Assembly: GCA_002432655.1 (NCBI GenBank) | Contig: DJFZ01000018.1 | Location: 40,391 to 104,390 of the forward strand | DNA from: Thiotrichaceae bacterium UBA5859 | GTDB taxonomy: Bacteria; Pseudomonadota; Gammaproteobacteria; UBA5859 | Direction of reading: 5' to 3' | DNA length: 64,000 nucleotides | Notes under the pieces: generated by a model | Databases searched by the model: none | Told to the model about the DNA's origin: nothing | Seen by the model: the letters and a program-made list of their open reading frames with translations, nothing else | Shown: positions 1 to 64,000 of the stretch, one piece after another | Numbering within the stretch: the stretch's first letter is position 1 | Layout: each line of letters begins with the position of its first letter | Translations under genes and position numbers: made by a program

Positions 1-543
1 CAGCTACCGGAGCTAAGGATTGGTCTGATACACGGGCGCATGAAGATAGGCGAACGACAGCAGATAATGCAACAATTTAAAGTGGGTGATATAGATATTT
101 TAGTCGCCACTACGGTTATCGAGGTGGGCGTGGATGTACCCAACGCAAATACCATGATTATTGACAATGCAGAACGCTTAGGCTTATCACAATTGCATCA
201 ACTCAGGGGTCGAGTAGGTCGTGGGCAGCAAAAAAGTTACTGCTTGTTAATTTATCAAGAACCGCTCTCTGAATTAGCCAGAGCACGGTTATCAGTGATG
301 CGCGAAACACAGGATGGATTCGAAATTGCGCAACGAGATTTGGAGATCAGGGGACCAGGAGAAATATTAGGGATCCGTCAAACCGGTCTAACGGAGTTAA
401 AAATTGCAGATCTGATCCGAGATCAGAACTGTTTACCCAATGTGGCAGATACCGCCCAAAAAATGCAACAATTTTATCCGGAATTAATTTCTCCCTTAAT
501 CAGAAGATGGATAGGGGATAAAGGTCAATTCAGTCATGTCTAG
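1..543 (+). CDS. recG: ATP-dependent DNA helicase RecG, C-terminal fragment (gene begins upstream of the window)
   Basis: The reading frame is open from nt 1. It carries helicase motif VI (QLHQLRGRVGRG) and a C-terminal tail collinear with E. coli RecG (EIRGPGEILG...ADL.RDQ). Confidence 0.85.
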   Translation, partial: QLPELRIGLIHGRMKIGERQQIMQQFKVGDIDILVATTVIEVGVDVPNANTMIIDNAERLGLSQLHQLRGRVGRGQQKSYCLLIYQEPLSELARARLSVMRETQDGFEIAQRDLEIRGPGEILGIRQTGLTELKIADLIRDQNCLPNVADTAQKMQQFYPELISPLIRRWIGDKGQFSHV

Positions 544-1099
544 CACACGAGTGGTGCCAGGTGAGCCTCATTGGTTTCACCGCCACCACTGTTGGGGTGC
601 TCATATTCCCTCTTTAGCGATGCGTTCTTGGTTATTTGATGAAGGATCATTGACTCAACGTTTAAAAGCAATCTGTGAAGATGATTTTCGTGTGGAAGTG
701 CAACAACGTGTATGGCAGCACGTGGAAATGAATGAGTGCCGCGTTCTGCAGTTAAGGGGGGCTGAGTTTGCGTATGTACGGGAGGTGATACTCTACTGCC
801 GCCAGCGACCGATGGTTTTCGCACGCACCGTGATTCCAGCTCTGACGGTACAACGGCATCAATATCTGTTAATGTTAGGCAACAAGCCGCTGGGTGCCGC
901 ACTGTTTGCTGACCCCAAAATGCATCGAGGACCGATAGAAATTACCTGTTTGACACCGAAACAAAAATTATTCAGAAGGGTAGTTACTTGTATTTCCGAG
1001 AAGCCGGATCAAGTGTGGGGGCGTCGATCTCTCTTTCGATTGCGTACCGATCCTCTCTTAGTGGCTGAATATTTTTTACCAGATGGAGTGCCGATTTAA
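536..1099 (+). CDS. ubiC: chorismate--pyruvate lyase
   Basis: It lies immediately upstream of ubiA and overlaps it in an operon-like way. The C-terminal motif WGRRSLFRL...PLLVAEYFLP resembles UbiC (WGRRSRL...PLLLTELFLP). The size of 187 aa fits. Confidence 0.65.
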   Translation: MSSTRVVPGEPHWFHRHHCWGAHIPSLAMRSWLFDEGSLTQRLKAICEDDFRVEVQQRVWQHVEMNECRVLQLRGAEFAYVREVILYCRQRPMVFARTVIPALTVQRHQYLLMLGNKPLGAALFADPKMHRGPIEITCLTPKQKLFRRVVTCISEKPDQVWGRRSLFRLRTDPLLVAEYFLPDGVPI

Positions 1100-1978
1100 A
1101 TGCAAGCTTCACTGACGCCCTGGCAGGGACGTTTAGCATCCTATGCCCGGTTAATGAGGTTGGATAAACCCATTGGTATATATTTATTGCTATGGCCAAC
1201 GGTTTGGGGACTAGTGGCCGCTGGAGTTGGTCGACCTGATCTGCTACTCACTATAGTCTTTGTTTTGGGTGTATTTTTTATGCGCTCCGCCGGATGTGTG
1301 GTGAATGACTTGGTGGATAGGGATATTGATCCCCAGGTGGCGCGTACCAAAGAGCGTCCTATCGCTAATGCAGAAGTGTCTCCTGGTGAAGCATTATGGC
1401 TATTTTTAGGTCTTTTGGCTTTGGCGGCACCGCTGTTATTATTTTTGAACTGGCCCACTCGGTGGCTTTCTTTAGGCGCGGTATTTTTAGCAGTAACCTA
1501 TCCTTTTACTAAACGGGTCACCCATTTACCTCAGGTTTATCTGGGCGCAGCTTTCGGCTGGGCGATTCCGATGGCTTTTATGGCGCATCAGCGGGCTTTA
1601 CCCCTAGAGACTTGGTGGCTCTATTTAGTGACGATATTATGGGCGGTCATCTATGACACTATGTATGCCATGGTAGATCGTGAAGATGATTTGCAAGCCG
1701 GTGTGAAGTCCACGGCGATTCTGTTTGGTGCATATGATCGGCTTATTATAGGCGTATTGCAGTTTACGGTTTGCCTGTTGTTATTTGGATTGGCACGCTA
1801 TTTAGATTTGAATCCAGTATTCGATCTATTTTTATTGATAGGTGCGGGGAATTTTGTCTATCAACAATACTTGATTAGAGATCGCCAATCGGAGCAATGC
1901 TTCAAAGCTTTTTTGGCCAGCCATTGGTTTGGAGTTGCGATCTTTTTTGGGCTTTTCTTAGGATACCAAGTGGGTTAA
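1100..1978 (+). CDS. ubiA: 4-hydroxybenzoate octaprenyltransferase
   Basis: UbiA prenyltransferase motifs are present (NDLVDRDID, YDTMYAMVDREDD). It is a polytopic membrane protein of 292 aa. Confidence 0.9.
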   Translation: MQASLTPWQGRLASYARLMRLDKPIGIYLLLWPTVWGLVAAGVGRPDLLLTIVFVLGVFFMRSAGCVVNDLVDRDIDPQVARTKERPIANAEVSPGEALWLFLGLLALAAPLLLFLNWPTRWLSLGAVFLAVTYPFTKRVTHLPQVYLGAAFGWAIPMAFMAHQRALPLETWWLYLVTILWAVIYDTMYAMVDREDDLQAGVKSTAILFGAYDRLIIGVLQFTVCLLLFGLARYLDLNPVFDLFLLIGAGNFVYQQYLIRDRQSEQCFKAFLASHWFGVAIFFGLFLGYQVG

Positions 1979-2010
1979 TTCATTGGGTATTAAAATTAGG
2001 ATGCCAATTC

Positions 2011-2382
2011 ATGGCTTTTACAGAAATAGAACGACAACGCATCAAGCGCGATTTAGAGCCTTTAACAGAGCGTCTATTGGCTCACCAGAAAGAGGAAGAT
2101 CCTGGTCTAGACTATGTGATTGGAGAGTCTGTTATAGATATTTTCTATACTCGAATGACCTCTGCGGGGGATGAGCGTATCGGGGTGGCAAAAATCGAAT
2201 TTGATCCCGCGCAACAGTGTTGGGTTTTATTTTGGCAGCGTAATGATTTGAAATGGTGTGAATACCGACCTTTGAAGTCCTCCTCAGAGTTATCGAATTT
2301 AATTGCCGAAATTTGCAGAGATATTCATGGTTATTTTTTCTGGCGAACAGGCGCGGCGCAAAAAAGGGAAATAGAGCGCTGA
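2011..2382 (+). CDS. hypothetical protein
   Basis: The ORF list gives 1897..2382. I prefer the internal ATG at 2011 (MAFTEIERQ...) because it is preceded by AGGA and avoids overlap with ubiA. I recognise no family. Confidence 0.4.
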   Translation: MAFTEIERQRIKRDLEPLTERLLAHQKEEDPGLDYVIGESVIDIFYTRMTSAGDERIGVAKIEFDPAQQCWVLFWQRNDLKWCEYRPLKSSSELSNLIAEICRDIHGYFFWRTGAAQKREIER

Positions 2383-2964
2383 TAGAAGTACCATCTGTAG
2401 GAAACTATCATGACACCTCGGTACGGGATTGTGTTCGACAGAACCTCTGTTTGTTTTTCGATCACTACATACCTCAAGGTTTGTCTGTCACTGAAGAATC
2501 CGGCAAAGCGGGATAGGAACCCAAATCCATGCTAGGGCAAAGGCGCGGTGCTAGCTTTTAACCGCTGACCTTAGTGGCAACATGAAAGAAATGTGAAGCA
2601 TTATGTCTTGAATAGGAGCAGGATTTTGAGAGGTTGCAGGTGACAGGTAGAGATTAACTATCTAGCTTGTCGAATTAGCCAGTGACTAATGTTATCGAGA
2701 TCATTCGTGATATCTATTTGGGTAAGCCTACCCTTACTAAAGTTTCACAATCGCCAGGGGGTATTTCCACTAATTGTCTTGTGGTCTTGCTTATCGTCTA
2801 AATTGCCTTGAAGAAGAAGGAATGATTCGTTTATTACCCTATAATAGACAAGTGCTGTGCAATTGCCATGAACTCACGACAAAAGTTGAAGACCCATTGA
2901 CAGTTTTCAAACAATTACGGTAAGGAACAATAAAGATATTCCAGGAATCACTATTCAGAAACAA

Positions 2965-3017
2965 CGCCCGCCGTTGCTATAGCCGATTGTAGAGCGCTTG
3001 GTGGGCGGGTTATTTTC
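2965..3017 (+). terminator. GC-rich hairpin (CCCGCC...GGCGGG with an internal GCTATAGC palindrome) followed by TTATTTT, 24 nt upstream of the uup start; possible terminator, attenuator or sRNA 3' end
   Basis: The inverted repeat and T-tract are seen directly in the sequence. The loop is long, so this is tentative. Confidence 0.3.
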
Positions 3018-3040
3018 AACATCAGATAATTAAGTATTTC

Positions 3041-4936
3041 ATGTGGTTAAAACTGAGCAATGTAAGCCATAGTTTTGGCGGCCCGACCTTGCTTGATCGA
3101 GCACAGCTAACTGTGGAAGCGAATGAGCGCATCGCTTTGGTGGGGCGTAATGGCGTCGGAAAATCTTCCTTGCTTAATATCTTGGCGAAGCGTCTGACCC
3201 CCGATGAAGGTGAGGTGCAGATAAAATCCGGGCTAAGAACAGCACTCTTAGAACAGAGTTTGCCGGTTGCAGAGCATGCTACGGTATTTCAAATAGTGGT
3301 TGCTGGTCTGGGGGAGTTGGGTGAAAAAATCGCTGATTATATGAGGTTCAGTAAAACGGAGCAGTCTAATCTTCTATTAAAAAAATTAGAAAAATTACAT
3401 GATGAAATTGAATTAGCGGGCGGATGGTCAATAGACGCAAAAGTACGCAAAGTGGCGCAGCAGCTAAATTTAGAATTGGATGCAAAATTTGCGACGCTTT
3501 CAGGTGGTGTGAAGCGTAGAGCGCTACTGGCTCGCGCAATTGTTTCTGAACCAGATTTACTTTTATTAGATGAGCCTACTAATCACCTAGATATAGTGCA
3601 GATACAATGGTTAGAAAGTTATCTAGAGAATTTCCCCGGATCGGTGATATTTATTTCACATGACCGGCGTTTTGTTGAACGCTTGGCTAGACGTGTGGTT
3701 GAAATAGATAGAGGACAACTTCTGAGTTGGCATGGAAGTTATCAGAATTATTTGAAGCGACAACAGAAATTGTTGTTAGAACAAGAGGAACAGTTCAAGT
3801 TAGAAGATAAAAAATTGGCCTCAGAAGAGGCGTGGATAAGAAAAGGAATCAAAGCCAGAAGGACGCGAGATCAGGGAAGAGTAAGAGCGCTGCAAAAGCT
3901 AAGGGAGACTCGACGTGCGCGTCGTTCCAAAATGGGGGATGTTAATATCAACGTGGATAGTGAACTGATATCGGGAAAGCGAGTGTTTGAGGTAGAAGGG
4001 CTTTCCTATCAGTATTCAGATCAAACCCCGCTTATCAAAAATTTTTCTTGTGAAGTTAGTCGCGGTGACAAAATCGCAATAGTGGGTGCCAACGGTTGCG
4101 GTAAGAGTACTCTCGTAAAGCTGTTATTAAAAGAATTGCCACCCAGTAGCGGGCGCATCCATCAAGGCACGAAAATCCAGTTAGCTTATTTCGATCAATT
4201 GCAACAACAATTAGATGAGAATATGACGCTCTTAGATTTTGTAGGAGAAGGCAGGACGCAGATCGAGGTGGCTGGCACACAACGCCACATTATGGGATAT
4301 CTACAGGATTTTCTCTTTTCTCCTCAGGCTGTGAGGAGTCCGATTAAAGTATTGTCTGGTGGCGAACGCAATCGCTTAATCCTTGCCAAGATTCTTTCGA
4401 AACCCGCCAATTTATTGGTACTAGATGAACCCACGAATGATTTGGATATTGAGACGCTCGAAATTTTGGAGTCCATGTTAGTTGCGTATAGCGGAACCTT
4501 GCTATTGGTCAGTCATGACAGAGAATTTATTGATCGTGTTGCCACCAATATTTGGTTGTTTGAAGGAAACGGAAAAGTAACCGAATATATTGGTGGTTAT
4601 GAAGATATGTTGATGCAAAGTTCTTCTGCCAAACTAAAAAACATCAAACCAAATAAAGATAAAATAAAAAAGCAAAACATACCTAGAGAGACGAAATCCT
4701 CTAACCAGGTAAAACTGAGCTATAAGCAGGAACGGGAACGGCAACAGTTACCGGATCAAATTGAATTGCTAGAACATGACATCGATGATATTCAAACCAA
4801 GTTAAGTGATCCAGACTTTTATAAAACAGAAGGTGAATCGATAGCTATATTGAAGAAACGATTGAGTGCATTGCAGGAAGAGTTGGAATTAGTTTTCCAG
4901 CGCTGGGAAGAATTAGAGAGACTGACAAAAAAATAA
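3041..4936 (+). CDS. uup: ABC-F family ATPase (Uup-like, two ABC domains plus a C-terminal coiled-coil)
   Basis: Two Walker A motifs (GRNGVGKSS, GANGCGKST), two LSGG signature motifs and a KR-rich linker are present. The N-terminus is collinear with E. coli Uup. At 631 aa with a C-terminal coiled coil it resembles Uup rather than EttA. Confidence 0.85.
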   Translation: MWLKLSNVSHSFGGPTLLDRAQLTVEANERIALVGRNGVGKSSLLNILAKRLTPDEGEVQIKSGLRTALLEQSLPVAEHATVFQIVVAGLGELGEKIADYMRFSKTEQSNLLLKKLEKLHDEIELAGGWSIDAKVRKVAQQLNLELDAKFATLSGGVKRRALLARAIVSEPDLLLLDEPTNHLDIVQIQWLESYLENFPGSVIFISHDRRFVERLARRVVEIDRGQLLSWHGSYQNYLKRQQKLLLEQEEQFKLEDKKLASEEAWIRKGIKARRTRDQGRVRALQKLRETRRARRSKMGDVNINVDSELISGKRVFEVEGLSYQYSDQTPLIKNFSCEVSRGDKIAIVGANGCGKSTLVKLLLKELPPSSGRIHQGTKIQLAYFDQLQQQLDENMTLLDFVGEGRTQIEVAGTQRHIMGYLQDFLFSPQAVRSPIKVLSGGERNRLILAKILSKPANLLVLDEPTNDLDIETLEILESMLVAYSGTLLLVSHDREFIDRVATNIWLFEGNGKVTEYIGGYEDMLMQSSSAKLKNIKPNKDKIKKQNIPRETKSSNQVKLSYKQERERQQLPDQIELLEHDIDDIQTKLSDPDFYKTEGESIAILKKRLSALQEELELVFQRWEELERLTKK

Positions 4937-5042
4937 TATCGACAGTCATTCTCTTCAAGAACAAACAGATCAGCATAGTAAGTCTATTCGAGAGCGTACA
5001 GCACGCACTTACTTCGGCGTCGTTCCTTTGGCTTTCGATGGG

Positions 5043-5639
5043 TTATCCCGTTCTTCTTTTAATATTTTTTAAATCCTGACGCAACCTCTGTAGGTTTTGA
5101 TGGTACTTATCACCGTCACCAAATTCGAGAAATTTGGGGTATTGATTATGCATCGTTTTGAGTTTTTTTGCATGTTTAATGGGGCACCAATACTGTTCTG
5201 TTCGGCCCGCGATTTCCTGAATATAAGCAATCAAACCGTTAAAATATCCGCAGTAAATACAGTTCAATTTTTCGATGGCATTGAGATATCTTAAAGTGTG
5301 TCTGTCAATGACAATGTAGTCACTACGTTTGACTGTAGGGATCCCATATATTCTGAAGCAACTGAATTGATAAAATGAAATAAACAAGTCTAATAAGAGT
5401 GCTGGAGGGAAACACGCCCATACAATGGGTGCTGTCATCATATTGGCAAACGAAGCATTAAAAATATAGGTATGTAAGCTGGTTGCTAAGGTTTTGTGGT
5501 AAGCTTTGGCTTCCTCCTCAAAATGAACTTTTCGATCTTTAATTTTGTAGAAAAATTGTTGTTCTTTTTGTTGTAATTCTTCTACTAACTCTTTTTCGAG
5601 CTTTTTAATTTCGGCCAATAGATCTTCTGCCTTCTCCAT
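5043..5639 (-). CDS. hypothetical protein, translationally coupled to comF: N-terminal charged coiled-coil, one hydrophobic segment, and a C-terminal C-x2-C...C-P-x2-H motif
   Basis: Its start codon directly abuts the comF stop. The gene looks AT-rich by eye compared with its neighbours. I recognise no family. Confidence 0.5.
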   Translation of the reverse strand: MEKAEDLLAEIKKLEKELVEELQQKEQQFFYKIKDRKVHFEEEAKAYHKTLATSLHTYIFNASFANMMTAPIVWACFPPALLLDLFISFYQFSCFRIYGIPTVKRSDYIVIDRHTLRYLNAIEKLNCIYCGYFNGLIAYIQEIAGRTEQYWCPIKHAKKLKTMHNQYPKFLEFGDGDKYHQNLQRLRQDLKNIKRRTG

Positions 5640-6338
5640 TTAATATATCCCCTTATTGATATTAGGCGTACGCGCAATTGCCCAAACGTCGATCTGTTTT
5701 ATACCACTATTGGCTAATAGTTGCGCCAACGCAGTGATCGTGGCCGTGGTTGTAATCACATCGTCTATAATAGCCACATGATTATGATGGATAGAATGAG
5801 TGAGATAAAAAGCATTTTTTAAATTGTCCATTCGATGTTTGGCCGAGAGACCTGTTTGGTGTCTTTCTTGTTGGCGGCGACCCACATGAATGTGATCGGG
5901 TCGGTTGGGTAATAGAGATGCGAGACTTTTGGCTAATAACCAAGATTGGTTAAATCCTCTCTCTCTTAGTCTGTTGTTGGAGAGCGGTACTGGCACCAAT
6001 GCGGTGGGATAGGGCGGATCTGACTGCTGAATTTTGTTTGCCAATTGATCGGCGAACAAGGGTAGCAATTGCAAACGCGCATGAAACTTAAATCCCTGGA
6101 TCAGCGCATCCGTTGGCCATCGATATTGCCAAAGACAAAAAGTTCGCTGATAGGCTGGAGGCTTTGCCAAACAGGATCCGCAGATCCCTGGTGTTGGCAG
6201 CGGTAGGCCGCAGCGAAAGCAAGGGCTGGGGATCTCGGGTAGCTCATGGAAACAAGCATCGCATAGCGCTCCGTTAGCGGTGCTGTCCCCGCAAAGGAAG
6301 CAGGATTGGGGTAATAGGCGGTGAAAAACCTTTTTCAT
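5640..6338 (-). CDS. comF: ComF/GntX family phosphoribosyltransferase-domain protein
   Basis: The N-terminus has a 4-Cys zinc finger (CFLCG...CDAC...CFRCG...CGSC). The C-terminus has a PRTase motif (VAIIDDVITTTATI). Confidence 0.75.
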   Translation of the reverse strand: MKKVFHRLLPQSCFLCGDSTANGALCDACFHELPEIPSPCFRCGLPLPTPGICGSCLAKPPAYQRTFCLWQYRWPTDALIQGFKFHARLQLLPLFADQLANKIQQSDPPYPTALVPVPLSNNRLRERGFNQSWLLAKSLASLLPNRPDHIHVGRRQQERHQTGLSAKHRMDNLKNAFYLTHSIHHNHVAIIDDVITTTATITALAQLLANSGIKQIDVWAIARTPNINKGIY

Positions 6339-6339
6339 T

Positions 6340-6370
6340 GGTAAACTTTTCTAATCTAAAAAAGTTGACA
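6340..6370. promoter_or_regulatory. candidate BirA operator (imperfect inverted repeat GGTAAAC-N17-GTTGACA) between comF and bioB
   Basis: The half-sites resemble the E. coli bioO halves (TGTAAAC / GTTTACA). The right half overlaps a TTGACA -35-like hexamer. Confidence 0.35.
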
Positions 6371-6456
6371 GTAAACGCCATGTTCGTACACTGACGTGTT
6401 CTACCCACCCCTTTTTAGAAGATTTGAGGCCTGCTATGCAAGCGCTAGAAGGAAAA

Positions 6457-7464
6457 ATGGCAGATCTGGATGATCTGCGACATGACTGGACCTTAGAAGA
6501 AATCGACGATCTCTTTCGATTACCCTTTAATGATTTACTCTTCCAAGCGCAGACAATTCATCGCCAACAATTTGATCCTAACAAGGTTCAGATCAGTACC
6601 TTACTGAGTATTAAGACGGGCGCATGTCCTGAGGACTGCGCCTACTGCCCGCAAAGTGTACGTTATGACACTGGTCTGCAAAAGGAACAGCTATTGGCGG
6701 TAACAGAGGTGGTGAACGCCGCAAAAGCCGCCAAAGCTCAAGGCGCCAGTCGCTTCTGCATGGGTGCCGCTTGGCGCTCTCCCAAAGATCGAGATCTGGA
6801 TACCGTGGAGGCGATGATTCAAGCCGTGCGAGATCTGGGCCTGGAAACTTGCGTGACTTTGGGCATGTTGAGTGAGCCGCAGGTTCATCGCCTAAAAGAG
6901 GCTGGACTCGATTATTACAATCATAATTTGGATACTTCACCAGAATATTACGGTGAAATCATTACTACCCGCACCTACCAGGATAGACTAGATACCTTGT
7001 CACATGTGCGTCAGGCCGGCATCAATGTCTGTTGTGGCGGTATTGTGGGCATGGGAGAAGGCAGGGCGGATCGAGTGAGCTTGCTTGCCGAGTTGGCAAA
7101 TATGGAGAAACACCCCGAGAGTGTGCCAATTAATCTATTGGTACAGGTTGAGGGCACCCCCTTGCACGGTACGCATAAGTTAGACAATTTCGAATTTATC
7201 CGCACTATTGCCGTGGCGCGGATGCTAATGCCTGGCTCCTATGTCCGGCTGTCTGCAGGACGTGAACAGATGTCTGAAGAGATGCAAGCACTCTGCTACT
7301 TCGCTGGTGCGAATTCTATCTTCTATGGGGAGAAATTACTCACCACCTCTAATCCAGAGGCGAATGCGGATCGCGCACTATTTAATAAATTGGGTATCAG
7401 TGCGTTGGGCGGGGATTTAGCGGATCAGGCCAGCGAAGCACCGCTATTAACTGCCGAGCGATAA
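6457..7464 (+). CDS. bioB: biotin synthase
   Basis: The radical-SAM motif [11 protein letters not shown] is present and the protein is collinear with E. coli BioB. The ATG at 6457 is preceded by AGAAGGA. The ORF list begins at a TTG at 6424. Confidence 0.9.
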
Positions 7465-7477
7465 CAACCGAATCCAT

Positions 7478-8668
7478 ATGACCGCCTGGGATTTGCGTCA
7501 AGCCCTCGACACACGGCGCCAAGAGCACCTCTATCGCCAACGGCCACTGGTGACCAGTGCGCAAGGGCCCGCTGTTTCCATGGGCGATCATCAATACCTC
7601 TGTTTTTGTAGTAACGACTATCTTGGTTTGGCAGCCCATCCAGAAGTCAGGCGCGCATTTTTGCAAGCTGCAGAACAATATGGTGTCGGTGCCACTGCTT
7701 CCCATCTAATAAATGGCCATATGCAACCACACCAGGAATTGGAAGAAAGATTAGCCAAGCTGACGAACCGTCCTCGTGCGCTGCTGTTTTCCTCCGGCTA
7801 TATGGCGAATTTGGGGGTCATGAGTGCACTCTTAGGCAAACAGGATGCAGTGTTTGCCGATAGACTCAACCATGCCTCACTCATCGATGGGGTAGCTCTC
7901 TCTGGCGCCAAATCGGTCCGTTTTGGCCATCAGGATTTACCACATCTGGCTTCTCGCCTGGAGTCAGTCAGGGCTCGGCGTAAGTTAATTGTGACCGACG
8001 GCATTTTCAGCATGGATGGAGATGCGGCGCAGCTACCCGCATTGGCGCATTTGGCAGCAGCGCATGATGCTTGGCTAATGGTGGACGATGCTCATGGCAT
8101 TGGTGTCGCCGGACAGACTGGCGCAGGTACAGTGGAGGCGCAGGGTTTAAGTGACGAGCAGGTACCTATATTGATGGCTACCCTGGGCAAGGCGATGGGA
8201 ACTTTCGGTGCCTTCGTTGCTGGCAGCGAGCAGTTAATTGAAACCCTGATCCAGTTTTCCCGTACTTATATCTATACCACCGCATTACCACCCGCGTTAG
8301 CGGTGGCAACCTTGGCAAGTCTCGAAGTTTTGCGTCAGGAGCCGGGAAGAAGAGAGCATTTAAATAACTTAATCCGCAGATTTCGGCACCAGGCGTCGGA
8401 AAATCAGCTCCCATTGCTGGCCTCCGAGAGTCCCATTCAAGCGATCATAGTTGGTAGCGCTGAAGATGCGTTACAGTTAAATCAGTTCCTTCTGAGTGAA
8501 GGCATTCTCGTTACCGCTATTCGCCCACCCACAGTGCCCAGAGGCACTGCTCGGCTTAGGATCACCTTGTCCGCTGCTCATAGCAATGAGCAGATCGATC
8601 GATTAGTTGCGAGCTTAATAAAAGCCAAACAAAAACTTCCAGGTTCATTTAACTATGCCGGCCAATGA
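7478..8668 (+). CDS. bioF: 8-amino-7-oxononanoate synthase
   Basis: It is a PLP-dependent acyltransferase (DDAHGIGVAG, TLGKAMG with a Lys). It sits in bioB-F-C-D order. Confidence 0.9.
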   Translation: MTAWDLRQALDTRRQEHLYRQRPLVTSAQGPAVSMGDHQYLCFCSNDYLGLAAHPEVRRAFLQAAEQYGVGATASHLINGHMQPHQELEERLAKLTNRPRALLFSSGYMANLGVMSALLGKQDAVFADRLNHASLIDGVALSGAKSVRFGHQDLPHLASRLESVRARRKLIVTDGIFSMDGDAAQLPALAHLAAAHDAWLMVDDAHGIGVAGQTGAGTVEAQGLSDEQVPILMATLGKAMGTFGAFVAGSEQLIETLIQFSRTYIYTTALPPALAVATLASLEVLRQEPGRREHLNNLIRRFRHQASENQLPLLASESPIQAIIVGSAEDALQLNQFLLSEGILVTAIRPPTVPRGTARLRITLSAAHSNEQIDRLVASLIKAKQKLPGSFNYAGQ

Positions 8669-9446
8669 AGCAGCGCCTTTTTCTCGTCGTGATATCCGTC
8701 AATCTTTCAGTAGGGCAGCTGATACTTATGATAGATCCGCGCTCATCCAGCGGCAGATAGGGGATGATCTGCTACGCTCTTTACCACCATTAAGTGGTTC
8801 CATATTAGATCTGGGCTGTGGCACCGGGTATTGCTTATCTAAGTTAAAAGCAGCTTATCCCGATCTTGGGCTCATCGGTTTAGATCTCTCCCAACAAATG
8901 GCGACATTCACTCGGCAAAAAGGTATTCGCCGTATAGTGTGTGCAGATGCCCATCATTTACCTTTTAAATCCCAATCTTTTGGAGCGATTGTGTCCAATC
9001 TAGTGGTTCAATGGAGCGCTTCTCTGGATCTATTATTTGCCCAGTGCCAGCGAGTGTTATCTAGCCAAGGTTATTTTGTATTCAATAGTTTGCTGCCCGG
9101 TACACTGATTGAAATTGAACAGGCTTGGTTGCGAGTAGATTCAGGCGTCCATGTGAATCGATTTATTCCAGAGGATGAGTTGTGTGCAGCACTCAATCGT
9201 TCTGGGTTGCAGATTCGACGTATCGAACAGCGTCAGTATAGGTTTTATTTTGATCATGCTCGCGAGGCGATGTTACAAATCAAGGGCATCGGTGGGCATA
9301 ATATGAATTCGGCGCGTCAGCGGGCCTTAACTGGTAAGAAAGTATTTCAAAAGTTTATTCACCACTACGAAGCATCGCGTCAGTCTAGGGGTTTGCCCCT
9401 CACTTACCAGATCTTGGAAATCACAGCCCAAGCCTCTGATAAATAG
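8655..9446 (+). CDS. bioC: malonyl-ACP O-methyltransferase
   Basis: The SAM-binding motif LDLGCGTG is present. The protein is collinear with E. coli BioC (FSRAADTYDRSALIQRQ..., NLVVQW..., HVNRFIPEDE). Confidence 0.8.
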   Translation: MPANEAAPFSRRDIRQSFSRAADTYDRSALIQRQIGDDLLRSLPPLSGSILDLGCGTGYCLSKLKAAYPDLGLIGLDLSQQMATFTRQKGIRRIVCADAHHLPFKSQSFGAIVSNLVVQWSASLDLLFAQCQRVLSSQGYFVFNSLLPGTLIEIEQAWLRVDSGVHVNRFIPEDELCAALNRSGLQIRRIEQRQYRFYFDHAREAMLQIKGIGGHNMNSARQRALTGKKVFQKFIHHYEASRQSRGLPLTYQILEITAQASDK

Positions 9447-9457
9447 GAAAATACTCA

Positions 9458-10153
9458 TTGAAGAACTGTTATTTCGTGAGCGGCACAGATACCGGGGTGG
9501 GCAAAACTTGGATCTCAGCGGCCCTGTTGCATGCTTTTCACGCTATGGGGGTAGACGCCGTAGGCATGAAGCCGGTGGCCTCCGGCTGTGAGCAGACACC
9601 CGAGGGTTTAAGAAATAGTGATGCGTTGATTTTACAGCAATCTGCCAGTCGCTCGCTCAGCTACGATTTGATCAATCCCTTTGCGTTTAAGCCAGCCATC
9701 GCACCTCACCTGGCAGCTACAGCAGCGGGGCAGGAAATATCAACTGACATCTTATTAGGGCGACTGCAACAATTTAAGCGGCAAGTGCGAGACGTGGGGT
9801 TGATAGAAGGCGCCGGTGGCTGGCAGGTGCCTTTGAATGCCACAGAGACCTGGAAAGAGTTTGTGCAAGCTGCGAATTTGCCAGTCATATTAGTGGTGGG
9901 CCTGCGTTTGGGCTGTATCAATCACGCCTTACTGACTGCCGAGAGTATTACGGCTGCCGGTGTGCCTGTTGCCGGCTGGGTTGCGAACCGAATCGACCCC
10001 AGAATGGAAAATTGGCAGGAGAATATCGAGACTATTAGAGATAGATTGGTTGCACCAATGCTTGGTAACGTGCCATATTTAGATTCATTCCAACCTACTA
10101 AGATAGCGAACAATTTAGATTTGTTATTGCTCAAACGAGCCCTACTTAACTAG
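9458..10153 (+). CDS. bioD: dethiobiotin synthetase
   Basis: P-loop GTDTGVGKT at the N-terminus. It is the last gene of the bio operon. Confidence 0.9.
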   Translation: MKNCYFVSGTDTGVGKTWISAALLHAFHAMGVDAVGMKPVASGCEQTPEGLRNSDALILQQSASRSLSYDLINPFAFKPAIAPHLAATAAGQEISTDILLGRLQQFKRQVRDVGLIEGAGGWQVPLNATETWKEFVQAANLPVILVVGLRLGCINHALLTAESITAAGVPVAGWVANRIDPRMENWQENIETIRDRLVAPMLGNVPYLDSFQPTKIANNLDLLLLKRALLN

Positions 10154-10464
10154 GGTTATTGCCCTTTCTTTGGGCAACATATGTGATAGAATGCGTCCGC
10201 TTTTAGCACTGGTCGGGGTTTGCCTCTTTAGAGTGTGCTCAGATTAGCTGCGGTTGGATCTCAAAATCCTTCTCATTCAGCGAACTATTATGGTTTCAGG
10301 GAATGGAAGAGCAACACATCATTTTTGAGTGATCGGCTAAGCACTAGCGGTGGAGTGATTTGGGTAACTCACCTTCGCCAAAGGTTTTCGATTAAAACTG
10401 TATTCGCGGAATAAAAATTTAGAAGTAGTTAGAGTGTCCACTCGCGATCCGGAGTAAAAGTTTA

Positions 10465-11604
10465 ATGTCTGTTATCAAACAATGCTTGGTTTCTCACACC
10501 TTGCTTCTTATCACCATGTTAGTGGCCCCTTTTTCGGTATTGGCTGAAGAGTCAAAATTTAATATGCCCAGAGGAGTGACTGAGATCAGTGAAGAGGTAT
10601 ATGACATCCATATGTTGGTGTTTTATATCTGCTGCGTAATAGGTATCGCTGTTTTCGCTGTGATGTTTTATTCATTATTGAAGCATCGTAAATCGGTTGG
10701 TGCTGTGCCGTCACAGTTTCACGACAATACTGCGGTTGAAATTATCTGGACACTTGTGCCGACGTTGATTCTGGTATTAATTGCGGTGCCAGCTACCAAA
10801 ACTTTGCTAAAAATTGAGGTGGATCGCGAAGCAGATATGAGCATCAAGGTCACTGGCTGGCAGTGGAAATGGCAATACGAATATCTGGATGAAGACATTT
10901 CCTTTTTCAGCAATCTCTCCGAAGCCAGTAATCAAGCGCGTCAGCGGGCTTCCGGAATTGACCCCAGTACGGTGGAAAACTACCTTTTGGATGTGGATAA
11001 TCCCGTGGTCATTCCAGTGAATACTCGAGTGAGATTTTTAGTGACTTCCGCAGATGTGATCCACTCCTGGTGGGTGCCTGCACTGGGATGGAAACAAGAT
11101 GCGATACCCGGTTTCATTAATACTGCTTGGACTGAAGTCAAAGAGCCGGGGATCTATCGCGGTCAGTGTGCTGAATTATGCGGTAAAGATCATGGTTATA
11201 TGCCGGTGGTGTTAGAAGCTAAAAGCCAAGCAGATTATGCAGAGTGGGTGAAGGAGCAGCAGCGTAAACAGGAAGAGGCGATGTTAGCTTCAGGTCGTGA
11301 CTGGTCGATGGATGAACTCATGAGCAGAGGTGAAAAAATCTATACCGCTAATTGTGCTGCTTGTCACCAGGCGAATGGTGAGGGTATCGGCATGTTCCCA
11401 GCGCTGAAAGGCAGTCCCGTCGCCACTCAAGGATCCGTTGAAGAACACACCAAACTGGTATTAAACGGTCTAAATGCCATGCCTGCATTTGGCGCGCAAC
11501 TGAATGACGCTGATATTGCTGCCATAGTCACCTATGAGCGAAATGCTTGGGGTAACGATGTTGGAGACATGATACAACCTTCTGCAGTCAAAGCGCTGCG
11601 ATAA
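10465..11604 (+). CDS. coxB: cytochrome c oxidase subunit II with a fused C-terminal monoheme cytochrome c domain
   Basis: The CuA site is present ([17 protein letters not shown]). A signal peptide and TM helices are present. The C-terminus carries CAACH heme-binding motif. Confidence 0.9.
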
Positions 11605-11623
11605 ACTGGATGGGACAGACACC

Positions 11624-13201
11624 ATGAGCACTGCTATTACCCACGAAGAAGAACATCACGAAGATCTAACGGGCTGGCGCCGTTGGGTGTTCGCCACCAA
11701 CCATAAAGATATCGGAACCATGTACTTATGGTTCAGCTTTGCAATGTTTCTGTTGGGTGGTGCATTTGCTTTAGTGATCCGGGCGGAGCTTTTTGTCCCG
11801 GGATTGCAGCTGGTAGAACCGGATTTTTTCAATCAAATGACCACCATGCATGGATTAATCATGGTGTTTGGTGCCGTCATGCCTGCCACCGTGGGCATGG
11901 CTAACTGGATGGTACCCTTAATGATTGGCGCGCCGGACATGGCATTACCGCGGATGAATAACTGGAGCTTTTGGATCTTACCATTCGCTTTTTCACTGTT
12001 GGTGTCTACTTTTTTTATGGAAGGTGGTGCCCCCGCGTTTGGTTGGACTTTCTATGCACCTTTATCCACTACCTTCGCCCCAAGCACCACTGATTTTTTC
12101 ATTTTTGGTGTGCATTTGATGGGTTTCTCTTCCATTATGGGCTCAATTAACATCATTGCCACTATTCTCAACTTGCGTGCACCCGGCATGACTCTAATGA
12201 AGTTGCCGCTGTTCGTGTGGACCTGGTTAATCACTGCATTTCTACTGATTGCGGTGATGCCGGTACTTGCTGGTGCGGTGACCATGATGCTAATGGATAG
12301 AAATTTTGGCACCAGCTTCTTTGATGCAGCGGGTGGCGGTGATCCAGTGCTTTTTCAGCATGTGTTCTGGTTCTTTGGTCATCCCGAAGTGTACATTATG
12401 ATTTTGCCTGCTTTTGGTATCGTCTCACAAATTATTCCCACTTTTGCCCGTAAACCACTTTTTGGTTATGCCTCTATGGTATATGCCGTAGCAGCCATTG
12501 CCTTCTTATCATTTATTGTTTGGGCGCATCATATGTTTGCCGTCGGCATGCCAGTGGCCGGCGAGCTTTACTTTATGTATGCCACCACTCTGATTGCCAT
12601 ACCTACTGGTGTGAAGGTGTTCAATTGGGTGGCTACTATGTGGCGCGGCGCCATGACTTTTGAAACTCCGATGTTATTTGCGATTGCTTTTGTGGTGTTG
12701 TTTACCATTGGCGGTTTATCTGGCTTGATGTTAGGTGTGGCGCCGGCAGACAAGCAATATCACGATACCTATTTCGTGGTTGCCCACTTCCACTATGTGT
12801 TGGTGACCGGGGCGGTATTCGCATTGATGGCCGGTACCTATTATTGGCTACCCAAGTGGACCGGCTATATGTATGACGAGCGTCTGGGTAAAATCCATTT
12901 CTGGATCTCCACCATCTCCGTCAATGTGCTATTTTTCCCCATGCATTTTTCAGGGTTAGCTGGCATGCCCCGTCGCATCCCCGATTATGCGGTACAGTTT
13001 GCCGATTGGAATTTCCTCTCCAGTGTTGGTGGTTTTGTGTTTGGGTTCTCCCAACTGTTATTTTTCTATATCGTGATTAAAGCGATTCGCGGTGGTGAGC
13101 CTGCTACCAACCGAGTTTGGGAAGGTGCAGAAGGACTAGAGTGGACTTTGTCCTCTCCACCACCACATCACAGTTTCACCGTGCCACCTGAAGTGAGATA
13201 A
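11624..13201 (+). CDS. coxA: cytochrome c oxidase subunit I (aa3-type)
   Basis: It is a 12-TM protein with conserved histidines of the heme-copper oxidase family ([14 protein letters not shown]). Confidence 0.95.
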
Positions 13202-13212
13202 ACCAAGAACCT

Positions 13213-13797
13213 ATGATTCACCAACAGAAATCGCAGCGTAAAATTGTCGTTCAGTCACTATTAGTGGTGGTGCTGATGTTCGGTTTCGGATTTGCTTTAG
13301 TACCCATGTACAACGTCTTTTGTGATGTGTTTGGCATCAACGGTAAGACAGGTATTGAAGCAACTGCGATGGCAGAGCCGACTGTGGTAGATGAAGAGAG
13401 ATGGATCAACGTGGAGTTCGTGACCACTCTAAATCAAAGTATGCCCTGGCATTTTAAGCCCACGGTAAAAAAGATTAGAGTCCATCCTGGTCAAACGACC
13501 ACGGTCGATTTTTTAGCGGAGAATCTCTCCGAGAGTGAGATGGTGGGGCAGGCGATACCGAGCGTTTCCCCAGGATGGGCAGCAAATTATTTTAAAAAGA
13601 CAGAATGTTTTTGTTTCAATCATCAGCCTTTAGCCGCAGGTGAGTCGAAAGAGATGGGGGTTCGATTTTTTATCGATCCGGATATTCCGAGTAAGGTGAC
13701 AACATTAACCTTATCTTATACTTTTTTTGACGTAACTGAAAAAGCGAAGGCTAAGTCCAACAAGAAAGATGAGTTGGTCAAGGTGGCAACCAATTAG
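13213..13797 (+). CDS. ctaG: cytochrome c oxidase assembly protein CtaG/Cox11
   Basis: Cox11 motif CFCF is present. There is a single N-terminal TM helix. It lies between coxA and coxC. Confidence 0.85.
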   Translation: MIHQQKSQRKIVVQSLLVVVLMFGFGFALVPMYNVFCDVFGINGKTGIEATAMAEPTVVDEERWINVEFVTTLNQSMPWHFKPTVKKIRVHPGQTTTVDFLAENLSESEMVGQAIPSVSPGWAANYFKKTECFCFNHQPLAAGESKEMGVRFFIDPDIPSKVTTLTLSYTFFDVTEKAKAKSNKKDELVKVATN

Positions 13798-13844
13798 AGC
13801 ACTATCAACCAAGTATTCATCGCATTCTTAAAAGAGAGATTATT

Positions 13845-14714
13845 ATGAGCCAAACACAAGGCGCTTATTATGTTCCTCACGGTAGTCCATGGCCAATAGT
13901 CGGCTCGGTTTCCTTGACGTTAATTGTTCTTGGTGGTGTTAATTTGATTCAATCCAAGGGGGATTCAGGTCTCATCCTTTTTGGACTGGGTGCGATAGTG
14001 CTCACTGTCATGTTATTCGGCTGGTTTGGTGCAGTTATCAACGAAAGTATTGCCGGCAGTTACAACGAGCAAGTTGATCGCTCTTTTCGTATTTCTATGG
14101 CTTGGTTTATTTTTTCCGAAGTGATGTTTTTTGCGGCATTCTTTGGAACCCTGTTTTATGCGCGCGTGTTGAGTGTGCCTTGGTTGGGCGGTGAGGGCGA
14201 TGGCGCTTGGACCAATGCTCTGCTTTGGCCGGGATTTGAGTCCATTTGGCCTAGTAATGGCCCAGAGAATGTTGGCGGCGCATTCGATACTATTGGTGCT
14301 TGGGGTATTCCTGCGATTAACACAGCCATTCTGTTGACAAGTGGTGTGACCATTACCTGGGCCCACCACGCCTTAAAAGCAGATAAGAGATTACAATTGA
14401 TTGTAGGTCTAGCCGCTACGGTGGCACTTGGCTTCTACTTTCTATACCTGCAGGTGGCCGAGTATATTCATGCTTATCAAGATCTCAATTTAACGTTGAA
14501 TTCTGGTATTTTCGGTTCCACCTTTTTTATGTTAACCGGGTTTCATGGTTTCCATGTCACTCTTGGGGCATTGATGTTGACCATTATTCTATTGCGTTGC
14601 ATTCGTGGACATTTTTCCTCCAATGACCATTTTGCCTTCGAAGCTGTGGCTTGGTATTGGCACTTTGTGGATGTGGTGTGGTTAGGGTTATTTGTTGTGG
14701 TGTATTGGATTTAA
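13845..14714 (+). CDS. coxC: cytochrome c oxidase subunit III
   Basis: It is a 7-TM protein with a C-terminus typical of Cox3 (HFVDVVWL). Confidence 0.9.
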   Translation: MSQTQGAYYVPHGSPWPIVGSVSLTLIVLGGVNLIQSKGDSGLILFGLGAIVLTVMLFGWFGAVINESIAGSYNEQVDRSFRISMAWFIFSEVMFFAAFFGTLFYARVLSVPWLGGEGDGAWTNALLWPGFESIWPSNGPENVGGAFDTIGAWGIPAINTAILLTSGVTITWAHHALKADKRLQLIVGLAATVALGFYFLYLQVAEYIHAYQDLNLTLNSGIFGSTFFMLTGFHGFHVTLGALMLTIILLRCIRGHFSSNDHFAFEAVAWYWHFVDVVWLGLFVVVYWI

Positions 14715-14746
14715 AGTAAGAATTTTTCTAAATCAGTTGTTTTGAT

Positions 14747-14779
14747 AAAAAGCGCTGCTTAGAAGGTAGCGCTTTTTTT
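14747..14779. terminator. bidirectional rho-independent terminator (AAAA-AGCGCTGC-loop-GTAGCGCT-TTTTTTT)
   Basis: A perfect 6-8 bp stem is flanked by an A-run and a T-run. It lies between convergent coxC and the antisense mini-ORF. Confidence 0.7.
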
Positions 14780-15011
14780 ATGGTGCGGCAGCATTTGTAT
14801 TAGACTGCTTTTGATAGTTGTGGGGTTGCAGTTTGCCAGTGGAGAATCCGTAAAACAGCAATGCGAATAACAATATCGACAAAACCACGCGTGTCGTAAG
14901 GCCATTGACGGTTCGTTTTGATTTTGGGCCATCTTTGAGCATCGCAAACAAGCTAAATGCGAGGCTGCCTAGAATTAAAATGAATAGGATTGCGACCAAT
15001 GTTGGAAACAA
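14778..15011 (-). CDS. small twin-transmembrane-helix protein (DUF2909-like mini-protein common in cox clusters), here antisense to the cluster
   Basis: It is 77 aa with two hydrophobic helices separated by a KR-rich loop. Its position between coxC and surf1 matches the usual mini-protein. Its stop codon lies inside the terminator T-run. Confidence 0.4.
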   Translation of the reverse strand: MFPTLVAILFILILGSLAFSLFAMLKDGPKSKRTVNGLTTRVVLSILLFALLFYGFSTGKLQPHNYQKQSNTNAAAP

Positions 15012-15088
15012 ATTCTGCTCCTAAATGAATTCGAGTTAAAATTAGTATACCGAAAGCCTGTAGTGGTTAAACAAAAGATTTTGTATCT

Positions 15089-15817
15089 ATGGACAATTTC
15101 AATTCCCGTTGGCGACTGTCCTGGATAGGTTTTTTTTTGTTGACCTTAATTGTCAGCATCATATTTATTCGCTTAGGCATGTGGCAGCAACATCGAGCGG
15201 AATATAAACAGAATCTTGTTCAACAGTATGAAGAGAGTCTACGGCAAGCGCCCTTGGAGCAATTCCCCCGCACAGCGGAGTGGGAACATTTAAGATACCG
15301 ATCTGCTTATATTTTTGGCGAATTTATGTCTGACTTAGTGATTTATTTGGATAATGAGGTGCTGGATGGTGAGGTGGGATACCTCATACACCTAGTGTTT
15401 CGTAGTGCAAATCGATATTATTTGGTGGATGTAGGTTGGCTGCCAGTGGGACAAGATCGCAGTCAGCTGCCCCATTTTGAAATACCAAGGGGAGAGGTAA
15501 AATTACTAGTTCGTGCGGATTTTCCCTTGGGCAAACTACCTTTTCTGCCTCAGAATGATTATTCTCAGGATCCTCCTATGGTATTTCCCTATTTAAGTCT
15601 GCAAGAGCTGAATCAACATCTCTCTTACCAGCTAGAGCCGATCCTGTTTCGTGTGAGCTCTGGAGACTTGTTTGGCACCAGAGTAAGTTTAGCTCAACCG
15701 AATTTTAAAGTGGATATGCATCGAAGCTATGCACTGCAATGGTTCGGGTTGGCAATCACCCTATGGGCGATTTTTCTAATATTAAGCATAAAACGAATCC
15801 AGAACCTTAATCAATGA
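15089..15817 (+). CDS. surf1: SURF1 family cytochrome oxidase biogenesis protein
   Basis: The N-terminal TM helix is followed by GMWQQHRAEYK, and a C-terminal TM helix is present. These are SURF1 hallmarks. Confidence 0.8.
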   Translation: MDNFNSRWRLSWIGFFLLTLIVSIIFIRLGMWQQHRAEYKQNLVQQYEESLRQAPLEQFPRTAEWEHLRYRSAYIFGEFMSDLVIYLDNEVLDGEVGYLIHLVFRSANRYYLVDVGWLPVGQDRSQLPHFEIPRGEVKLLVRADFPLGKLPFLPQNDYSQDPPMVFPYLSLQELNQHLSYQLEPILFRVSSGDLFGTRVSLAQPNFKVDMHRSYALQWFGLAITLWAIFLILSIKRIQNLNQ

Positions 15818-15824
15818 ATTCGAT

Positions 15825-16445
15825 GTGATGACAAAACTTTCTGAAGAGTTAGATCCTAAACAGATTAGACGTAGCCGTATTACGCTATTGTTGGTCGTAG
15901 GCGTCTTTGTGATACCGTTCTTGTTGGCATGGATTGTCACTTCTGATCTAGAACGTTTCTATCCTGGTGAAGCGGTGAATGGGGAGCTGATCCAACCGGC
16001 AATTGAATTAGAACAGTTTAGCCTGCCTTACGGCGCGGGATTGTTTACTCTAGAAGATCTAAAAGGGCACTGGACGATGGTTTATTTCGCCGCAGAAAAC
16101 TGTGCCGCTGAATGTCAACAGAATATTCATATGATGCGCCAAGTGCACACTGCCTTGGGTGCGGTACGTACGCGGGTAAAGAAAATGGTAGTGATGGATG
16201 CGACGTCGGATGCAGCGTTGTTAGAGGAGTTCCAACGGCAATATCAGAATCTATTGTTAGTGGAGGGAACGGATAGCTTTGTGAGTCAGTTTCAATTTTC
16301 TGCACAAACAGATCATTCTATATACTCGTACTATTTCGTCATCGATCCTTTGGCACATGTGATGATGCGGTATGAGGTGTCAAAAAACCAAAAAGGTTTT
16401 TTAAAAGATCTAAAAAAATTATTAAAACTTTCGAGAATCGGTTGA
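15825..16445 (+). CDS. Sco1/SenC-like thioredoxin-fold membrane protein (putative copper chaperone for CuA assembly)
   Basis: One N-terminal TM helix. CAAEC (CxxxC) is preceded by VYFAAEN. A downstream His lies in the sequence HSIYSYYFVIDP. The spacing resembles Sco proteins. It sits within the cox cluster. Confidence 0.45.
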   Translation: MMTKLSEELDPKQIRRSRITLLLVVGVFVIPFLLAWIVTSDLERFYPGEAVNGELIQPAIELEQFSLPYGAGLFTLEDLKGHWTMVYFAAENCAAECQQNIHMMRQVHTALGAVRTRVKKMVVMDATSDAALLEEFQRQYQNLLLVEGTDSFVSQFQFSAQTDHSIYSYYFVIDPLAHVMMRYEVSKNQKGFLKDLKKLLKLSRIG

Positions 16446-17467
16446 TGACATTAGGACAGACTCAGATTTATCGTCTATCTATATTCGCTACACTGCTGGC
16501 ATTTGTGGTGGTGGTACTCGGTGCTTACGTGCGTTTATCTGACGCAGGTCTAGGTTGTCCCGACTGGCCGGGCTGTTATGGATTATTGGGCGCACCTGTC
16601 AGTGAGATAGAAATGCAGCAGGCTGCGCAATCCTATCCAGGCAGTGAAGTCGATAGTGCTAAGGCGTGGAAAGAGATGGTACATCGCTATTTTGCAGGAA
16701 CCTTAGGCATAGCAATTTTGGCAATTATGATCATCAGCCTGATGCAAAAAGATAAACATGATCAGCCCATCAAACTCCCAATTGTGTTGTTGGTTTTGGT
16801 GATATTTCAGGCGTTATTGGGAATGTGGACGGTTACATTGTTACTTAAACCCGTGATAGTGATGGGGCATCTGCTAGGGGGATTCGCAACCCTTTCATTG
16901 CTCTTATTAATGGCGTTGAGAATGCGCCAACGAGTCAACCCGGTGACTAGAGTCCCCGTTCAAACCAACCTGAAACTCTTTAGCTGGATCGCTTTGATTA
17001 TATTGATAATACAAATTGCTTTAGGTGGATGGACCAGCGCCAACTATGCAGCATTGGCCTGTCCGGACTTTCCCACTTGTCAAGGACAGTGGTGGCCATC
17101 AATGAATTATCAAGAGGGCTTTACTTTGTGGCGAGGTCTCGGCATGAACTATGAAGGAGGACTTTTATCGAATGAAGCCCAAATGGCGGTGCATTTTACT
17201 CATCGGTTAGGTGCTTTTGTGACCTTGTTAGTGCTGGGTTTTGTGGCACACGTGGCGATGTTGAGAACGACAGGATCTATTAGGAAAGTAGGGATCCTAT
17301 TATTCGCTCTGTTGGCTGTACAAATCTTACTTGGTATTAGCAACGTTGTTTTTTCACTGCCCTTACTGGTAGCGGCTGCCCATAATGGAGTCGGTGCATT
17401 GTTACTTTTGGCGATGGTGACCATGGTTTATGCGGCGCATTCCTGGACTGTTAGAGAAGTGAATTGA
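16442..17467 (+). CDS. ctaA: heme A synthase
   Basis: CPDWPGC and CPDFPTC Cys pairs are present. It is an 8-TM protein. Confidence 0.85.
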   Translation: MMTLGQTQIYRLSIFATLLAFVVVVLGAYVRLSDAGLGCPDWPGCYGLLGAPVSEIEMQQAAQSYPGSEVDSAKAWKEMVHRYFAGTLGIAILAIMIISLMQKDKHDQPIKLPIVLLVLVIFQALLGMWTVTLLLKPVIVMGHLLGGFATLSLLLLMALRMRQRVNPVTRVPVQTNLKLFSWIALIILIIQIALGGWTSANYAALACPDFPTCQGQWWPSMNYQEGFTLWRGLGMNYEGGLLSNEAQMAVHFTHRLGAFVTLLVLGFVAHVAMLRTTGSIRKVGILLFALLAVQILLGISNVVFSLPLLVAAAHNGVGALLLLAMVTMVYAAHSWTVREVN

Positions 17468-18384
17468 TGGTTATTCAAACAGCTACATCCGACGCCCTAA
17501 CCAAACAATGGCGCGAATTTTTAGGCTTATGCAAACTCAAGGTGGTGGCGCTAATTGTGTTTACTTCGGTTGTGGGCATGTTGTTAGCGGTTCCAGGCTG
17601 GGTTCCGGTAGATCTATTTATTTTTGGAAATTTGGGTATTGGTATGGCCGCCGCAGCGGCAGCAGCGATCAATCACATAGTGGATCAACAGGTGGATGCA
17701 AAAATGGCACGTACGCAACATCGACCACTGGTGACAGGTAGTCTCACGAATCGTCAAGCGCTTGTTTTTGCAACTGGTCTAGCTGCGTTATCCATGTTCA
17801 TTCTAGTCCTGTTGGTGAATCCACTCACGGCTATATTAACTTTTGCTTCCCTAATTGGTTATGCAGTGGTCTATACCATGTATCTAAAAAGGGCCACGCC
17901 ACAGAATATTGTGATCGGAGGCGCCGCAGGTGCGGCACCGCCCGTGTTAGGCTGGACGGCGGTGACAGGCCAATTGGATCCACAAGCGCTGTTATTATTT
18001 TTGATAGTTTTTGTTTGGACACCGCCTCATTTTTGGGCGCTAGCCGTAGCACGGAGGGAAGAGTATGCTCGTGCCGATGTGCCTATGTTACCGGTTACCC
18101 ATGGCGTTGCGTTTACCCAAACACAAATCATTCTCTACACGCTATTACTCATAGCGGTGAGTGCCCTACCTTATGTAACGCGGATGAGTGGGCTATTCTA
18201 TTTTGGGGGTGCAATGGCGCTAGGCGCGGGTTTTCTAGTCTATGCACTGCAAATGAAAAGAACGAATGAAGATACAATAGCCATGAAGACATTCGGCTAT
18301 TCTATTTTCTATCTGATGGGGATCTTCGCATTTTTGCTCATAGATCATTATATCCCCATGGTGGTCCGACAATTCGCTTATTAA
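17464..18384 (+). CDS. ctaB: protoheme IX farnesyltransferase (heme O synthase)
   Basis: UbiA-superfamily motifs and collinearity with CyoE/CtaB. It is translationally coupled to ctaA. Confidence 0.9.
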   Translation: MMVIQTATSDALTKQWREFLGLCKLKVVALIVFTSVVGMLLAVPGWVPVDLFIFGNLGIGMAAAAAAAINHIVDQQVDAKMARTQHRPLVTGSLTNRQALVFATGLAALSMFILVLLVNPLTAILTFASLIGYAVVYTMYLKRATPQNIVIGGAAGAAPPVLGWTAVTGQLDPQALLLFLIVFVWTPPHFWALAVARREEYARADVPMLPVTHGVAFTQTQIILYTLLLIAVSALPYVTRMSGLFYFGGAMALGAGFLVYALQMKRTNEDTIAMKTFGYSIFYLMGIFAFLLIDHYIPMVVRQFAY

Positions 18385-18594
18385 ACATACAGTAAATATA
18401 GAAAAATACGAAAGTGACAATAGAGAGTTTGGTTTCCTTTTCAGTTTGACTAAACTATGTGCCTGCTTGGGTTCGAGGTGTGTTGGATCAATTACCTGGC
18501 GTTTGCAAAAAGTTGGGGTCAGTTAAAATATATAGTCCGGGTTTCTAGTATTGAAACGTTATTTGTGTATCACTAAAAAAGAAAGGGTTTATCG

Positions 18595-20415
18595 ATGAGT
18601 GAAGGTCAAGTAATCACTCTTCCAATGGTTTTAAAACAAGTACCGAGCGTATTAGCACGGGTACCAAATGTTGTGCGTGCCGGGGCAATTCTGAATCCAC
18701 TCAACAAGAATCTATCTTTGGGTTGGGCAATCGCCAATGCAGCAAAGAAACATCCCAATAATCCGGCGATCTATTATGAAGATCGTATGCTGACATACAA
18801 ACAGCTGAATGAAGCGGCGAATCAGGTAGCGAATTGTTTGAAGGCCCAAGGCGTGACGCGCGGTGATGTGGTGGCTTTATTTATGCAGAATCGTCCGGAG
18901 TTCTTGATCCACGCGATCGGCATCGCAAAATTGGGGGCTGTTGCTTCTCTAATCAATAATTCTCAAACAGGTAAGGTGCTCACTCACAGCATAAACTTAG
19001 TGAAACCGGTGGCTGCCTTGATTGGAGATGAACTGCTCGAAACTATTAATGAGATTCGTGATCAATTGGAGCTCCCAGCTGATAAATTTTTCAATGTGTT
19101 TGATGGAGATGTGACTGAATCAGCAGGGCCGGAAATCGACGGCTATACTAATTTTTGGTCTTTGGCGAAAGATGCGAGCAAACAAAATCCAGCTGAGACC
19201 AATGCGGTACAGAAATCAGATCATCTATTTTATATCTATACCTCTGGTACCACAGGTATGCCGAAAGCCTCAATTACCAACCATGAACGTTGGTTGGCTG
19301 CTCATGTGGGGGTAGGTCATGTCATCGCAGGTATTAAATCATCTGACTGTTTCTATCTGACTTTACCTTTGTATCATGCTACGGGGTTGTTAGTGTGTTG
19401 GGGTGGTGTGGTCGCTGGTGGTGGTTCCATAGTGATTCGACGTAAGTTTAGTGCATCTGAATTTTGGAACGACATTCGTAAATACAACTGTACGGGATTT
19501 GGTTATGTGGGAGAGCTTTGTCGTTATCTGCTGAATGTTCCTCCAAAGCCGGATGATGCCCAGAACCCAGTGAAAAAAATTATCGGGAATGGGTTACGAC
19601 CGAACATATGGAAGGAATTTCGTAATCGATTTAGCATAGACAATATCTATGAATTTTATGCTGCCAGTGAAGGTAATGTGGCATTTTTTAATGTATTCAA
19701 TTTAGACGAGACCTGCGGTTTTGGTGCTGGAAATATCTCCATCATTAAATATGATAAAGAAAAGGATGAGCCTGTAAAAAACAGCAAGGGATTTTACGTT
19801 AAGGCTGGTGTGGGTGAGCCCGGTTTATTAATTGGCAAGGTGACTAAAGCAACTCCTTTCGTGGGATATACACAGAAAGATAAAACCGAGTCAGCACTAC
19901 TACGCAATGTTTTCCAAGAGGGAGACTGTTACTTTAATACAGGGGATTTGATTCGCAATGTTGGCTGCGCCCATTATCAGTTTGTCGATAGATTGGGTGA
20001 CACCTTTCGTTGGAAAGGTGAGAATGTTTCTACCACCGAATTGGAAAATATTATCAGTGATTATCCGGATATCAGTGAGACCGTTGTGTATGGTGTGGAG
20101 ATCCCCAATACTAATGGTCGTGCGGGGATGGCTTCTATTACTCCGGCGGATGGAAAGCAGATTGACTTCAAAGGATTGTATGAGTATTTAGCGAAAGAGT
20201 TACCACACTACGCAGTTCCGGTATTTCTACGTATCAAAGACTCTATGGCAACTACTGGTACTTTTAAATATCAAAAATCCGATCTTAAAAAAGAATCCTT
20301 TGATCCTGGGGCTGTGACAGAGCCCCTTTATGTTCTATTACCAAAGGGTTCTGAATATGTTCCCTTGACTCAAGATATTTTTAGCAAAATTAATCAAAAT
20401 GAATATCGATTCTAA
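18595..20415 (+). CDS. long-chain fatty acid--CoA ligase (AMP-dependent synthetase, FATP/very-long-chain type)
   Basis: The AMP-binding motif YIYTSGTTGMPKA is present. At 606 aa the length and layout resemble the FATP-like subfamily. Confidence 0.85.
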   Translation: MSEGQVITLPMVLKQVPSVLARVPNVVRAGAILNPLNKNLSLGWAIANAAKKHPNNPAIYYEDRMLTYKQLNEAANQVANCLKAQGVTRGDVVALFMQNRPEFLIHAIGIAKLGAVASLINNSQTGKVLTHSINLVKPVAALIGDELLETINEIRDQLELPADKFFNVFDGDVTESAGPEIDGYTNFWSLAKDASKQNPAETNAVQKSDHLFYIYTSGTTGMPKASITNHERWLAAHVGVGHVIAGIKSSDCFYLTLPLYHATGLLVCWGGVVAGGGSIVIRRKFSASEFWNDIRKYNCTGFGYVGELCRYLLNVPPKPDDAQNPVKKIIGNGLRPNIWKEFRNRFSIDNIYEFYAASEGNVAFFNVFNLDETCGFGAGNISIIKYDKEKDEPVKNSKGFYVKAGVGEPGLLIGKVTKATPFVGYTQKDKTESALLRNVFQEGDCYFNTGDLIRNVGCAHYQFVDRLGDTFRWKGENVSTTELENIISDYPDISETVVYGVEIPNTNGRAGMASITPADGKQIDFKGLYEYLAKELPHYAVPVFLRIKDSMATTGTFKYQKSDLKKESFDPGAVTEPLYVLLPKGSEYVPLTQDIFSKINQNEYRF

Positions 20416-20431
20416 ATCAAATTAATGAGTG

Positions 20432-20462
20432 AAAAAGCCACCTACTAAAGGTGGCTTTTTTG
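20432..20462 (+). terminator. rho-independent terminator (AAAAAGCCACC-TACTAAA-GGTGGCTTTTTT)
   Basis: A perfect 9-bp stem and a T-run lie immediately after the acyl-CoA ligase stop. Confidence 0.85.
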
Positions 20463-20472
20463 TATTGTAAAA

Positions 20473-21258
20473 TTGATGTATCTTCTCAATGCAATACTGT
20501 TTGTTATCTACCTAGCGGGTTCATCCTACCAATGGCTCCAAGGTGTGATTTTTAATCACACAGATTTCTATGCGGGGCATTGGCACTTCACATCCCATCT
20601 TTGGCATCTTAGCTTCATGCTGTATTGTGCTGTCGCGGTTTATCGTATCCACAGGCGAGGATCCGACGCTCGTTGGTGGATAGGTATAGATTCGTTGGCC
20701 GCCGTACTATGGGTCATGGGCGTACCATTTTTTGCCGTAATTTTAATTGATTTTCATCCCGCAGCGATTTTATACGGTTCGTTCATTAGCTGGAGTAAGC
20801 TAATTGATTTTTCTTCTGGGTTCGTTTGGTTATGTGCGCTCAAATTGTTTTTTAACGTACTCAATTTGATTTATTTTTATGCCCCAACTTTGTGGAAAAA
20901 TATGAATCAACAACCAATGCTTCATTTGCTTTGGTTGTTGCCTGCATTGATTATTAGTAGCTACCCAAACCTGATGAAACAAATAGCCAACAGGGAAACA
21001 GGACATTTTTACTCTCACGAATTAAAAACACGTGCTGAAGAGATGCTAGATGAAATCGATTGTGAAGAAGTGAGAAGATTAGTGGGTACTGTGGTAGAAA
21101 AAGAGATAGAGCAATTAACCGTTTCTATAGATTATCAGTATGATTGGACGACTATTTTATTAATAGACAAGACAGGGCATACCGGACAAGCTAAAAAAGA
21201 GAAGTATTATTGTGGGCCGCAATACTCTCCTGATCCAATGCTCATCAATGAACCATAA
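20473..21258 (+). CDS. hypothetical polytopic membrane protein
   Basis: There are several hydrophobic helices in the N-terminal two thirds. It is AT-rich by eye. I recognise no family. Confidence 0.4.
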   Translation: MMYLLNAILFVIYLAGSSYQWLQGVIFNHTDFYAGHWHFTSHLWHLSFMLYCAVAVYRIHRRGSDARWWIGIDSLAAVLWVMGVPFFAVILIDFHPAAILYGSFISWSKLIDFSSGFVWLCALKLFFNVLNLIYFYAPTLWKNMNQQPMLHLLWLLPALIISSYPNLMKQIANRETGHFYSHELKTRAEEMLDEIDCEEVRRLVGTVVEKEIEQLTVSIDYQYDWTTILLIDKTGHTGQAKKEKYYCGPQYSPDPMLINEP

Positions 21259-22066
21259 AAGTAGGGATTTGCATTTTTTCCATCATAAATTTCGTGGTGC
21301 CGCCAAACACAGCTTCAGTGAGCCGATGATGTGCATAACCACCTTGAATAATTAAATCTGCCTTCATATTGTTAGCTTCTTCGATAAGTGCTTTGCCAAT
21401 ATTACCTCTGACTTTAATTTGAGTGTAGTCCGCTTGAATTTTGTGAGCCGCCAAATAGTCTTCGATAGTTAATTCCATAGAGGATAATTCTTTGGGTTGG
21501 TTAATGGTGAGGATTTGACAGGATTTTGCCTTTTTAAGCAGAGGCATACTTTCTGCTAAGGCTCTAGTAGACCGATTCCCTCCGTCCCAGGCAAATAGAA
21601 GATGATCGCCCAATGTTTCTCTGTCGTAACTGGGTGGTACAAATATAACGGGTCGAGGAGAATGCAGTAAGAAATCTATAGGCGATGTGGTATCGGAAAA
21701 TTGTTCTTCTCGGGCAGCGACAATGTCACCCATGATAGTCAGATCAGCCAATCGGGAATTATGTACTAAGGCTTTTTCAATCGGTTCATGTGCCACTAGC
21801 ACTTGACTCTTTAAACGCAACCCAGCGGTCGCTTTTCGAAAATTGTCTTTAGTGGACTCGACCAATTTCTCAGCATGCTCGAAAGCAGTTTTGAGTGAAG
21901 AAGCGGGCAAGTATCCATCGATAGCCGCCGGTATAGAGAGCTCAGGGCGATTGACAAATCCTACTAACTCAGCGCGATGAGTTTTCGCAAGTAAAATAGC
22001 TAACTTTAATCGGCGATTGGCTATCTCCGAATCGTTAACGTGTACTAGTATTCTACCTAAGGACAT
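21245..22066 (-). CDS. universal stress protein (tandem UspA domains)
   Basis: There are two repeats of the Usp fold. The motif G.YAHHRL..A.FGGTT lies near the C-terminus. Confidence 0.75.
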   Translation of the reverse strand: MSLGRILVHVNDSEIANRRLKLAILLAKTHRAELVGFVNRPELSIPAAIDGYLPASSLKTAFEHAEKLVESTKDNFRKATAGLRLKSQVLVAHEPIEKALVHNSRLADLTIMGDIVAAREEQFSDTTSPIDFLLHSPRPVIFVPPSYDRETLGDHLLFAWDGGNRSTRALAESMPLLKKAKSCQILTINQPKELSSMELTIEDYLAAHKIQADYTQIKVRGNIGKALIEEANNMKADLIIQGGYAHHRLTEAVFGGTTKFMMEKMQIPTFMVH

Positions 22067-22350
22067 AATACTTTCTCGCTAAAGGTATTGGCGTAATTGA
22101 TTTGGCAATGGCTATGAATGTTCACCACCAGTACATCAGGCTTTCTAGTCCACACCGACATATATTTCTCAATCATACCATGGAGTGAGTGTGATGGATT
22201 ATTCGTTAAAGTTAAGTAAAATATGTTCATGACGCAATGATTTGTCTGATTGATATAGATTGCTCACCTATAAAAACGAACGCCCATCACTACAGATGAG
22301 AATAAAACAAGCGAAGTTGGGGTGTATCGTATCCTAGTGGCTTGCTTTTG

Positions 22351-22569
22351 TTAGGGGTCTAATCTCGGTTTATCTGTCTCCTCGCCCTCTGAAAATTGAT
22401 TTGTTTGGAGCGGATCTTCCTTTAGGGGCGTGTCTTCTTCCATCAAAATCCGATTGGCTGCACCTTTCAAATCGTCATACTGTCCTGAGCGAACAGCCCA
22501 GAGTAAAATAACCGCACAGATCGTGATAATAATAGACGATAGTGGAATCAATAAAAACAGGCTTTCCAT
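22351..22569 (-). CDS. ccoS: cbb3-type cytochrome oxidase maturation protein CcoS/FixS
   Basis: It is a single-TM protein of about 70 aa with W..RSGQYDDL motif. It lies immediately downstream of ccoI, overlapping by 1 nt. Confidence 0.7.
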   Translation of the reverse strand: MESLFLLIPLSSIIITICAVILLWAVRSGQYDDLKGAANRILMEEDTPLKEDPLQTNQFSEGEETDKPRLDP

Positions 22570-25037
22570 TAATCAGTTACTCTCTGTGATCTTAAACTTA
22601 GGCGTGCAGAATTGGCAACTACCAGCAAAGAACTTAGTGCCATGCCAATAGCCGCTTGCCATGGTTTCACTAGTCCAAAAGCGGCTATGGGTATGAGAGT
22701 GAAATTATAACAAAGTGCCCAAATCATATTTTCTCTTGCGGTGCGATTACTCTTCTTAGATAGTGATAAGATTTTTACTAACCCATCTAATTGGTTATTC
22801 AGAAGGATGAAGTCACTACTGATTTTTGCTAAAGAAGTACCTTGCTTCAGGCTGACGGAAATGTCGGCTGCTGCCAGTGCAAGAGAATCATTTGCACCAT
22901 CTCCGCACATCAACACGTACTCTCCCCGACGTTGCCTGTTTTTGATGTAAGATTGTTTCTGTTCCGGAGTACATTCAGCATGCCATTCGTCAAGCTCCAA
23001 ACATTTGGCCACTGCCATCACCGCAGATTGGTTATCACCACTTAGAAGGACGGTGTGAATGTGCTGCGCTTTCAGTGCGCTTATTGTGTCGATAGCATCG
23101 GCTCTGATGACATCCTTTAGTTGAAAGTGGCATATGATAGTGTCCTCAGTGGCCAGCCAAATCTGGGTTAAATCCCTTACAGCGTCATTGGCTAGAATCG
23201 TTGCGGCAAAAGCGGGATTTAAATTTCGGATCCACTCTGCTTTACCAAGATAGTATTTTTCCGTATTCACCACTGCCGAGATACCCGATCCTGGAAATGC
23301 TTGCCAATCGTCACAGATCCATTTGCACTGAATCTCTTTGAATGCATGGGCGATGGGATGTGCAGATTGCCTTTCCAGACAGGCGGCTATTTGTAAACAA
23401 TCATCTTTTGAAAAATCGTCATAGGTCTCACAGCAAAGTATATTATATCTTCCTTCGGTGAGTGTTCCTGTTTTATCAAATATAACCTGGGTTAACTGAT
23501 CGCACTGACGTAAAGCGGCCAAATCAACACACAGAATCTTTTCTTTTAGCAGTTTGAGTTGGCCAGCGACTTGCGCTGTTGGCCATGCCAGTGATAAGGC
23601 GCAAGGGCAGGCGACCACCAACACCGATAACATGATAGGCAACCACTCTTTTCCACTGATGATCAGATGGTATGCTGCGGTAAATAACGCCAGAAACAGC
23701 ACAAGGCCAATAAAGCCAGCGGCGATCTTATCCTGTACCCCAGTGTTTGCTTGCACAGACAATTGACTTTGATTCACCGCATTGATCAGTTTTTGCAGTT
23801 GGCTTTCTCGCGTGGTGGCAGAGACTTCGATAAATAGCTCACCATCCGTATTGAGGCTGCCTCCGATGACACAATCTCCCACTTCTGAGAGTACAGGAGT
23901 ACTTTCGCCAGTCATCAGACGGTTATCCACCCCAGAGCATCCTTGAACAATCTTGCCATCTACTGGAATCATTTCGCCCGGAAAAATTTGGATCCGATCA
24001 CCCTTCTTTAGAGTGATTGCTAGTACATCTTCCACAGAGTGATCTGATCTAAGTAGGTGGGCGATTGCCGGAATCTCAGTGCTCAGAAGTGATACTGACT
24101 GTAGCGTTTGGTAACTTAATCTAGCCTCTAAGTAACGGGCGATGAGTAAGAAAAAGACAAACATGGCTACTGCGTCGAAATAGAGTTCTACTTTCATCTG
24201 TAATAAATTGATACAACTGGCGCTGAACGCCAGAATCAGTGCCAAGCTGACACTTGAGTCCATGATTAGGTGACCGCGTTTTAATGCATGCCAACTGGCA
24301 GAAAAGAAAGGGTGTGCCGCGTAAGTTATTATGGGTAGACACAAGACAAGGCTGATGCCACCAATTAATAGTTGATAGTTAGTCTCGATCCCGGATGCCT
24401 GACCAAAATAGAGTGCCACGGCTAACATCATGATCTGTGCGCCGAATAGGCCAGCCACACCGACTCGGCTCAACAGATGTCTGGAGGATTCCAGTCTATC
24501 GATTTGGCTCTGTGTTGTGGTTGGCTTGGGTAAAAATCCCAAGCTAGATATAGCTTCAAGGAGTTTACCGATATCTGTTAGGAGGGGATCCCAAACTAGA
24601 TGGGCTTGATGTGAGACAAAATTGATTTGAAACTCTTTCACTCCTGGATATTTTTTGAAGTAGGATTCAAGTAACCAAATGCAGGCACTGCAATTGATAT
24701 TCTCGATAAAGAGCTCAGCATGAAGGTTGCCATCTTGATCTTTAGTGCTGAGTTGGTTTAACAGTTCATCATCATTGAATAACATGAAATTGCGCTGAGT
24801 GGGCTCTTCACTCAAAGAGACGGAATGGCTGGTACGAGTTTGGTAAAAATTTTCAAATCCCAGAGTATAGATGGTCTCACATACGGCGGCACAACCAACG
24901 CAACAAAAATGACGCACGTGCCCATGGATCTGGCGTTCTACCTTTACGGCACCATTGAGCCATTCTCCACAGTGAAAGCAGGGTTTTTGGGCGGCCTTAC
25001 GATCCTCGTGAGTTTTCAACGTGGGTGAGGTGCTCAT
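22569..25037 (-). CDS. ccoI: copper-translocating P1B-type ATPase CcoI/FixI
   Basis: HFCCVGC metal-binding site, CPC transmembrane motif, DKTGTLT phosphorylation site and GDGANDS are all present. The ORF list extends the ORF to 25157. I prefer the ATG at 25037 (MSTSPT..., preceded by GGGAGAG) because the extension overlaps a candidate FNR box. Confidence 0.8.
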   Translation of the reverse strand: MSTSPTLKTHEDRKAAQKPCFHCGEWLNGAVKVERQIHGHVRHFCCVGCAAVCETIYTLGFENFYQTRTSHSVSLSEEPTQRNFMLFNDDELLNQLSTKDQDGNLHAELFIENINCSACIWLLESYFKKYPGVKEFQINFVSHQAHLVWDPLLTDIGKLLEAISSLGFLPKPTTTQSQIDRLESSRHLLSRVGVAGLFGAQIMMLAVALYFGQASGIETNYQLLIGGISLVLCLPIITYAAHPFFSASWHALKRGHLIMDSSVSLALILAFSASCINLLQMKVELYFDAVAMFVFFLLIARYLEARLSYQTLQSVSLLSTEIPAIAHLLRSDHSVEDVLAITLKKGDRIQIFPGEMIPVDGKIVQGCSGVDNRLMTGESTPVLSEVGDCVIGGSLNTDGELFIEVSATTRESQLQKLINAVNQSQLSVQANTGVQDKIAAGFIGLVLFLALFTAAYHLIISGKEWLPIMLSVLVVACPCALSLAWPTAQVAGQLKLLKEKILCVDLAALRQCDQLTQVIFDKTGTLTEGRYNILCCETYDDFSKDDCLQIAACLERQSAHPIAHAFKEIQCKWICDDWQAFPGSGISAVVNTEKYYLGKAEWIRNLNPAFAATILANDAVRDLTQIWLATEDTIICHFQLKDVIRADAIDTISALKAQHIHTVLLSGDNQSAVMAVAKCLELDEWHAECTPEQKQSYIKNRQRRGEYVLMCGDGANDSLALAAADISVSLKQGTSLAKISSDFILLNNQLDGLVKILSLSKKSNRTARENMIWALCYNFTLIPIAAFGLVKPWQAAIGMALSSLLVVANSARLSLRSQRVTD

Positions 25038-25140
25038 CTCTCCCGATCGCTGAGGACATGAAGTATCTGTGGATAAAGGTTTCAACATAGTGAGGGCAAC
25101 AGGAAAGACAAGAATTTTATACCACCCATTCGCAATCTTA

Positions 25141-25154
25141 TTGACATAGATCAT
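25141..25154. promoter_or_regulatory. candidate FNR/Anr box TTGACATAGATCAT (core TTGA-N6-TCA) about 125 nt upstream of ccoN
   Basis: It matches 12/14 of TTGAT-N4-ATCAA. It lies in the divergent ccoI/ccoN intergenic region. An fnr gene is present in this window. Confidence 0.35.
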
Positions 25155-25276
25155 CAAAGAAGATTTGTCACTGTAGGATAATTTTTATTGAGGAGAGTGT
25201 TTCCTTAATCGTCTAGTTTTACCTACGGCTAAATCTTAGGAAGATTTAACTACAGATCAATCTTCGGGAAGTCAAA

Positions 25277-26692
25277 TTGAATCAGAGCGCGACGTATAAT
25301 GATAAAGTGGTCGCCCAATTTGCCTATGCCTCTGTACTATGGGGGATTGTGGGCATGGGCGTGGGCGTGTTACTTGCGGCACAATTAATTTGGCCTGAGC
25401 TCAATGGCGGTGTGCCCTGGCTTAGTTATGGCAGACTCAGGCCATTACATACGAATGCGGTGATTTTTGCGTTTGGTGGTAGTGTGCTCTTTTGCACTTC
25501 TTACTATATCGTTCAGCGAACCTGTCAGGTGAGGTTATTTAGTGACACACTGGCCGGCTTTACCTTTTGGGGATGGCAGTTGGTGATTGTGTCCGCGGCT
25601 ATTAGTTTGCCCCTGGGTATAACGAGTTCTAAGGAATACGCTGAACTGGAATGGCCAATTGATTTACTCATCACTGTAGTGTGGGTGGCCTATGCTATAG
25701 TTTTCCTGGGTACCATTTTCCAGCGTCGCGTGAAGCATATCTATGTAGCTAACTGGTTTTTTACTGCTTTCATATTGGCAGTGGCGGTGTTGCATTTAGT
25801 CAATAGCGCTGCGATGCCAGTGTCCGCTTTTAAATCTTACTCCATGTATTCTGGGGCCATAGATGCGATGATTCAATGGTGGTATGCACATAATGCCGTG
25901 GGCTTTTTCTTAACGGCAGGTTTCCTCGGTATTATGTATTATTTTGTTCCCAAGCAAGCCGGTAGACCCATTTACTCTTACCGTTTATCAGTCATCCATT
26001 TTTGGGCTCTAGTTGCCATTTACATCTGGGCTGGACCTCACCATTTGCACTACACCGCCTTGCCGGACTGGGCTCAATCCTTAGGTATGGTGTTTTCTCT
26101 GATGCTACTTGCCCCCTCATGGGGCGGGATGATCAACGGCATTATGACTCTATCGGGTGCGTGGCATAAGCTACGGGAAGATCCCATATTGAGATTTATG
26201 ATCGTCTCACTCTCATTTTACGGTATGTCTACTTTTGAAGGACCAATGATGTCTATCAAAACGGTTAATGCCCTATCCCATTATACAGAATGGACAATCG
26301 GCCACGTGCATTCTGGTGCACTTGGTTGGGTAGCTCTGATTAGTATTGGTGCCCTCTATTCACTGATCCCTCGTCTGTATGGCAAAAAATCCATGTACAG
26401 CACTAAACTAATAGAATGGCATTTTTGGATCTCTACCGTTGGTCTATTCCTATACATTCTCTCGATGTGGATCGGCGGTGTGATGCAAGGTCTGATGTGG
26501 CGATCAGTGAATGCAGATGGCACTTTGACCTATGCATTTATCGAGACGGTAGAGCGCATGCAGCCGTTCTATTTCATTCGTTTTCTTGGTGGTTTGTTAT
26601 TCTTATTTGGCATGTTGCTACTTGCTTACAATGTCTGGAAAACAGTGGCGAATGAACAACGTGCCACAGTCATGATCCCCAGTGCAGCTTAA
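25277..26692 (+). CDS. ccoN: cbb3-type cytochrome c oxidase subunit I
   Basis: Collinear with CcoN ([11 protein letters not shown]...WGIVGM). The start is a TTG preceded by GGGAAG. Confidence 0.95.
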
Positions 26693-26710
26693 TTCGTTGA
26701 AAGTAAACTC

Positions 26711-27316
26711 ATGACGCATGATAAAGTAGAAACCAATATTGGCTTGATGACGATCTTGGTCATTGCGGTTCTAAGCTTGGGCGGCTTGGCCGAAATTATT
26801 CCTCTGTTTTTTCTCAAATCAACCACTGAACCTGTTGCAGGTTTAAAACCCTATACTGCATTACAGCTGGAAGGTCGGGATATCTATATTCGTGAGGGTT
26901 GTGTCGGTTGCCATTCGCAAATGATTCGACCTTTACGTGCAGAAACTGCTCGTTATGGACACTATTCTGTTGCAGGTGAATTTGTCTATGAACATCCTTT
27001 TTTATGGGGTTCCAAACGCACCGGACCCGATCTGGCGAGAGTGGGTGGACGTTATAGCGATGAGTGGCATCGATTGCATTTAATTAACCCTCGGGATGTG
27101 GTGCCAGAATCCAATATGCCAGCCTATCCATGGCTGGCAGAGAAGGAACTGTCTGGTCAGAATACGGCGACAAAGATGCGCCGGCTCCAAATTCTTGGTG
27201 TGCCTTATAGTGCGGATGATGTGGCATCTGCTAGTAAGAACGTTCAAGGTAAAACTGAACTGGACGCCTTAGTAGCTTATTTACAGGTATTAGGTACGCA
27301 AGTGAAGGGGCAATAG
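26711..27316 (+). CDS. ccoO: cbb3-type cytochrome c oxidase subunit II (monoheme)
   Basis: One CVGCH heme motif and an N-terminal TM anchor are present. Confidence 0.9.
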
Positions 27317-27499
27317 ATGGGCGTAAGCTTAGTTCATTCAGTTTTTACGGTGATTTTAGTCATTCTATTTGTGGGCCTGGTGGTTTGGGCTTGGCGAAAA
27401 GAGCGTCGAACTGATTTCCAAGAGGCTGCAGGAATTGTGTTAACCGAGGACATCTGGCTTCATCAACAAGATGAAGAGCGAGACACACATAATGAGTGA
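27317..27499 (+). CDS. ccoQ: cbb3-type cytochrome c oxidase subunit CcoQ
   Basis: It is a 60-aa single-TM protein between ccoO and ccoP. Confidence 0.6.
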   Translation: MGVSLVHSVFTVILVILFVGLVVWAWRKERRTDFQEAAGIVLTEDIWLHQQDEERDTHNE

Positions 27500-28382
27500 C
27501 TTTTTTCATTGGTATATCATCGCGATTACAGTAGCTTCCATACTTGGCATGGTATGGCTAATTTGGTGGACCCGTAAGTTGCCTGCCAGTGAAGAGAGTA
27601 CGGAACATACTACCGGCCACGTATGGGATGAAGATATTGAAGAGGGTAATTATCCGCTTCCTCGCTGGTGGTTGGGTCTGTTTTATTTGACTATCATATT
27701 TTCTGTTATCTATTTAATTTTGTATCCGGGTTTAGGAAAGTTTCCCGGCTTGCTGAATTGGACCTCCAGCGAACGTTACGCTTCAGAGGTGGCTACGGCG
27801 GACAAAACGTTAACGCAACTATACGAGCAATACGATAAATTATCTTTGGCAGAATTAGGTGAACATGAAGCTGCGATGGGTACCGCAAAACGACTGTTTT
27901 TAAACTACTGTGGCCAATGTCACGGATCGGATGGCGCAGGACGGCCCGGTTTTCCCAATTTAAGAGATGACGATTGGTTGTATGGCGGTGATGAAATTGC
28001 GGTGATGAAAAGTATTGCCAAGGGCCGTCAGGGTATCATGCCCGCTATGGGCGCGGCCTTGGACTCTGCTGGGAGAGAGCAGTTAGTGGATTACATTTTA
28101 AAACTATCTGGCCAAGATCATGATACTGAATTGGCGGCTAAGGGTAGTCCATTATTTACTACTTACTGCGCAGGCTGTCATGGTATACAAGGAACAGGTA
28201 ATAGCATGATAGGGGCGCCGAATCTAACAGATTCGATTTGGCTGTATGGTGGCAATGTTGAGAGTGTTACAGACTCCATTGTCAATGGACGTAGCGGCAA
28301 TATGCCGGCTCACAATGATTTACTGAAAGAAGCACAAATTCGGCTACTCACTGCCTATTTGCTTCAAGGGCGTAGCCAATGA
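27492..28382 (+). CDS. ccoP: cbb3-type cytochrome c oxidase subunit III (diheme)
   Basis: Two heme-binding motifs are present (CGQCHG, CAGCHG). The ATG at 27492 (MSDFFHWYI, matching the MSxFW N-terminus of CcoP) overlaps the ccoQ stop. The ORF list starts at 27471. Confidence 0.9.
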   Translation: MSDFFHWYIIAITVASILGMVWLIWWTRKLPASEESTEHTTGHVWDEDIEEGNYPLPRWWLGLFYLTIIFSVIYLILYPGLGKFPGLLNWTSSERYASEVATADKTLTQLYEQYDKLSLAELGEHEAAMGTAKRLFLNYCGQCHGSDGAGRPGFPNLRDDDWLYGGDEIAVMKSIAKGRQGIMPAMGAALDSAGREQLVDYILKLSGQDHDTELAAKGSPLFTTYCAGCHGIQGTGNSMIGAPNLTDSIWLYGGNVESVTDSIVNGRSGNMPAHNDLLKEAQIRLLTAYLLQGRSQ

Positions 28383-28681
28383 ATCGTTGGTCTGCTTTAT
28401 CTTTCAAGGGATCCAAGGCAGAGCAGATTAAATGGCCAGTGGTATGGATGTCGATATTGTGGCCAAGTTTTTTAATGGCAGGGGTGCAGACGGTAGGTTT
28501 CTATCTCTATTTTGTGCCAGAGGAGTTATTCCCATGCGGTACTGAACATAACTTGTCTCAGTGTCGATTAAGTATCTACAGCGTCACTTTTTTCGTCGTT
28601 TGGTGTATGGATGCCATATTGGCAGCGGTGTGTAGTTATTTTCTATTGACAGGACTAGTTTCTACTGCAAATGATGGTTAA
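28379..28681 (+). CDS. hypothetical small membrane protein, translationally coupled (ATGA) to ccoP
   Basis: It is 100 aa with 2-3 hydrophobic helices. It sits between ccoP and ccoG, which usually has no gene. Confidence 0.35.
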   Translation: MNRWSALSFKGSKAEQIKWPVVWMSILWPSFLMAGVQTVGFYLYFVPEELFPCGTEHNLSQCRLSIYSVTFFVVWCMDAILAAVCSYFLLTGLVSTANDG

Positions 28682-28711
28682 CAGATTTCTAAATCTTATG
28701 AAGTTGTTGTT

Positions 28712-30124
28712 ATGTCTAAATCTACACAAACACAGGATGCCACAGGTGATCCCCTTTCCTTAGTCCAAAAGTCTCTATACGAGAAGCGGCAAAAGATCTA
28801 TCCGCGAGAAACCAATGGAATATTTTCTTCCGTTCGCCGAGCGATAGCATGTCTAATCATTGCAGGTTTTATTGGTCTTCCCTGGTTGCAGTGGCAAGGG
28901 CAGCAAGCATTCCTTATTGATTTACCAGGCCGAAAGTTTACTATTCTTTGGTGGACATTTTGGCCGCAAGATTTTATTTATGCGGCAGTATTAGCCATAC
29001 TTGCGGTTTTAGCGCTCTTTTTTTTCACAGCTTTAGCAGGGCGTCTTTGGTGCGGTTATAGCTGTCCTCAAACTGTATGGACCGAAGCTTTCATCTGGGT
29101 GGAGCGCTTGATAGAAGGCAGTCGGACGCAGCAAATAAAATTGGATAAGTCTGCCAATAACCTTAATAAAGTTGCAAAAAAAATATCGAAGCATCTGGTT
29201 TGGCTAGCCATTGCTGTATTAACCGGGTTTGCCTTCGCAGGTTATTTTACGCCGGTACGTGATCTTACTTTTCAACTCGTAGGGGGTGATCTCAGTTTTT
29301 GGCAAGGGTTTTGGCTGCTTTTTTACAGTGCGGCCACTTATGGAAATGCTGGTTGGATGCGCGAGCAAGTCTGTTTATATATGTGTCCCTATGCGCGCTT
29401 GCAAAGTGCTATGTTGGATCGTAATTCTTTGGTTATCTCCTATGATCCTAAACGAGGTGAACCACGAGGTGGCCGATCCCGTCAACAAGATCCAAAATCA
29501 CTCGCACTCGGCGAGTGTATAGATTGTACTCTCTGTGCCCAAGTGTGTCCCACAGGAATCGATATTAGAGACGGATTGCAATATCAATGTATCGGTTGTG
29601 CCGCCTGTATTGATGTTTGTAATCAAGTGATGGATAAGATGAATTACCCACGGGGCTTGATACGCTATACCACTGAGAATGCCTTAATGGGATTACCTTC
29701 ACAAATCTTGCGGCCTCGAATGATGATTTATGGTTTTCTATTAAGCGCGCTGTCGGTGGGATTACTGGCGGCGGTTGTATTGCGTGTGCCCTTGGAGCTC
29801 GATATTATCCGTGATAGAAACCTGCTCTATGTAGAGACAGTGCAGGGAGAGATAGAGAATGTCTATACCTTAAAAATTATTAACATGGATAAAGAGCAAC
29901 ATGAGTATCTACTGACAATAGAAGGATCTGATGGGATACGAGTCGCGCAAACTGACAACATCATAGTAAAAGCTGGGGAAATATTAGAATACCCGGTGCG
30001 GGTATCGATTCCTAAAAAGGCGATATCTAGTCGGAACCAGGCGCTCCATTTCCGCCTGCAGGCACTGGATCGCCCTCGATTAAGAGTGACTGAGGTAGGC
30101 CGATTTTTAGCGCCTAATGGATGA
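28712..30124 (+). CDS. ccoG: cbb3 oxidase accessory 4Fe-4S ferredoxin CcoG/FixG
   Basis: Two ferredoxin Cys clusters are present (CIDCTLCAQVCP, CIGCAACIDVC). N-terminal TM helices are present. Confidence 0.9.
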   Translation: MSKSTQTQDATGDPLSLVQKSLYEKRQKIYPRETNGIFSSVRRAIACLIIAGFIGLPWLQWQGQQAFLIDLPGRKFTILWWTFWPQDFIYAAVLAILAVLALFFFTALAGRLWCGYSCPQTVWTEAFIWVERLIEGSRTQQIKLDKSANNLNKVAKKISKHLVWLAIAVLTGFAFAGYFTPVRDLTFQLVGGDLSFWQGFWLLFYSAATYGNAGWMREQVCLYMCPYARLQSAMLDRNSLVISYDPKRGEPRGGRSRQQDPKSLALGECIDCTLCAQVCPTGIDIRDGLQYQCIGCAACIDVCNQVMDKMNYPRGLIRYTTENALMGLPSQILRPRMMIYGFLLSALSVGLLAAVVLRVPLELDIIRDRNLLYVETVQGEIENVYTLKIINMDKEQHEYLLTIEGSDGIRVAQTDNIIVKAGEILEYPVRVSIPKKAISSRNQALHFRLQALDRPRLRVTEVGRFLAPNG

Positions 30125-30645
30125 TGGGAGATCACGAACAAAAGCCTATAGAGCACCCGTTACGCAATCCTTTTGTATGGATGTTACTGTGTATATTAGG
30201 TTGGTCCGTGGTGAGCGGTTTGAGCATGATCTTAGTGGCGATAAAAACTAACGACGGTGTGGTCATAGATGACTACTACCGTCAGGGGCGTCTTATCAAT
30301 CGCCGCACCGAATTGGATCAACAGGCTGCCGATTATGGGTTGCGCGCAGAGCTGAGTATTCACGATAGCGCGACCGGCTTACAGTTGCATCAGGGTCAGC
30401 TCGTCAGCTATCCGCAACAGCTCCAGCTAACTCTATGGCATAGCACTATGTCTGGTCATGATCAAACCCAGCAACTGCTGCATCTCGGAGGCGGACACTA
30501 TTCACAACAGTTACCGCAGTCCCTGCGTCCTGGTAGATGGCATCTAGAATTAAAAACAGCTGAGTGGCGACTGGTGGGTGATATTCATGTACCGGATCAA
30601 ACTCAAGTGGAATTAAGTCCAAGTGCCATGGTTTTTTCCCAGTGA
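30121..30645 (+). CDS. ccoH: FixH/CcoH family protein
   Basis: It is a single-TM protein following ccoG with a 4-nt overlap. The N-terminus is FixH-like (NPFVWMLL...). Confidence 0.7.
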   Translation: MMGDHEQKPIEHPLRNPFVWMLLCILGWSVVSGLSMILVAIKTNDGVVIDDYYRQGRLINRRTELDQQAADYGLRAELSIHDSATGLQLHQGQLVSYPQQLQLTLWHSTMSGHDQTQQLLHLGGGHYSQQLPQSLRPGRWHLELKTAEWRLVGDIHVPDQTQVELSPSAMVFSQ

Positions 30646-31331
30646 CCTTGGCATTAATCATGTTAAGTGCCTTCTGGGTGGGTTTAGCTGGCGCGGGACA
30701 TTGTCTCAGTATGTGTTCTGGTTTTTCCGGAATGGCTGCAACAGATCTCTCCACGGGTATACCCAGATGGCAAAATTTTGCCCTCGTGCAATTGGGGCGG
30801 ATCTCTAGTTATCTGCTGGTGGGAGCGGTATTGGCGGCCGGGCTGCAATGGTTGGAGCTGTCCACTTCAGACTCTTTATTAGTAGTGGGGCACTATTTCG
30901 CCCTCTTCATGTTGCTTGGGTTGGCCCTCTATCTGTTCGGATTCCCCCAGTTACTGCTTCCCTTTGAAAAGCTGGGAGGTTGGATTTGGCGGCCTTGCCA
31001 ACGGCTGATAAACGGACTCTTTCCTATCCAGCGGCCTAGTCAGGCCTTTGCTTTTGGGTTGCTCTGGGGCTGGTTACCCTGCGGTATGGTATACGCGGTG
31101 GCGGCCCTTGCTCTGAGCACTGGCGTACCTTATCAAGGCGCTTTAGTGATGGTGGCGTTTGGCATTGGAACCTTACCGGCAATCTATTCGAGTCAGGCAA
31201 TACTGGGCTATCTCACCCAGCAGGTTCGGCAATCGATGGTACGCAAAATTGGTGGCTGCGCTGTTTTGCTTGTTGCAATCCTGAATTGGTATATACATTC
31301 TCTTTCGCAAAATACGGCTCATTTTCACTAA
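30642..31331 (+). CDS. polytopic membrane protein (TauE/SafE- or HupE-like) coupled to ccoH
   Basis: About 6 TM helices. A GHCLSMC motif lies in the first helix. It overlaps ccoH by 4 nt. Confidence 0.45.
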   Translation: MTLALIMLSAFWVGLAGAGHCLSMCSGFSGMAATDLSTGIPRWQNFALVQLGRISSYLLVGAVLAAGLQWLELSTSDSLLVVGHYFALFMLLGLALYLFGFPQLLLPFEKLGGWIWRPCQRLINGLFPIQRPSQAFAFGLLWGWLPCGMVYAVAALALSTGVPYQGALVMVAFGIGTLPAIYSSQAILGYLTQQVRQSMVRKIGGCAVLLVAILNWYIHSLSQNTAHFH

Positions 31332-31541
31332 GTTAAGTTAGATAAATATTTAGTCAATTTATTCATCTAAGAATAAGTCTAAATCTAATAATAGACTGAT
31401 TCTAAGTATCTAAAAAAACTCTAATAATCCAATTTGTTTTAGATCAAGTTTATGCTTTTCACTGGTATCTCAGTGTTCTTTTATCTGTTAGTTTTAAGGC
31501 GTCAGTTTACAAAATAGATAAATGTTAAAGGAGATTAAAAA

Positions 31542-32381
31542 ATGGCAAGCGTAGCCCATAGCGATGACCGCCTAGTCCCGCAACCAGCTAACCCTAATAT
31601 GATCAGCCGGTTATTATTTCCCGTGGATGAGCGGGGCGCGCCAAAATTACCCTGGTTAGCCGCAGTGATTGGTATCGTGGCGATAGGAGCGTTTGCTACC
31701 GCCTATCGTCTCTACACTCAAAAGTATGCTTTTATCTATGGTTTGGACTATTTTGATGCCGAGTTTGGGACTTACTGGATGAGCCTGTTTTGGACTCAAA
31801 TTACACTCATTACGATGGGTTTAATAATAGGGGTACCTTGGGTTTGGTTCAGCCGCCCTAAAGATCCTCATGCGATGACCCCGCAGCGTGAGTTAGGCGT
31901 TTATTATCTCATTTTCACCTTTATGGCGGTGGGCTCTCTAGCCTTAATGGTGATGCTGGGTGTATTTGTAGAAGCTGACGCTGCTTGGCACCAAGTGACT
32001 ATCCGTGACACAGATTTTACACCGACACACATCGGACTTTTTTATCTAGTGATACCTGCAGGGGCGGTGGGCGCGATCATCGGTGCAATCTGGTTGCACA
32101 CCCGTATGCCGGATTTTGTCGGTAGAGCGTCCATTCCATTTTTATTGGTGGTCGCCGCGCCTGTGATGATTATGCCCAATTTGGGATTGAACGAATGGGG
32201 TCATACCTTCTTTTATGCCGAGGAGCTTTTCGCGGCACCCATCCATTGGGGATTTGTGGTTCTCGGATGGGGATTTTTTGCGCTAGGTGGATTCTTCTTA
32301 CAATGCATCAGCAGAGTACGGGTGTTAACCACTGCTGTTTATGAGAATCCAAAAATGAATGTAGAGAACCAACCGTCATAG
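31542..32381 (+). CDS. pmoC: copper membrane monooxygenase subunit C homolog (PmoC/AmoC family), apparently orphan
   Basis: It aligns over its full length with Methylococcus PmoC (TYWM, [50 protein letters not shown]). The Asp/His/His putative metal ligands are conserved. No A or B subunit gene is adjacent. Confidence 0.8.
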   Translation: [279 protein letters not shown]

Positions 32382-32427
32382 CTAAATAGCTATCCCTTGC
32401 TGAGCTTCTCAACTTGTAGAGAAGTAA

Positions 32428-32487
32428 GGGGTTAGGAATCGAACCAGTGATGTATTCGGTATTTGATTTCTAACCCCGTTTTTTTTT
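32428..32487 (+). terminator. rho-independent terminator (GGGGTTAG...CTAACCCC plus T9) after pmoC
   Basis: An 8-bp GC-rich stem with a structured loop is followed by a 9-T run. It abuts the 3' end of convergent gspF. Confidence 0.75.
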
Positions 32488-32489
32488 GT

Positions 32490-33710
32490 TTATCCCACTA
32501 GATTATTCATCTCAAAAATTGGCAACAAGATTGCCACCACTATCAACAGCACCATACCCCCCATTAAAAGAATCATGATTGGCTCTAAGGTAGTGGAAAC
32601 TGCGTTTGATAGAGTTTTTACCTCTCTATCTTGGCTGGTGGCAGCTCGCTCCAACATTTGATCCAGTTGGCCGCTGTTCTCTCCACTGGCGACCAATTTT
32701 AAAATCATTTTGGGGAAATATCCGTCTGACTCTAAAGCGCGATGTAAGTTGCTGCCTTCACTAACGCGCCTAGTGGCTTTGATGACCGATTCACGCATTG
32801 GTAAATTGGTCATCACTTGTGCGGCCACTGGCATGGCTTCCAACGCGGGTACACCGCTGGAGGTTAAGATACTCATGGTTCGCGAGAAATCTGCCGTATT
32901 GCTGCCTTTAATTAACTTTCCTATGAGTGGTAGTTTTAAAACCAGTTGGTCTCGGCGGCGTAATGCGCTTATAGAGCGTTTCATTAATTCCCGGTAAAGG
33001 AGATATGTGACACCAGTGACGATAAGTACGTAGATCCCCTGAGCACGGATGAAGTCGCTTAATGCAATAATTCCCTGTGTCAATGCCGGTAGGGTTTGTC
33101 CTGTGGTGACGAATACCTCCACTAAATCGGGTACGACAAAGGCTAACAAGCCCGACACAATACCAATGGCCACAAAACTAATAATAGCGGGATAGATAAG
33201 GGCACCGATTAATTCACGGCGGTTTTCTTGGCGAGTTTCGGAATAATCTGCTAATCGTTCCAATACCGTATCCAGATTGCCCGAAGTCTCGCCTGCTTTT
33301 ACGGTGGCACAATAAATTTCTGAAAACGCTTTGGGAAAGTCACTGAGCCCGGAAGCCAGGGGGTGGCCTTCCAACACCCGGGTGCGAACGGACAGTAGCA
33401 ATCGTTGCAATTTAGGCTTCTCAGTTTGTTCGGCTACAGTGTGGATCGCTTCTTCTACCGGTAAACCGGCTTTTACTAAGGTGGCCAATTGTCGAGTGAT
33501 CAATGCTTGATCGGCAATGGAGATCCTAAGGTTGGCCCCCGGGGTGTGTCGACGGCCGCGCTCTTTTCGTTGATGGATTTCCACCACGGTGAGTGGGGTC
33601 AAAGCTTGTTGGCGTAAACGTGAGCGGATCTGTTTCGCAGTATCCCCTTCTAATATTCCGCTTTGCTGCTTGCCAGCGTTGTCCAACGCTTTGTATTCGA
33701 ATGCAGCCAC
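32490..33710 (-). CDS. gspF: type II secretion system inner-membrane platform protein GspF
   Basis: It is a 406-aa protein with two GspF/PilC repeats and 3 TM helices. It follows gspE. Confidence 0.9.
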   Translation of the reverse strand: MAAFEYKALDNAGKQQSGILEGDTAKQIRSRLRQQALTPLTVVEIHQRKERGRRHTPGANLRISIADQALITRQLATLVKAGLPVEEAIHTVAEQTEKPKLQRLLLSVRTRVLEGHPLASGLSDFPKAFSEIYCATVKAGETSGNLDTVLERLADYSETRQENRRELIGALIYPAIISFVAIGIVSGLLAFVVPDLVEVFVTTGQTLPALTQGIIALSDFIRAQGIYVLIVTGVTYLLYRELMKRSISALRRRDQLVLKLPLIGKLIKGSNTADFSRTMSILTSSGVPALEAMPVAAQVMTNLPMRESVIKATRRVSEGSNLHRALESDGYFPKMILKLVASGENSGQLDQMLERAATSQDREVKTLSNAVSTTLEPIMILLMGGMVLLIVVAILLPIFEMNNLVG

Positions 33711-33711
33711 A

Positions 33712-35250
33712 TTAATCCTCGTAGGTGACGCGCAACACTTCTTCTACAGAGGTGACACCTGTTAGCGCTTTTTCGATACCATCCTGACGAATGCTGGGGG
33801 AATGGCGCCGCGCATACTGTTCAATTTGCTGTTCGCTGGCGGATTCATGGATCAGTTGTCTTAAGGTGTCATCGATAGCGATGATTTCATATATTCCGGT
33901 GCGTCCTAAATATCCTGTTTGGTTACAGTGATCGCAGCCTATGGTCTTATACAAAGTGGGTGGATTATCTTTTGGCAGATTAAACTCTTCACATTCGGTT
34001 TCGCTGGCAGTATAAGGCTCTTTGCACTTCGGACAGAGCACTCTCACTAGCCTTTGCGCTACGACACCAATCAAACTGGAAGAGAGTAGGAAAGGCTCTA
34101 TGCCCATATCTGCGAGTCTAGTGATGGCACCTACCGCACTATTGGTATGCAAGGTAGATAATACCAAGTGGCCTGTTAAACTAGCCTGAACGGCAATTTG
34201 CGCAGTTTCTAGATCCCGAATTTCACCCACCATCACCACGTCAGGATCCTGCCGCAAAATAGCTCGCAGTCCCCGTGCAAAACTCATGTCTGCTTTGGTA
34301 TTCACCTGCGATTGGCCGATGCCGTCAATGTAATATTCAATGGGATCTTCTACAGTGAGGATGTTACGTTCCTTGTTGTTTAGTTCTCCGAGTGCGGCGT
34401 AAAGGGTGGTGGTCTTTCCCGATCCAGTCGGTCCAGTCACCAAAAAGATGCCGTTGGGTTTGTGAATGGTTTTGCTGACAATCTTTCTGGAGATGCCATT
34501 TAAACCCAGTGCGTCTAAAGTGAGTCGACCCGCTTGTTTGTCTAGCAGACGCATCACCACTCTTTCACCATGACTAGAGGGCAAGGTGGACACCCGAACA
34601 TCCACTGGCCGTCCCGCAACACGGAGTGAAATACGGCCATCTTGTGGTAGGCGTTTTTCCGCAATATCGAGGCGCGCCATCACTTTCACTCTGGAGACAA
34701 TTAGCGGAGTGAGTTTTGCCTTCGCAGAAAAAACCTCTTTTAATACGCCATCGGTGCGAAAGCGCACGACTAATCGAGATTCGAACGGTTCAAAGTGTAC
34801 ATCGGATGCCTGTTGTTTCACCGCTTCTGCTAAGAGCGCGTTGATCAGACGAATGATGGGTGCATCGTCCTGTGTGTCGAGTAGATCTTCCGGCTCCGGT
34901 AGTGACTGGGCGGCCAGATCTAGATCCCAATCCTCATCAATACTGCCCATCTCCTGAATTGACTGGGAGGATTCTGCTTCGTAAGTTTCCTGTAGCAGTG
35001 AATCGAACAGTTCAGTGGTAATTTGCTGATAACGAACCGGTTGATTGATATGACGTCGTACTTCTAACAGAGTCGCCAGAGTAGTATCTGGTAAATGCAT
35101 GACTGTGGGCAAATTACCAGCGGAGAAATTTAATAAAACTCCATGACGTTTGGCAAAACCAAATGGCAAGGGGCGCAACATGATAGTGTCGTTTTGCGGC
35201 TGGGTGGTGTCGGACCAAGATCCGAATTCATTGCTGGGCTCAGATGCCAT
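33712..35250 (-). CDS. gspE: type II secretion system ATPase GspE
   Basis: Walker A GPTGSGKTT, Asp/His boxes and a C-terminal tetracysteine CPKC...CDHC are present. Confidence 0.95.
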   Translation of the reverse strand: MASEPSNEFGSWSDTTQPQNDTIMLRPLPFGFAKRHGVLLNFSAGNLPTVMHLPDTTLATLLEVRRHINQPVRYQQITTELFDSLLQETYEAESSQSIQEMGSIDEDWDLDLAAQSLPEPEDLLDTQDDAPIIRLINALLAEAVKQQASDVHFEPFESRLVVRFRTDGVLKEVFSAKAKLTPLIVSRVKVMARLDIAEKRLPQDGRISLRVAGRPVDVRVSTLPSSHGERVVMRLLDKQAGRLTLDALGLNGISRKIVSKTIHKPNGIFLVTGPTGSGKTTTLYAALGELNNKERNILTVEDPIEYYIDGIGQSQVNTKADMSFARGLRAILRQDPDVVMVGEIRDLETAQIAVQASLTGHLVLSTLHTNSAVGAITRLADMGIEPFLLSSSLIGVVAQRLVRVLCPKCKEPYTASETECEEFNLPKDNPPTLYKTIGCDHCNQTGYLGRTGIYEIIAIDDTLRQLIHESASEQQIEQYARRHSPSIRQDGIEKALTGVTSVEEVLRVTYED

Positions 35251-37343
35251 TAATGAACCACCTTTGATATCTCGTTCACATTAGCTACTGGAGATCTGGC
35301 TGCTGTTGCGCTATTTTTTTGCCGCAATGGATCGGATTGATATAGCTGTGATTGCCCCTCGGGTAACTCTGCATCAGAAGGTTGATGTTCTGGTGTATGA
35401 GGTTTGGGGGGAGAACTCTTTCGATATTTAGTGCGGTAATCTTCGATTTCCGGCAACACGGGCACCTCATTCTGCTCTTGCATAAATACCCCTTTTTGAC
35501 GCTGTAACAGCTGCTGGGTACGGATATCAATGTATTTGCTATTGGCGATAAAAGCAGCAGATTCTTTGCTTGGTACTATCACTGGATGAATAAAGACCAC
35601 TAGATTACGCTTGCTTTTGTTCGCCGATTTAAAAGTGAAGAGTTTGCCTAGGATTGGAATGGCGCTGAGTATGGGTACTCGTTGCACACTTTCAGAGATC
35701 TGATCTTCGATGAGTCCACCGAGCACGATGATTTCACCATCATCTGCTAACACAGAGGTTCTAATATTGCGTTTGTCAAAGGTAAGATCCACACCTTGGG
35801 TGGCCGCAGCCACGCTAGAGACTTCCTGTTCAATTGAGAGTTTTACCATGCCGCCTTCGCTAATTTGCGGAGTCACCTTAAGCGTGATACCCACATCCCT
35901 GCGGTCAATGGTTTGAAATGGGTTTTGTAATTCACCAGCGCGGCTAATGGAGCCCGTAACTGTTGCCACCTCCTGGCCGACTACGATTTCTGCTTCTTCA
36001 TTGTCGAGGGTCATTAAGCTGGGGGTGGAGAGAATGTTGGTATTGGCATTGCCCGCCAAGGCTTGGATCAAGGAGGCAAAGTTGAGCTCACTGCTATCTA
36101 TTACGCCCAAGGCCAAAGATGCGCCTGGGCCTAATCCTGAGGCGGCTGCTGTGGTTTGATCGGCAGCAATATTGCCGACCACATCAATGATGGAGGAGCG
36201 CGAAGAAGTGGGGAAGTTAATCGCGCCTACCAAACCATCACCATCTTCATCACCACCGAATAACCATTGTAATCCCAATTCAGCTTCATTTCGGCCTTGA
36301 ATTTCCGCAATCACTGCCTCCACCAAAACTTGTGAGCGACGAATATCTAGTTTACGAATGATGGACTGTAAAGAGCGCATGAGGGCTGGTGGTGCCGTAA
36401 TCACTAAAGCGTTAGTGGCTTCATCCGCTTGAATATTGAAGGCTTGGTTAGGGCGGGATGCTTTTTTCGCCTGTTGATCTTTTTCAAAATTCTGACCTAC
36501 GCCGGTCAATACTTCCACCAGTTTACTGGCCTCAGCATGGCGCAGGTAGATGACCTGAGTATCACCTTCCCGTCCTACGGGGGTGTCTAAATGGGTGACC
36601 AGTGCGCGAATACGAAGGCGTTCGATTTTATCCCCTCCCAAGAGCACACTGTTGGTTCGTTCATCTGCTACCACAGTGATATTTTCCGATGTGGCTTTGC
36701 CTTTTTGTTTGGCAGTATTTAATGCGGAGAGAGTTTTAACCACTTCAGCTGCTGAGGCGTGTTGCAAGGTGACAATTTCGATGTCCGCATCGCCCGCCTT
36801 ATCAATGCGGCGAATGATGTCGGCAATGCGGGCCACATTATCTGCTCGATCAGAGACAATGAGAGTATTGGTTGGCGGATATGCAGCCATGTGACCCTGC
36901 TGCGGAATCAAAGGACGCAGAATCGGTACCAGCTGGGCAGCAGTCACATGCTGGATAGGGATGACCTGAGTGATGGATTCTCCCCCTAAGGACGGATCAT
37001 GTAACGATGTCACTGGTGTGGCGCTCTGCTTTGCGGAGACTTCAGGCACAATCTTGTAGGTGTTGTCCTGTACCGGAATAACTGAGAAACCTTGCACGCC
37101 CAACATCGAAAGGAATACTTGATAGACCGCATCCGCATCCATGGCTTCTGAGGAAACAATCGTCACTTTTCCCTTTACTCGGGGATCGACGATGAAGTTC
37201 TTGCCGGTCATTTCAGAGACGGTAGAGATAACCGCCAATATATCGGCGTCTTTTAAGTTTAGTGTTAAGCTTCCCTGCGCCCAGACACTGCCCCCCAGCA
37301 GCAACAGCATCGTGAATAGTAGTCGAATACCATATTTCTTCAT
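35250..37343 (-). CDS. gspD: type II secretion system secretin GspD
   Basis: A signal peptide, N-domains and a secretin C-domain (VPILSAIPILGKLF) are present, with an S-domain tail. Confidence 0.9.
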   Translation of the reverse strand: MKKYGIRLLFTMLLLLGGSVWAQGSLTLNLKDADILAVISTVSEMTGKNFIVDPRVKGKVTIVSSEAMDADAVYQVFLSMLGVQGFSVIPVQDNTYKIVPEVSAKQSATPVTSLHDPSLGGESITQVIPIQHVTAAQLVPILRPLIPQQGHMAAYPPTNTLIVSDRADNVARIADIIRRIDKAGDADIEIVTLQHASAAEVVKTLSALNTAKQKGKATSENITVVADERTNSVLLGGDKIERLRIRALVTHLDTPVGREGDTQVIYLRHAEASKLVEVLTGVGQNFEKDQQAKKASRPNQAFNIQADEATNALVITAPPALMRSLQSIIRKLDIRRSQVLVEAVIAEIQGRNEAELGLQWLFGGDEDGDGLVGAINFPTSSRSSIIDVVGNIAADQTTAAASGLGPGASLALGVIDSSELNFASLIQALAGNANTNILSTPSLMTLDNEEAEIVVGQEVATVTGSISRAGELQNPFQTIDRRDVGITLKVTPQISEGGMVKLSIEQEVSSVAAATQGVDLTFDKRNIRTSVLADDGEIIVLGGLIEDQISESVQRVPILSAIPILGKLFTFKSANKSKRNLVVFIHPVIVPSKESAAFIANSKYIDIRTQQLLQRQKGVFMQEQNEVPVLPEIEDYRTKYRKSSPPKPHTPEHQPSDAELPEGQSQLYQSDPLRQKNSATAARSPVANVNEISKVVH

Positions 37344-38236
37344 CTAATTTGGCCTTGTATTGTGATTGTTTCGCCGTTTCTTTGTACTTCAAGAGAAACC
37401 CGGTCGGCGTCCGCAAGGCTTTGCAAGCTCTTCAGCATTGTGGCGGCATCTCCAAGAGGGTGTCCATTGATAGATAATACAATATCACCCGAGCGTAACC
37501 CCAAAGCATCCATCAATTTGGGATCGGGGCCAGGAGCAATTCTGTAGCCCGTAATTTTCTGGTTTTTAAAAAAGGGCGCAACTTTAAGCCACTTTTGTAT
37601 ATCTTGTGGATTGCTTAATAGTTGGTCACGAATGGCACTTAAAGATTGATCGGACTGAGTACTATTATTGCGAGGATTGTTTCTAACGTTTCTTGCTCGC
37701 GGGCCCATGCCCGTCTCAATCCTTTCTTTCGGCAAAAACAGGGTTTCGTAACGGACGCCCCGTTTTAAGATGACTCTGTCAGCCTCTATAGAGTAGATTT
37801 CAGCGTTATCAGCGATAGTGTCTCCCACGTGGTAGACTTTTTCCGGTTTATTGCCCTCGGCTATTATCGCCAAGGGATCCTGGTCGCCAACCGTATGAAA
37901 GAGTCCGCGCAGGGTCAGTTGTAAGCTAGTTTTAGGTGCCTGTGTTGGGAGCTGAATAGGTGCGCTAGTTTTGGCTGGTTCACCAAATAGGTGTAAGGCA
38001 CCCAATTTTACCTGCTTTACCTCTGCTCGTTTGCTGCTGCTTTGGACGGGCGGCATGGTTTCTTCAGCCACGATGGGAACCGGGAACATTTGCCAGGTTA
38101 GATGAGCGGTTTGCAGTGCTAAAAGAGCCAGTGCGAAGTAAAGACCGAGACGTGCGAGACGCTCACTATCGCTTTTTAAGTGATTGATAATTTTAAAAAA
38201 TACAGGATACTTTGATAGTTCAGTTAAAGCGGTCAC
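37340..38236 (-). CDS. gspC: type II secretion system protein GspC (with PDZ domain)
   Basis: An N-terminal TM helix, an HR domain and a C-terminal PDZ (GLRSGDIVLSINGHPL) are present. It is the first gene of the gspCDEF operon. Confidence 0.7.
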   Translation of the reverse strand: MTALTELSKYPVFFKIINHLKSDSERLARLGLYFALALLALQTAHLTWQMFPVPIVAEETMPPVQSSSKRAEVKQVKLGALHLFGEPAKTSAPIQLPTQAPKTSLQLTLRGLFHTVGDQDPLAIIAEGNKPEKVYHVGDTIADNAEIYSIEADRVILKRGVRYETLFLPKERIETGMGPRARNVRNNPRNNSTQSDQSLSAIRDQLLSNPQDIQKWLKVAPFFKNQKITGYRIAPGPDPKLMDALGLRSGDIVLSINGHPLGDAATMLKSLQSLADADRVSLEVQRNGETITIQGQIR

Positions 38237-38393
38237 AAGTGTTATTTAAGAGTCCAAATTTGAGTTGATTGACGATGATCCTGCTCCCAGAGGGACTCTA
38301 TGATAAGGTTTGTCCCGACAGGATGCGAATAGAACGCCAGATTTCCATGTTAACCTACGTCTCTTTCATCTTGATTAAGCAAATTACTGGCCA

Positions 38394-38789
38394 GTGAACG
38401 GAGTGCAAAGTAATAAAAATTGTGAAAAAGTCCGTTTGGACAAATGGTTATGGGCCGCCCGTTGTTATAAAACGCGAGCACTAGCTGCCCAAGCTATTCG
38501 TGGTGGCTTGGTGCAATATAACGGTCAACGGGTGAAACCGAGCCAAAACGTCTCCATCGGTAGTGAAGTTTGGTTGCGAATTGGGCAGACGCAAAGAACT
38601 TTACGGGTGTGTGCCTTAGCAGAGCAACGCAAATCGGCAAAAATCGCGGCATTACTTTACCAAGAAACCCCGGAAAGTGTTTTGAGTCGACAAGCCACTA
38701 CCATGATGTTCCACGCAAGCAAGATCATCCCTGGCCCGAAACCGAACAAAAGAGAGCGTCGGCAACGCCAAAAACTTGTAGGCCGCTGA
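38394..38789 (+). CDS. hslR: ribosome-associated heat shock protein Hsp15 (S4 RNA-binding domain)
   Basis: VRLDKWLWAAR.YKTRALA...G.V.YNGQR.KPS is collinear with E. coli HslR. Confidence 0.85.
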   Translation: MNGVQSNKNCEKVRLDKWLWAARCYKTRALAAQAIRGGLVQYNGQRVKPSQNVSIGSEVWLRIGQTQRTLRVCALAEQRKSAKIAALLYQETPESVLSRQATTMMFHASKIIPGPKPNKRERRQRQKLVGR

Positions 38790-38917
38790 TCCCACCTGTA
38801 TCAATCCATACCAATGGTTTTATATGTTTCTCATGCTTGTTGAGAAACGGCCGATTTTTAATGGAAGCACAAGCGCAATTCCCGGAATCAGTCTCGATCT
38901 GCATAGAAGGAGAGTAG

Positions 38918-39289
38918 GTGAGTACACCGCTGTTAGTTGTTGATGACTCAAAGATGTCTAGGCGCCTCATCAAGCGTTCTATTCCGCCGGGATGGGATGT
39001 TGAAGTGAGCGAGGCACAGAATGGTGTAGAGGCCCTCGAGGCGATTCGCGCAGGCAAAGCGCATGTGATGTTTCTGGATCTAACCATGCCGGTAATGGAT
39101 GGGTTTCAAGTTCTAAAAGAGGTGCGTGAAGAAAATCTGGATACGATGGTGATTGTCATATCTGCGGATATTCAACCCAAGGCTGAAATACGAGTGAAAG
39201 AGCTTGGCGCGATGGCTTTTATTAAAAAGCCTATTGATCAAGAGATTCTAACTAAAGTACTCAAAGAGTATGGTATCTATGATGGTTGA
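38918..39289 (+). CDS. CheY-like single-domain response regulator
   Basis: Receiver residues are conserved (DD at the N-terminus, FLDLTMP phospho-Asp, VISA Thr/Ser, FIKKP Lys). There is no output domain. Confidence 0.85.
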   Translation: MSTPLLVVDDSKMSRRLIKRSIPPGWDVEVSEAQNGVEALEAIRAGKAHVMFLDLTMPVMDGFQVLKEVREENLDTMVIVISADIQPKAEIRVKELGAMAFIKKPIDQEILTKVLKEYGIYDG

Positions 39290-39902
39290 GGCCAAACCAT
39301 ATACGGAAGATGAGCAGGATATGCTGCAAGAGGTGGTCAATATCGCCATTGGGCAAGCCGCTTCTTCACTGGCAAAGATCTTCGACACCTTTGTGGTTTT
39401 ATCCGTACCACAAATTGCATTGGTGGGCTCCAGTACTTTGGCCACCTCAGTCACCTCTCTCATTGGCGAGCATGAGGAAGGCATCATTGGCGTACGCCAA
39501 GCATTCTATAATCAGCTTTGCGGCGAGGCATTTGCGATCTATGGCCGCAAGGGTTGTACGGGGCTAGCTGAACAGTTGGGATATGAAAGTGAACAGCTAG
39601 ACTTGGTAGATGAAGAAGTGTTATTGGATATTACTAATGTCTTAGTAGGGGCCTGTTTGTGTGGGGTGGCGGAGCAGTTAGATAGGGAATTAAGCTTCAC
39701 TGCGCCTGCACTCTGTTCTGGGCAAGATTCCACTGAAGAGTTGTTAGAATTAAGAGATCATTCCTGGACTGAATCGTTGTTGGTACAAACGAGATTAGGG
39801 TTCGAGGGACAAGAGTTTCAGTGTCATTTAGTCATTTTAATGGCTGAAGACACGATGGAGGAATTACGTCTCGCATTAGTAGACGTCATGGAATTGGATT
39901 AG
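39279..39902 (+). CDS. CheC/CheX-like protein (putative CheY-P phosphatase)
   Basis: CheC-type motifs are present (E..NIAIGQAAS.LA and a second ..TNVLVGA). It overlaps the receiver gene stop. An AAGAG lies 10 nt upstream of the ATG at 39279. The ORF list starts at 39270. Confidence 0.55.
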   Translation: MMVEAKPYTEDEQDMLQEVVNIAIGQAASSLAKIFDTFVVLSVPQIALVGSSTLATSVTSLIGEHEEGIIGVRQAFYNQLCGEAFAIYGRKGCTGLAEQLGYESEQLDLVDEEVLLDITNVLVGACLCGVAEQLDRELSFTAPALCSGQDSTEELLELRDHSWTESLLVQTRLGFEGQEFQCHLVILMAEDTMEELRLALVDVMELD

Positions 39903-39903
39903 C

Positions 39904-40866
39904 ATGCATGATCAACTAGATCCAAATCTATTCAGATTTGTTGTGGATCAGGTAGACCTTGGAATTGTTGTCTTCGACAACGATCTCAACGTATTGTATT
40001 GGAATCACTTTATGGAAACGCATAGTGGTTTCAGTAGTGAACGGGTGATGCAAAATAATCTCTTCGAGCTATTCCCGGAACTGCCCCATAAATGGTTAGA
40101 ACGCAAGGTAAGGGGTGTGTTCCTGTTAAGAAACTACGCGTTTACTACCTGGGAACATCGCCCCTATCTGTTTCGGTTTAAACACCATCGCCCCATTTCT
40201 GGTGGCGCTGAATATATGCATCAAAACTGTACTTTCATTCCAGTTAAAAATGAAGCCGGTGATGTGGAAGCGGTCTGTTTGACTATTGCTGATGTGACGG
40301 ATGCCAGTATTTATCAACGCGAACTGAAACAGGCGAATTTTAAGTTGGAGGAGATGAGTAACCGTGATCCGCTAACCGGTGCGTATAACAGACGCTACAT
40401 GGATCAGATCCTGGGCCGAGAATTTCAACGTGTGAAGAGATATGGCGGTGAGCTGGCACTTTTGATGTTCGATTTGGACCATTTTAAGCAAATAAATGAT
40501 ACTTATGGTCATCAAGCAGGGGATGAGGTGTTAATTGAGTGTACTCGTCGCATATCCGCCAGTTTGCGTAAGACCGACTGCATGAGCCGTTACGGCGGAG
40601 AAGAATTTGCTGTCATCTTAACTAACGCGGATCGACGAGTGGCTACTTCTGTGGCAGAGCGGATCCGCCAAAGTATTGCATCGAAACCAATTCAATATAA
40701 TGGTCGCCAAATCTGTATCAGTGCCAGTATTGGTTTGGCCAGTTATACTCCAGAGTGTTTGACCCACCACACACTAATATATCAAGCTGACAAAGCGCTC
40801 TATTTCTCTAAGGAGAATGGTCGTAATTTGTTGACCTGTTACAATGCCGATTGTGAACATGCCTGA
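39904..40866 (+). CDS. PAS-domain diguanylate cyclase (GGDEF)
   Basis: An N-terminal PAS fold is present. GGEEF active site RYGGEEFAV is present. An RxxD I-site-like motif lies upstream. Confidence 0.9.
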   Translation: MHDQLDPNLFRFVVDQVDLGIVVFDNDLNVLYWNHFMETHSGFSSERVMQNNLFELFPELPHKWLERKVRGVFLLRNYAFTTWEHRPYLFRFKHHRPISGGAEYMHQNCTFIPVKNEAGDVEAVCLTIADVTDASIYQRELKQANFKLEEMSNRDPLTGAYNRRYMDQILGREFQRVKRYGGELALLMFDLDHFKQINDTYGHQAGDEVLIECTRRISASLRKTDCMSRYGGEEFAVILTNADRRVATSVAERIRQSIASKPIQYNGRQICISASIGLASYTPECLTHHTLIYQADKALYFSKENGRNLLTCYNADCEHA

Positions 40867-40959
40867 CCCATTCTAGTTGGGTTTGCGCAAGATAACTAAA
40901 TTCAGCACAATACCTCTTGTCATGACAGTGTTATCGCTCTAAAAGAGCTGCCCCGATCC

Positions 40960-41829
40960 ATGAAAAAATGTCGTTCTGAAAGACTCACTATTTGCGGCCT
41001 GGACTATCACCTTCGGTTATGGGGTGAGAGAGATCGACCACTGATGGTGATGTTGCATGGTTGGATGGATGTGTCAGCCTCGTTCCAATTTTTAGTCGAC
41101 GCATTGGCAGATCGATGGCAGGTTGTTGCGCCGGATTGGCGTGGATGCGGGCTCACTGAATGGGCGCAAGGGAGCTATTATTTTCCAGATTATCTAGCGG
41201 ATTTAGATCAGATCTTACTTCACTATAGTGCGGGCCACCCCGTGCACCTAGTCGGTCACAGCATGGGAGGCAATGTGGCCGGCTTGTACGCCGGTATTAG
41301 GCCCGAGCGAGTGGCGTCACTGATCAGTCTAGAGGGATTTGGCATGCCAGATTCCGCTGCGGATCTGGCGCCGGCACGATACTTGAAATGGTTAGATCAG
41401 CGGCGAGAGTCGGCTGTGTTCAAACTATACGAAGACTTTTCTGGTGTAGAGGCCAGGTTAAAAAAAACCAATAGCAATTTAACTGATGAAAAAGCAGCCT
41501 TTCTAGCGCAGCATTGGGCACGTCAGCGAGAGGATGGCAAGGTGGAATTATTGGGGGATCCGCGCCATAAATGGACTAATCCGGTACTTTATCGCGCGTC
41601 AGAAGCGTTGGCTTGTTGGCGCCAGATCCGCGCGCCAGTATGTTGGATCAGTGCCAAAGATTCAATGCTCGGCCGTTGGTTTGAGTCGGATAAAGCGGAG
41701 AAGGCCCGTCGTATGGCTGCGTTTCGTTCTATACGATATGACACGGTGACAGAATCGGGTCATATGTTGCATCATGACCAACCAGCAAAAGTCGCGCAAT
41801 TGATTGAAACATTTTTGAATGAAATATAG
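40960..41829 (+). CDS. alpha/beta hydrolase fold protein
   Basis: HGW oxyanion region, GHSMGG nucleophile elbow and a C-terminal His are present. Confidence 0.75.
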   Translation: MKKCRSERLTICGLDYHLRLWGERDRPLMVMLHGWMDVSASFQFLVDALADRWQVVAPDWRGCGLTEWAQGSYYFPDYLADLDQILLHYSAGHPVHLVGHSMGGNVAGLYAGIRPERVASLISLEGFGMPDSAADLAPARYLKWLDQRRESAVFKLYEDFSGVEARLKKTNSNLTDEKAAFLAQHWARQREDGKVELLGDPRHKWTNPVLYRASEALACWRQIRAPVCWISAKDSMLGRWFESDKAEKARRMAAFRSIRYDTVTESGHMLHHDQPAKVAQLIETFLNEI

Positions 41830-41879
41830 ACGAGATAAAGTGCTTGTGCCGGCGAAGCCAGAAATGAAGTGAGGAAAAA

Positions 41880-42320
41880 ATGAGTAATACAGTATCCCGG
41901 AGCCAAAAGGGTTTAACTCTGATCGAAATCTTAGTGGTCATGTTTATTTTAGGACTGCTCATTACCCTGGTAGCCCCACGGGTGATGAACCGTACTGATG
42001 ATGCACGGCTGACGAAAGCGAAACATGATATTCGCTCTATCGAGAGTGCCTTGAATCTATATAAACTAGATAATTTTGTTTATCCGAGTAACGACCAAGG
42101 ACTGCTCGCTTTAGTGGAGCAGCCGAGTGGTACACCGGAAGCGCGCAATTGGAAACAGGACGGATATATCGAACGCTTGCCAACGGATCCCTGGGGATAT
42201 GAATACCAGTATTTAAATCCCGGTAATATGGGAACGATTGATATATTTTCTTTTGGCGCTGACGGCAAACCAGGTGGCGAGGATATCAATGCAGATATTG
42301 GCAATTGGAATTTAGAGTAG
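41880..42320 (+). CDS. gspG: type II secretion system major pseudopilin GspG
   Basis: Prepilin leader and N-terminal helix KGLTLIEILVVMFILG are present. It is 146 aa. Confidence 0.9.
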   Translation: MSNTVSRSQKGLTLIEILVVMFILGLLITLVAPRVMNRTDDARLTKAKHDIRSIESALNLYKLDNFVYPSNDQGLLALVEQPSGTPEARNWKQDGYIERLPTDPWGYEYQYLNPGNMGTIDIFSFGADGKPGGEDINADIGNWNLE

Positions 42321-42856
42321 TCTCTCAGTGTTGTCAGGATCGCGCATTGAAGCAACCACTTAAAGGCATCGCCTGTACGCGAAGGGTTGCCGCATTTACT
42401 TTACTTGAGTTACTAGTGGTGATGGCAATCCTGGTCATCGTCACCGGACTTGCTGTGAGTCGAGTCAATTTTCGCACCCAACAAACACCTGTGATGAAAG
42501 AAGCAGAGCGATTAAATGTGCTCTTCGAACTGGTACAGGAAGAGAGTATTTTGTGGGATCGATTGTTGGTTTTTCAGGTAGATAAGCAAGGCTATCAATT
42601 TTTTGAGGAGCGCTCTGGGCAATTGGTGCCGGCTTCCAGCAAACTATTTCGTGCTAAAGCTTGGTCAGAAGATGTGCGTTTAACCTGGATCTCAGGAGGT
42701 GAGCAAGGTCTCGACGACAAAAAGTTTCTTGTATTTTTTTATCCTACTGGGCAAACCACTCCGTATGCATTTAGTCTGGCTGGCGAAATAGGACTGAATC
42801 AATCCTTTCTATTGAGTAGCGAAGGTTCTGGAGAGTTTAAGATTGAGGCTGAATAG
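42305..42856 (+). CDS. gspH: type II secretion system minor pseudopilin GspH
   Basis: Pseudopilin N-terminal helix AFTLLELLVVMAIL is present. The start is uncertain because of a long leader. Confidence 0.65.
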   Translation: MEFRVVSQCCQDRALKQPLKGIACTRRVAAFTLLELLVVMAILVIVTGLAVSRVNFRTQQTPVMKEAERLNVLFELVQEESILWDRLLVFQVDKQGYQFFEERSGQLVPASSKLFRAKAWSEDVRLTWISGGEQGLDDKKFLVFFYPTGQTTPYAFSLAGEIGLNQSFLLSSEGSGEFKIEAE

Positions 42857-42858
42857 TC

Positions 42859-43266
42859 TTGCATATGAACAGAGACGAGGAAAATAAGCTGCTTGGCTTA
42901 CCCAAGGGCTTTACCTTAATTGAGGTATTGGTGGCGCTGGCGATTGTTGCAGTTGCACTAGCAGCGGTGCTCAATTCCAGCAGTGCGCATACGCGAAACT
43001 TAACATATCTAAAAGAAAAAACACTGGCGCATTGGGTGGCATCGAATCAATTAATGGAAGCCGAATTGTCAGCTAATGGTTGGCCCGCTGTGGGAGTGAG
43101 TACGGGAAATGAAGAGTTAGCTGGTCATTCCTGGTATTGGCGTAGACAAGTGAGCTTGGCCACCGAAATTAATGGCAAAGAGATGCGACGTGTGGATGTG
43201 GCTGTCTATTTTGATGAGCGTGTGAAGCAAGCCCATGCACAGGTTTCCGGATTTATTATTAGATGA
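42859..43266 (+). CDS. gspI: type II secretion system minor pseudopilin GspI
   Basis: KGFTLIEVLVALAIVAVAL prepilin N-terminus is present. Confidence 0.8.
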   Translation: MHMNRDEENKLLGLPKGFTLIEVLVALAIVAVALAAVLNSSSAHTRNLTYLKEKTLAHWVASNQLMEAELSANGWPAVGVSTGNEELAGHSWYWRRQVSLATEINGKEMRRVDVAVYFDERVKQAHAQVSGFIIR

Positions 43267-43868
43267 AAGATAACGCCGCATTTACCTTGATTGAATTAAT
43301 GGTAGCGATGGCAGTGTTTGCTGTGCTTTCGGTGATTGCTTATGGTGGCTTGAATAACATCATTAAGACTTCTGAGGTAGTGGAAGCACAAGCAGAAAGA
43401 TTAAAAGAGTTACAGATTTTTATGGCTGTGGTGCAAAAGGACATGCAAAATATTGTACCTCGCACAGTACGAGATGAGTTAGGTGATGTGGAAGCTGAAG
43501 TAAAAATGCCCGGCGGCGGGGCAAGAACCATAGATTTTACTCGTGGCGGGCAACGTAATCTACTCAAGCTGCCACGCAGTGACATGCAGCGAGTGGGTTA
43601 TGAGTTAAGAGAAAATCAGCTCCTTCGTGTCAGCTACATGCAATTAGATCGTGCCCCTGGAACTGAACCATTGGAACAGGTTTTGCTGGAAGATGTACAA
43701 GATTGGCAGATCCGCTTGTTAGATGACAAAAATAATTGGCACAGTGTGTGGCCACCGTTGAATCAAACGGGTACGACCACCTCCTTAATGCCTCAGGCGA
43801 TAGAGTTGGAATTGACTCTAAAGGATTGGGGGGATATCCGTCGCCTGATACGAGTGTATGATCCATAA
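43263..43868 (+). CDS. gspJ: type II secretion system minor pseudopilin GspJ
   Basis: AFTLIELMVAMAVFAVL N-terminus is present. It is about 200 aa. Confidence 0.8.
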   Translation: MKDNAAFTLIELMVAMAVFAVLSVIAYGGLNNIIKTSEVVEAQAERLKELQIFMAVVQKDMQNIVPRTVRDELGDVEAEVKMPGGGARTIDFTRGGQRNLLKLPRSDMQRVGYELRENQLLRVSYMQLDRAPGTEPLEQVLLEDVQDWQIRLLDDKNNWHSVWPPLNQTGTTTSLMPQAIELELTLKDWGDIRRLIRVYDP

Positions 43869-44842
43869 TGAATGGCAGCATGTTGAAACCGCAACAGGGC
43901 GTGGCGATTATTACGGCAATGTTAATAGTTGCATTGGTTGCTGTGATTGCTGTCGCACTGTTGTCAAAGGGTAATATACATGTGCACCGCACCGAGAATG
44001 TTTTAGTGCGAGATCAAAGTTCATTCTATTGCATCGGTGCTGAGCGCTTAGCCGCATTGATATTGTTGGCGGATACAGATTTTGATGTGGATGGTGCCAC
44101 GGACTTTTGGGCGCAACCGGCCACACCATTACCTTTTGAAGGAGGCATGATCACGGGTCAGATTTCAGATCGACAAGCTAAATTTAATCTAAATTCCCTG
44201 TTAGATGGGAACGGTCAAGCCCGTGCCCCAGACAGTGAGCAAGTGATATTTTTTAAAAATCTGATATCAAGCTTAGGATTGGATCCGAAAATTTTGGGAT
44301 ATGTCATTGATTGGATAGATACAGATACCACCCCCTATGCGGGTGGGGGTGCAGAGGATGCAACCTATATGTTATCAGAGAATCCTTATCGCACAGCAAA
44401 CCAACCGCTAACAGATATTTCGGAATTGAGGTTGATTAAGGGATTTGAAGCAGTTCAAGATCCTGATCCCTATGAGATAATACGCCCCTTTGTCACTGCT
44501 TTGCCGGAATTAACCACTAAGATTAATCTAAACACTGCACCAAAGGAGATTTTAAAGGCTCTAAATCCTGCAATCACCGACAACATGGTGACAACATTTA
44601 TGCAGGATCGCACAGATGCACCTATTACAAAGGTAGGAGATTTTGCAGGGCTTTTACCGCCGGGAACAGTGTCATCGAATAGTACTTTAATTGGTGTGAA
44701 ATCCGACTATTATCAATTAGAAACGCAAATAGATTTCGGTGAACGACAGTTACTATATACCAGTTTCTTAAAGCGAGAACCCCCGAATAGAGTCACTACG
44801 TTGATGCGTAAACCAGGAATCGAGTATGACGAAACTTCTTGA
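43868..44842 (+). CDS. gspK: type II secretion system minor pseudopilin GspK
   Basis: The GspK-type N-terminus (QQGVAIITAMLIVALV, lacking Glu5) is present. It is 324 aa. Confidence 0.8.
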   Translation: MNGSMLKPQQGVAIITAMLIVALVAVIAVALLSKGNIHVHRTENVLVRDQSSFYCIGAERLAALILLADTDFDVDGATDFWAQPATPLPFEGGMITGQISDRQAKFNLNSLLDGNGQARAPDSEQVIFFKNLISSLGLDPKILGYVIDWIDTDTTPYAGGGAEDATYMLSENPYRTANQPLTDISELRLIKGFEAVQDPDPYEIIRPFVTALPELTTKINLNTAPKEILKALNPAITDNMVTTFMQDRTDAPITKVGDFAGLLPPGTVSSNSTLIGVKSDYYQLETQIDFGERQLLYTSFLKREPPNRVTTLMRKPGIEYDETS

Positions 44843-45992
44843 TTGGAGATGGCAAGAAGATAGCATTTCTTGGCCACTACATGGCGTGGTGTCTGATCAA
44901 CTAGACTCAGATCCCACCATGACTTTGCTGGTGCCGACACAACAGGTTTTGTTGACCGAAGCGACTTTACCTACTCGTAAAATGAATAAAGTGCAGCATG
45001 CCTTGCCCTACGCATTAGAAGATGACTTAACAGAGGATGTAGAGCAGATCCATTTTGCCATGGGGGATTGGAAAAACGATAGCAACCAACTGTCGGTTGC
45101 GGTGGTGGATAAATCCCTCATGGATACTTGGTTGCTTCGCATCAAGGAAGTGGGCTTAAATCCCAAACAACTACAGCCGGATGTATTTGCATTGCCTTAT
45201 GTGAGCAATCACTGGTCAGTATGGATAGAAGAAAAACGGGCGTTGGTACGTACTGGCGAGCAATCAGGATTTGCGACGGAGCCGGAGAATTTAGCTTTTT
45301 TAATTGATCACGCCATTAAACAGAGCGCAGATATACCGGAGCACATTGATGTGTACACATCAGAAAGTGGACTCGAGTTGATACTGCCAGAGTTTAGTGG
45401 CGAGATAGAGCACCATCTTTTATCTCAAACAGAACTATCAGAACTAGCACAGCACTTTCATGTGTTGCCCGGCATTAATCTATTGCAAAGTCATTACAGT
45501 CAAAAAGAGCAGTTAAATAAAGCTCTGCGACCCTGGATCCCTGCAGCTATGGTGTTAGCCATTTCGCTAGTCCTGCAGATGTCTCTATTGATATCCGACG
45601 CCTTCCAGGTAAGGGTGCAAGTTTCCCAGTTGGAGGATGAGTTGTTAAGAGTCTATTTAACGGCCTTTCCTGATGATAAAAACGTACGCGATCCTATCGG
45701 TAAAATGCAAAGCCAACTGGCTGCTTTGCAAGGAGAGACTACCGGTAGTGGTTTCATTCCTCTGATGTCAACAGTTGGCGAGACCTTAGCGAAGACACAA
45801 AATATGCGTTTAATGCAGATTAGCTATCGTACCGGAGTATTGGAGCTGGCATTGGAGATAGACTCTGTGTCTGCCTTAGATCAACTTAAGGAACGTCTAT
45901 TGGCAACCAGGGTGGACGTTGAGATCGCATCAGCGGATAAACGAGACGAATTAGTCGAAGCGCGCTTACGGATCCGGGAACAGTCGTCGTGA
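44826..45992 (+). CDS. gspL: type II secretion system protein GspL
   Basis: Size, position, a central TM helix, and a cytoplasmic actin-like N-domain followed by a periplasmic domain all fit. Confidence 0.7.
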   Translation: MTKLLDWRWQEDSISWPLHGVVSDQLDSDPTMTLLVPTQQVLLTEATLPTRKMNKVQHALPYALEDDLTEDVEQIHFAMGDWKNDSNQLSVAVVDKSLMDTWLLRIKEVGLNPKQLQPDVFALPYVSNHWSVWIEEKRALVRTGEQSGFATEPENLAFLIDHAIKQSADIPEHIDVYTSESGLELILPEFSGEIEHHLLSQTELSELAQHFHVLPGINLLQSHYSQKEQLNKALRPWIPAAMVLAISLVLQMSLLISDAFQVRVQVSQLEDELLRVYLTAFPDDKNVRDPIGKMQSQLAALQGETTGSGFIPLMSTVGETLAKTQNMRLMQISYRTGVLELALEIDSVSALDQLKERLLATRVDVEIASADKRDELVEARLRIREQSS

Positions 45993-46483
45993 AAGCATGG
46001 TTTAGTCAATTGAATGAGCGTGAACAGCAGCTGGTTGTTGTGGGCGGAATATTAGGGGTATGTGTCATTGTATTTGTTCTCTATAGTGACTACGTTTCTC
46101 CCTTTTTTAAGAATTCTCGAACTGGGAGCCAACAACTGCAGCAAATGCAGGCCGATCTCGACTGGTTAAGGCAGGCGGCCATGCAAGCGAAACAGTTAAA
46201 ACCTCAATCCTCGTTGAAAAGCAATCGTGGCAATCAGTCTCTCTTTGCTTTAGTGGATAGTAGTAGCAAGCAAGCACAATTGTCACAGGCGGTGAAACGG
46301 GTAGAGCCAGAAGGGGAGAAGCGGGTACGTATTTGGTTAGAGAATGCTAAGTTTGATGATGCCATTAATTGGTTATCTTTATTGCATTCACGTTATCAAA
46401 TCAATGTGGAGAAGATCACCATCGATGCTGTAGCGCCCGGTCAGGTTAATTTAAGTGCCCTGTTGATTGAAACAAATTCATGA
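45989..46483 (+). CDS. gspM: type II secretion system protein GspM
   Basis: It is a 164-aa bitopic protein after gspL with a 4-nt overlap. Confidence 0.65.
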   Translation: MKAWFSQLNEREQQLVVVGGILGVCVIVFVLYSDYVSPFFKNSRTGSQQLQQMQADLDWLRQAAMQAKQLKPQSSLKSNRGNQSLFALVDSSSKQAQLSQAVKRVEPEGEKRVRIWLENAKFDDAINWLSLLHSRYQINVEKITIDAVAPGQVNLSALLIETNS

Positions 46484-47250
46484 AAACTTATTTGCGTCCC
46501 ACTCTATTTTTTATTGCAGTTTTGTTGATCTGTTTGATAATCACTTTTCCGGCGAGCCAAGCGTTGAGAATAGCACCTAAATTGCCTAATTCGATCACGC
46601 TGGGCGAAGCCTCAGGTACCCTTTGGGATGGCGAGTTGTCGGCTGTTCGCTTGAATGGCATACATCTGTCGCCTTTGCGGTGGTCTGTTCATGTGGTGCC
46701 CTTGGCTTTTGGTCGAGCACAACTGTCTTTGGAAGTACCTTCACAGTCTACCGGTATCAAGGGTGTTTTTTCTCATAATCTACTTGGACATACTGTGGTG
46801 AAGGATCTTTCGTTACGGTTTCCAGTATCAGAATTGACGCAACCCTGGATCCCCAGACCCTTTGGTGCATCGGGGGAGTTAACTGGAAGCGTACCCTATC
46901 TGTTAATAGATGATCAGGGCATTCAGGAGATCGATGCCACCTTAATGTGGGCGCAGGCTACATTTATGACGCCTGAACCGCTGTCATTAGGAGGCATGCG
47001 TGTAGAGTTGAATAGTCCTAAGGCACATCATGTGGTGGGAAAGATCACTAGCGATAAACAACAGTTGGATGTACAGCTCACATTAGAAATAACCCCTGAG
47101 ACATATACTCTATCGGGATTTATTAAACCGGTGGCAAATTCGGAGATCTCGACGCAGACAATAAATAGAATATTAGGTAGGCCAAATCGTAATGGTGAAT
47201 ATCGACTACAATATAAGGGTTCTATTGAGCAGTTAAAGGCATTTTTGTAA
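46480..47250 (+). CDS. gspN: type II secretion system protein GspN
   Basis: It is a 256-aa protein with an N-terminal TM helix in the last position of the gsp operon. Confidence 0.6.
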   Translation: MKTYLRPTLFFIAVLLICLIITFPASQALRIAPKLPNSITLGEASGTLWDGELSAVRLNGIHLSPLRWSVHVVPLAFGRAQLSLEVPSQSTGIKGVFSHNLLGHTVVKDLSLRFPVSELTQPWIPRPFGASGELTGSVPYLLIDDQGIQEIDATLMWAQATFMTPEPLSLGGMRVELNSPKAHHVVGKITSDKQQLDVQLTLEITPETYTLSGFIKPVANSEISTQTINRILGRPNRNGEYRLQYKGSIEQLKAFL

Positions 47251-47256
47251 TAGGAA

Positions 47257-47670
47257 TTGAAAAACATGGATAGTTTGACCTTAAAACCAGCAGCGGCAGG
47301 GGAAATCACCCCTGAGAATAAATGTTCGTTTTGTACCGGTTCGATATGTTGCACCTATATTACGGAGGAATTAGCCACACCAAAAGCTAAGTCTGATTTT
47401 GATCATCTGCTGTGGCAAGTATCCCACGATCATATTTCTATATACAAAGATGAAGATGGTTGGTTTTTATTGGTAGAAGGAAAATGCACACATTTACAGG
47501 CGGATGGTGCCTGTGGCATTTATGACACTCGTCCCCAAGTGTGTCGTGACTATGACAATGATTGGTGCGAGTATGATGAACCTGCGGAAAAGGGATTCGA
47601 TCTCTACTTTAGAAACTATGATGAATTACTGGCTTACTGTAAAAGAAGATTCAAAAGATGGGGGAGATAA
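47257..47670 (+). CDS. YkgJ-family cysteine-cluster protein (CxxCxxxxCC zinc/iron-chelating domain)
   Basis: CSFCTGSICC, a central C.H and CGIY...C motifs are present. It is 137 aa. Confidence 0.6.
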   Translation: MKNMDSLTLKPAAAGEITPENKCSFCTGSICCTYITEELATPKAKSDFDHLLWQVSHDHISIYKDEDGWFLLVEGKCTHLQADGACGIYDTRPQVCRDYDNDWCEYDEPAEKGFDLYFRNYDELLAYCKRRFKRWGR

Positions 47671-48310
47671 TCTCAGCAAAATCATCAATTGCGGGGAAAC
47701 CTTGTTGGTGATTCGGTGGGCGGCTCGAATCCGGTTGTTTAATAGAATAGAGATGCTTGATGCCATATTGTTTGGCAGAGTTTAATACTGCGGTATTGTC
47801 GTCAATGAGACAAGTATGCTCTGAATTGAAAGGCTCAAGGTCTTCAAGTTGTTGCCAGAAAGTAGGATCCTCTTTGGGGCGTCCAATATCATGGGAAGAA
47901 ACAACTGAATCCATATATTTATCAATTCCTGTTTGATCCAGCTTAATCTTCACGGTATCAGGATGGGCATTGGTAACTAGTAGCATACGTTTTGATTGAT
48001 GTTGAATGAACTGCAAAAATTCTATTGCTTGGTGCCGCAGTGAAATCTGATCGGCCACCTGACGCTTTAATTCGATCACGTTTAGTCCGAGTTCCTGAGA
48101 CCAATAATCGGTGCAATACCAATTCAATGTATTCTCGCAGGACAGGTACTTTTTTAGTATAAGATTTTGTGCTTCTGATAAGCTGATGGCTTGGTTTTGC
48201 GCATAAACACCCACTAGATATCGGCGCCAAAAGAAGTTGTCAAACTTCAAATCTAATAGTGTCCCGTCCATATCAAGGAACACAGTGTCGATTAGAGGCC
48301 AGTCAATCAT
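47651..48310 (-). CDS. yrfG: HAD-superfamily GMP/IMP nucleotidase (YrfG-like)
   Basis: The N-terminus DWPLIDTVFLDMDGTLLDLKFDNFFW is near-identical in pattern to E. coli YrfG. HAD motifs I-III are present. Confidence 0.75.
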   Translation of the reverse strand: MIDWPLIDTVFLDMDGTLLDLKFDNFFWRRYLVGVYAQNQAISLSEAQNLILKKYLSCENTLNWYCTDYWSQELGLNVIELKRQVADQISLRHQAIEFLQFIQHQSKRMLLVTNAHPDTVKIKLDQTGIDKYMDSVVSSHDIGRPKEDPTFWQQLEDLEPFNSEHTCLIDDNTAVLNSAKQYGIKHLYSIKQPDSSRPPNHQQGFPAIDDFAEIISPIF

Positions 48311-48545
48311 GAGGTTGCTCGGAGATGTCTCTAATTAATGCAGGATTAATTTACAAATGGTATCTTGAATATAGGCTCTGGGGTACTCTAATGTCCAGCA
48401 ATTAGTGCGATATCCACGTGATGTCTGTAGTTGGTATAAAAAATCTATGTGTTTAAAGATTCATGCCCAACATCGATATAGTAACAGAGGGCAACAAGTT
48501 TGGTCTTTTGCCTCTAGTACCGATCTTCATAGATTGAACAACTGA

Positions 48546-49367
48546 ATGAATGCTCCAGCCGTGCGCACACCCCAACTACTACTTGATGAGTTGAAAAAAA
48601 TAGCTCGATTAGCTGGCGAGACTATTCTCGATCTTTATGAAGTTTCAGACATGGAGATCATGGAAAAGCCGGATAAATCTCTGGTGACTGAAGCAGATCT
48701 ATTGGCGAATGATCAGATTGTCAAAACTCTGGCAGACTTGGATCCCACACTGCCGATTATTACAGAGGAATCTCATACATTGCCTTTCGCGCAGCGATCG
48801 GATTGGGCGCGTTACTGGTTGATAGATCCACTTGATGGCACTAAAGAATTTATTAATCAGACAGGTGATTTCTCCGTCAACATCGCTCTGATTGAACAGA
48901 ATGATCCGATTCTCGGCGTCATTTATTTTCCTGCTACTGAGACCTTATATTACGCGGCTAAAAACCAAGGTGCGTTTAAGTGTCTGGCAGATGAAGAATC
49001 ACAACAGATTCAAACTCGCCACGCGGATCCGGGAAAGTTAGTACTTGCCTTGAGTCGTCGTCGTCGTGGCCCCATGTTGACGAAATTTCTCGATCAGGTG
49101 GGTTCCCATCGAGCCATGGTTCATGGAGGTTGCCTGAAGAGTTGTTTGGTGGCGGAAGGCGCCGCAGACGCTTATCCTTGTTTCGGTCCAACATATGAAT
49201 GGGACACTGCGGCGGCGCAGATTATCTTGACTGAAGCGGGAGGCGCGTTGCTCGATCTCAATTTCAATCCACTAAAATACAATTTTGAGGAATCATTGAT
49301 CAATCCCAGTTTTATAGCAGTGGGGGATCCGAATTATCATTGGCGACACTGGTTGCCCGAACTCTAA
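48546..49367 (+). CDS. cysQ: 3'(2'),5'-bisphosphate nucleotidase
   Basis: Inositol-monophosphatase-family motifs are present (WLIDPLDGTKEF, the metal-binding D.LDGT). The length of 273 aa fits. Confidence 0.85.
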   Translation: MNAPAVRTPQLLLDELKKIARLAGETILDLYEVSDMEIMEKPDKSLVTEADLLANDQIVKTLADLDPTLPIITEESHTLPFAQRSDWARYWLIDPLDGTKEFINQTGDFSVNIALIEQNDPILGVIYFPATETLYYAAKNQGAFKCLADEESQQIQTRHADPGKLVLALSRRRRGPMLTKFLDQVGSHRAMVHGGCLKSCLVAEGAADAYPCFGPTYEWDTAAAQIILTEAGGALLDLNFNPLKYNFEESLINPSFIAVGDPNYHWRHWLPEL

Positions 49368-49416
49368 CAAATCAAGCTTACGTAGGGTGTGGCATCAGGG
49401 AGACAGGGAGATAGAA

Positions 49417-50187
49417 ATGATACTAGAAAACAAAGTGGCCCTCATTACCGGAGCCGCATCAGGTTTGGGCTTAGCCACTACTGCTGCATTTATTAAACAA
49501 GGCGGTAAGGTATTGATGGTGGATCGCAATGAAGCGGCTTTAGCTCAGGCATCTCAACCATTCACTGACCAGGCGTTGCCTGCTGTGGTGGATGTCACCG
49601 ATGAAAAAAGTGTTTCGGAGGCTGTCGCTGCTGCATGTAAACAATGGGGCGCGCTCCATATTGCGGTGAATTGTGCGGGTGTGGGTATGGCTGGACGTAC
49701 CTTGGGCAAAACTGGGCCTTTTTCATTATCGGTTTTTAAACAGGTAATAGAGATTAATTTAGTTGGTACATTTAATGTGTTACGTCTGGCTGCGGAGGCA
49801 ATGGTGCAAAACGATCCGGCAGACAATCAAGGGGAGAGGGGTGTGATCATCAATACTGCTTCAGTCGCTGCGTTTGAAGGGCAGATTGGGCAGGCGGCAT
49901 ATAGTGCTTCGAAAGCTGGGGTAGTGGGTATGACCTTACCTGTGGCTAGAGATCTGGCGCGTGACCAGATCCGCGTAAATACCATTGCACCCGGTGTATT
50001 CAATACACCTTTAATGAACATGGCGCCAGAGCCGATGCGTGCGAGACTGGCAGAGCAGACAGTCTTTCCAGAGCGGTTGGGTGAACCTGAAGAATACGCC
50101 GCATTAGCGGTTCATATGGTGGAAAATAGTTATTTGAACGGGGAGACAGTGCGTTTGGATGCTGGGATCCGTATGGCTGCCAAATAG
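49417..50187 (+). CDS. short-chain dehydrogenase/reductase (3-hydroxyacyl-CoA dehydrogenase type-2-like)
   Basis: The TGAASGLG Rossmann motif and a YSASK catalytic Tyr/Lys are present. The ATG at 49417 is preceded by GGGAGA. The ORF list starts at 49387. Confidence 0.8.
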   Translation: MILENKVALITGAASGLGLATTAAFIKQGGKVLMVDRNEAALAQASQPFTDQALPAVVDVTDEKSVSEAVAAACKQWGALHIAVNCAGVGMAGRTLGKTGPFSLSVFKQVIEINLVGTFNVLRLAAEAMVQNDPADNQGERGVIINTASVAAFEGQIGQAAYSASKAGVVGMTLPVARDLARDQIRVNTIAPGVFNTPLMNMAPEPMRARLAEQTVFPERLGEPEEYAALAVHMVENSYLNGETVRLDAGIRMAAK

Positions 50188-50217
50188 CGCACGTACCAGA
50201 GCGAGCTAATCAACGGG

Positions 50218-51063
50218 ATGTCAGAATACAGTGAGAATCAATGGGGGGATCGGATTGGCGCAAAGATCCAAGATCTGGGTACAGAGAAAGTATCTATCTA
50301 TTTGCCTTACGATGACAAAAATCTGAATGCCGATGCAGGCGTGGTGCATGGTGGCGTGCAGGCGAGCCTGATGCATGATGCGGGTTGGCAATTGGCGAAC
50401 TTGATGACGCAAGATCTCAACCCTGACGTAGCGCTATGCTTACTTGATGGACAACTGAATTACCTCAGCGCAGCAAAGGAAGTGGATTTAATTTGTGAAG
50501 CGACTTTACTAAAACAGACCAGGCAAATGAGTTTTGTGCAAGCGACAGTCAAGACTGTAACAGATAAGTTAATCTCTCAAGGTCATTGGGTGTATGCTCA
50601 AATGCCAAAAAGTGTCATCAAGCAGCCTCAGAAATCTACCCTATTAAATTCATTGATCTCGGCAGATTACGGTGGCCACAAGTTGCTAGATATTTTTAAT
50701 AATAATATCGCAAAACGAAATCAGGGAATGTTTATAGAGTCTTTGGGAGACGGTAAGTGCCGTATTAGATTAAAAAATCAATTTCCTCATCAAGATCAAC
50801 AGCAGAATTTGGCAGTTGGTGTTCAGTATTATGTCGCAGATAATGCGGCGGTGTACGCCACCTTTTCCTCAATGGAGCGAATTGGCAGAATGGCCACCAC
50901 AGATCTTAAACTCACTTTCTGTACCCTTGGTGTGACAGAGGATTTATTGTTCATTGGCCAGGTCGTCTCTCAAGCTGGTCAGGCATATCAATGTAGTGTT
51001 CACTTGGTGGGGGCTGAGAGCGGTTTAATCTCGGCGTTTGGCAGTGCTACGCTCTGGACTTAA
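50218..51063 (+). CDS. hotdog-fold thioesterase-like protein (PaaI-type, two domains)
   Basis: The first domain has a VVHGGV motif. The 281-aa length is consistent with a duplicated hotdog fold. Confidence 0.45.
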   Translation: MSEYSENQWGDRIGAKIQDLGTEKVSIYLPYDDKNLNADAGVVHGGVQASLMHDAGWQLANLMTQDLNPDVALCLLDGQLNYLSAAKEVDLICEATLLKQTRQMSFVQATVKTVTDKLISQGHWVYAQMPKSVIKQPQKSTLLNSLISADYGGHKLLDIFNNNIAKRNQGMFIESLGDGKCRIRLKNQFPHQDQQQNLAVGVQYYVADNAAVYATFSSMERIGRMATTDLKLTFCTLGVTEDLLFIGQVVSQAGQAYQCSVHLVGAESGLISAFGSATLWT

Positions 51064-51095
51064 ACAACAGAGTGCGTTGTTAACGGATGATGCAA

Positions 51096-51911
51096 TTAAT
51101 CTCCTGATAAAAATTGGTCAATAGCCTTAAATGAGCGTTTCGGCTCCATGATCCAAAATTGATGTCCCGCATCTTTTAATTCTAAGAATTGACTATCGGG
51201 AAGCTTCTCTGCAATGAGTTTCCCGTTTTGAAATGGAATTAATTGGTCGGCGTCGCCATGTATGACGAGACATCGATTCTTAACAGTGGATAATTGATGT
51301 GCCACATCGAATTGTAAGATGCCCATTAACTGGGCGCGTATCCCCCTGGCGGGACGGCGAAAAGAGCTACCATTTGTTATTAATTGTTGCCAGTCTTGCG
51401 GATTGTTTTGAATCCATTTTTTGGTGACGTTTATTGCTGCCATCTTTTCTACGATGGCTTTTTTACTGTCGTTTCGATTTGATTGGAAGGCGAGAAAAGC
51501 TTCGGCATCAGGTAATATTTGCGACGATCCGCCGTGGTGAGTGCAGCCCAATATGGCGCGGTCGAACTGGTTTCCGGCAGTAATTAACAAGTGCTGAGCA
51601 ATCATACCGCCCATACTGATACCCATCAGATGGCTCTTTCGCCAACCGATGTGCCGGATCAAGGCGAGCGTATCTTCAGCCATCTGCGCAATGGTATAGG
51701 GGCCTTCAGGAACGTTGCTTTCTCCGATACCACGATTGTCAAAAATTAAGATCGGACGATTCTGCGCCAGATCTGCAGCTAAAGGGTGCCAATCTTCTTT
51801 TACTCCGGAAAGACCCATGACCATCACTAAAGGAACTCCGGGGTGGTCGCGATTTAGAATTTGATAGGCCTGCTTGAAGTGTGGCGAATTGTAGTATTGA
51901 GTTGTCATCAT
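51096..51911 (-). CDS. alpha/beta hydrolase fold protein
   Basis: HLMGISMGG nucleophile elbow, C-terminal His and Asp are present. Confidence 0.75.
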   Translation of the reverse strand: MMTTQYYNSPHFKQAYQILNRDHPGVPLVMVMGLSGVKEDWHPLAADLAQNRPILIFDNRGIGESNVPEGPYTIAQMAEDTLALIRHIGWRKSHLMGISMGGMIAQHLLITAGNQFDRAILGCTHHGGSSQILPDAEAFLAFQSNRNDSKKAIVEKMAAINVTKKWIQNNPQDWQQLITNGSSFRRPARGIRAQLMGILQFDVAHQLSTVKNRCLVIHGDADQLIPFQNGKLIAEKLPDSQFLELKDAGHQFWIMEPKRSFKAIDQFLSGD

Positions 51912-52057
51912 ATTCGTCGGAGGTAAAGTTGGGGGGAGTATTTTACCGGTTTTGAAAATGAATTTACTTTATAAGGATAATTGATAGAAATATTAATAAA
52001 AACTAATACGAATTCTATAAAACCGGACGACATATTAATTAATCGATTACATCGAAA

Positions 52058-52237
52058 ATGGAGAGCGCTGTGAGAACGTTCAAAAAATTCATGACCACTT
52101 TTGCTTTAGTTTCCTGTTTATTTCTGTCCGGCTGTGCTGAGTTGGGCTTAACGGATCTCTGGGATACCGCTTTTAGCGCCTCCTTTGAGTCGGAAAGCTG
52201 TACCTTTTTCTTCGTGGATTGGTGCGATTTGTTCTAG
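52058..52237 (+). CDS. putative small lipoprotein (59 aa), not in the supplied ORF track
   Basis: A signal peptide with lipobox LSGC is followed by a short Cys/Trp-containing tail. A terminator follows. The RBS is weak. Confidence 0.3.
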   Translation: MESAVRTFKKFMTTFALVSCLFLSGCAELGLTDLWDTAFSASFESESCTFFFVDWCDLF

Positions 52238-52292
52238 CATCGGGAGATGTCGCCCATGCTTAGTCTAATAGAGGGTGAGACAAATAAAATGG

Positions 52293-52319
52293 AAGCGGTC
52301 TGAAGCCGCTTTTATTTTT
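52293..52319 (+). terminator. rho-independent terminator (AAGCGG-loop-CCGCTT plus TTATTTTT), flanked by an A-run on the other side
   Basis: A 6-bp stem with a 7-nt loop and a T-run. It lies between the small lipoprotein ORF and the convergent GGDEF gene. Confidence 0.55.
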
Positions 52320-52357
52320 CACCTTAAATCATATTCTTGGCTCTTGAGTGTAAGTGA

Positions 52358-53488
52358 TTACGCACTTATCACACAGTTGCGACCGGCATCTTTTGCCGCA
52401 TACAGCGCCTGATCGGCTCGTTTAATTAATTCATCTGCAGATTCCCCTGGCTCTAAAGACGCATAGCCAATAGAGCAGGTGATTTGGATCAGGTGATCTT
52501 CATGTTCAACTTGCATCTCCTTAACTTTTTTTAATACAGTTTGTGCTAATTTGGTTGCAGACTCTTCCGGCACGTCAAAAACAATCACTGCGAACTCCTC
52601 TCCACCAAAGCGGGACAAAAAGTCAGATTTGCGCGGTAAAGCGCGCGTCAACTGATTCGCAGTAGCGGCGAGTAATGCGTCTCCCGCAGGGTGCCCATAG
52701 CAATCGTTGATAGATTTGAAATGATCCAAGTCAATCATCATTAAGGTGAGTTGACGACCGGAGAGTTCGGCTAAATCTACATGACGATTTAAAGCGGCAT
52801 CAAAAGCTCGGCGGTTATAGAGTTGAGTGAGCTTGTCTATTTCGGCATCACGTCTTGTTGCTACTAATTCGCGACGCATCTTGCTTACCAAACTGGTCAT
52901 GGTATTGAGTTCACTATCGAACTGTTTGCGCTGTTCGTCGAGAGCAGCGCGAATGTTGACCACTACGGGTTTTATCGCTTTTTGTAATTTTTCTACTGAA
53001 TTATTTTCCATGGCACTTTCCAGATCCACTAAGCCTTTTTGGATCCTGCCCTCTGATGAATATCCGGTTTGCGACATGGTGCGCAAACCATGGACGAGTT
53101 CCCAAACGACCGATTTCAATGCGTCTGATTGGTTTTCGAACGAATCCCGTTCTAATTTTCGTCTAGCACGAATGAATTTTTCCAAGCCGTCCCATTCGCG
53201 TTCGCGTTCGTTCAGTTGCGGGGCGGAGAGGCTGGATATCTGGGGCTCTTCTTTTTTCTTACGGGTGATGCCGGTGAGAATATGTTGCGCCCAGTCTTTA
53301 CTTTGGCGTTTAAATGTACCTGCATCTTGATCCTCTATGTCAAAGGCATCATTGGCAAAAATATCGAGTACTTGAGCCATTGCGGCCAGACTTTGGGCGG
53401 CTAACCTACTAATGTGACTGGCATTACCTTCAACTTTAATTGAGGTGATGGGGTTTGGGGTTCGGCGTCTAAAAGAAAACCAAGCCAT
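52358..53488 (-). CDS. diguanylate cyclase (GGDEF) with an N-terminal coiled-coil/unknown sensor domain
   Basis: GGEEF active-site RFGGEEFAV and an RxxD I-site are present. The long charged helical N-terminal region has no TM helix. Confidence 0.85.
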   Translation of the reverse strand: MAWFSFRRRTPNPITSIKVEGNASHISRLAAQSLAAMAQVLDIFANDAFDIEDQDAGTFKRQSKDWAQHILTGITRKKKEEPQISSLSAPQLNEREREWDGLEKFIRARRKLERDSFENQSDALKSVVWELVHGLRTMSQTGYSSEGRIQKGLVDLESAMENNSVEKLQKAIKPVVVNIRAALDEQRKQFDSELNTMTSLVSKMRRELVATRRDAEIDKLTQLYNRRAFDAALNRHVDLAELSGRQLTLMMIDLDHFKSINDCYGHPAGDALLAATANQLTRALPRKSDFLSRFGGEEFAVIVFDVPEESATKLAQTVLKKVKEMQVEHEDHLIQITCSIGYASLEPGESADELIKRADQALYAAKDAGRNCVISA

Positions 53489-53564
53489 AGCAATCCATAG
53501 ATTTGATTATCAATTTAAGGAGGATCTAAACTAATATCTGACGTTGGCGCGGGAAACTTGAGTG

Positions 53565-53984
53565 TTATGGAACTGACGCCTGTTTTTCGAAACAGATAGT
53601 CAGGACACCATCTTGAAACCAACGGTTATAGATGTCCTCTTCTATCCCAATAGGTAATTTGAAGGTGCGTTGAAACTGGCCATGAGAGGATTCTCGGCGC
53701 ACTGTGCTGAGTTTGCCCAATTCTGGATATTCGCTTTTATTGCCACTGACAATTAAGATTCCATTGCGAACGTCAGTACAGATGTCGCTGAATTCGATTC
53801 CGGGCAATTCGATAGATATTAAGTAGATCTCTTCATTTTCCCAAATGTCGGATAGGGGTAGCCAGGATGAGATAATGTTTTTGCCAAACACCTTTTCACG
53901 CTGACGGCGGAGCACTGCAAGCCTTTGTTTTATTTCGGTTAAATCGACATTATTTGGATTGTAGATATTTGCCACTGCACTCAT
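53565..53984 (-). CDS. Hsp20/alpha-crystallin family small heat shock protein
   Basis: The alpha-crystallin domain pattern is present (DIWENEEIYLISIELPGIEFSDI...GILIVSG...ESSHGQFQRTFKLP...GVLTI). Confidence 0.65.
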   Translation of the reverse strand: MSAVANIYNPNNVDLTEIKQRLAVLRRQREKVFGKNIISSWLPLSDIWENEEIYLISIELPGIEFSDICTDVRNGILIVSGNKSEYPELGKLSTVRRESSHGQFQRTFKLPIGIEEDIYNRWFQDGVLTICFEKQASVP

Positions 53985-54034
53985 AGCTTTTTTTGCGAAC
54001 GTAGTAATTTATATAATGTTTAAGGGTACAATCC

Positions 54035-54048
54035 ATTGATCTGTGTCA
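54035..54048. promoter_or_regulatory. FNR box TTGATCTGTGTCAA (13/14 match to TTGAT-N4-ATCAA) in the hsp20/fnr divergent intergenic region
   Basis: It is a near-consensus FNR palindrome about 90 nt upstream of the fnr start. This is consistent with the autoregulation known for E. coli fnr. Confidence 0.5.
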
Positions 54049-54135
54049 ACCAGAACCCATGATAGAATATCAAATCAGCAGCCGGCCCGAATTGCATAGG
54101 ATTTAGGCCAGTTACTCAACAAAGATGGGGTATTT

Positions 54136-54879
54136 ATGATGTCTGATATGTCGAGCCCTTTAGACATGGAACGTGTTCGACAAGCGTGTCGTTCCTGCTC
54201 AGTTTCTCAACTCTGTTTACCGGCTGGATTAGAAGCATCAGAGTTAGATCGTTTGGAATCTGCGTTAGAGAAAAAAATGACACTTCACCGGGGGGAGTCT
54301 CTTTATACCGTAGGTGATCCGTTGGAATCATTATTTGCCGTGCGCTCTGGTTGCATGAAAACTTCTGTTTTGGGTTCGGATGGTGTGGAGCAGATAATCG
54401 GATTTGCTTTACCAGGCGAACTCCTAGGTTTAGACGCTTTAAGTGTAGAGCGACATCAGTGCACAGCAGTGGCGCTGGATACCACCGCAATTTGTGTTTT
54501 ACCCTTCGCCCGAATCGAAGATTTGGCTGCCGAATTGCCCTCACTGAATCGTCAACTGTTGAGGATCATGGGGTCAGAAATTAGTCGAGAACAGGATTTG
54601 TTATCGCTACTGGCGAACAAACGTGCATCTGAGCGATTAGCGTCCTTTCTAGATAACCTATCTAAAAGATTCAGTGACCGTGGGTATTCCGGGCGGGATT
54701 TTCGACTCTATATGTCGAGACAAGAGATGGCTAACTATTTAGGCATGACAATAGAAACTGTGAGTCGCACCTTATCAGCTTGGCAACGGGAGGGGCTTAT
54801 TCATATCGAATCTAAAGCGCTCAGTATTCTCGATCCAGAAGGTCTCAGGGCCATTGCCGGTAATTGCGTAGCGGGCTAA
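54136..54879 (+). CDS. fnr: FNR/ANR oxygen-sensing Crp-family transcriptional regulator
   Basis: The N-terminal Cys cluster (CRSCSVSQLC plus an internal Cys) is present. cNMP-like domain is present. C-terminal helix-turn-helix ETVSR is collinear with E. coli FNR. Confidence 0.9.
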   Translation: MMSDMSSPLDMERVRQACRSCSVSQLCLPAGLEASELDRLESALEKKMTLHRGESLYTVGDPLESLFAVRSGCMKTSVLGSDGVEQIIGFALPGELLGLDALSVERHQCTAVALDTTAICVLPFARIEDLAAELPSLNRQLLRIMGSEISREQDLLSLLANKRASERLASFLDNLSKRFSDRGYSGRDFRLYMSRQEMANYLGMTIETVSRTLSAWQREGLIHIESKALSILDPEGLRAIAGNCVAG

Positions 54880-55028
54880 ATTAAATCCCCTTAAAGAGGG
54901 GTTCTCAAAGTGGGCCATATTTCAAGTTCGATGTCAGCGGTTAAAATTCGATGAACCAAAGTAGCTCTCAAATCGCATTGCCCTTTACTCTTTTCCCTGG
55001 TTAATGAGTACGGTCAATTGATGTTTCT

Positions 55029-55469
55029 TTAACTCTCTTGTTGTGCCGGTTTAACGGTCAAGACGGGACAACTGGCGGCACGAACGACCCGCTCTGCGGT
55101 ACTACCTAACATAAAATGGTTCAGTCCGCGGTGACCATGAGTGGCCATGACAATCATATCTACGCTATTCTCTTCCGCATACTGAATAATGGCTTCATGG
55201 GCGTGACCGTAGACTACTTCAGTTTTTACGTTTGTTGCCTCTAATCGTCCAGATTTTGTCAGCTCACGAAATCGCTCTTCCGCATATTCTTTCTGTTTTT
55301 CTTCGTAAGGCCAAACGCTATAGAGTTCGGCCGGGGCGATAATGGGTTCTACCACGTAGAGTGCGTCAAATGAGACATCTGTCCCTTGGAATAGATCCAC
55401 CGCTTGATCCCAGCCTTGTAATGCGCAATCGGAAAAATCGATGGGTACCAATACACGTTTTATTTTCAT
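55029..55469 (-). CDS. universal stress protein UspA family
   Basis: It is a single 146-aa Usp domain with the ATP-binding-type motif GSTAERV at the C-terminus. Confidence 0.8.
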   Translation of the reverse strand: MKIKRVLVPIDFSDCALQGWDQAVDLFQGTDVSFDALYVVEPIIAPAELYSVWPYEEKQKEYAEERFRELTKSGRLEATNVKTEVVYGHAHEAIIQYAEENSVDMIVMATHGHRGLNHFMLGSTAERVVRAASCPVLTVKPAQQES

Positions 55470-55623
55470 CAGTCACCTCAGAACAGTTGTTTCTCCTTTA
55501 GGAAGATCTATTTTCACTGATTTTATTCTCAGCGCCAAGTTGTGATAGTTAAAAAAGAGTTGGAGAAACGAAATTGGTGTATAGTCGTGGAAGTATTAGG
55601 AAGCATAATCCGGAACCATACCT

Positions 55624-56646
55624 ATGGAACTAATCGAAGTCACGGAGTTGCTAGGAGACGGAATTTCACCAGAACTCAACCAAGCAGTGAAGCGGGTGGC
55701 CGAGGTCATTCCGCTGGAATTCAAATTCCATTCTATCGATTGGAGCTTACCGAATCGAGAACAGTTGGGTGAGGCGGCAATCGATCTGGCTGAGGAGTCA
55801 TTGCGCCGTACGAAGTTGGCACTAAAGTATCCCACTACGACAAAACTAGCTAGTCCCAATGCGGCTATCCGACGTCGTTGTGGTTTCAGTGTGATTTACC
55901 GACCCGCTATTTCCATTCGCGGCATAGATTCCAACTTTAAAGAAAATGTAAACTTACATATTGTGCGTGTGGCAGTGGGCGGAACATACGATGATCCTGG
56001 TCAGCTGATTGGTAAGGACGCTGCAGTGTCATTGAGAATGGTGGAACGTGAACCTTGCGCACAAGCTGCGGTATTCGCTTTTGAGTTGGCGAGGAAAAAA
56101 GGGCTTTCCGTCACCACCGCCAGTAAACATACCATCCAAAGGGTGACCGATGGTTTGTTCGAGTCGGTTGTGAAGGATGTTCATCGCGATTTCGCCGATG
56201 TGAATCTTCATCAAGAACTTTTTGATGCGCTCTTAGCGAAGATTATTATTCGCCCCGAAGATTACGAAATAGTACTCGTTTTAAATGAATACGGTGATTT
56301 TCTTTCCGATATGGCGAGTGGGTTGGTGGGCAGCATCGGTACAGGTGCCAGCGGAAACTACGCCTTCGACTCTAACCGTCAAGTCAGTCTGGCAATGTTT
56401 GATCCCGCAGGTGGTACTGCCCCGGATATCGCAGGTAAAAACATTTGTAATCCAACCGCTATGTTGCTGTCTTTCGGAATGCTACTTGACCATATAAATC
56501 ATTATCAATACGGGCATGCTTTAAGGTTATCGCTATTGCATTCATTGAGGCATAATGAATGCACAGCGGACTTAGGCGGGACATTGAGCACCACAGACTT
56601 CGTTGACAATATTGCTAACAAGTTGAGTAAAAAACTGCTCAAATAA
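55624..56646 (+). CDS. isocitrate/isopropylmalate dehydrogenase-family protein, divergent
   Basis: Family motifs are present (GDGISPEL; NEYGDFLSDMASGLVGSIG; GGTAPDIAGKNICNPTAMLLS). The canonical R.ENTEGEY substrate motif is replaced by RVAVGGTYD. Confidence 0.6.
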   Translation: MELIEVTELLGDGISPELNQAVKRVAEVIPLEFKFHSIDWSLPNREQLGEAAIDLAEESLRRTKLALKYPTTTKLASPNAAIRRRCGFSVIYRPAISIRGIDSNFKENVNLHIVRVAVGGTYDDPGQLIGKDAAVSLRMVEREPCAQAAVFAFELARKKGLSVTTASKHTIQRVTDGLFESVVKDVHRDFADVNLHQELFDALLAKIIIRPEDYEIVLVLNEYGDFLSDMASGLVGSIGTGASGNYAFDSNRQVSLAMFDPAGGTAPDIAGKNICNPTAMLLSFGMLLDHINHYQYGHALRLSLLHSLRHNECTADLGGTLSTTDFVDNIANKLSKKLLK

Positions 56647-56750
56647 TCAGATGACTAGCCAAATACAGTGTGCATGTTGTGCTGAATGTCAACGATTAGG
56701 ATCACACTATTATTTTAATCGGGAATGGATCCTTAAATCGCTCCCCTAGT

Positions 56751-56969
56751 CTATGGTAGTACTAACTCGTCTAGCTCTCGCACATTGCCATCATAGACCT
56801 GGTTGCCGTTAACAGTCACTGTACCGAATGTGCCTCCGGTGACGGGCACGGCGACGAAACCAGAGCGATCTGTGAGGGCAGACGCATTGCCTCCTTCATG
56901 AATATGGACGGTTACTTTCGCTTTCTTTACAGGCTTTTTATTGCCATCTACTATTTTAAAAACTAACAT
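56751..56969 (-). CDS. hypothetical small Gly/Val-rich beta-type protein (72 aa)
   Basis: The ORF has a good terminal context, but I recognise no family. Confidence 0.3.
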   Translation of the reverse strand: MLVFKIVDGNKKPVKKAKVTVHIHEGGNASALTDRSGFVAVPVTGGTFGTVTVNGNQVYDGNVRELDELVLP

Positions 56970-57100
56970 GATGTTCTCCTCCTAAAGTTGATGACTTAAA
57001 TCATGCTGCCACTTCTAGTGTGTTTTTAGCACGATCTCCAGTTTGGTAGTTTGTGATGTCCATATTGTAGCGAATTTTATTCATCCCGGTTCATGCTCTA

Positions 57101-58030
57101 TCAGGCCGCTGTGGCTTGCGAGGGAAAATAGAGCTCGCCCTGGCTGGCCAGCACTGCCGCACCACCCAATCGTACCTGTAGGGTCTTGCCCACCTTCTTG
57201 TCCAACTCAACCAGGATCACACTTTCGCGTTTGGGTGCTTGTCCGCGTACGATACAAAAGGTGTGTGTGCCCGCGGGCAAATCCCGATGATCTGCCAAAT
57301 AGGCAGCGAAAGCGGGCAATGCGCTACCGATCGGGGGATCTTCGCTTTGACCAATCAGCGGTCCCATTAAGCGAGCGGCGAAATTGGCTTGGGCATGGCC
57401 TGTTTTCGGGGTAAATAGTAAAATCTCCTGGGCTAAGGTGGAAGGCGCTGATGATTGACTCCAAGCCGCTCCATCAAATCTAGCCGTATTGAGCAGCTCT
57501 TGATGACGAACTGGCACAATCAGGTAGGGTTGATCACAGGCTACTAAGCGTGGGCTGTACGCTTTTACATCTAGTGCCTGAGGGGGTAGGCTAAGTAATG
57601 CTGCAAGTTCTGTATCTTCAGGAACAAATCTTTCGATAATAGGTGCAACTTCCACTGCGAATTGTATCAATTGTGTGTCGGCATTCGGTTTCACTCGCAC
57701 TGAGACAGGTCTGGAGGTCATGCCAAAAATGCATTCTCCTAGACCTTCTCTGTTGGGCAATTTGTCCAAATGATGCAATACTTTTGCGGCCGCCAAAACG
57801 GGATGCCCTGCGAAGTGTAGCTCTTCACGGGGAGAGAATATCCGTAAATAAAAGTCTTCAGCGTTACTTCGCGAAGGTAGGATAAACACCGTTTCTGATA
57901 GGTTAAGTTCTTCAGCGATTACCTGCATCGATTGCTCTGAAAGAGACTCTGCTTCTGGGAATACTGCGATTTGCGCCCCGCTAAAAAGCCTATCGGTGAA
58001 TACGTCTACCGTATAAAAAGATTGCCCCAC
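57101..58030 (-). CDS. PhzF-family isomerase-like protein
   Basis: The N-terminus has a PhzF signature (YTVDVFTDRLFSGAQIAVFP). The 309-aa two-domain DapF-like fold length fits. Confidence 0.75.
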   Translation of the reverse strand: MGQSFYTVDVFTDRLFSGAQIAVFPEAESLSEQSMQVIAEELNLSETVFILPSRSNAEDFYLRIFSPREELHFAGHPVLAAAKVLHHLDKLPNREGLGECIFGMTSRPVSVRVKPNADTQLIQFAVEVAPIIERFVPEDTELAALLSLPPQALDVKAYSPRLVACDQPYLIVPVRHQELLNTARFDGAAWSQSSAPSTLAQEILLFTPKTGHAQANFAARLMGPLIGQSEDPPIGSALPAFAAYLADHRDLPAGTHTFCIVRGQAPKRESVILVELDKKVGKTLQVRLGGAAVLASQGELYFPSQATAA

Positions 58031-58204
58031 GAATATTGCCCCCTTACAAAAACGCCAGTTCAGATTGATTAGGATACCAGAAACTTTGACTCATATTTCA
58101 TGGTTGAAGCAAACTCGGTGTGACTTGCGTCAAGTATTGATAAAATAATCCAATTTGGCTTATTAAAGAGTGTTTTTGTAGCCTAATCACGTCAGGTCTA
58201 GTCA

Positions 58205-58876
58205 GTGGAAAAGATTGCGTTTCAGACATCGAATCGATTGTTGTTTTTCGGCGCACTTGGGTTGTCGGCGTCAATGCACCTGTTTTTGGCTTGGGCACCG
58301 GTGCCACTAGCCGAGGTATCCCAATCAGGCGTCTCTATACAGAAAACTTATCAATTGCATTTAGCGCCTTCAGTTTCTCGATTGGAAGCCAAAAATAATG
58401 AGCTAATTCAAATAGATATTAAATCTCCAGTGAATAAAAACCGCATTTTGGAGGAGGCGCAATTATCGATGGCCAGTGAAATAGTCACCGTTCTTGCTGA
58501 GCCCAATAAAAAAGCAATCCATCAGCAGAAAAGTGAACGTGAGGCTGTCAACGAGGGTGAGGAACAAGAAATCTTCGAGGAGTTGCCTATATCTACCCCA
58601 GTGGATATTGACTTTGCCATTGCCCACAATCCGCCACCGACCTACCCCTTGATGGCGCGACGGCATGGTTGGTCCGGCACCGTGTTACTCAGGGTGCAGA
58701 TTGATCGGGTCGGTAAGGTAGATCGTGTTGAGGTCACTCAGAGTTCGGGCCATCAACTATTAGATCAAAGCGCGTTAAAAGCAGTCAAGGATTGGTTGTT
58801 TCAACCGGCGACAGTGAATCATCGTGGAGTTGCAAGCGAAGTGTTATTGCCAGTGCAGTTTAAACTAACATCCTAA
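58205..58876 (+). CDS. TonB-family energy transducer (C-terminal TonB domain)
   Basis: GTG start. N-terminal TM helix is present. The C-terminal TonB domain NPPPTYP...GWSGTVLLRVQIDRVGKV is present. Confidence 0.7.
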   Translation: MEKIAFQTSNRLLFFGALGLSASMHLFLAWAPVPLAEVSQSGVSIQKTYQLHLAPSVSRLEAKNNELIQIDIKSPVNKNRILEEAQLSMASEIVTVLAEPNKKAIHQQKSEREAVNEGEEQEIFEELPISTPVDIDFAIAHNPPPTYPLMARRHGWSGTVLLRVQIDRVGKVDRVEVTQSSGHQLLDQSALKAVKDWLFQPATVNHRGVASEVLLPVQFKLTS

Positions 58877-58933
58877 GGTGAGTATCTGATTTCGGCGAGA
58901 TAGTTTTCTTTTGATAGTTAACCGATCTTTGCT

Positions 58934-59527
58934 GTGAAAAATTTGTACATGGGTGAGTTTGGTTCACAGAAATCTACAATTTTTGTAAGCAGTCCGCGCT
59001 TTTACATCTCCCATTGGTGTACGTCGGATCGACAGCCGTTCAGTGGGATGGTAAGAGAACCCCGAGTGATGCGATATATCGGTCGGGGTGAAACCTGGCA
59101 TACTGCACAGGTAGAGCAATTCATAGCTCGTCAACAAGCCAATTTTGCTAATCTGACCTATGGCTTAGGACCAATCAAGCTCCATAAGAATGATCAATTT
59201 ATAGGCATGGCAGGGCTCCAGCCATTAGGAAATACCGAACAGGTAGAAATCGGTTGTTGGTTATTACCACAATTTTGGGGACATAATCGCGCTGATGAAA
59301 TTGGTGAAGCTTTGCTGCGTCATGGATTTATAAACTTAGGTCTAACTGAAATTTGGGCGTTGGCGCGTCAGCAAAATAGAGCTTCCATTGCCTTAATGAA
59401 CAGGTTGGGATTTCGCTACCACGCAACGCTATGGGGCTGGCAACTAGGTTTAGAAGCTCGGGATGTGGAAACTCTGGTTTATAAGAATGTTTACTCAGAA
59501 CACGGCTCTATAAACGAAACGGTCTGA
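58934..59527 (+). CDS. GNAT family N-acetyltransferase (RimJ/RimL-like)
   Basis: The acetyl-CoA-binding region (W.LARQQNRASIALMNRLGF) is present. The N-terminus is RimL-like. Confidence 0.65.
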   Translation: MKNLYMGEFGSQKSTIFVSSPRFYISHWCTSDRQPFSGMVREPRVMRYIGRGETWHTAQVEQFIARQQANFANLTYGLGPIKLHKNDQFIGMAGLQPLGNTEQVEIGCWLLPQFWGHNRADEIGEALLRHGFINLGLTEIWALARQQNRASIALMNRLGFRYHATLWGWQLGLEARDVETLVYKNVYSEHGSINETV

Positions 59528-60368
59528 CGATCAGTGATTGTAATACCTTGCCTAGAGGACCATCTTTATCGGCCAACACGGTTTCAGTGGTTCCGCTACC
59601 ACTGGGTTGTATTTGAGTTTGACACTGAAAACGTATCCAACGTTGTTGTGGATAGCGGTATAAGTAGAGCGTACTATCTGAATTGATACACGCCTGATTG
59701 TTGCCAAGACCCATTTGGCCAATCCCATTGCCAAAGTCTGTCATCATGCCCATGTAGCTCAGGGGTGTGTTCCTTTCACTTTCTACCACATCCGAGCGTA
59801 TGTGCAACCAAGCCGTACCCCAACCTTTAAATTCAAATCCTTCTACTTTGCGCATCTCTACGGCAAAGTTAAAGCCAGGAGGCGCTTCTTCTATATTGTT
59901 TGTGTAGGGTCCCAAAAAGCCACTAACAGGTAAGTGTTCCGGGAATTCGATAGGTTCTGGATCAGCGACATGCTCTGGTAACTCAATATTTTGGCTGATC
60001 GCTGAAATGGCCGTTGCTCGAGCGACCTCATGGGTGTCTATGATCATGCGCGCGACTATTGCTTGAATGCGTGATCCTTGGCGAATGATTTCTGTCTCAA
60101 CCGTAACCGGTTGCCGTGGCGCTGGACGAAAGAGATCATTGGTGATGCGGATAAACTGCATACCCGCATTGCGATGCCTGGTATCCAATACATGGGCTAA
60201 CAAACCGGTAATTGCGCCACCGTGTATCAGTTGGCTATCCCAGGGAGATGCAGCACGATCGGTTGGGTAATAAAGATCTCCCTTACGCTCATAGAGTACG
60301 TCTGCCTTCATTTTAAATGCTTTCTCAAATAAGTATTTGTTTTCATTAATGGGATGAGATTTTAGCAA
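59508..60368 (-). CDS. acyl-CoA thioesterase, double hotdog (TesB-like)
   Basis: 286 aa, the same length as TesB. An HGGAITG motif is present in the first half. Confidence 0.45.
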   Translation of the reverse strand: MLKSHPINENKYLFEKAFKMKADVLYERKGDLYYPTDRAASPWDSQLIHGGAITGLLAHVLDTRHRNAGMQFIRITNDLFRPAPRQPVTVETEIIRQGSRIQAIVARMIIDTHEVARATAISAISQNIELPEHVADPEPIEFPEHLPVSGFLGPYTNNIEEAPPGFNFAVEMRKVEGFEFKGWGTAWLHIRSDVVESERNTPLSYMGMMTDFGNGIGQMGLGNNQACINSDSTLYLYRYPQQRWIRFQCQTQIQPSGSGTTETVLADKDGPLGKVLQSLIVRPFRL

Positions 60369-60524
60369 AACTGGAGTGCCGAGTGGCAGATTAATGAATT
60401 GTTTTAATAGTCACCCAACAGCACTGAAATTCTTTTAACGGGCGACGCATTCAAGGTTAAGGTTTGATAAGGCTGAGAGCCGAAAGGAGGGTGGTGTTTG
60501 TGAGTGAATTTTTCTGTCCTGAAC

Positions 60525-60971
60525 TTAGCGAGAGTGCCGGTATAACAATTTGACTTCTTCTGTCAGATTGTCTTCATCGATATAACCAATCGAGTTGATC
60601 TTGCGTTGCACCCACTCGAGCATCTCTTTGTCATTATTAACTAATTCTGGCATTGATGCTTTTCCGGAAAACACCAGTCCCGACCATCGAGAATGAAGTT
60701 GTTCCGGTTCGATGCCTAATACTTGACGATCAAACTCCTGTCGAATAGAAGACGTAGTAGCATGCATCCCGACTGAAATTGTGGTTCCAGAGCCAGTAAC
60801 CAACAAGTTCCCCAAATAGTATGCCCGCACCGTCTCATTATCTAAATCTCGTAACTCACTGTCAGTATGAGTAATCACCACAATTTCCGCCTTTATCTGA
60901 GCCGAAAAAAATACGACTAGGGAAAAAAGAAATAAAGATCTGAAATTTTTGGGGTACGTAGAAAAATCCAT
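60525..60971 (-). CDS. periplasmic PBP-like small protein (phosphate-binding-domain-like / YfiR-like)
   Basis: A signal peptide and the motif ISVGMH.TSSIRQEF...SIGYI resemble short PstS-like domains. It is AT-rich. Confidence 0.35.
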   Translation of the reverse strand: MDFSTYPKNFRSLFLFSLVVFFSAQIKAEIVVITHTDSELRDLDNETVRAYYLGNLLVTGSGTTISVGMHATTSSIRQEFDRQVLGIEPEQLHSRWSGLVFSGKASMPELVNNDKEMLEWVQRKINSIGYIDEDNLTEEVKLLYRHSR

Positions 60972-61294
60972 GCTGATAATCTATTCTAGTTTCGCGATGA
61001 TGAGAGGGGCCTATTGCCTAATCGTTAGATCAGAATAGTAGTATCCGCACTGTCTATAGGCTAAAAAGGATGTGGCTACTTGAGTGATCATTCGGCTCTT
61101 ATGTACTGAAACTTTAGTTCTTAGGTTTATCCGGATAATTTATTCATTCGTTGAAGGGGAATTTTTCACTTAATTAAAGTGATCCAGTGATTGCACACTC
61201 CGCCCAGTGTTTCTGGTAACATATTGAAAAAAATGGAATAAACCAACTATTTTGAAAACGATTACTGATGAATGCACAGTAAAGAAGTAGTTTC

Positions 61295-61711
61295 CTAGAA
61301 ACCCATGAGCACTGTATGTGCAGCGGCCAGCAGATCTCGCCAACTCAAAATGCCCTCTAAGTGATTCTGTGCATTCACTACGGGTAGACAAGAGACGTTG
61401 CTGGTCACCATCACTTCTATAGCTTGTTTTAAGGAAGTCTCTGGCTGCACAGTGATTAGTCGCCTAGACATGATTTGATGAATTTTTTTATTCAGTAGCG
61501 AGGTGTCACGAGTAGTTTCTGCATCAGTGCCGACGTACGGACTTAACCATTTCAACAAGTCTTTATCTGATATAACGCCCAAAAGAAGGTTATCTTCTAC
61601 TACCATTAGATGATGAAAACGGCGCTTATCCAGCAACTCTTTTGCCATCGCGATGGTGTCGTCGGGTGAGATGGTCACCACCTGTGCTGTCATGACTTCA
61701 GAAACTAACAC
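61295..61711 (-). CDS. CBS domain pair protein
   Basis: Two CBS repeats are present (VMT..VVTISPD, HHLMVVED..L.GVIS..D; second repeat ..L.GILS..D). Confidence 0.8.
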   Translation of the reverse strand: MLVSEVMTAQVVTISPDDTIAMAKELLDKRRFHHLMVVEDNLLLGVISDKDLLKWLSPYVGTDAETTRDTSLLNKKIHQIMSRRLITVQPETSLKQAIEVMVTSNVSCLPVVNAQNHLEGILSWRDLLAAAHTVLMGF

Positions 61712-61891
61712 ATAAATCTTTCGTTAGATTAGTCGCAAGTACAAGGATAAATATAATCTAAAGTGATAAACAATGACAATAGTGTACGTTAGCAGGGTAC
61801 AGACAATTAGTTATGTATGTCTCCTGGGAAGGCAGTATTCTCCAGCAGCTTGAGAAAGCCTCCTCCTATGATGGAATGATGAATGGAGTTG

Positions 61892-62401
61892 TTAGTCTGC
61901 GCCAGACATGTTTGGAAAAAACAAGTGCTCTAATTTTCCTTGGGACAAATTCGTAGCATTAATCTGGTACCAGCTATCAATAGGCAAAGAGATAATAGCG
62001 ATACTACAGGTGGGCAAATTATCTAAGTCTCGATCTGTTAAATAATTTACGGCCTCCGTAAAGACTGGATTATGGCCGAATAACGCTACAGAGTTATGAG
62101 CGTCCTTAATTTTTTCTATGATGGCCAGCAGTTGTATTAGTGTGGCACCATAAAGTGTTTCGATAATTTGGATTTTATCTTGTGAATATCCTAGGATATT
62201 GGCGAAACCTATGGCAGTGGTTCGTGCACGTATAGCAGGACTGGTGAGCATGAGATCGGGGTGGAATTTCAAATCTTTCAGATAATGAGGCATTCGTTGT
62301 AGATCACGCTGCCCACGGTGATTTAAGGGTCTATCTATATCTAATAGAGTGTGATTATCCCAACTAGATTTGGCATGGCGAATGAGTCCTAAAGTTTTCA
62401 T
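61892..62401 (-). CDS. sixA: phosphohistidine phosphatase SixA (histidine phosphatase superfamily)
   Basis: LIRHAKS...RPL..RGQRD catalytic RHG-type motif is present. It is 169 aa. Confidence 0.75.
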   Translation of the reverse strand: MKTLGLIRHAKSSWDNHTLLDIDRPLNHRGQRDLQRMPHYLKDLKFHPDLMLTSPAIRARTTAIGFANILGYSQDKIQIIETLYGATLIQLLAIIEKIKDAHNSVALFGHNPVFTEAVNYLTDRDLDNLPTCSIAIISLPIDSWYQINATNLSQGKLEHLFFPNMSGAD

Positions 62402-62665
62402 TAATTACTCTAATCAGTGGCGGTGGGTATATTGATCGACTCCACAGGTGAACTCAAATAATTTGGTAGTCAAGTAGTTTACCGTGGCTTCTCATGTTCC
62501 GGCCTACTTTATTTTTTCAAGCAAGCATCATTACAAGTGTCCATTCAACTAACTATATTATTTTACAACAGATTTTGACTACAAATCCCTAGGAGACAAG
62601 ATAACTCGTTAACAATTCAGTCGGAGTCAAAATGGTTAGGGATAATAAGTAGTAAATGGAATGAT

Positions 62666-63433
62666 TTAATCGACTGCTAAGGGCAATATTATTTTCGCGG
62701 CCATACCTAGATCTACAAGTCCAGGACGATTTCTAATCTTAGCATTCTTCGGCAAAGAGAAGTGTTCATCTGGAAGATCTACTTCCTCAAGAGCTGTCAA
62801 TTCAAACCTATCGCTATAGCGAACGATAGCTTTGTCCATGGGAACCAGTGTGTGCATTGCTTGATTCATTACTTCGAAACCAGTGCCCGCAAGATGCTGA
62901 ATATTCCGATTGCTGAAGCTCTGCATCACCTGTTTTAGATAGAGTATGCGATCATCATTGGTAATCAACAGCTCTTGACGAATCTTTTCTCCTGACTCAG
63001 GTTCCATGACATCCGCGTAGACCTTTATGACTTCAATGTCAGCATAATTGATTGTTTCACCACTCTCTATCAAGGCATCTTTATGAGGTACGCGCCAAGC
63101 TCTTTTGTGCATGCGCTCACCAAAATAATTGACAATCCAGAGATCTCGTAGTTCCTCATGAAATGCCAAAACGTCTAATACGCGATCATTGATGATTGCA
63201 TATATGCCGTCTTGACTTGATAAAAGATAGAAATCGTCAGATAGAGAGAGGCGCAATGTATCAGGATTACGTATCTCAACTAGAAAATCTGTATCGACCT
63301 TGAGTAATTTCCAGCGGTAACGCAAATCGGCGAATGCCTGACTACAGCAACAGAAAATTAACAAAGCGATACTGATTTTTTTTACTTGAATCATGGTTGG
63401 GATGCTGGCGATAATTCTGTTTAATCTCCCCAT
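62666..63433 (-). CDS. hypothetical secreted protein
   Basis: A signal peptide (ISIALLIFCCCSQAFA) is present. I recognise no family. It is AT-rich. Confidence 0.4.
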   Translation of the reverse strand: MGRLNRIIASIPTMIQVKKISIALLIFCCCSQAFADLRYRWKLLKVDTDFLVEIRNPDTLRLSLSDDFYLLSSQDGIYAIINDRVLDVLAFHEELRDLWIVNYFGERMHKRAWRVPHKDALIESGETINYADIEVIKVYADVMEPESGEKIRQELLITNDDRILYLKQVMQSFSNRNIQHLAGTGFEVMNQAMHTLVPMDKAIVRYSDRFELTALEEVDLPDEHFSLPKNAKIRNRPGLVDLGMAAKIILPLAVD

Positions 63434-63574
63434 TGGGGAAATTCCCTTAGTTCAATTCATCGAGGTTTTTAGTCATCACTTGAGTTTTTTTGGATGATTC
63501 CGAGTCTTGTGCGAGATTATATTTTTCTAGGGATAGTTGAAACCGGTCGAACTCACTGATTTAATGAGGATATT

Positions 63575-63934
63575 ATGGGCAGATGTGGTGCTGTGCGGTA
63601 TTTACGAAGATACGGTATTGTCGGTTTGCTCGTACTCTGTGTGCCTCTGGCAAATGCAGAACCCGATCTAGGGAAGGGGCGTTTTTTGGTGATGGATCGG
63701 CAAAAAGGGAACTGTCTTGCGTGTCATCAAATCGCAGATGGGAAATTCCCTGGTAATATTGGGCCGCCTTTGGTGGATATGCGTAAGCGGTTTGTTGAAG
63801 CCGAGCAGTTGTTTGCGCAAATATGGGACGCCACCCAGTTCAACGCTCAGACGGTGATGCCGCCCTACGGACGCAATAAAATATTAACGCAAGAGGAAAT
63901 TAATCATATAGTAGAATTTCTCTACAGCTTGTAA
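63575..63934 (+). CDS. soxX: SoxX-like monoheme c-type cytochrome
   Basis: A signal peptide is present. KGNCLACHQ heme motif, GNIGPPL and a C-terminal MPPYG...LT.EEI...V.FLYSL are typical of SoxX. Confidence 0.6.
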   Translation: MGRCGAVRYLRRYGIVGLLVLCVPLANAEPDLGKGRFLVMDRQKGNCLACHQIADGKFPGNIGPPLVDMRKRFVEAEQLFAQIWDATQFNAQTVMPPYGRNKILTQEEINHIVEFLYSL

Positions 63935-63967
63935 TTAATTAGTTGTTCGACGTTAGCGGAGGATTAA

Positions 63968-64000
63968 ATGCATAGGCGAGAATTTTTACAGGGATTGAGC
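63968..64000 (+). CDS. 5' end of a Tat-signal protein (MHRREFLQGLS...), possibly the next sox gene; truncated by the window end
   Basis: GGAGG lies 6 nt upstream of the ATG. A twin-arginine motif RREFL is present. Confidence 0.3.
   Translation, partial: MHRREFLQGLS

Follow-up and report, generated by a model that had tools for sequence, protein, structure and literature searches.

A lone xmoC gene downstream of cbb3 oxidase genes: a conserved extra copy predicted to encode the C subunit of a hydrocarbon-type copper membrane monooxygenase

RESULTS

Genes and signals at the xmoC locus

The window, i.e. the whole 64-kb stretch of DNA analysed, holds an xmoC gene starting with ATG and located between the genes for a cbb3 oxidase with its maturation factors and a group of type II secretion genes (Table 1). 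The former are on the same strand as xmoC and are preceded by ccoI on the minus strand; the latter (gspF/E/D/C) are convergent with it. The Pfam scan agrees with the initial annotation of this DNA, which had named cbb3 maturation genes upstream and a convergent gspF downstream, but provided no family for the 100-aa ORF found between ccoP and ccoG. The gene order from ccoNOQP to xmoC is identical in the sister genome. The cbb3 oxidase and maturation genes are the context in which xmoC is found, and their forming one unit with it is putative. The window also holds an aa3 cox cluster, bioBFCD and genes for a universal stress protein and for Hsp20, neither of which adjoins xmoC. The window ORFs that were scanned include none of the sox genes with which the genome had initially been credited, and no hydrocarbon-pathway gene was seen beside xmoC among the Pfam-scanned neighbours. 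Two possible foreign origins were considered and rejected: a horizontally acquired island, because composition is not anomalous (GC of 0.49 for xmoC versus ~0.45-0.50 for its neighbours), synteny with the sister is kept and no mobile genes are nearby; and a phage origin, because relatives were found on no more than two viral contigs (45-46% identity).

Table 1. Features of the xmoC region and of the FNR gene in the window
Feature	Position	Strand	Evidence or remark
FNR-like box upstream of ccoN	25141-25154		2 mismatches in window, 1 in sister
ccoNOQP, 100-aa unknown ORF, ccoG, ccoH (FixH), DsbD_2 protein	25277-31331	+	Pfam matches
Spacer before lone xmoC	31332-31541	+	210 bp, 76% A+T; presumed own promoter
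FNR/ANR-like box TTGTTTTAGATCAA	31434-31447	+	Putative; one mismatch to TTGAT-N4-ATCAA; centre ~101 nt upstream of xmoC ATG
Shine-Dalgarno AGGAG	31529-31533	+	8 nt before xmoC ATG; conserved in sister genome
Lone xmoC (phmC-like; C/gamma subunit of copper membrane monooxygenase)	31542-32381	+	279 aa; profile, structure, ligand and dN/dS evidence
Predicted intrinsic terminator	32428-32487	+	16-bp-stem hairpin (32428-32477), then nine T; between convergent xmoC and gspF
Box upstream of fnr, TTGATCTGTGTCAA	54036-54049		Own box of the FNR gene
FNR ortholog (Crp/FNR family)	54136-54879	+	Pfam match, translation; FNR 5cvr_A, E = 1.5e-62

The very AT-rich region ahead of the gene and the strong terminator behind it, both pointed out previously, were recovered. 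The terminator folds as RNA at -36.7 kcal/mol (z = -4.9) and its structure is kept in the sister genome (z = -4.6). When aligned with its counterpart in the sister, the spacer displays conserved blocks inside otherwise variable sequence. Scanning it for the sigma-70 consensus revealed no clear promoter; a promoter within these 210 bp is nevertheless presumed, and lone xmoC is predicted to be its own transcription unit. Searches of the spacer and of the 3' region against Rfam returned sub-threshold chance matches only, and no riboswitch or known RNA was found. A hairpin at 31460-31475, considered as an attenuator or terminator, was dropped for want of conservation in the sister.

The product is a C subunit with a complete set of metal ligands

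The product of lone xmoC matches the Pfam AmoC profile (PF04896) with E = 1.6e-59 and 201.7 bits (cut-off 26.7) over model positions 19-242 of 245. Its best solved relatives are the PmoC chains 3chx_C, 7s4m_G and 4phz_K (phmmer, E ~3e-50). An AlphaFold2 model (pLDDT 80.5, pTM 0.79) was compared with the PDB using Foldseek: matches 1-21 are PmoC/AmoC without exception, the top ones (7s4m_C, 9pxf_G and 9leg_C) with TM scores of 0.69-0.79, and the protein is predicted to take the PmoC/AmoC helical membrane fold. Profile, fold and PmoC matches therefore concur with the AmoC/PmoC assignment made at the outset. The conserved Asp/His/His residues that had been reported are present as D146, H150 and H163, which correspond to the CuC ligands D129/H133/H146 in the alignment with 4phz; the motif block listed with them was also found (its earlier MILPN wording differs trivially). 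The CuD ligands, placed by the numbering of the M. capsulatus structure, are N217, H221 and H235, so that 6 out of 6 metal ligands are kept. Among 93 clade and outgroup sequences, the CuC ligands are invariant (93/93) and the CuD positions are conserved in 91-92. The ORF is unbroken in each assembly carrying the gene. To judge by profile, ligands and conservation, the lone gene is intact and conserved, an additional copy of the gene for the C subunit of a hydrocarbon-type copper membrane monooxygenase; by analogy, this subunit would be a member of the active alpha3-beta3-gamma3 complex.

Which type of copper membrane monooxygenase (CuMMO) is involved was assessed with equivalog models. Lone C scores 219 against NCBIfam AmoC_BACT (NF041641; cut-off 319) and 195.2 against TIGR03078 (cut-off 280.6). 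Because both scores are below the equivalog cut-offs, the strict names amoC and pmoC are unsuitable. The best 120 homologs are 49-91% identical, the named ones being from Macondimonas/UBA5335, Panacagrimonas, Solimonas and Pseudomonadales, and relatives of the A subunit are from Panacagrimonas, Solimonas, Sinimarinibacterium, Nevskia, Hydrogenophaga and Porticoccaceae. To the extent that sequence can tell, and with a matching position in the neighbour-joining tree, lone C belongs to a hydrocarbon-type CuMMO clade of oil-associated Gammaproteobacteria and not to pMMO or AMO. Of the three types initially left open (methane, ammonia or short-chain hydrocarbon), the hydrocarbon one is favoured by this placement, while the missed AMO and pMMO cut-offs speak against the other two. 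Neither relatedness nor the TIGR03078 score points to methane as the substrate. The clade substrate, short-chain or other hydrocarbons, is hypothetical, in the literature as well.

The A and B genes lie at another locus of the same population

No homolog of xmoA or xmoB was found in the 64-kb window, including just outside the flanking genes, when the organism's own A and B subunits served as tblastn queries (best E = 0.025 and 1.2, respectively). A C-C-A-B operon was found both in the population and in the sister MAG. The operon of the population (L017) co-occurs with the exact window protein in the four sequencing samples listed for it, and one binned MAG (accession block HBC5xxxx) combines the lone-C locus with A and B proteins that match those of L017 exactly. 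The sister MAG, GCA_041940025.1 (labelled Thiotrichaceae), possesses the syntenic lone copy, a C-C-A-B operon and two more lone C genes. In all, counting the further lone copies of population and sister, there are at least 4-5 C genes against the one A/B pair found. The assignment of lone C and operon to one genome rests on (i) co-occurrence, (ii) equal divergence and (iii) binning, the genomes being MAGs and none of them closed. The A and B genes are in the same population and bin, and lone xmoC is not an orphan at the level of the genome: the initial description of it as an orphan is correct for the locus, where it stands alone, but not beyond it.

The lone C is 66% identical to the operonic C1 and 72% identical to C2 (tblastn). 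Next to C-C-A-B are genes for a GMC oxidoreductase, aldehyde dehydrogenases, a thiolase and an enoyl-CoA hydratase (alcohol and aldehyde oxidation). A conserved protein of 177-211 aa encoded after xmoB has no family in Pfam.

Selection and divergence among paralogs

Between the window and its sister ortholog, the dN/dS of the lone copy is 0.050 (dS ~1.35), the same as that of operonic C1 (0.052), which indicates strong purifying selection. Furthermore, 19 operonic C subunits have 77 positions with a conservation of at least 90%, and the lone copy keeps 77 out of 77. In a neighbour-joining tree with two PmoC sequences as outgroups, the lone copy is sister to operonic C2 within a lineage-specific cluster of five paralogs; judging from this tree, it is the product of a duplication inside the lineage. 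Identity among the paralogs is very uneven, since it amounts to 33-52% for residues 1-100 and to 82-91% for the metal-site core (residues 144-245). The 23 fixed changes specific to the lone copy are mostly in the N-terminal tail and in residues 45-116 and 198-209. The uneven identity agrees better with paralogs that differ in how they are regulated or assembled than with paralogs of different chemistry.

FNR-like boxes

A putative FNR site precedes xmoC (Table 1). It lies within a run of 17 nt that does not differ between window and sister, and the probability of finding such a box in the spacer by chance is ~0.036. In the whole window, 7 FNR-like boxes were found versus 4.55 expected, i.e. 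no enrichment. The FNR encoded in the window displays the C18-x2-C21-x5-C27 arrangement plus a fourth Cys, as well as an E--SR recognition helix, and is a candidate regulator acting at the xmoC box, the link between the two being putative. Each of the two C-C-A-B operons has a perfect box in its C2-A spacer (P ~0.004 each). In the clade, an upstream box was found for 7 of 87 C genes (2.05 expected); all seven are lone copies, some of them from GC-rich genomes in which the probability of a chance occurrence is 0.001-0.003.

Lone C genes across the clade

The comparison of clade loci covered the best 80 of 174. Lone C genes account for 62 of the 79 loci in this set; the extreme is NORP74, with up to 9 C genes for 2 A/B. 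Database relatives are similarly unbalanced (564 for C versus 146 for A). No neighbour family recurring at all lone loci was found, only lineage-specific synteny groups. Direct adjacency of xmoC and cbb3 genes is limited to this genus among the 79 loci. Two lone copies from the Macondimonas lineage are ~4 kb from ccoN, on a different branch of the tree from the lone copy of the window, and at one such locus (L047) ccoN and xmoC are separated by genes for a hydrolase, an MFS transporter, a nitroreductase and GDT1. A conserved functional link of xmoC with cbb3 genes in different taxa is not supported by these loci, as the adjacency is genus-restricted and the intervening genes at L047 are unrelated.

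DISCUSSION

We consider it on balance probable that lone xmoC provides a functional, separately transcribed alternative C subunit that assembles with A and B and is probably under low-oxygen/FNR control together with the cbb3 oxidase. Transcription would start in the AT-rich spacer and stop at the gene's own terminator, and the subunit would assemble with A and B made from the distant C-C-A-B operon. The outcome would be either an enzyme isoform or the replacement of damaged C, as proposed for amoC3 of Nitrosomonas. The inducing signal would probably be low oxygen, sensed by the FNR of the window, and lone xmoC would be co-regulated with the adjacent high-affinity cbb3 oxidase. The parts of this explanation that we infer are assembly with A and B, the promoter, FNR control and the physiological role.

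A wider version, possible but more tentative, is that throughout the clade the C subunit, which carries the metal sites, is a swappable module, with one A/B scaffold and 4-9 dispersed C genes, and that a subset including the window copy would be an FNR-controlled 'hypoxia isoform'. The latter suggestion is based on the FNR-like boxes before lone copies in independent lineages (two of them near cco clusters) and on the perfect boxes before xmoA. If it is true, a shortage of oxygen would lead to the retuning or rebuilding of an oxygen-consuming monooxygenase, together with the switching-on of the cbb3 oxidase.

The position of the changes in the lone copy bears on whether exchanging C would instead alter the hydrocarbon oxidised, with no special link to oxygen or stress. 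Such a substrate-range isoform would agree with the broadened affinities proposed by the authors of the tar-patty study (10.1101/2023.07.16.546273) and with the large excess of C genes over A/B operons in the clade (up to 9 C to 2 A/B in NORP74). However, the six ligands and the core are nearly identical in the lone copy, C1 and C2, the lone-specific changes are mostly in the three stretches named above and no pathway gene adjoins, so that we find this alternative unlikely. We are more sceptical still of a replacement subunit for stress or turnover (induced by starvation, heat or oxidative damage instead of low oxygen) on the model of amoC3, with an FNR-like box present by chance. There is a precedent with equal divergence (~67%), the box is imperfect and has the chance probability given above, and universal stress protein and Hsp20 genes are in the window, albeit non-adjacent; yet the box is in an invariant block, and similar boxes precede other lone copies, including those of GC-rich genomes.

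The location of the gene could also suggest a role independent of A and B, as a copper-binding membrane protein in copper handling or cbb3 maturation, with co-transcription from ccoG-ccoH-DsbD_2. Indeed, xmoC comes directly after these maturation genes and shares their strand, an arrangement kept in the sister, and the two Macondimonas-lineage copies near ccoN could be viewed in the same light. We nevertheless judge this very improbable: immediate adjacency is confined to one genus among the 79 loci (best 80 of 174), the genes intervening at L047 are unrelated, the cco-linked copies are on another branch, a 210-bp spacer separates xmoC from DsbD_2, and every position conserved in the operonic subunits is kept, beyond the ligands. 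As for a relic in decay, already named as an option in the initial annotation, or a duplicate that has fallen silent, the absence of partners at the locus is in favour of such a reading. It has next to no chance of being correct, given an ORF unbroken everywhere, a ribosome-binding site and a terminator that are conserved, and all ligands kept; a dN/dS of 0.05 at such a dS, with the family positions kept in full, excludes a relic.

The existence of extra C copies in related oil degraders and of singleton xmoC genes was already known. What the present locus adds is a concrete, testable handle on the old question of what singleton xmoC genes do, in a hydrocarbon degrader from oiled beach sand which keeps at least 4-5 C genes, all under selection, for the one A/B pair found. 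Recent structural work on pMMO and AMO assigns to the C subunit copper centres that are candidates for the active site; the choice of the C gene expressed may therefore set the behaviour of the enzyme. There is also a lesson for annotation: a lone 'pmoC/amoC' match in a metagenome proves neither methane or ammonia oxidation nor orphan status.

Comparison with known systems

Soil ammonia-oxidising archaea have multiple amoC genes and phages carry pmoC or amoC; in both cases, it is C alone that is amplified or mobilised, which suggests an exchangeable or limiting subunit. Archaeal amoC and phage pmoC/amoC are distant from lone xmoC, and no phage or mobile-element signs were found at its locus. 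Among CuMMO genes, xmoC is the sole one found as a singleton besides operonic copies (Khadka et al. 2018, PMC6215863). The pmoC singletons of methanotrophs (pmoC3 of Methylococcus capsulatus Bath; Methylocystis sp. SC2) share with lone xmoC this combination of singleton and operon; methanotroph PmoC is distant from lone C at the protein level (phmmer E ~3e-50; 30-40% identity in Foldseek alignments).

The singleton amoC3 of Nitrosomonas europaea has been proposed to act as a replacement or stress isoform under its own regulation; its identity to amoC1/2 amounts to 67.5%, and both stress and recovery from starvation induce it (PMC13058606). Like lone xmoC, it is a single C gene existing besides operonic copies, at a comparable divergence (~67% identity there, 66-72% here). 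The enzyme, however, is an ammonia monooxygenase, regulation is by starvation and heat whereas FNR/low oxygen is proposed for lone xmoC, and amoC3 is one singleton whereas the window organism has several lone copies.

The closest parallel at the protein level is phmC of UBA5335/Candidatus Macondimonas, of which extra copies exist beside phmCAB and have been suggested by the authors of the tar-patty study to broaden substrate affinities (10.1101/2023.07.16.546273). These proteins and lone C form one clade, with 52-63% identity and shared invariant motifs; both organisms combine one or few CAB operons with several dispersed lone C genes, and both come from oil or tar on beaches. The window host differs in being of another lineage, a low-GC (~45%) MAG labelled Thiotrichaceae, whose paralogs derive from duplications of its own, whose operon contains two tandem C genes (C-C-A-B) and whose lone copy directly follows ccoGH-DsbD_2.

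The lone xmoC is a complete C-subunit gene

The lone xmoC is a clean ORF with an ATG start and an AGGAG 8 nt upstream of it. In a profile search its product matched Pfam AmoC (PF04896, E 1.6e-59) over nearly the whole model, and it matched solved PmoC chains at ~3e-50; PDB matches 1–21 of its AlphaFold2 model (pLDDT 80.5, pTM 0.79) were exclusively PmoC/AmoC chains (TM 0.69–0.79 for the top three), so the family assignment of the initial annotation is upheld. The Asp/His/His ligands that it listed are also kept: alignment to Methylocystis PmoC (4phz: D129, H133, H146) places the CuC ligands at D146, H150 and H163, all present. The CuD positions N217, H221 and H235 are likewise occupied, numbered from N227, H231 and H245 of the M. 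capsulatus structure. In a set of 93 sequences from the clade (hydrocarbon-type copper membrane monooxygenases, CuMMOs, of Gammaproteobacteria) and outgroups, every CuC ligand is invariant, and 91–92/93 keep the CuD positions. AlphaFold confidence is very low at residues 213–234 (nt ~32178–32243), the loop with CuD ligands N217 and H221; the equivalent loop is disordered in detergent-solubilised pMMO structures.

The gene stands between cbb3 maturation genes and a convergent gspF, as had been described, with its own spacer (210 bp, 76% A+T) and a predicted terminator hairpin that is kept in the sister genome (GCA_041940025.1). Queried with the A and B subunits of this organism, tblastn found neither gene in the 64 kb, flanking genes and beyond included. 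Other genes in the window include bioBFCD, type II secretion genes, a gene for FNR and an aa3-type cox cluster with assembly genes; sox genes, which the genome had been said to carry, were not found among the window ORFs scanned. The two terminal oxidase systems, aa3-type and cbb3, lie within 20 kb. The ORF between ccoP and ccoG is called at the same length and position in the sister and in metagenome copies spanning the region.

Features of the window around the lone xmoC
Feature	Position	Strand	Remarks
aa3-type cluster	10465-18384		coxB, coxA, ctaG, coxC, SURF1, thioredoxin-fold protein, ctaA, ctaB
cbb3 cluster, 5' of lone xmoC	22569-31331	ccoI minus	ccoI, ccoNOQP, 100-aa ORF, ccoG, FixH/ccoH, DsbD_2 protein
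100-aa ORF	28379-28681	+	no Pfam family
FNR-like box TTGTTTTAGATCAA	31434-31447		lone xmoC spacer; one mismatch to FNR consensus
Lone xmoC	31542-32381	+	279 aa
Hairpin, then nine T	32428-32487		z = -4.9 vs shuffled sequence
3' neighbours		convergent	gspF, gspE, gspD, gspC
FNR-like box TTGATCTGTGTCAA	54036-54049		~90 nt 5' of fnr start
FNR ortholog	54136-54879	+	N-terminal Cys cluster C18-x2-C21-x5-C27; E--SR helix; 5cvr match E 1.5e-62

A and B partners in the same organism

The gene is not an orphan at the level of the genome. The exact lone C protein recurs in oil-polluted beach-sand metagenomes (PRJNA260285) and other runs, and in 4/4 samples where that protein was shown it is accompanied by a contig, L017, whose C-C-A-B operon reads AmoC, AmoC (in tandem), AMO, Monooxygenase_B. 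One binned MAG (proteins HBC5xxxx) contains both fragments of the lone-C locus, with gspE and cbb3 neighbours, and an A and a B protein that match their L017 counterparts at 100% identity. The sister, 'Thiotrichaceae bacterium WDNA12_bin.8', carries a syntenic lone copy (91% identical), a C-C-A-B operon (L029) and two further lone C genes on separate contigs. The dS values are equal for the two operons (1.1–1.6) and for the window and its syntenic region in the sister (1.0–1.6), which agrees with L017 and the window belonging to one genome. Orthologs of both extra sister genes exist in the window population: P0049, a lone gene that adjoins a BNR-repeat protein gene and was found in the same samples as the window copy, and P0035, from the same BioProject. 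The count for this organism is therefore at least 4–5 C genes, against the one A/B pair seen so far. Gene order at the BNR-linked copy differs between the two populations (L109–L115 compared with L049): the sister has the C gene after the BNR gene and the window population has it before, which shows a local rearrangement around this C gene.

Within the operon (L017 10001–15429; L029 10001–15456) the tandem C1 and C2 have diverged (70% identical), and the spacers are unusually long (C1–C2 ~770 bp, C2–A ~820 bp). The sister C2 appears frameshifted in the NCBI MAG (L010 11684–12319; L029 11708–12486), where the called product has 211 aa and lacks a Pfam match, and where tblastn splits the gene in two. 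A Logan assembly of the same sequence (L009) has C2 intact at 271 aa; the frameshift reflects either misassembly or genuine decay. In metagenome ERZ1756121 (L023 3372–4486) an IS element (rve integrase and HTH_Tnp_1) directly follows C1, in the usual place of C2. Genes 3' of xmoB are conserved (L017 15645–19755 and homologous positions in L045, L046, L059 and L103): first a protein of 177–211 aa that has a hydrophobic C-terminus and belongs to no Pfam family, next a multicopper oxidase, and last a pair of proteins whose Pfam matches are sub-threshold or absent. These are candidate accessory copper proteins for this type of CuMMO.

Type of enzyme, origin and possible role

The methane, ammonia and hydrocarbon options had all been entertained. 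The lone C falls short of two NCBIfam equivalog cut-offs, that of bacterial AmoC and that of the pMMO/AMO C subunit. Its best 120 database relatives (49–91% identity) are from uncultured Gammaproteobacteria, the named taxa being Candidatus Macondimonas, Moraxellaceae, Pseudomonadales and Panacagrimonas; those of the partner A subunit are from Panacagrimonas, Solimonas, Sinimarinibacterium, Nevskia, Hydrogenophaga and Porticoccaceae. Around the operon lie genes for a GMC oxidoreductase, two aldehyde dehydrogenases, a thiolase-like protein and an enoyl-CoA hydratase, with the multicopper oxidase 3'. Together these features point to hydrocarbon oxidation, with a putative substrate of that kind, rather than to methane or ammonia. 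This 'unknown function' or hydrocarbon-type group has been treated by Khadka et al. 2018 (PMC6215863), in a Porticoccaceae preprint and in a tar-patty preprint (10.1101/2023.07.16.546273).

The suggestion that the gene is a relic was rejected: between window and sister its dN/dS is 0.050 (operonic C1, 0.052; A, 0.015; B, 0.025), and it keeps 77/77 positions at which 19 operonic C subunits from the clade show ≥90% conservation; for lone copies overall, the median number of deviations at these positions is 2. In an unbootstrapped neighbour-joining tree the five paralogs of the lineage group together, the window copy being sister to operonic C2; paralog identity is 33–52% in the N-terminal tail/first 100 residues vs 82–91% in the metal-site core (144–245). 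These sequence comparisons indicate that the lone C is functional and stems from a duplication specific to its lineage. A role in oxidase maturation, which its position beside the cbb3 genes might suggest, was set aside, because direct ccoGH-DsbD_2 adjacency is restricted to the window genus among the 79 loci compared, four unrelated genes separate ccoN from xmoC in L047, and cco-linked copies such as L047 fall on a different neighbour-joining branch; the adjacency reflects at most shared regulation.

Such regulation might involve FNR (consensus TTGAT-N4-ATCAA). The box in the lone xmoC spacer (chance ~0.036) falls in a 17-nt block invariant between window and sister, the rest of the spacer being variable, and the box 5' of fnr suggests possible autoregulation. 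A similar box lies 5' of ccoN (1 mismatch in the sister, 2 in the window), and a perfect one, with differing central bases, in the C2–A spacer of both operons (L017 12532, L029 12597; P ~0.004 each); a box with 1 mismatch is also found at a second lone copy, L030. FNR-like boxes occur ≤300 nt 5' of 7/87 clade C genes vs 2.05 expected, and 7/7 are lone copies, including two of the Macondimonas lineage near ccoN with GC-rich spacers (chance 0.001–0.003). Since such boxes are not enriched window-wide (7 vs 4.55 expected) and a scan of the lone xmoC spacer found no sigma-70 consensus promoter, FNR control is put forward as a reasoned hypothesis and not as a result.

Excess of C genes and known counterparts

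Species-representative genomes show the same surplus: 62/79 loci (L028–L106, 26 genomes, from the best 80 of 174) have a C gene without A/B in the locus, 29 of the 62 with ≥5 kb on both sides, and database relatives at equal threshold number 564 for C vs 146 for A. Among the loci listed, NORP74 has the highest number per single genome, nine C genes for two A/B operons. C genes also occur as tandem triplets (L054, L056) or as inverted pairs (L035, L038, L053), and orthologous lone C loci within the Macondimonas lineage are syntenic.

The initial interpretation was partly right: the family and the solitary position at this locus stand, whereas the genomic-orphan, relic and methane or ammonia readings do not. 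The lone xmoC is an extra singleton C-subunit gene of a hydrocarbon-type CuMMO; of the leads it offers, a C isoform regulated by oxygen, which is a testable idea, is the most useful. Neither the kind of gene nor the surplus of C over A/B is new: additional phmC copies alongside phmCAB are reported from UBA5335/Macondimonas in the tar-patty preprint (10.1101/2023.07.16.546273), whose authors suggest that they widen substrate affinities; singleton xmoC genes go back to the 1990s in the literature (Khadka et al. 2018, PMC6215863); and a starvation/stress isoform with 67.5% identity to amoC1/2, amoC3, is described in N. europaea (PMC13058606).

Follow-up and report, generated by a model that had tools for sequence, protein, structure and literature searches.

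A conserved three-gene cassette of receiver, CheC-type protein and PAS-GGDEF cyclase, a candidate phospho-switch for c-di-GMP, in a split type II secretion locus

The window studied here, a stretch of 64,000 nucleotides from Thiotrichaceae bacterium UBA5859, carries the genes of a type II secretion system (T2SS) in two divergent blocks, between which lie five genes for a small S4-domain protein, a receiver, a CheC-like protein, a cyclase and a hydrolase. This arrangement raises the question whether the intervening genes form one signalling unit, and whether such a unit acts on secretion, as the initial annotation had proposed, or stands on its own. ORF domain scans recovered every gene named in that annotation, at the same place and in the same orientation:

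32490..38236, minus strand, leftward T2SS block of gspF, gspE, gspD and gspC (Pfam)
32490-33710, minus strand, gspF (Pfam T2SSF)
33712-35250, minus strand, gspE (Pfam T2SSE and GSPE_N1E)
35250-37343, minus strand, gspD (Pfam Secretin, Secretin_N and N0)
37340-38236, minus strand, gspC (Pfam T2SSC and PDZ)
38394-38789, plus strand, Hsp15/HslR-like S4-domain protein (Pfam S4, E 7e-14), context only
38918-39289, plus strand, stand-alone CheY-like receiver (REC) of 123 aa, first cassette gene (Pfam Response_reg, E 3e-25)
39270-39902, plus strand, CheC-like protein of 210 aa from the first ATG, second cassette gene (Pfam CheX and CheC)
39904-40866, plus strand, PAS-GGDEF diguanylate cyclase of 320 aa, third cassette gene (Pfam GGDEF and PAS_4)
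40960-41829, plus strand, alpha/beta hydrolase (Pfam Abhydrolase_1, E 2e-31), context only
41880-42320, plus strand, gspG (Pfam T2SSG)
41880..47250, plus strand, rightward T2SS block of gspG, H, I, J, K, L, M and N (Pfam)

The remainder of the rightward block, gspH to gspN up to 47250, matches the Pfam models N_methyl (at the gspH position), T2SSI, T2SSJ, T2SSK, T2SSL, T2SSM, and T2SSN. The domain assignments at the locus are strong matches and not chance hits. The presumed overlap of the CheC-like ORF with the receiver gene is real and amounts to 20 nt from the first ATG, or to 8-11 nt if translation begins at 39279 or 39282, the likely start ATGs, which agree with the starts of homologues. 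The CheC-like stop codon lies 1 nt ahead of the cyclase ATG. Also as first described, no CheA or MCP is encoded nearby: none was found, nor a histidine kinase, among the approximately 45 larger ORFs of the window that were scanned.

The initial annotation had treated the five intervening genes as one unit. This did not hold, since outside the lineage of the window neither the hslR-like gene nor the hydrolase gene is found beside the other three; both are context and lie outside the cassette. The HslR-like protein matches NCBIfam Hsp15 with an E-value of 5e-33 and a score below the equivalog cutoff. Its gene is separated from REC by 128 nt, which contain a weak hairpin (38825-38849) that is not conserved in L001, a locus from the same lineage. 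Burkholderiales and other groups have many homologues of the hydrolase (55-58% identity), and these occur in unrelated neighbourhoods.

The three central genes, in contrast, travel together. We compared 90 cassette loci, several of which are duplicate contigs. REC is located directly upstream of the CheC-like gene in all 82 loci in which this position could be tested, and a full PAS-GGDEF gene follows directly downstream in 53 of 64 testable loci, the third gene being missing or reduced to a remnant in five. At nearly all loci the cassette junctions overlap or are a few tens of nucleotides apart, and the genes around the cassette vary between lineages. A kinase variant, in which the same PAS domain is joined to a HisKA-HATPase kinase, was found at six of the 64 testable metagenome loci and on an Azonexus MAG contig. 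One locus, L068, carries a PAS kinase followed by a REC-HD-GYP protein, and cheR lies 1.5 kb downstream. A single polypeptide of about 340 aa combines REC with the CheC-like protein in Marinobacter, Halomonadaceae, and Marinimicrobium, and its gene is followed in all three by a PAS_4-GGDEF gene of approximately 320 aa; the fusion also occurs in Hahella, Halovibrio, and Oleiphilaceae. The REC part of the fused proteins (e.g., P0134 and P0282) is clearly orthologous to the REC of the window, and their CheC-like domain belongs to the family of the separate CheC-like proteins. Linkage and fusion across many lineages thus bear out the proposal that receiver, CheC-type protein and PAS-GGDEF cyclase constitute a genuine module.

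REC shows the DD pocket, the acceptor Asp and the Thr/Ser and Lys switch residues of a two-component receiver, with D9 and D10 at 38942-38947, D54 at 39077-39079, S82, and K104 at 39227-39229. Wherever the alignment of 81 homologues covers the position, D9, D10, D54, and K104 are invariant and S/T82 is conserved. The GTG start of the gene is preceded by a GGAG-type ribosome-binding site. In the PDB, its best natural sequence matches are to CheY proteins, with E about 3e-12. A kinase gene for REC is missing from the scanned ORFs of the window and from most cassette loci.

For the second gene, the initial annotation had named the lack of CheC/CheX model support as a result that would overturn its proposal; such support exists. 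Both Pfam models matched above their gathering cutoffs, CheX with 33.2 bits (cutoff 27) and CheC with 25.2 bits (cutoff 22). NCBIfam CheC_Thtogales matched over the full length with an E-value of 1e-9, and at 38.5 bits against a cutoff of 250 the protein was rejected as a chemotaxis-CheC equivalog. A profile of the CheC-like family searched against the PDB found FliY 4hyn (E 4e-14) and, over the full length, T. maritima CheC 1xkr (E 5e-13). The AF2 model of the protein (pLDDT 83.9, pTM 0.82) has a CheC-type alpha/beta fold, and its top Foldseek matches are CheC 2f9z_A (E 1e-13, TM 0.70), 1xkr, FliY 4hyn, and the haloarchaeal CheC-like 3qta. The order of secondary structure elements is duplicated in two pseudo-symmetric repeats, each with a motif, and these align to both CheC sites:

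39318..39410, plus strand, active-site motif 1, D17-x3-E21-x2-N24-x22-P47 (DMLQEVVN...P), in the canonical CheC/CheX/FliY form
39615..39707, plus strand, active-site motif 2, E116-x3-D120-x2-N123-x22-P146 (EVLLDITN...P), aligning to the second CheC site

Site 1 reproduces the catalytic motif of the superfamily, D/S-x3-E-x2-N-x22-P, exactly; E21, N24, and P47 are invariant in all 83 cassette homologues, and 118 of 120 fused REC-CheC-like proteins carry the canonical motif. Site 2 is a variant with Asp at the position of the catalytic Glu. There, E116 is conserved in 82 of 83 homologues, 74 have D and 9 have E at position 120, N123 is kept in 79 of 83 and P146 in all 83; fused proteins mostly have Ser or Gly where the Asn would be. 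Given this exchange of the catalytic Glu for Asp and the loss of the Asn in the fused proteins, the role of motif 2 is uncertain. Two further assignments were rejected. CheX is a single-site, dimeric protein of about 150 aa, whereas the CheC-like protein has 210 aa and two motifs, and CheX structures fit the model worse (TMq about 0.5 versus 0.70 for CheC). FliY was discarded as the CheC-like domain occupies the whole ORF and FliN is not matched. Judged by its sequence and predicted fold, the protein is a member of the CheC/CheX/FliY superfamily and a predicted phosphatase.

The third gene encodes a cyclase with the following features:

about 39931-40308, plus strand, PAS domain (PAS_4, E 5e-10)
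40567-40578, plus strand, I-site RKTD, residues 222-225 (read from the sequence)
40594-40608, plus strand, active site GGEEF, residues 231-235 (read from the sequence)

Its GGDEF domain is recognized by Pfam (E 3e-48) and by TIGR00254 (E 2e-55); the SiaD and PleD models also give it good scores, which stay below the equivalog cutoffs. All 49 of 49 cassette cyclases have GGEEF and an RxxD inhibitory site, defined as lying five residues upstream of GG(D/E)EF, and are predicted to be active. The PAS domain of the cassette resembles PDB 3mxq (E 1e-23), an entry named 'Sensor protein' that is probably a V. cholerae sensory-box kinase. The PAS segment W-E-x-R-P-Y-L-F-x-F...R-P-x-T-G-G is conserved irrespective of whether the output domain is GGDEF or a histidine kinase.

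Taken together, we consider it on balance probable that 38918-40866 is a conserved, self-contained three-gene cassette leading from a phospho-switch to c-di-GMP, whose presence in a T2SS locus is incidental. The orphan REC would receive its phosphate on D54 from a histidine kinase encoded elsewhere or from a small phosphodonor. The co-translated CheC-type protein would speed hydrolysis of REC~P by means of E21 and N24 in its first helix, possibly also D120 and N123, and the phospho-signal would therefore be short-lived. The ratio of REC to REC~P, combined with whatever the PAS domain senses, would set the activity of the GGEEF cyclase, which would be subject to product inhibition through its RxxD I-site; the output of the cassette would be c-di-GMP. 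The layout of the genes, their families, their catalytic residues and the close linkage or fusion of the parts across many lineages are directly observed; phosphatase activity of the CheC-like protein, its action on the neighbouring REC and an effect of REC~P on the cyclase are inferred. Against this scheme, REC could regulate the CheC-like domain rather than serve as its substrate; PMC2222644 lists the fused form as a response regulator whose output is CheC. Co-transcription alone would also account for the linkage of REC and cyclase.

A bolder version of the phospho-switch reading is conceivable, if unlikely: the 3mxq-like PAS domain would be a docking site for the pair of REC~P and CheC-like protein rather than a ligand sensor, the cassette would represent an uncharacterised class of c-di-GMP controller, and in the lineage of the window its insertion at the T2SS junction might in addition have placed gspG-N under its transcriptional influence. 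If PAS docking is true, chemotaxis-style phospho-pulses that reset quickly would drive c-di-GMP synthesis or kinase activity in bursts.

The retention of the same PAS domain despite the swapped output domain suggests that this domain is where REC or the CheC-like protein makes contact. It also speaks for a different role of the latter, namely that of an adaptor that binds the PAS-cyclase, with REC~P switching the interaction and phosphatase activity secondary or absent. The middle domain of FliM, which is not an enzyme, has the same fold as CheC, and the second active site is non-canonical. In B. subtilis, CheC has weak phosphatase activity and acts mainly by binding CheD, which offers a precedent. 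(Compare PMC3513319.) An adaptor-only role is nevertheless hard to accept, since the invariance of E21, N24, and P47 in unfused homologues and the canonical motif in fused ones are hard to explain without catalysis. FliM-type proteins are not known to carry the E/N/P catalytic motif. We therefore regard the adaptor role as unlikely and retain the CheC-type protein as a presumed phosphatase.

The initial annotation had further connected the signalling genes to secretion, such that local c-di-GMP, or read-through from cassette and hydrolase into gspG-N, would set pseudopilin and T2SS output. In Vibrio, c-di-GMP is reported to control T2SS gene expression. Cassette and gspG-N point the same way, the intergenic distances are short (93 nt from cyclase to hydrolase, 50 nt from hydrolase to gspG), no terminator-like site was found in 38.9-41.9 kb, and a second genome (L001, with a 90% identical CheC-like protein) keeps the layout. 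A scan for consensus promoters and terminators remained at background level and thus argues neither way. The wider comparison does not support the proposed wiring: among the 90 loci, L001 and L011 alone have T2SS genes beside the cassette, and these two are from the window's own lineage (CheC-like protein 90% and 100% identical, respectively), and the hslR-like and hydrolase genes are unrelated passengers. Furthermore, no c-di-GMP riboswitch was detected at the window locus, nor any other Rfam match at E-values up to 1. A c-di-GMP-binding domain of the MshEN type was not found in GspE, the N-domain being a classical N1E, and the ATPases GspE, XcpR, and HxcR of V. cholerae and P. aeruginosa showed no c-di-GMP binding in DRaCALA (PMC4624772). 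We thus strongly doubt a link to T2SS output; the place of the cassette in the split T2SS locus looks like an accident of one lineage rather than a functional connection.

That REC is an extra CheY or phosphate sink, the CheC-like protein dephosphorylates a motor-binding CheY and the cyclase is a mere neighbour is extremely improbable: the CheY proteins as nearest PDB sequence relatives of REC, the label 'chemotaxis protein CheC' given to homologues in several databases and the cheR gene of L068 favour it, but, apart from that cheR, no chemotaxis gene (cheA, cheW, cheD, mcp) was found among the scanned window ORFs or at loci with listed genes, the score is far under the NCBIfam CheC equivalog cutoff, and the CheC-like protein is tied to its own REC, in some lineages by fusion, and to a PAS enzyme.

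The cassette is widespread and apparently unstudied. Consistent with the initial view that the arrangement is not a described module, no functional study of the cassette and no biochemical or genetic data on any of its members were found in the literature searched.

The CheC-like protein shares its fold and the first-helix catalytic motif with the CheC/CheX/FliY CheY-P phosphatases (CheC of T. maritima and B. subtilis, CheX of Borrelia and Vibrio). Like chemotaxis CheC, it is a two-repeat protein of approximately 200 aa paired with a single-domain CheY-like receiver. It differs in that it is a non-equivalog without CheA, MCP, or CheD context, has Asp instead of Glu in the second site, and comes with a receiver of its own and a PAS-GGDEF or PAS-kinase gene, the third gene being missing or reduced to a remnant in five of 64 loci. 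Vibrio CheX (VC0377) is monocistronic, single-site, about 150 aa in size and acts on CheY-3 (PMC12799141, PMC12887009). The REC-CheC hybrid response regulators listed in response-regulator censuses (e.g., P. syringae Psyr_0886 / PSPTO1039) contain the same two domains as the cassette pair, which in the window are encoded by separate overlapping genes. In the available portions of PMC2222644 and PMC5654926, Psyr_0886 appears only in a census table and among the candidate substrates that were purified to assay phosphotransfer from BphP1, and these portions report neither an assay result for it nor a function.

The V. cholerae operon VC1080-VC1087 encodes the regulators VC1081/VC1082, the PAS kinases VC1084/VC1085, the REC-EAL protein VC1086 and the REC-HD-GYP protein VC1087 (PMC4441509, PMC2709254). 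As a lead only, it resembles the kinase variant of L068 with REC, CheC-like protein, PAS-kinase, and REC-HD-GYP. The match of the cassette PAS domain to 3mxq belongs to the same lead: 3mxq may be VC1084 or VC1085, and VC1083 may be CheC-like.

By analogy, the proposed logic, in which a phospho-switch and a dedicated phosphatase set an I-site GGDEF cyclase, would be the same as in SiaABCD, HptB-HsbR-HsbA-HsbD, WspR, and PleD. The switch of SiaABCD and the Hsb system consists of a STAS protein (Ser~P) and a PP2C phosphatase, whereas the cassette employs a stand-alone receiver (Asp~P) and a phosphatase of the CheC type. In contrast to WspR and PleD, the cassette REC is not fused to the GGDEF domain.

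The cassette studied here (window 38918-40866, + strand) consists of a stand-alone CheY-like receiver (REC), a CheC-like gene and a PAS-GGDEF cyclase gene. ORF listing combined with Pfam/NCBIfam scans returned exactly the genes named in the initial annotation.

Genes of the window from gspF to gspN, with window coordinates, strand and supporting evidence.
32490-33710, - strand, gspF (ORF listing and Pfam/NCBIfam scans)
33712-35250, - strand, gspE (ORF listing and Pfam/NCBIfam scans)
35250-37343, - strand, gspD (ORF listing and Pfam/NCBIfam scans)
37340-38236, - strand, gspC (ORF listing and Pfam/NCBIfam scans)
38394-38789, + strand, S4-domain Hsp15/HslR-like protein (Pfam/NCBIfam scans)
38918-39289, + strand, REC, stand-alone receiver (Response_reg, E 3e-25)
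39270-39902, + strand, CheC-like protein, 210 aa (Pfam CheX and CheC)
39904-40866, + strand, PAS-GGDEF protein (GGDEF, E 3e-48)
40960-41829, + strand, alpha/beta hydrolase (Pfam/NCBIfam scans)
41880-47250, + strand, gspG to gspN (Pfam/NCBIfam scans)

Within the cassette the genes are closely packed. REC and the CheC-like ORF share 8-11 nt, given the likely CheC-like ATG at 39279 or 39282 indicated by a comparison of homologue N-termini, and the cyclase start follows the CheC-like stop after a single nucleotide. The gaps outside are wider: hslR ends 128 nt before REC, the cyclase 93 nt before the hydrolase, and the hydrolase 50 nt before gspG. Overlaps or spacers of a few tens of nucleotides recur at the junctions between cassette genes almost everywhere in the related loci, and the three genes form a tightly linked, probably translationally coupled unit.

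In word-indexed and exhaustive searches at E-values up to 1e-30, the CheC-like family comprised 217 representatives of clusters at 50% identity. For ten of these representatives the names in their clusters were looked up; all are MAG-derived, with no model organism among them. When genome contigs were searched with the CheC-like protein alone, one close relative was found (locus L001). A metagenome scan confirmed at least 431 relatives among the 600 candidate stretches listed. In total, we examined 90 loci with a family member, composed of the contexts of individual homologues, the genome match L001 and 80 of the metagenome loci. According to tblastn with the window proteins, REC lies directly upstream of the CheC-like gene wherever the DNA extends far enough upstream (82 of 82 loci), and a full-length PAS-GGDEF gene follows directly downstream in 53 of the 64 testable loci. 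The surrounding genes vary by lineage and include luciferase-like oxidoreductases, an M23 peptidase, citrate synthase, glutamate dehydrogenase and UvrD, among others. This linkage bears out the earlier proposal of a genuine receiver/CheC-like/cyclase module, and we are highly confident that the three genes constitute a conserved, autonomous cassette. Five loci (L044, L052, L053, L062, and L063) have lost the cyclase gene or keep it in degraded form, and the REC/CheC-like pair persists; L052 retains a GGDEF C-terminal remnant of 115 aa (1150-1497).

The middle gene is CheC-like, as several independent lines of evidence agree. HMM support for a CheC/CheX assignment had been set beforehand as a test of this ORF, and both the Pfam CheX and the Pfam CheC model score above their gathering thresholds. 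The NCBIfam model of Thermotogales CheC aligns over the full length (E 1e-9), yet far below its equivalog cutoff; the protein is not an orthologue of chemotaxis CheC. For comparison with the PDB, a family profile was built from 21 CheC-like homologues. It matches Thermotoga maritima FliY (4hyn, E 4e-14) and CheC (1xkr, E 5e-13) from end to end. A confident AlphaFold2 model computed from the same alignment (pLDDT 83.9, pTM 0.82) retrieved CheC structures 2f9z_A and 1xkr as best Foldseek matches (E ~1e-13, TM 0.70), followed by FliY and a haloarchaeal CheC-like protein, with CheX and FliM aligning more poorly. Taken together, the evidence makes the protein a member of the CheC/CheX/FliY superfamily of the two-repeat CheC type. 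A CheX identity is ruled out, since CheX has one site and about 150 aa, and FliY is discounted for want of a FliN domain.

Each repeat carries one active-site motif. Site 1 (D17-E21-N24-P47) is the sole exact copy of the signature D/S-x3-E-x2-N-x22-P in the protein, and its E21, N24 and P47 are invariant among 83 distinct cassette homologues. Site 2 reads E116-x3-D120-x2-N123-x22-P146, with Asp in place of the catalytic Glu. In the same 83 homologues, E116 is kept in 82, N123 in 79 and P146 in all, while position 120 is Asp in 74 and Glu in 9.

Both partners of the CheC-like protein look functional. The phospho-acceptor set of REC is complete (D9, D10, D54, S82, and K104) and conserved in all aligned homologues covering these positions; among the natural proteins of the PDB, CheY proteins are closest to it. 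The cyclase has a GGEEF motif and an RxxD I-site at canonical spacing, and both recur in every cassette cyclase compared (49 of 49). Judged by these residues, REC should be phosphorylatable and the cyclase, with its PAS domain N-terminal, is predicted to be catalytically competent and product-inhibitable. The PAS domain is of a distinctive subfamily, marked by the strongly conserved segment W-E-x-R-P-Y-L-F-x-F-x-x-x-R-P-x-T-G-G...M-x-Q-x-C. A solved structure exists for this subfamily, as the domain (window 39931-40308) aligns with the 152-aa PDB entry 3mxq ("Sensor protein"; E 1e-23, about 36% identity), including the conserved segment S-W-E-x-x-P-x-L-x-x-F-K-x-x-R-P-V-S-G.

Two kinds of rearrangement occur, gene fusion and output swapping. 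The top matches of the exhaustive search include about a dozen fusions of REC and CheC-like protein of about 340 aa each. Fused homologues comprise P0134, P0282, P0255, P0186 and about 120 relatives (loci L007-L010), and a search with P0134, the REC half of which is plainly orthologous to the window REC, showed the fused form to be widespread, with members in Marinobacter, Halomonadaceae, Marinimicrobium, Hahella, Halovibrio and Oleiphilaceae. In all three genomes inspected, a PAS_4-GGDEF gene of about 320 aa follows the fusion gene. Such fusion or fission of genes is a good indication of mutual action between REC and the CheC-like protein. Site 1 is canonical in 118 of 120 members of the fused subfamily, most of which lack the site 2 Asn, and this points to site 1 as the universal catalytic site. 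A metagenomic protein of 325 aa (P0165), in which the first one and a half CheC-like repeats are joined directly to GGDEF without a PAS domain, is known from one sequence only. It probably arose by deletion or is an assembly artefact, and it was not counted as evidence.

The second rearrangement concerns the output. In 6 of the 64 testable metagenome loci and on one Azonexus MAG contig, the third gene carries HisKA and HATPase_c in place of GGDEF (L058, L068, L072, L081, L084, L086, and L093). One of these loci, L068, has the order GAF-kinase, REC, CheC-like, PAS-kinase, REC-HD-GYP, CheR. The PAS of the kinase variant is the same domain as that of the cyclase (52-56% identical). With the PAS kept when GGDEF is exchanged for a kinase, the conserved core consists of REC, the CheC-like protein and this PAS domain, and the output of the cassette would usually be c-di-GMP synthesis.

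These features suggest a chain in which REC would be phosphorylated by an unlinked kinase or a small phosphodonor, REC~P would be rapidly dephosphorylated by the CheC-like protein, and the activity of the cyclase would be set by the phosphorylation state of REC together with PAS input. We regard the chain as a whole as moderately probable. The main alternative for the internal mechanism, namely that the CheC-like protein acts as a partner switch or adaptor, appears unlikely.

Less probable still is a lineage-specific functional link between cassette and type II secretion, including read-through via the hydrolase gene into gspG; the initial annotation had raised control of local c-di-GMP, possibly with read-through into the pseudopilin operon. 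The T2SS genes are indeed divided into divergent blocks, in L001 as well. Other bacteria have split or divergent T2SS loci as well, e.g., xcpPQ/xcpR-Z in P. aeruginosa and lsp in Legionella. Compatible with read-through, no terminator-like site was detected at 38.9-41.9 kb, though consensus promoter and terminator scans gave hits at background frequency and no clear regulatory element emerged when the intergenic regions were aligned. A terminator-like hairpin after hslR (38825-38849) was not relied on, as it is not conserved in L001. Against the link, T2SS genes, hslR and the hydrolase lie beside the cassette in only two of the 90 loci, L001 (a Thiotrichaceae-labelled MAG, CheC-like protein 90% identical) and L011 (100% identical to the window), both from the window's lineage, and position is the sole argument in its favour. 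Furthermore, neither a c-di-GMP riboswitch nor any other Rfam family was found in the window. The N-domain of GspE is of the classical N1E type; in a DRaCALA screen, GspE/XcpR/HxcR-type ATPases did not bind c-di-GMP, unlike MshE (PMC4624772). Proteins 55-58% identical to the hydrolase are very common and occur in unrelated neighbourhoods, and the hydrolase was rejected as a partner of T2SS or cassette; hslR and the hydrolase are bystanders. The striking position between the T2SS halves is thus no evidence of function: the module is real and uncharacterised, its coupling to T2SS unsupported. A true role in chemotaxis is most improbable; neither CheA, MCP nor any histidine kinase was found among the approximately 45 larger window ORFs scanned.

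Weak GspG/GspD-like matches in locus L056 derive from a cluster that resembles a type IV pilus locus and is not a T2SS; it lies opposite in strand to the cassette (11373-16573, - strand), about 2 kb downstream. The cluster encodes a TPR/STN secretin and PilN/PilO-like proteins along with two N-methyl pseudopilins. As it was seen in one lineage only, we claim no association.

Several other genes of the window deserve mention. A co-oriented CxxCxxCC protein (47257-47670, + strand; putative Zn/Fe-chelating, YkgJ-like) starts 7 nt past gspN, and the same position is occupied in L001. A second GGDEF protein of 376 aa (52358-53488, - strand), whose N-terminal region has no Pfam match, is encoded about 11 kb from the cassette near a Crp/Fnr-family regulator (54136-54879, + strand). 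Two terminal oxidase systems are present, an aa3-type set (10465-18384: COX2-cytochrome c fusion, COX1, COX3, CtaA, and CtaB) and a cbb3-type set (22569-31331: CcoN, O and P, FixG/FixH/DsbD_2 maturation genes, and a divergent heavy-metal P-type ATPase). Between the cbb3 maturation genes and gspF lies an AmoC/PmoC-family gene (ammonia/methane monooxygenase subunit C; 31542-32381, + strand; Pfam E 1.6e-59), also present in L001, with no amoA/B or pmoA/B beside it. This lone gene hints at a methane- or ammonia-oxidising lineage, though the nearest genome is labelled as a Thiotrichaceae MAG.

All parts of the cassette belong to known families, i.e., receivers, CheC/CheX/FliY and PAS-GGDEF proteins. 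In agreement with the earlier statement that the arrangement is not a described module, no study of this cassette was found in the literature searched on CheC with cyclase or receiver themes. Recent Vibrio papers on CheX (PMC12799141, PMC12887009) concern a different, monocistronic CheX and were rejected as an account of it. Response-regulator censuses do list fused REC-CheC proteins, such as Psyr_0886/PSPTO1039 (PMC2222644), and this protein was one of several purified as potential substrates in a phosphotransfer assay with BphP1 (PMC5654926). The V. cholerae operon VC1080-VC1087 (PMC4441509, PMC2709254) is a possible relative of the kinase variant.

The cassette is widespread and apparently unstudied, and with its fusion and output-swap variants it poses a tractable question for work on c-di-GMP and two-component signalling. 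Knowledge of CheC-type phosphatases is almost wholly confined to their part in chemotaxis. Here, one CheC-type subfamily is wired, in more than 80 loci, to its own receiver and a c-di-GMP enzyme or PAS kinase, and many marine Gammaproteobacteria carry it as a fusion with that receiver. If the proposed mechanism is true, the cassette would be a compact, tractable case of an auxiliary phosphatase shaping second-messenger output, and genes that now bear the label "chemotaxis protein CheC" or are called "hypothetical" across many environmental genomes would gain a function. Cyclases controlled by phospho-switches are known from SiaABCD, HsbR/HsbA/HsbD, WspR and PleD. These systems are the nearest functional analogues of the cassette, from which they differ in their switch proteins and phosphatases.
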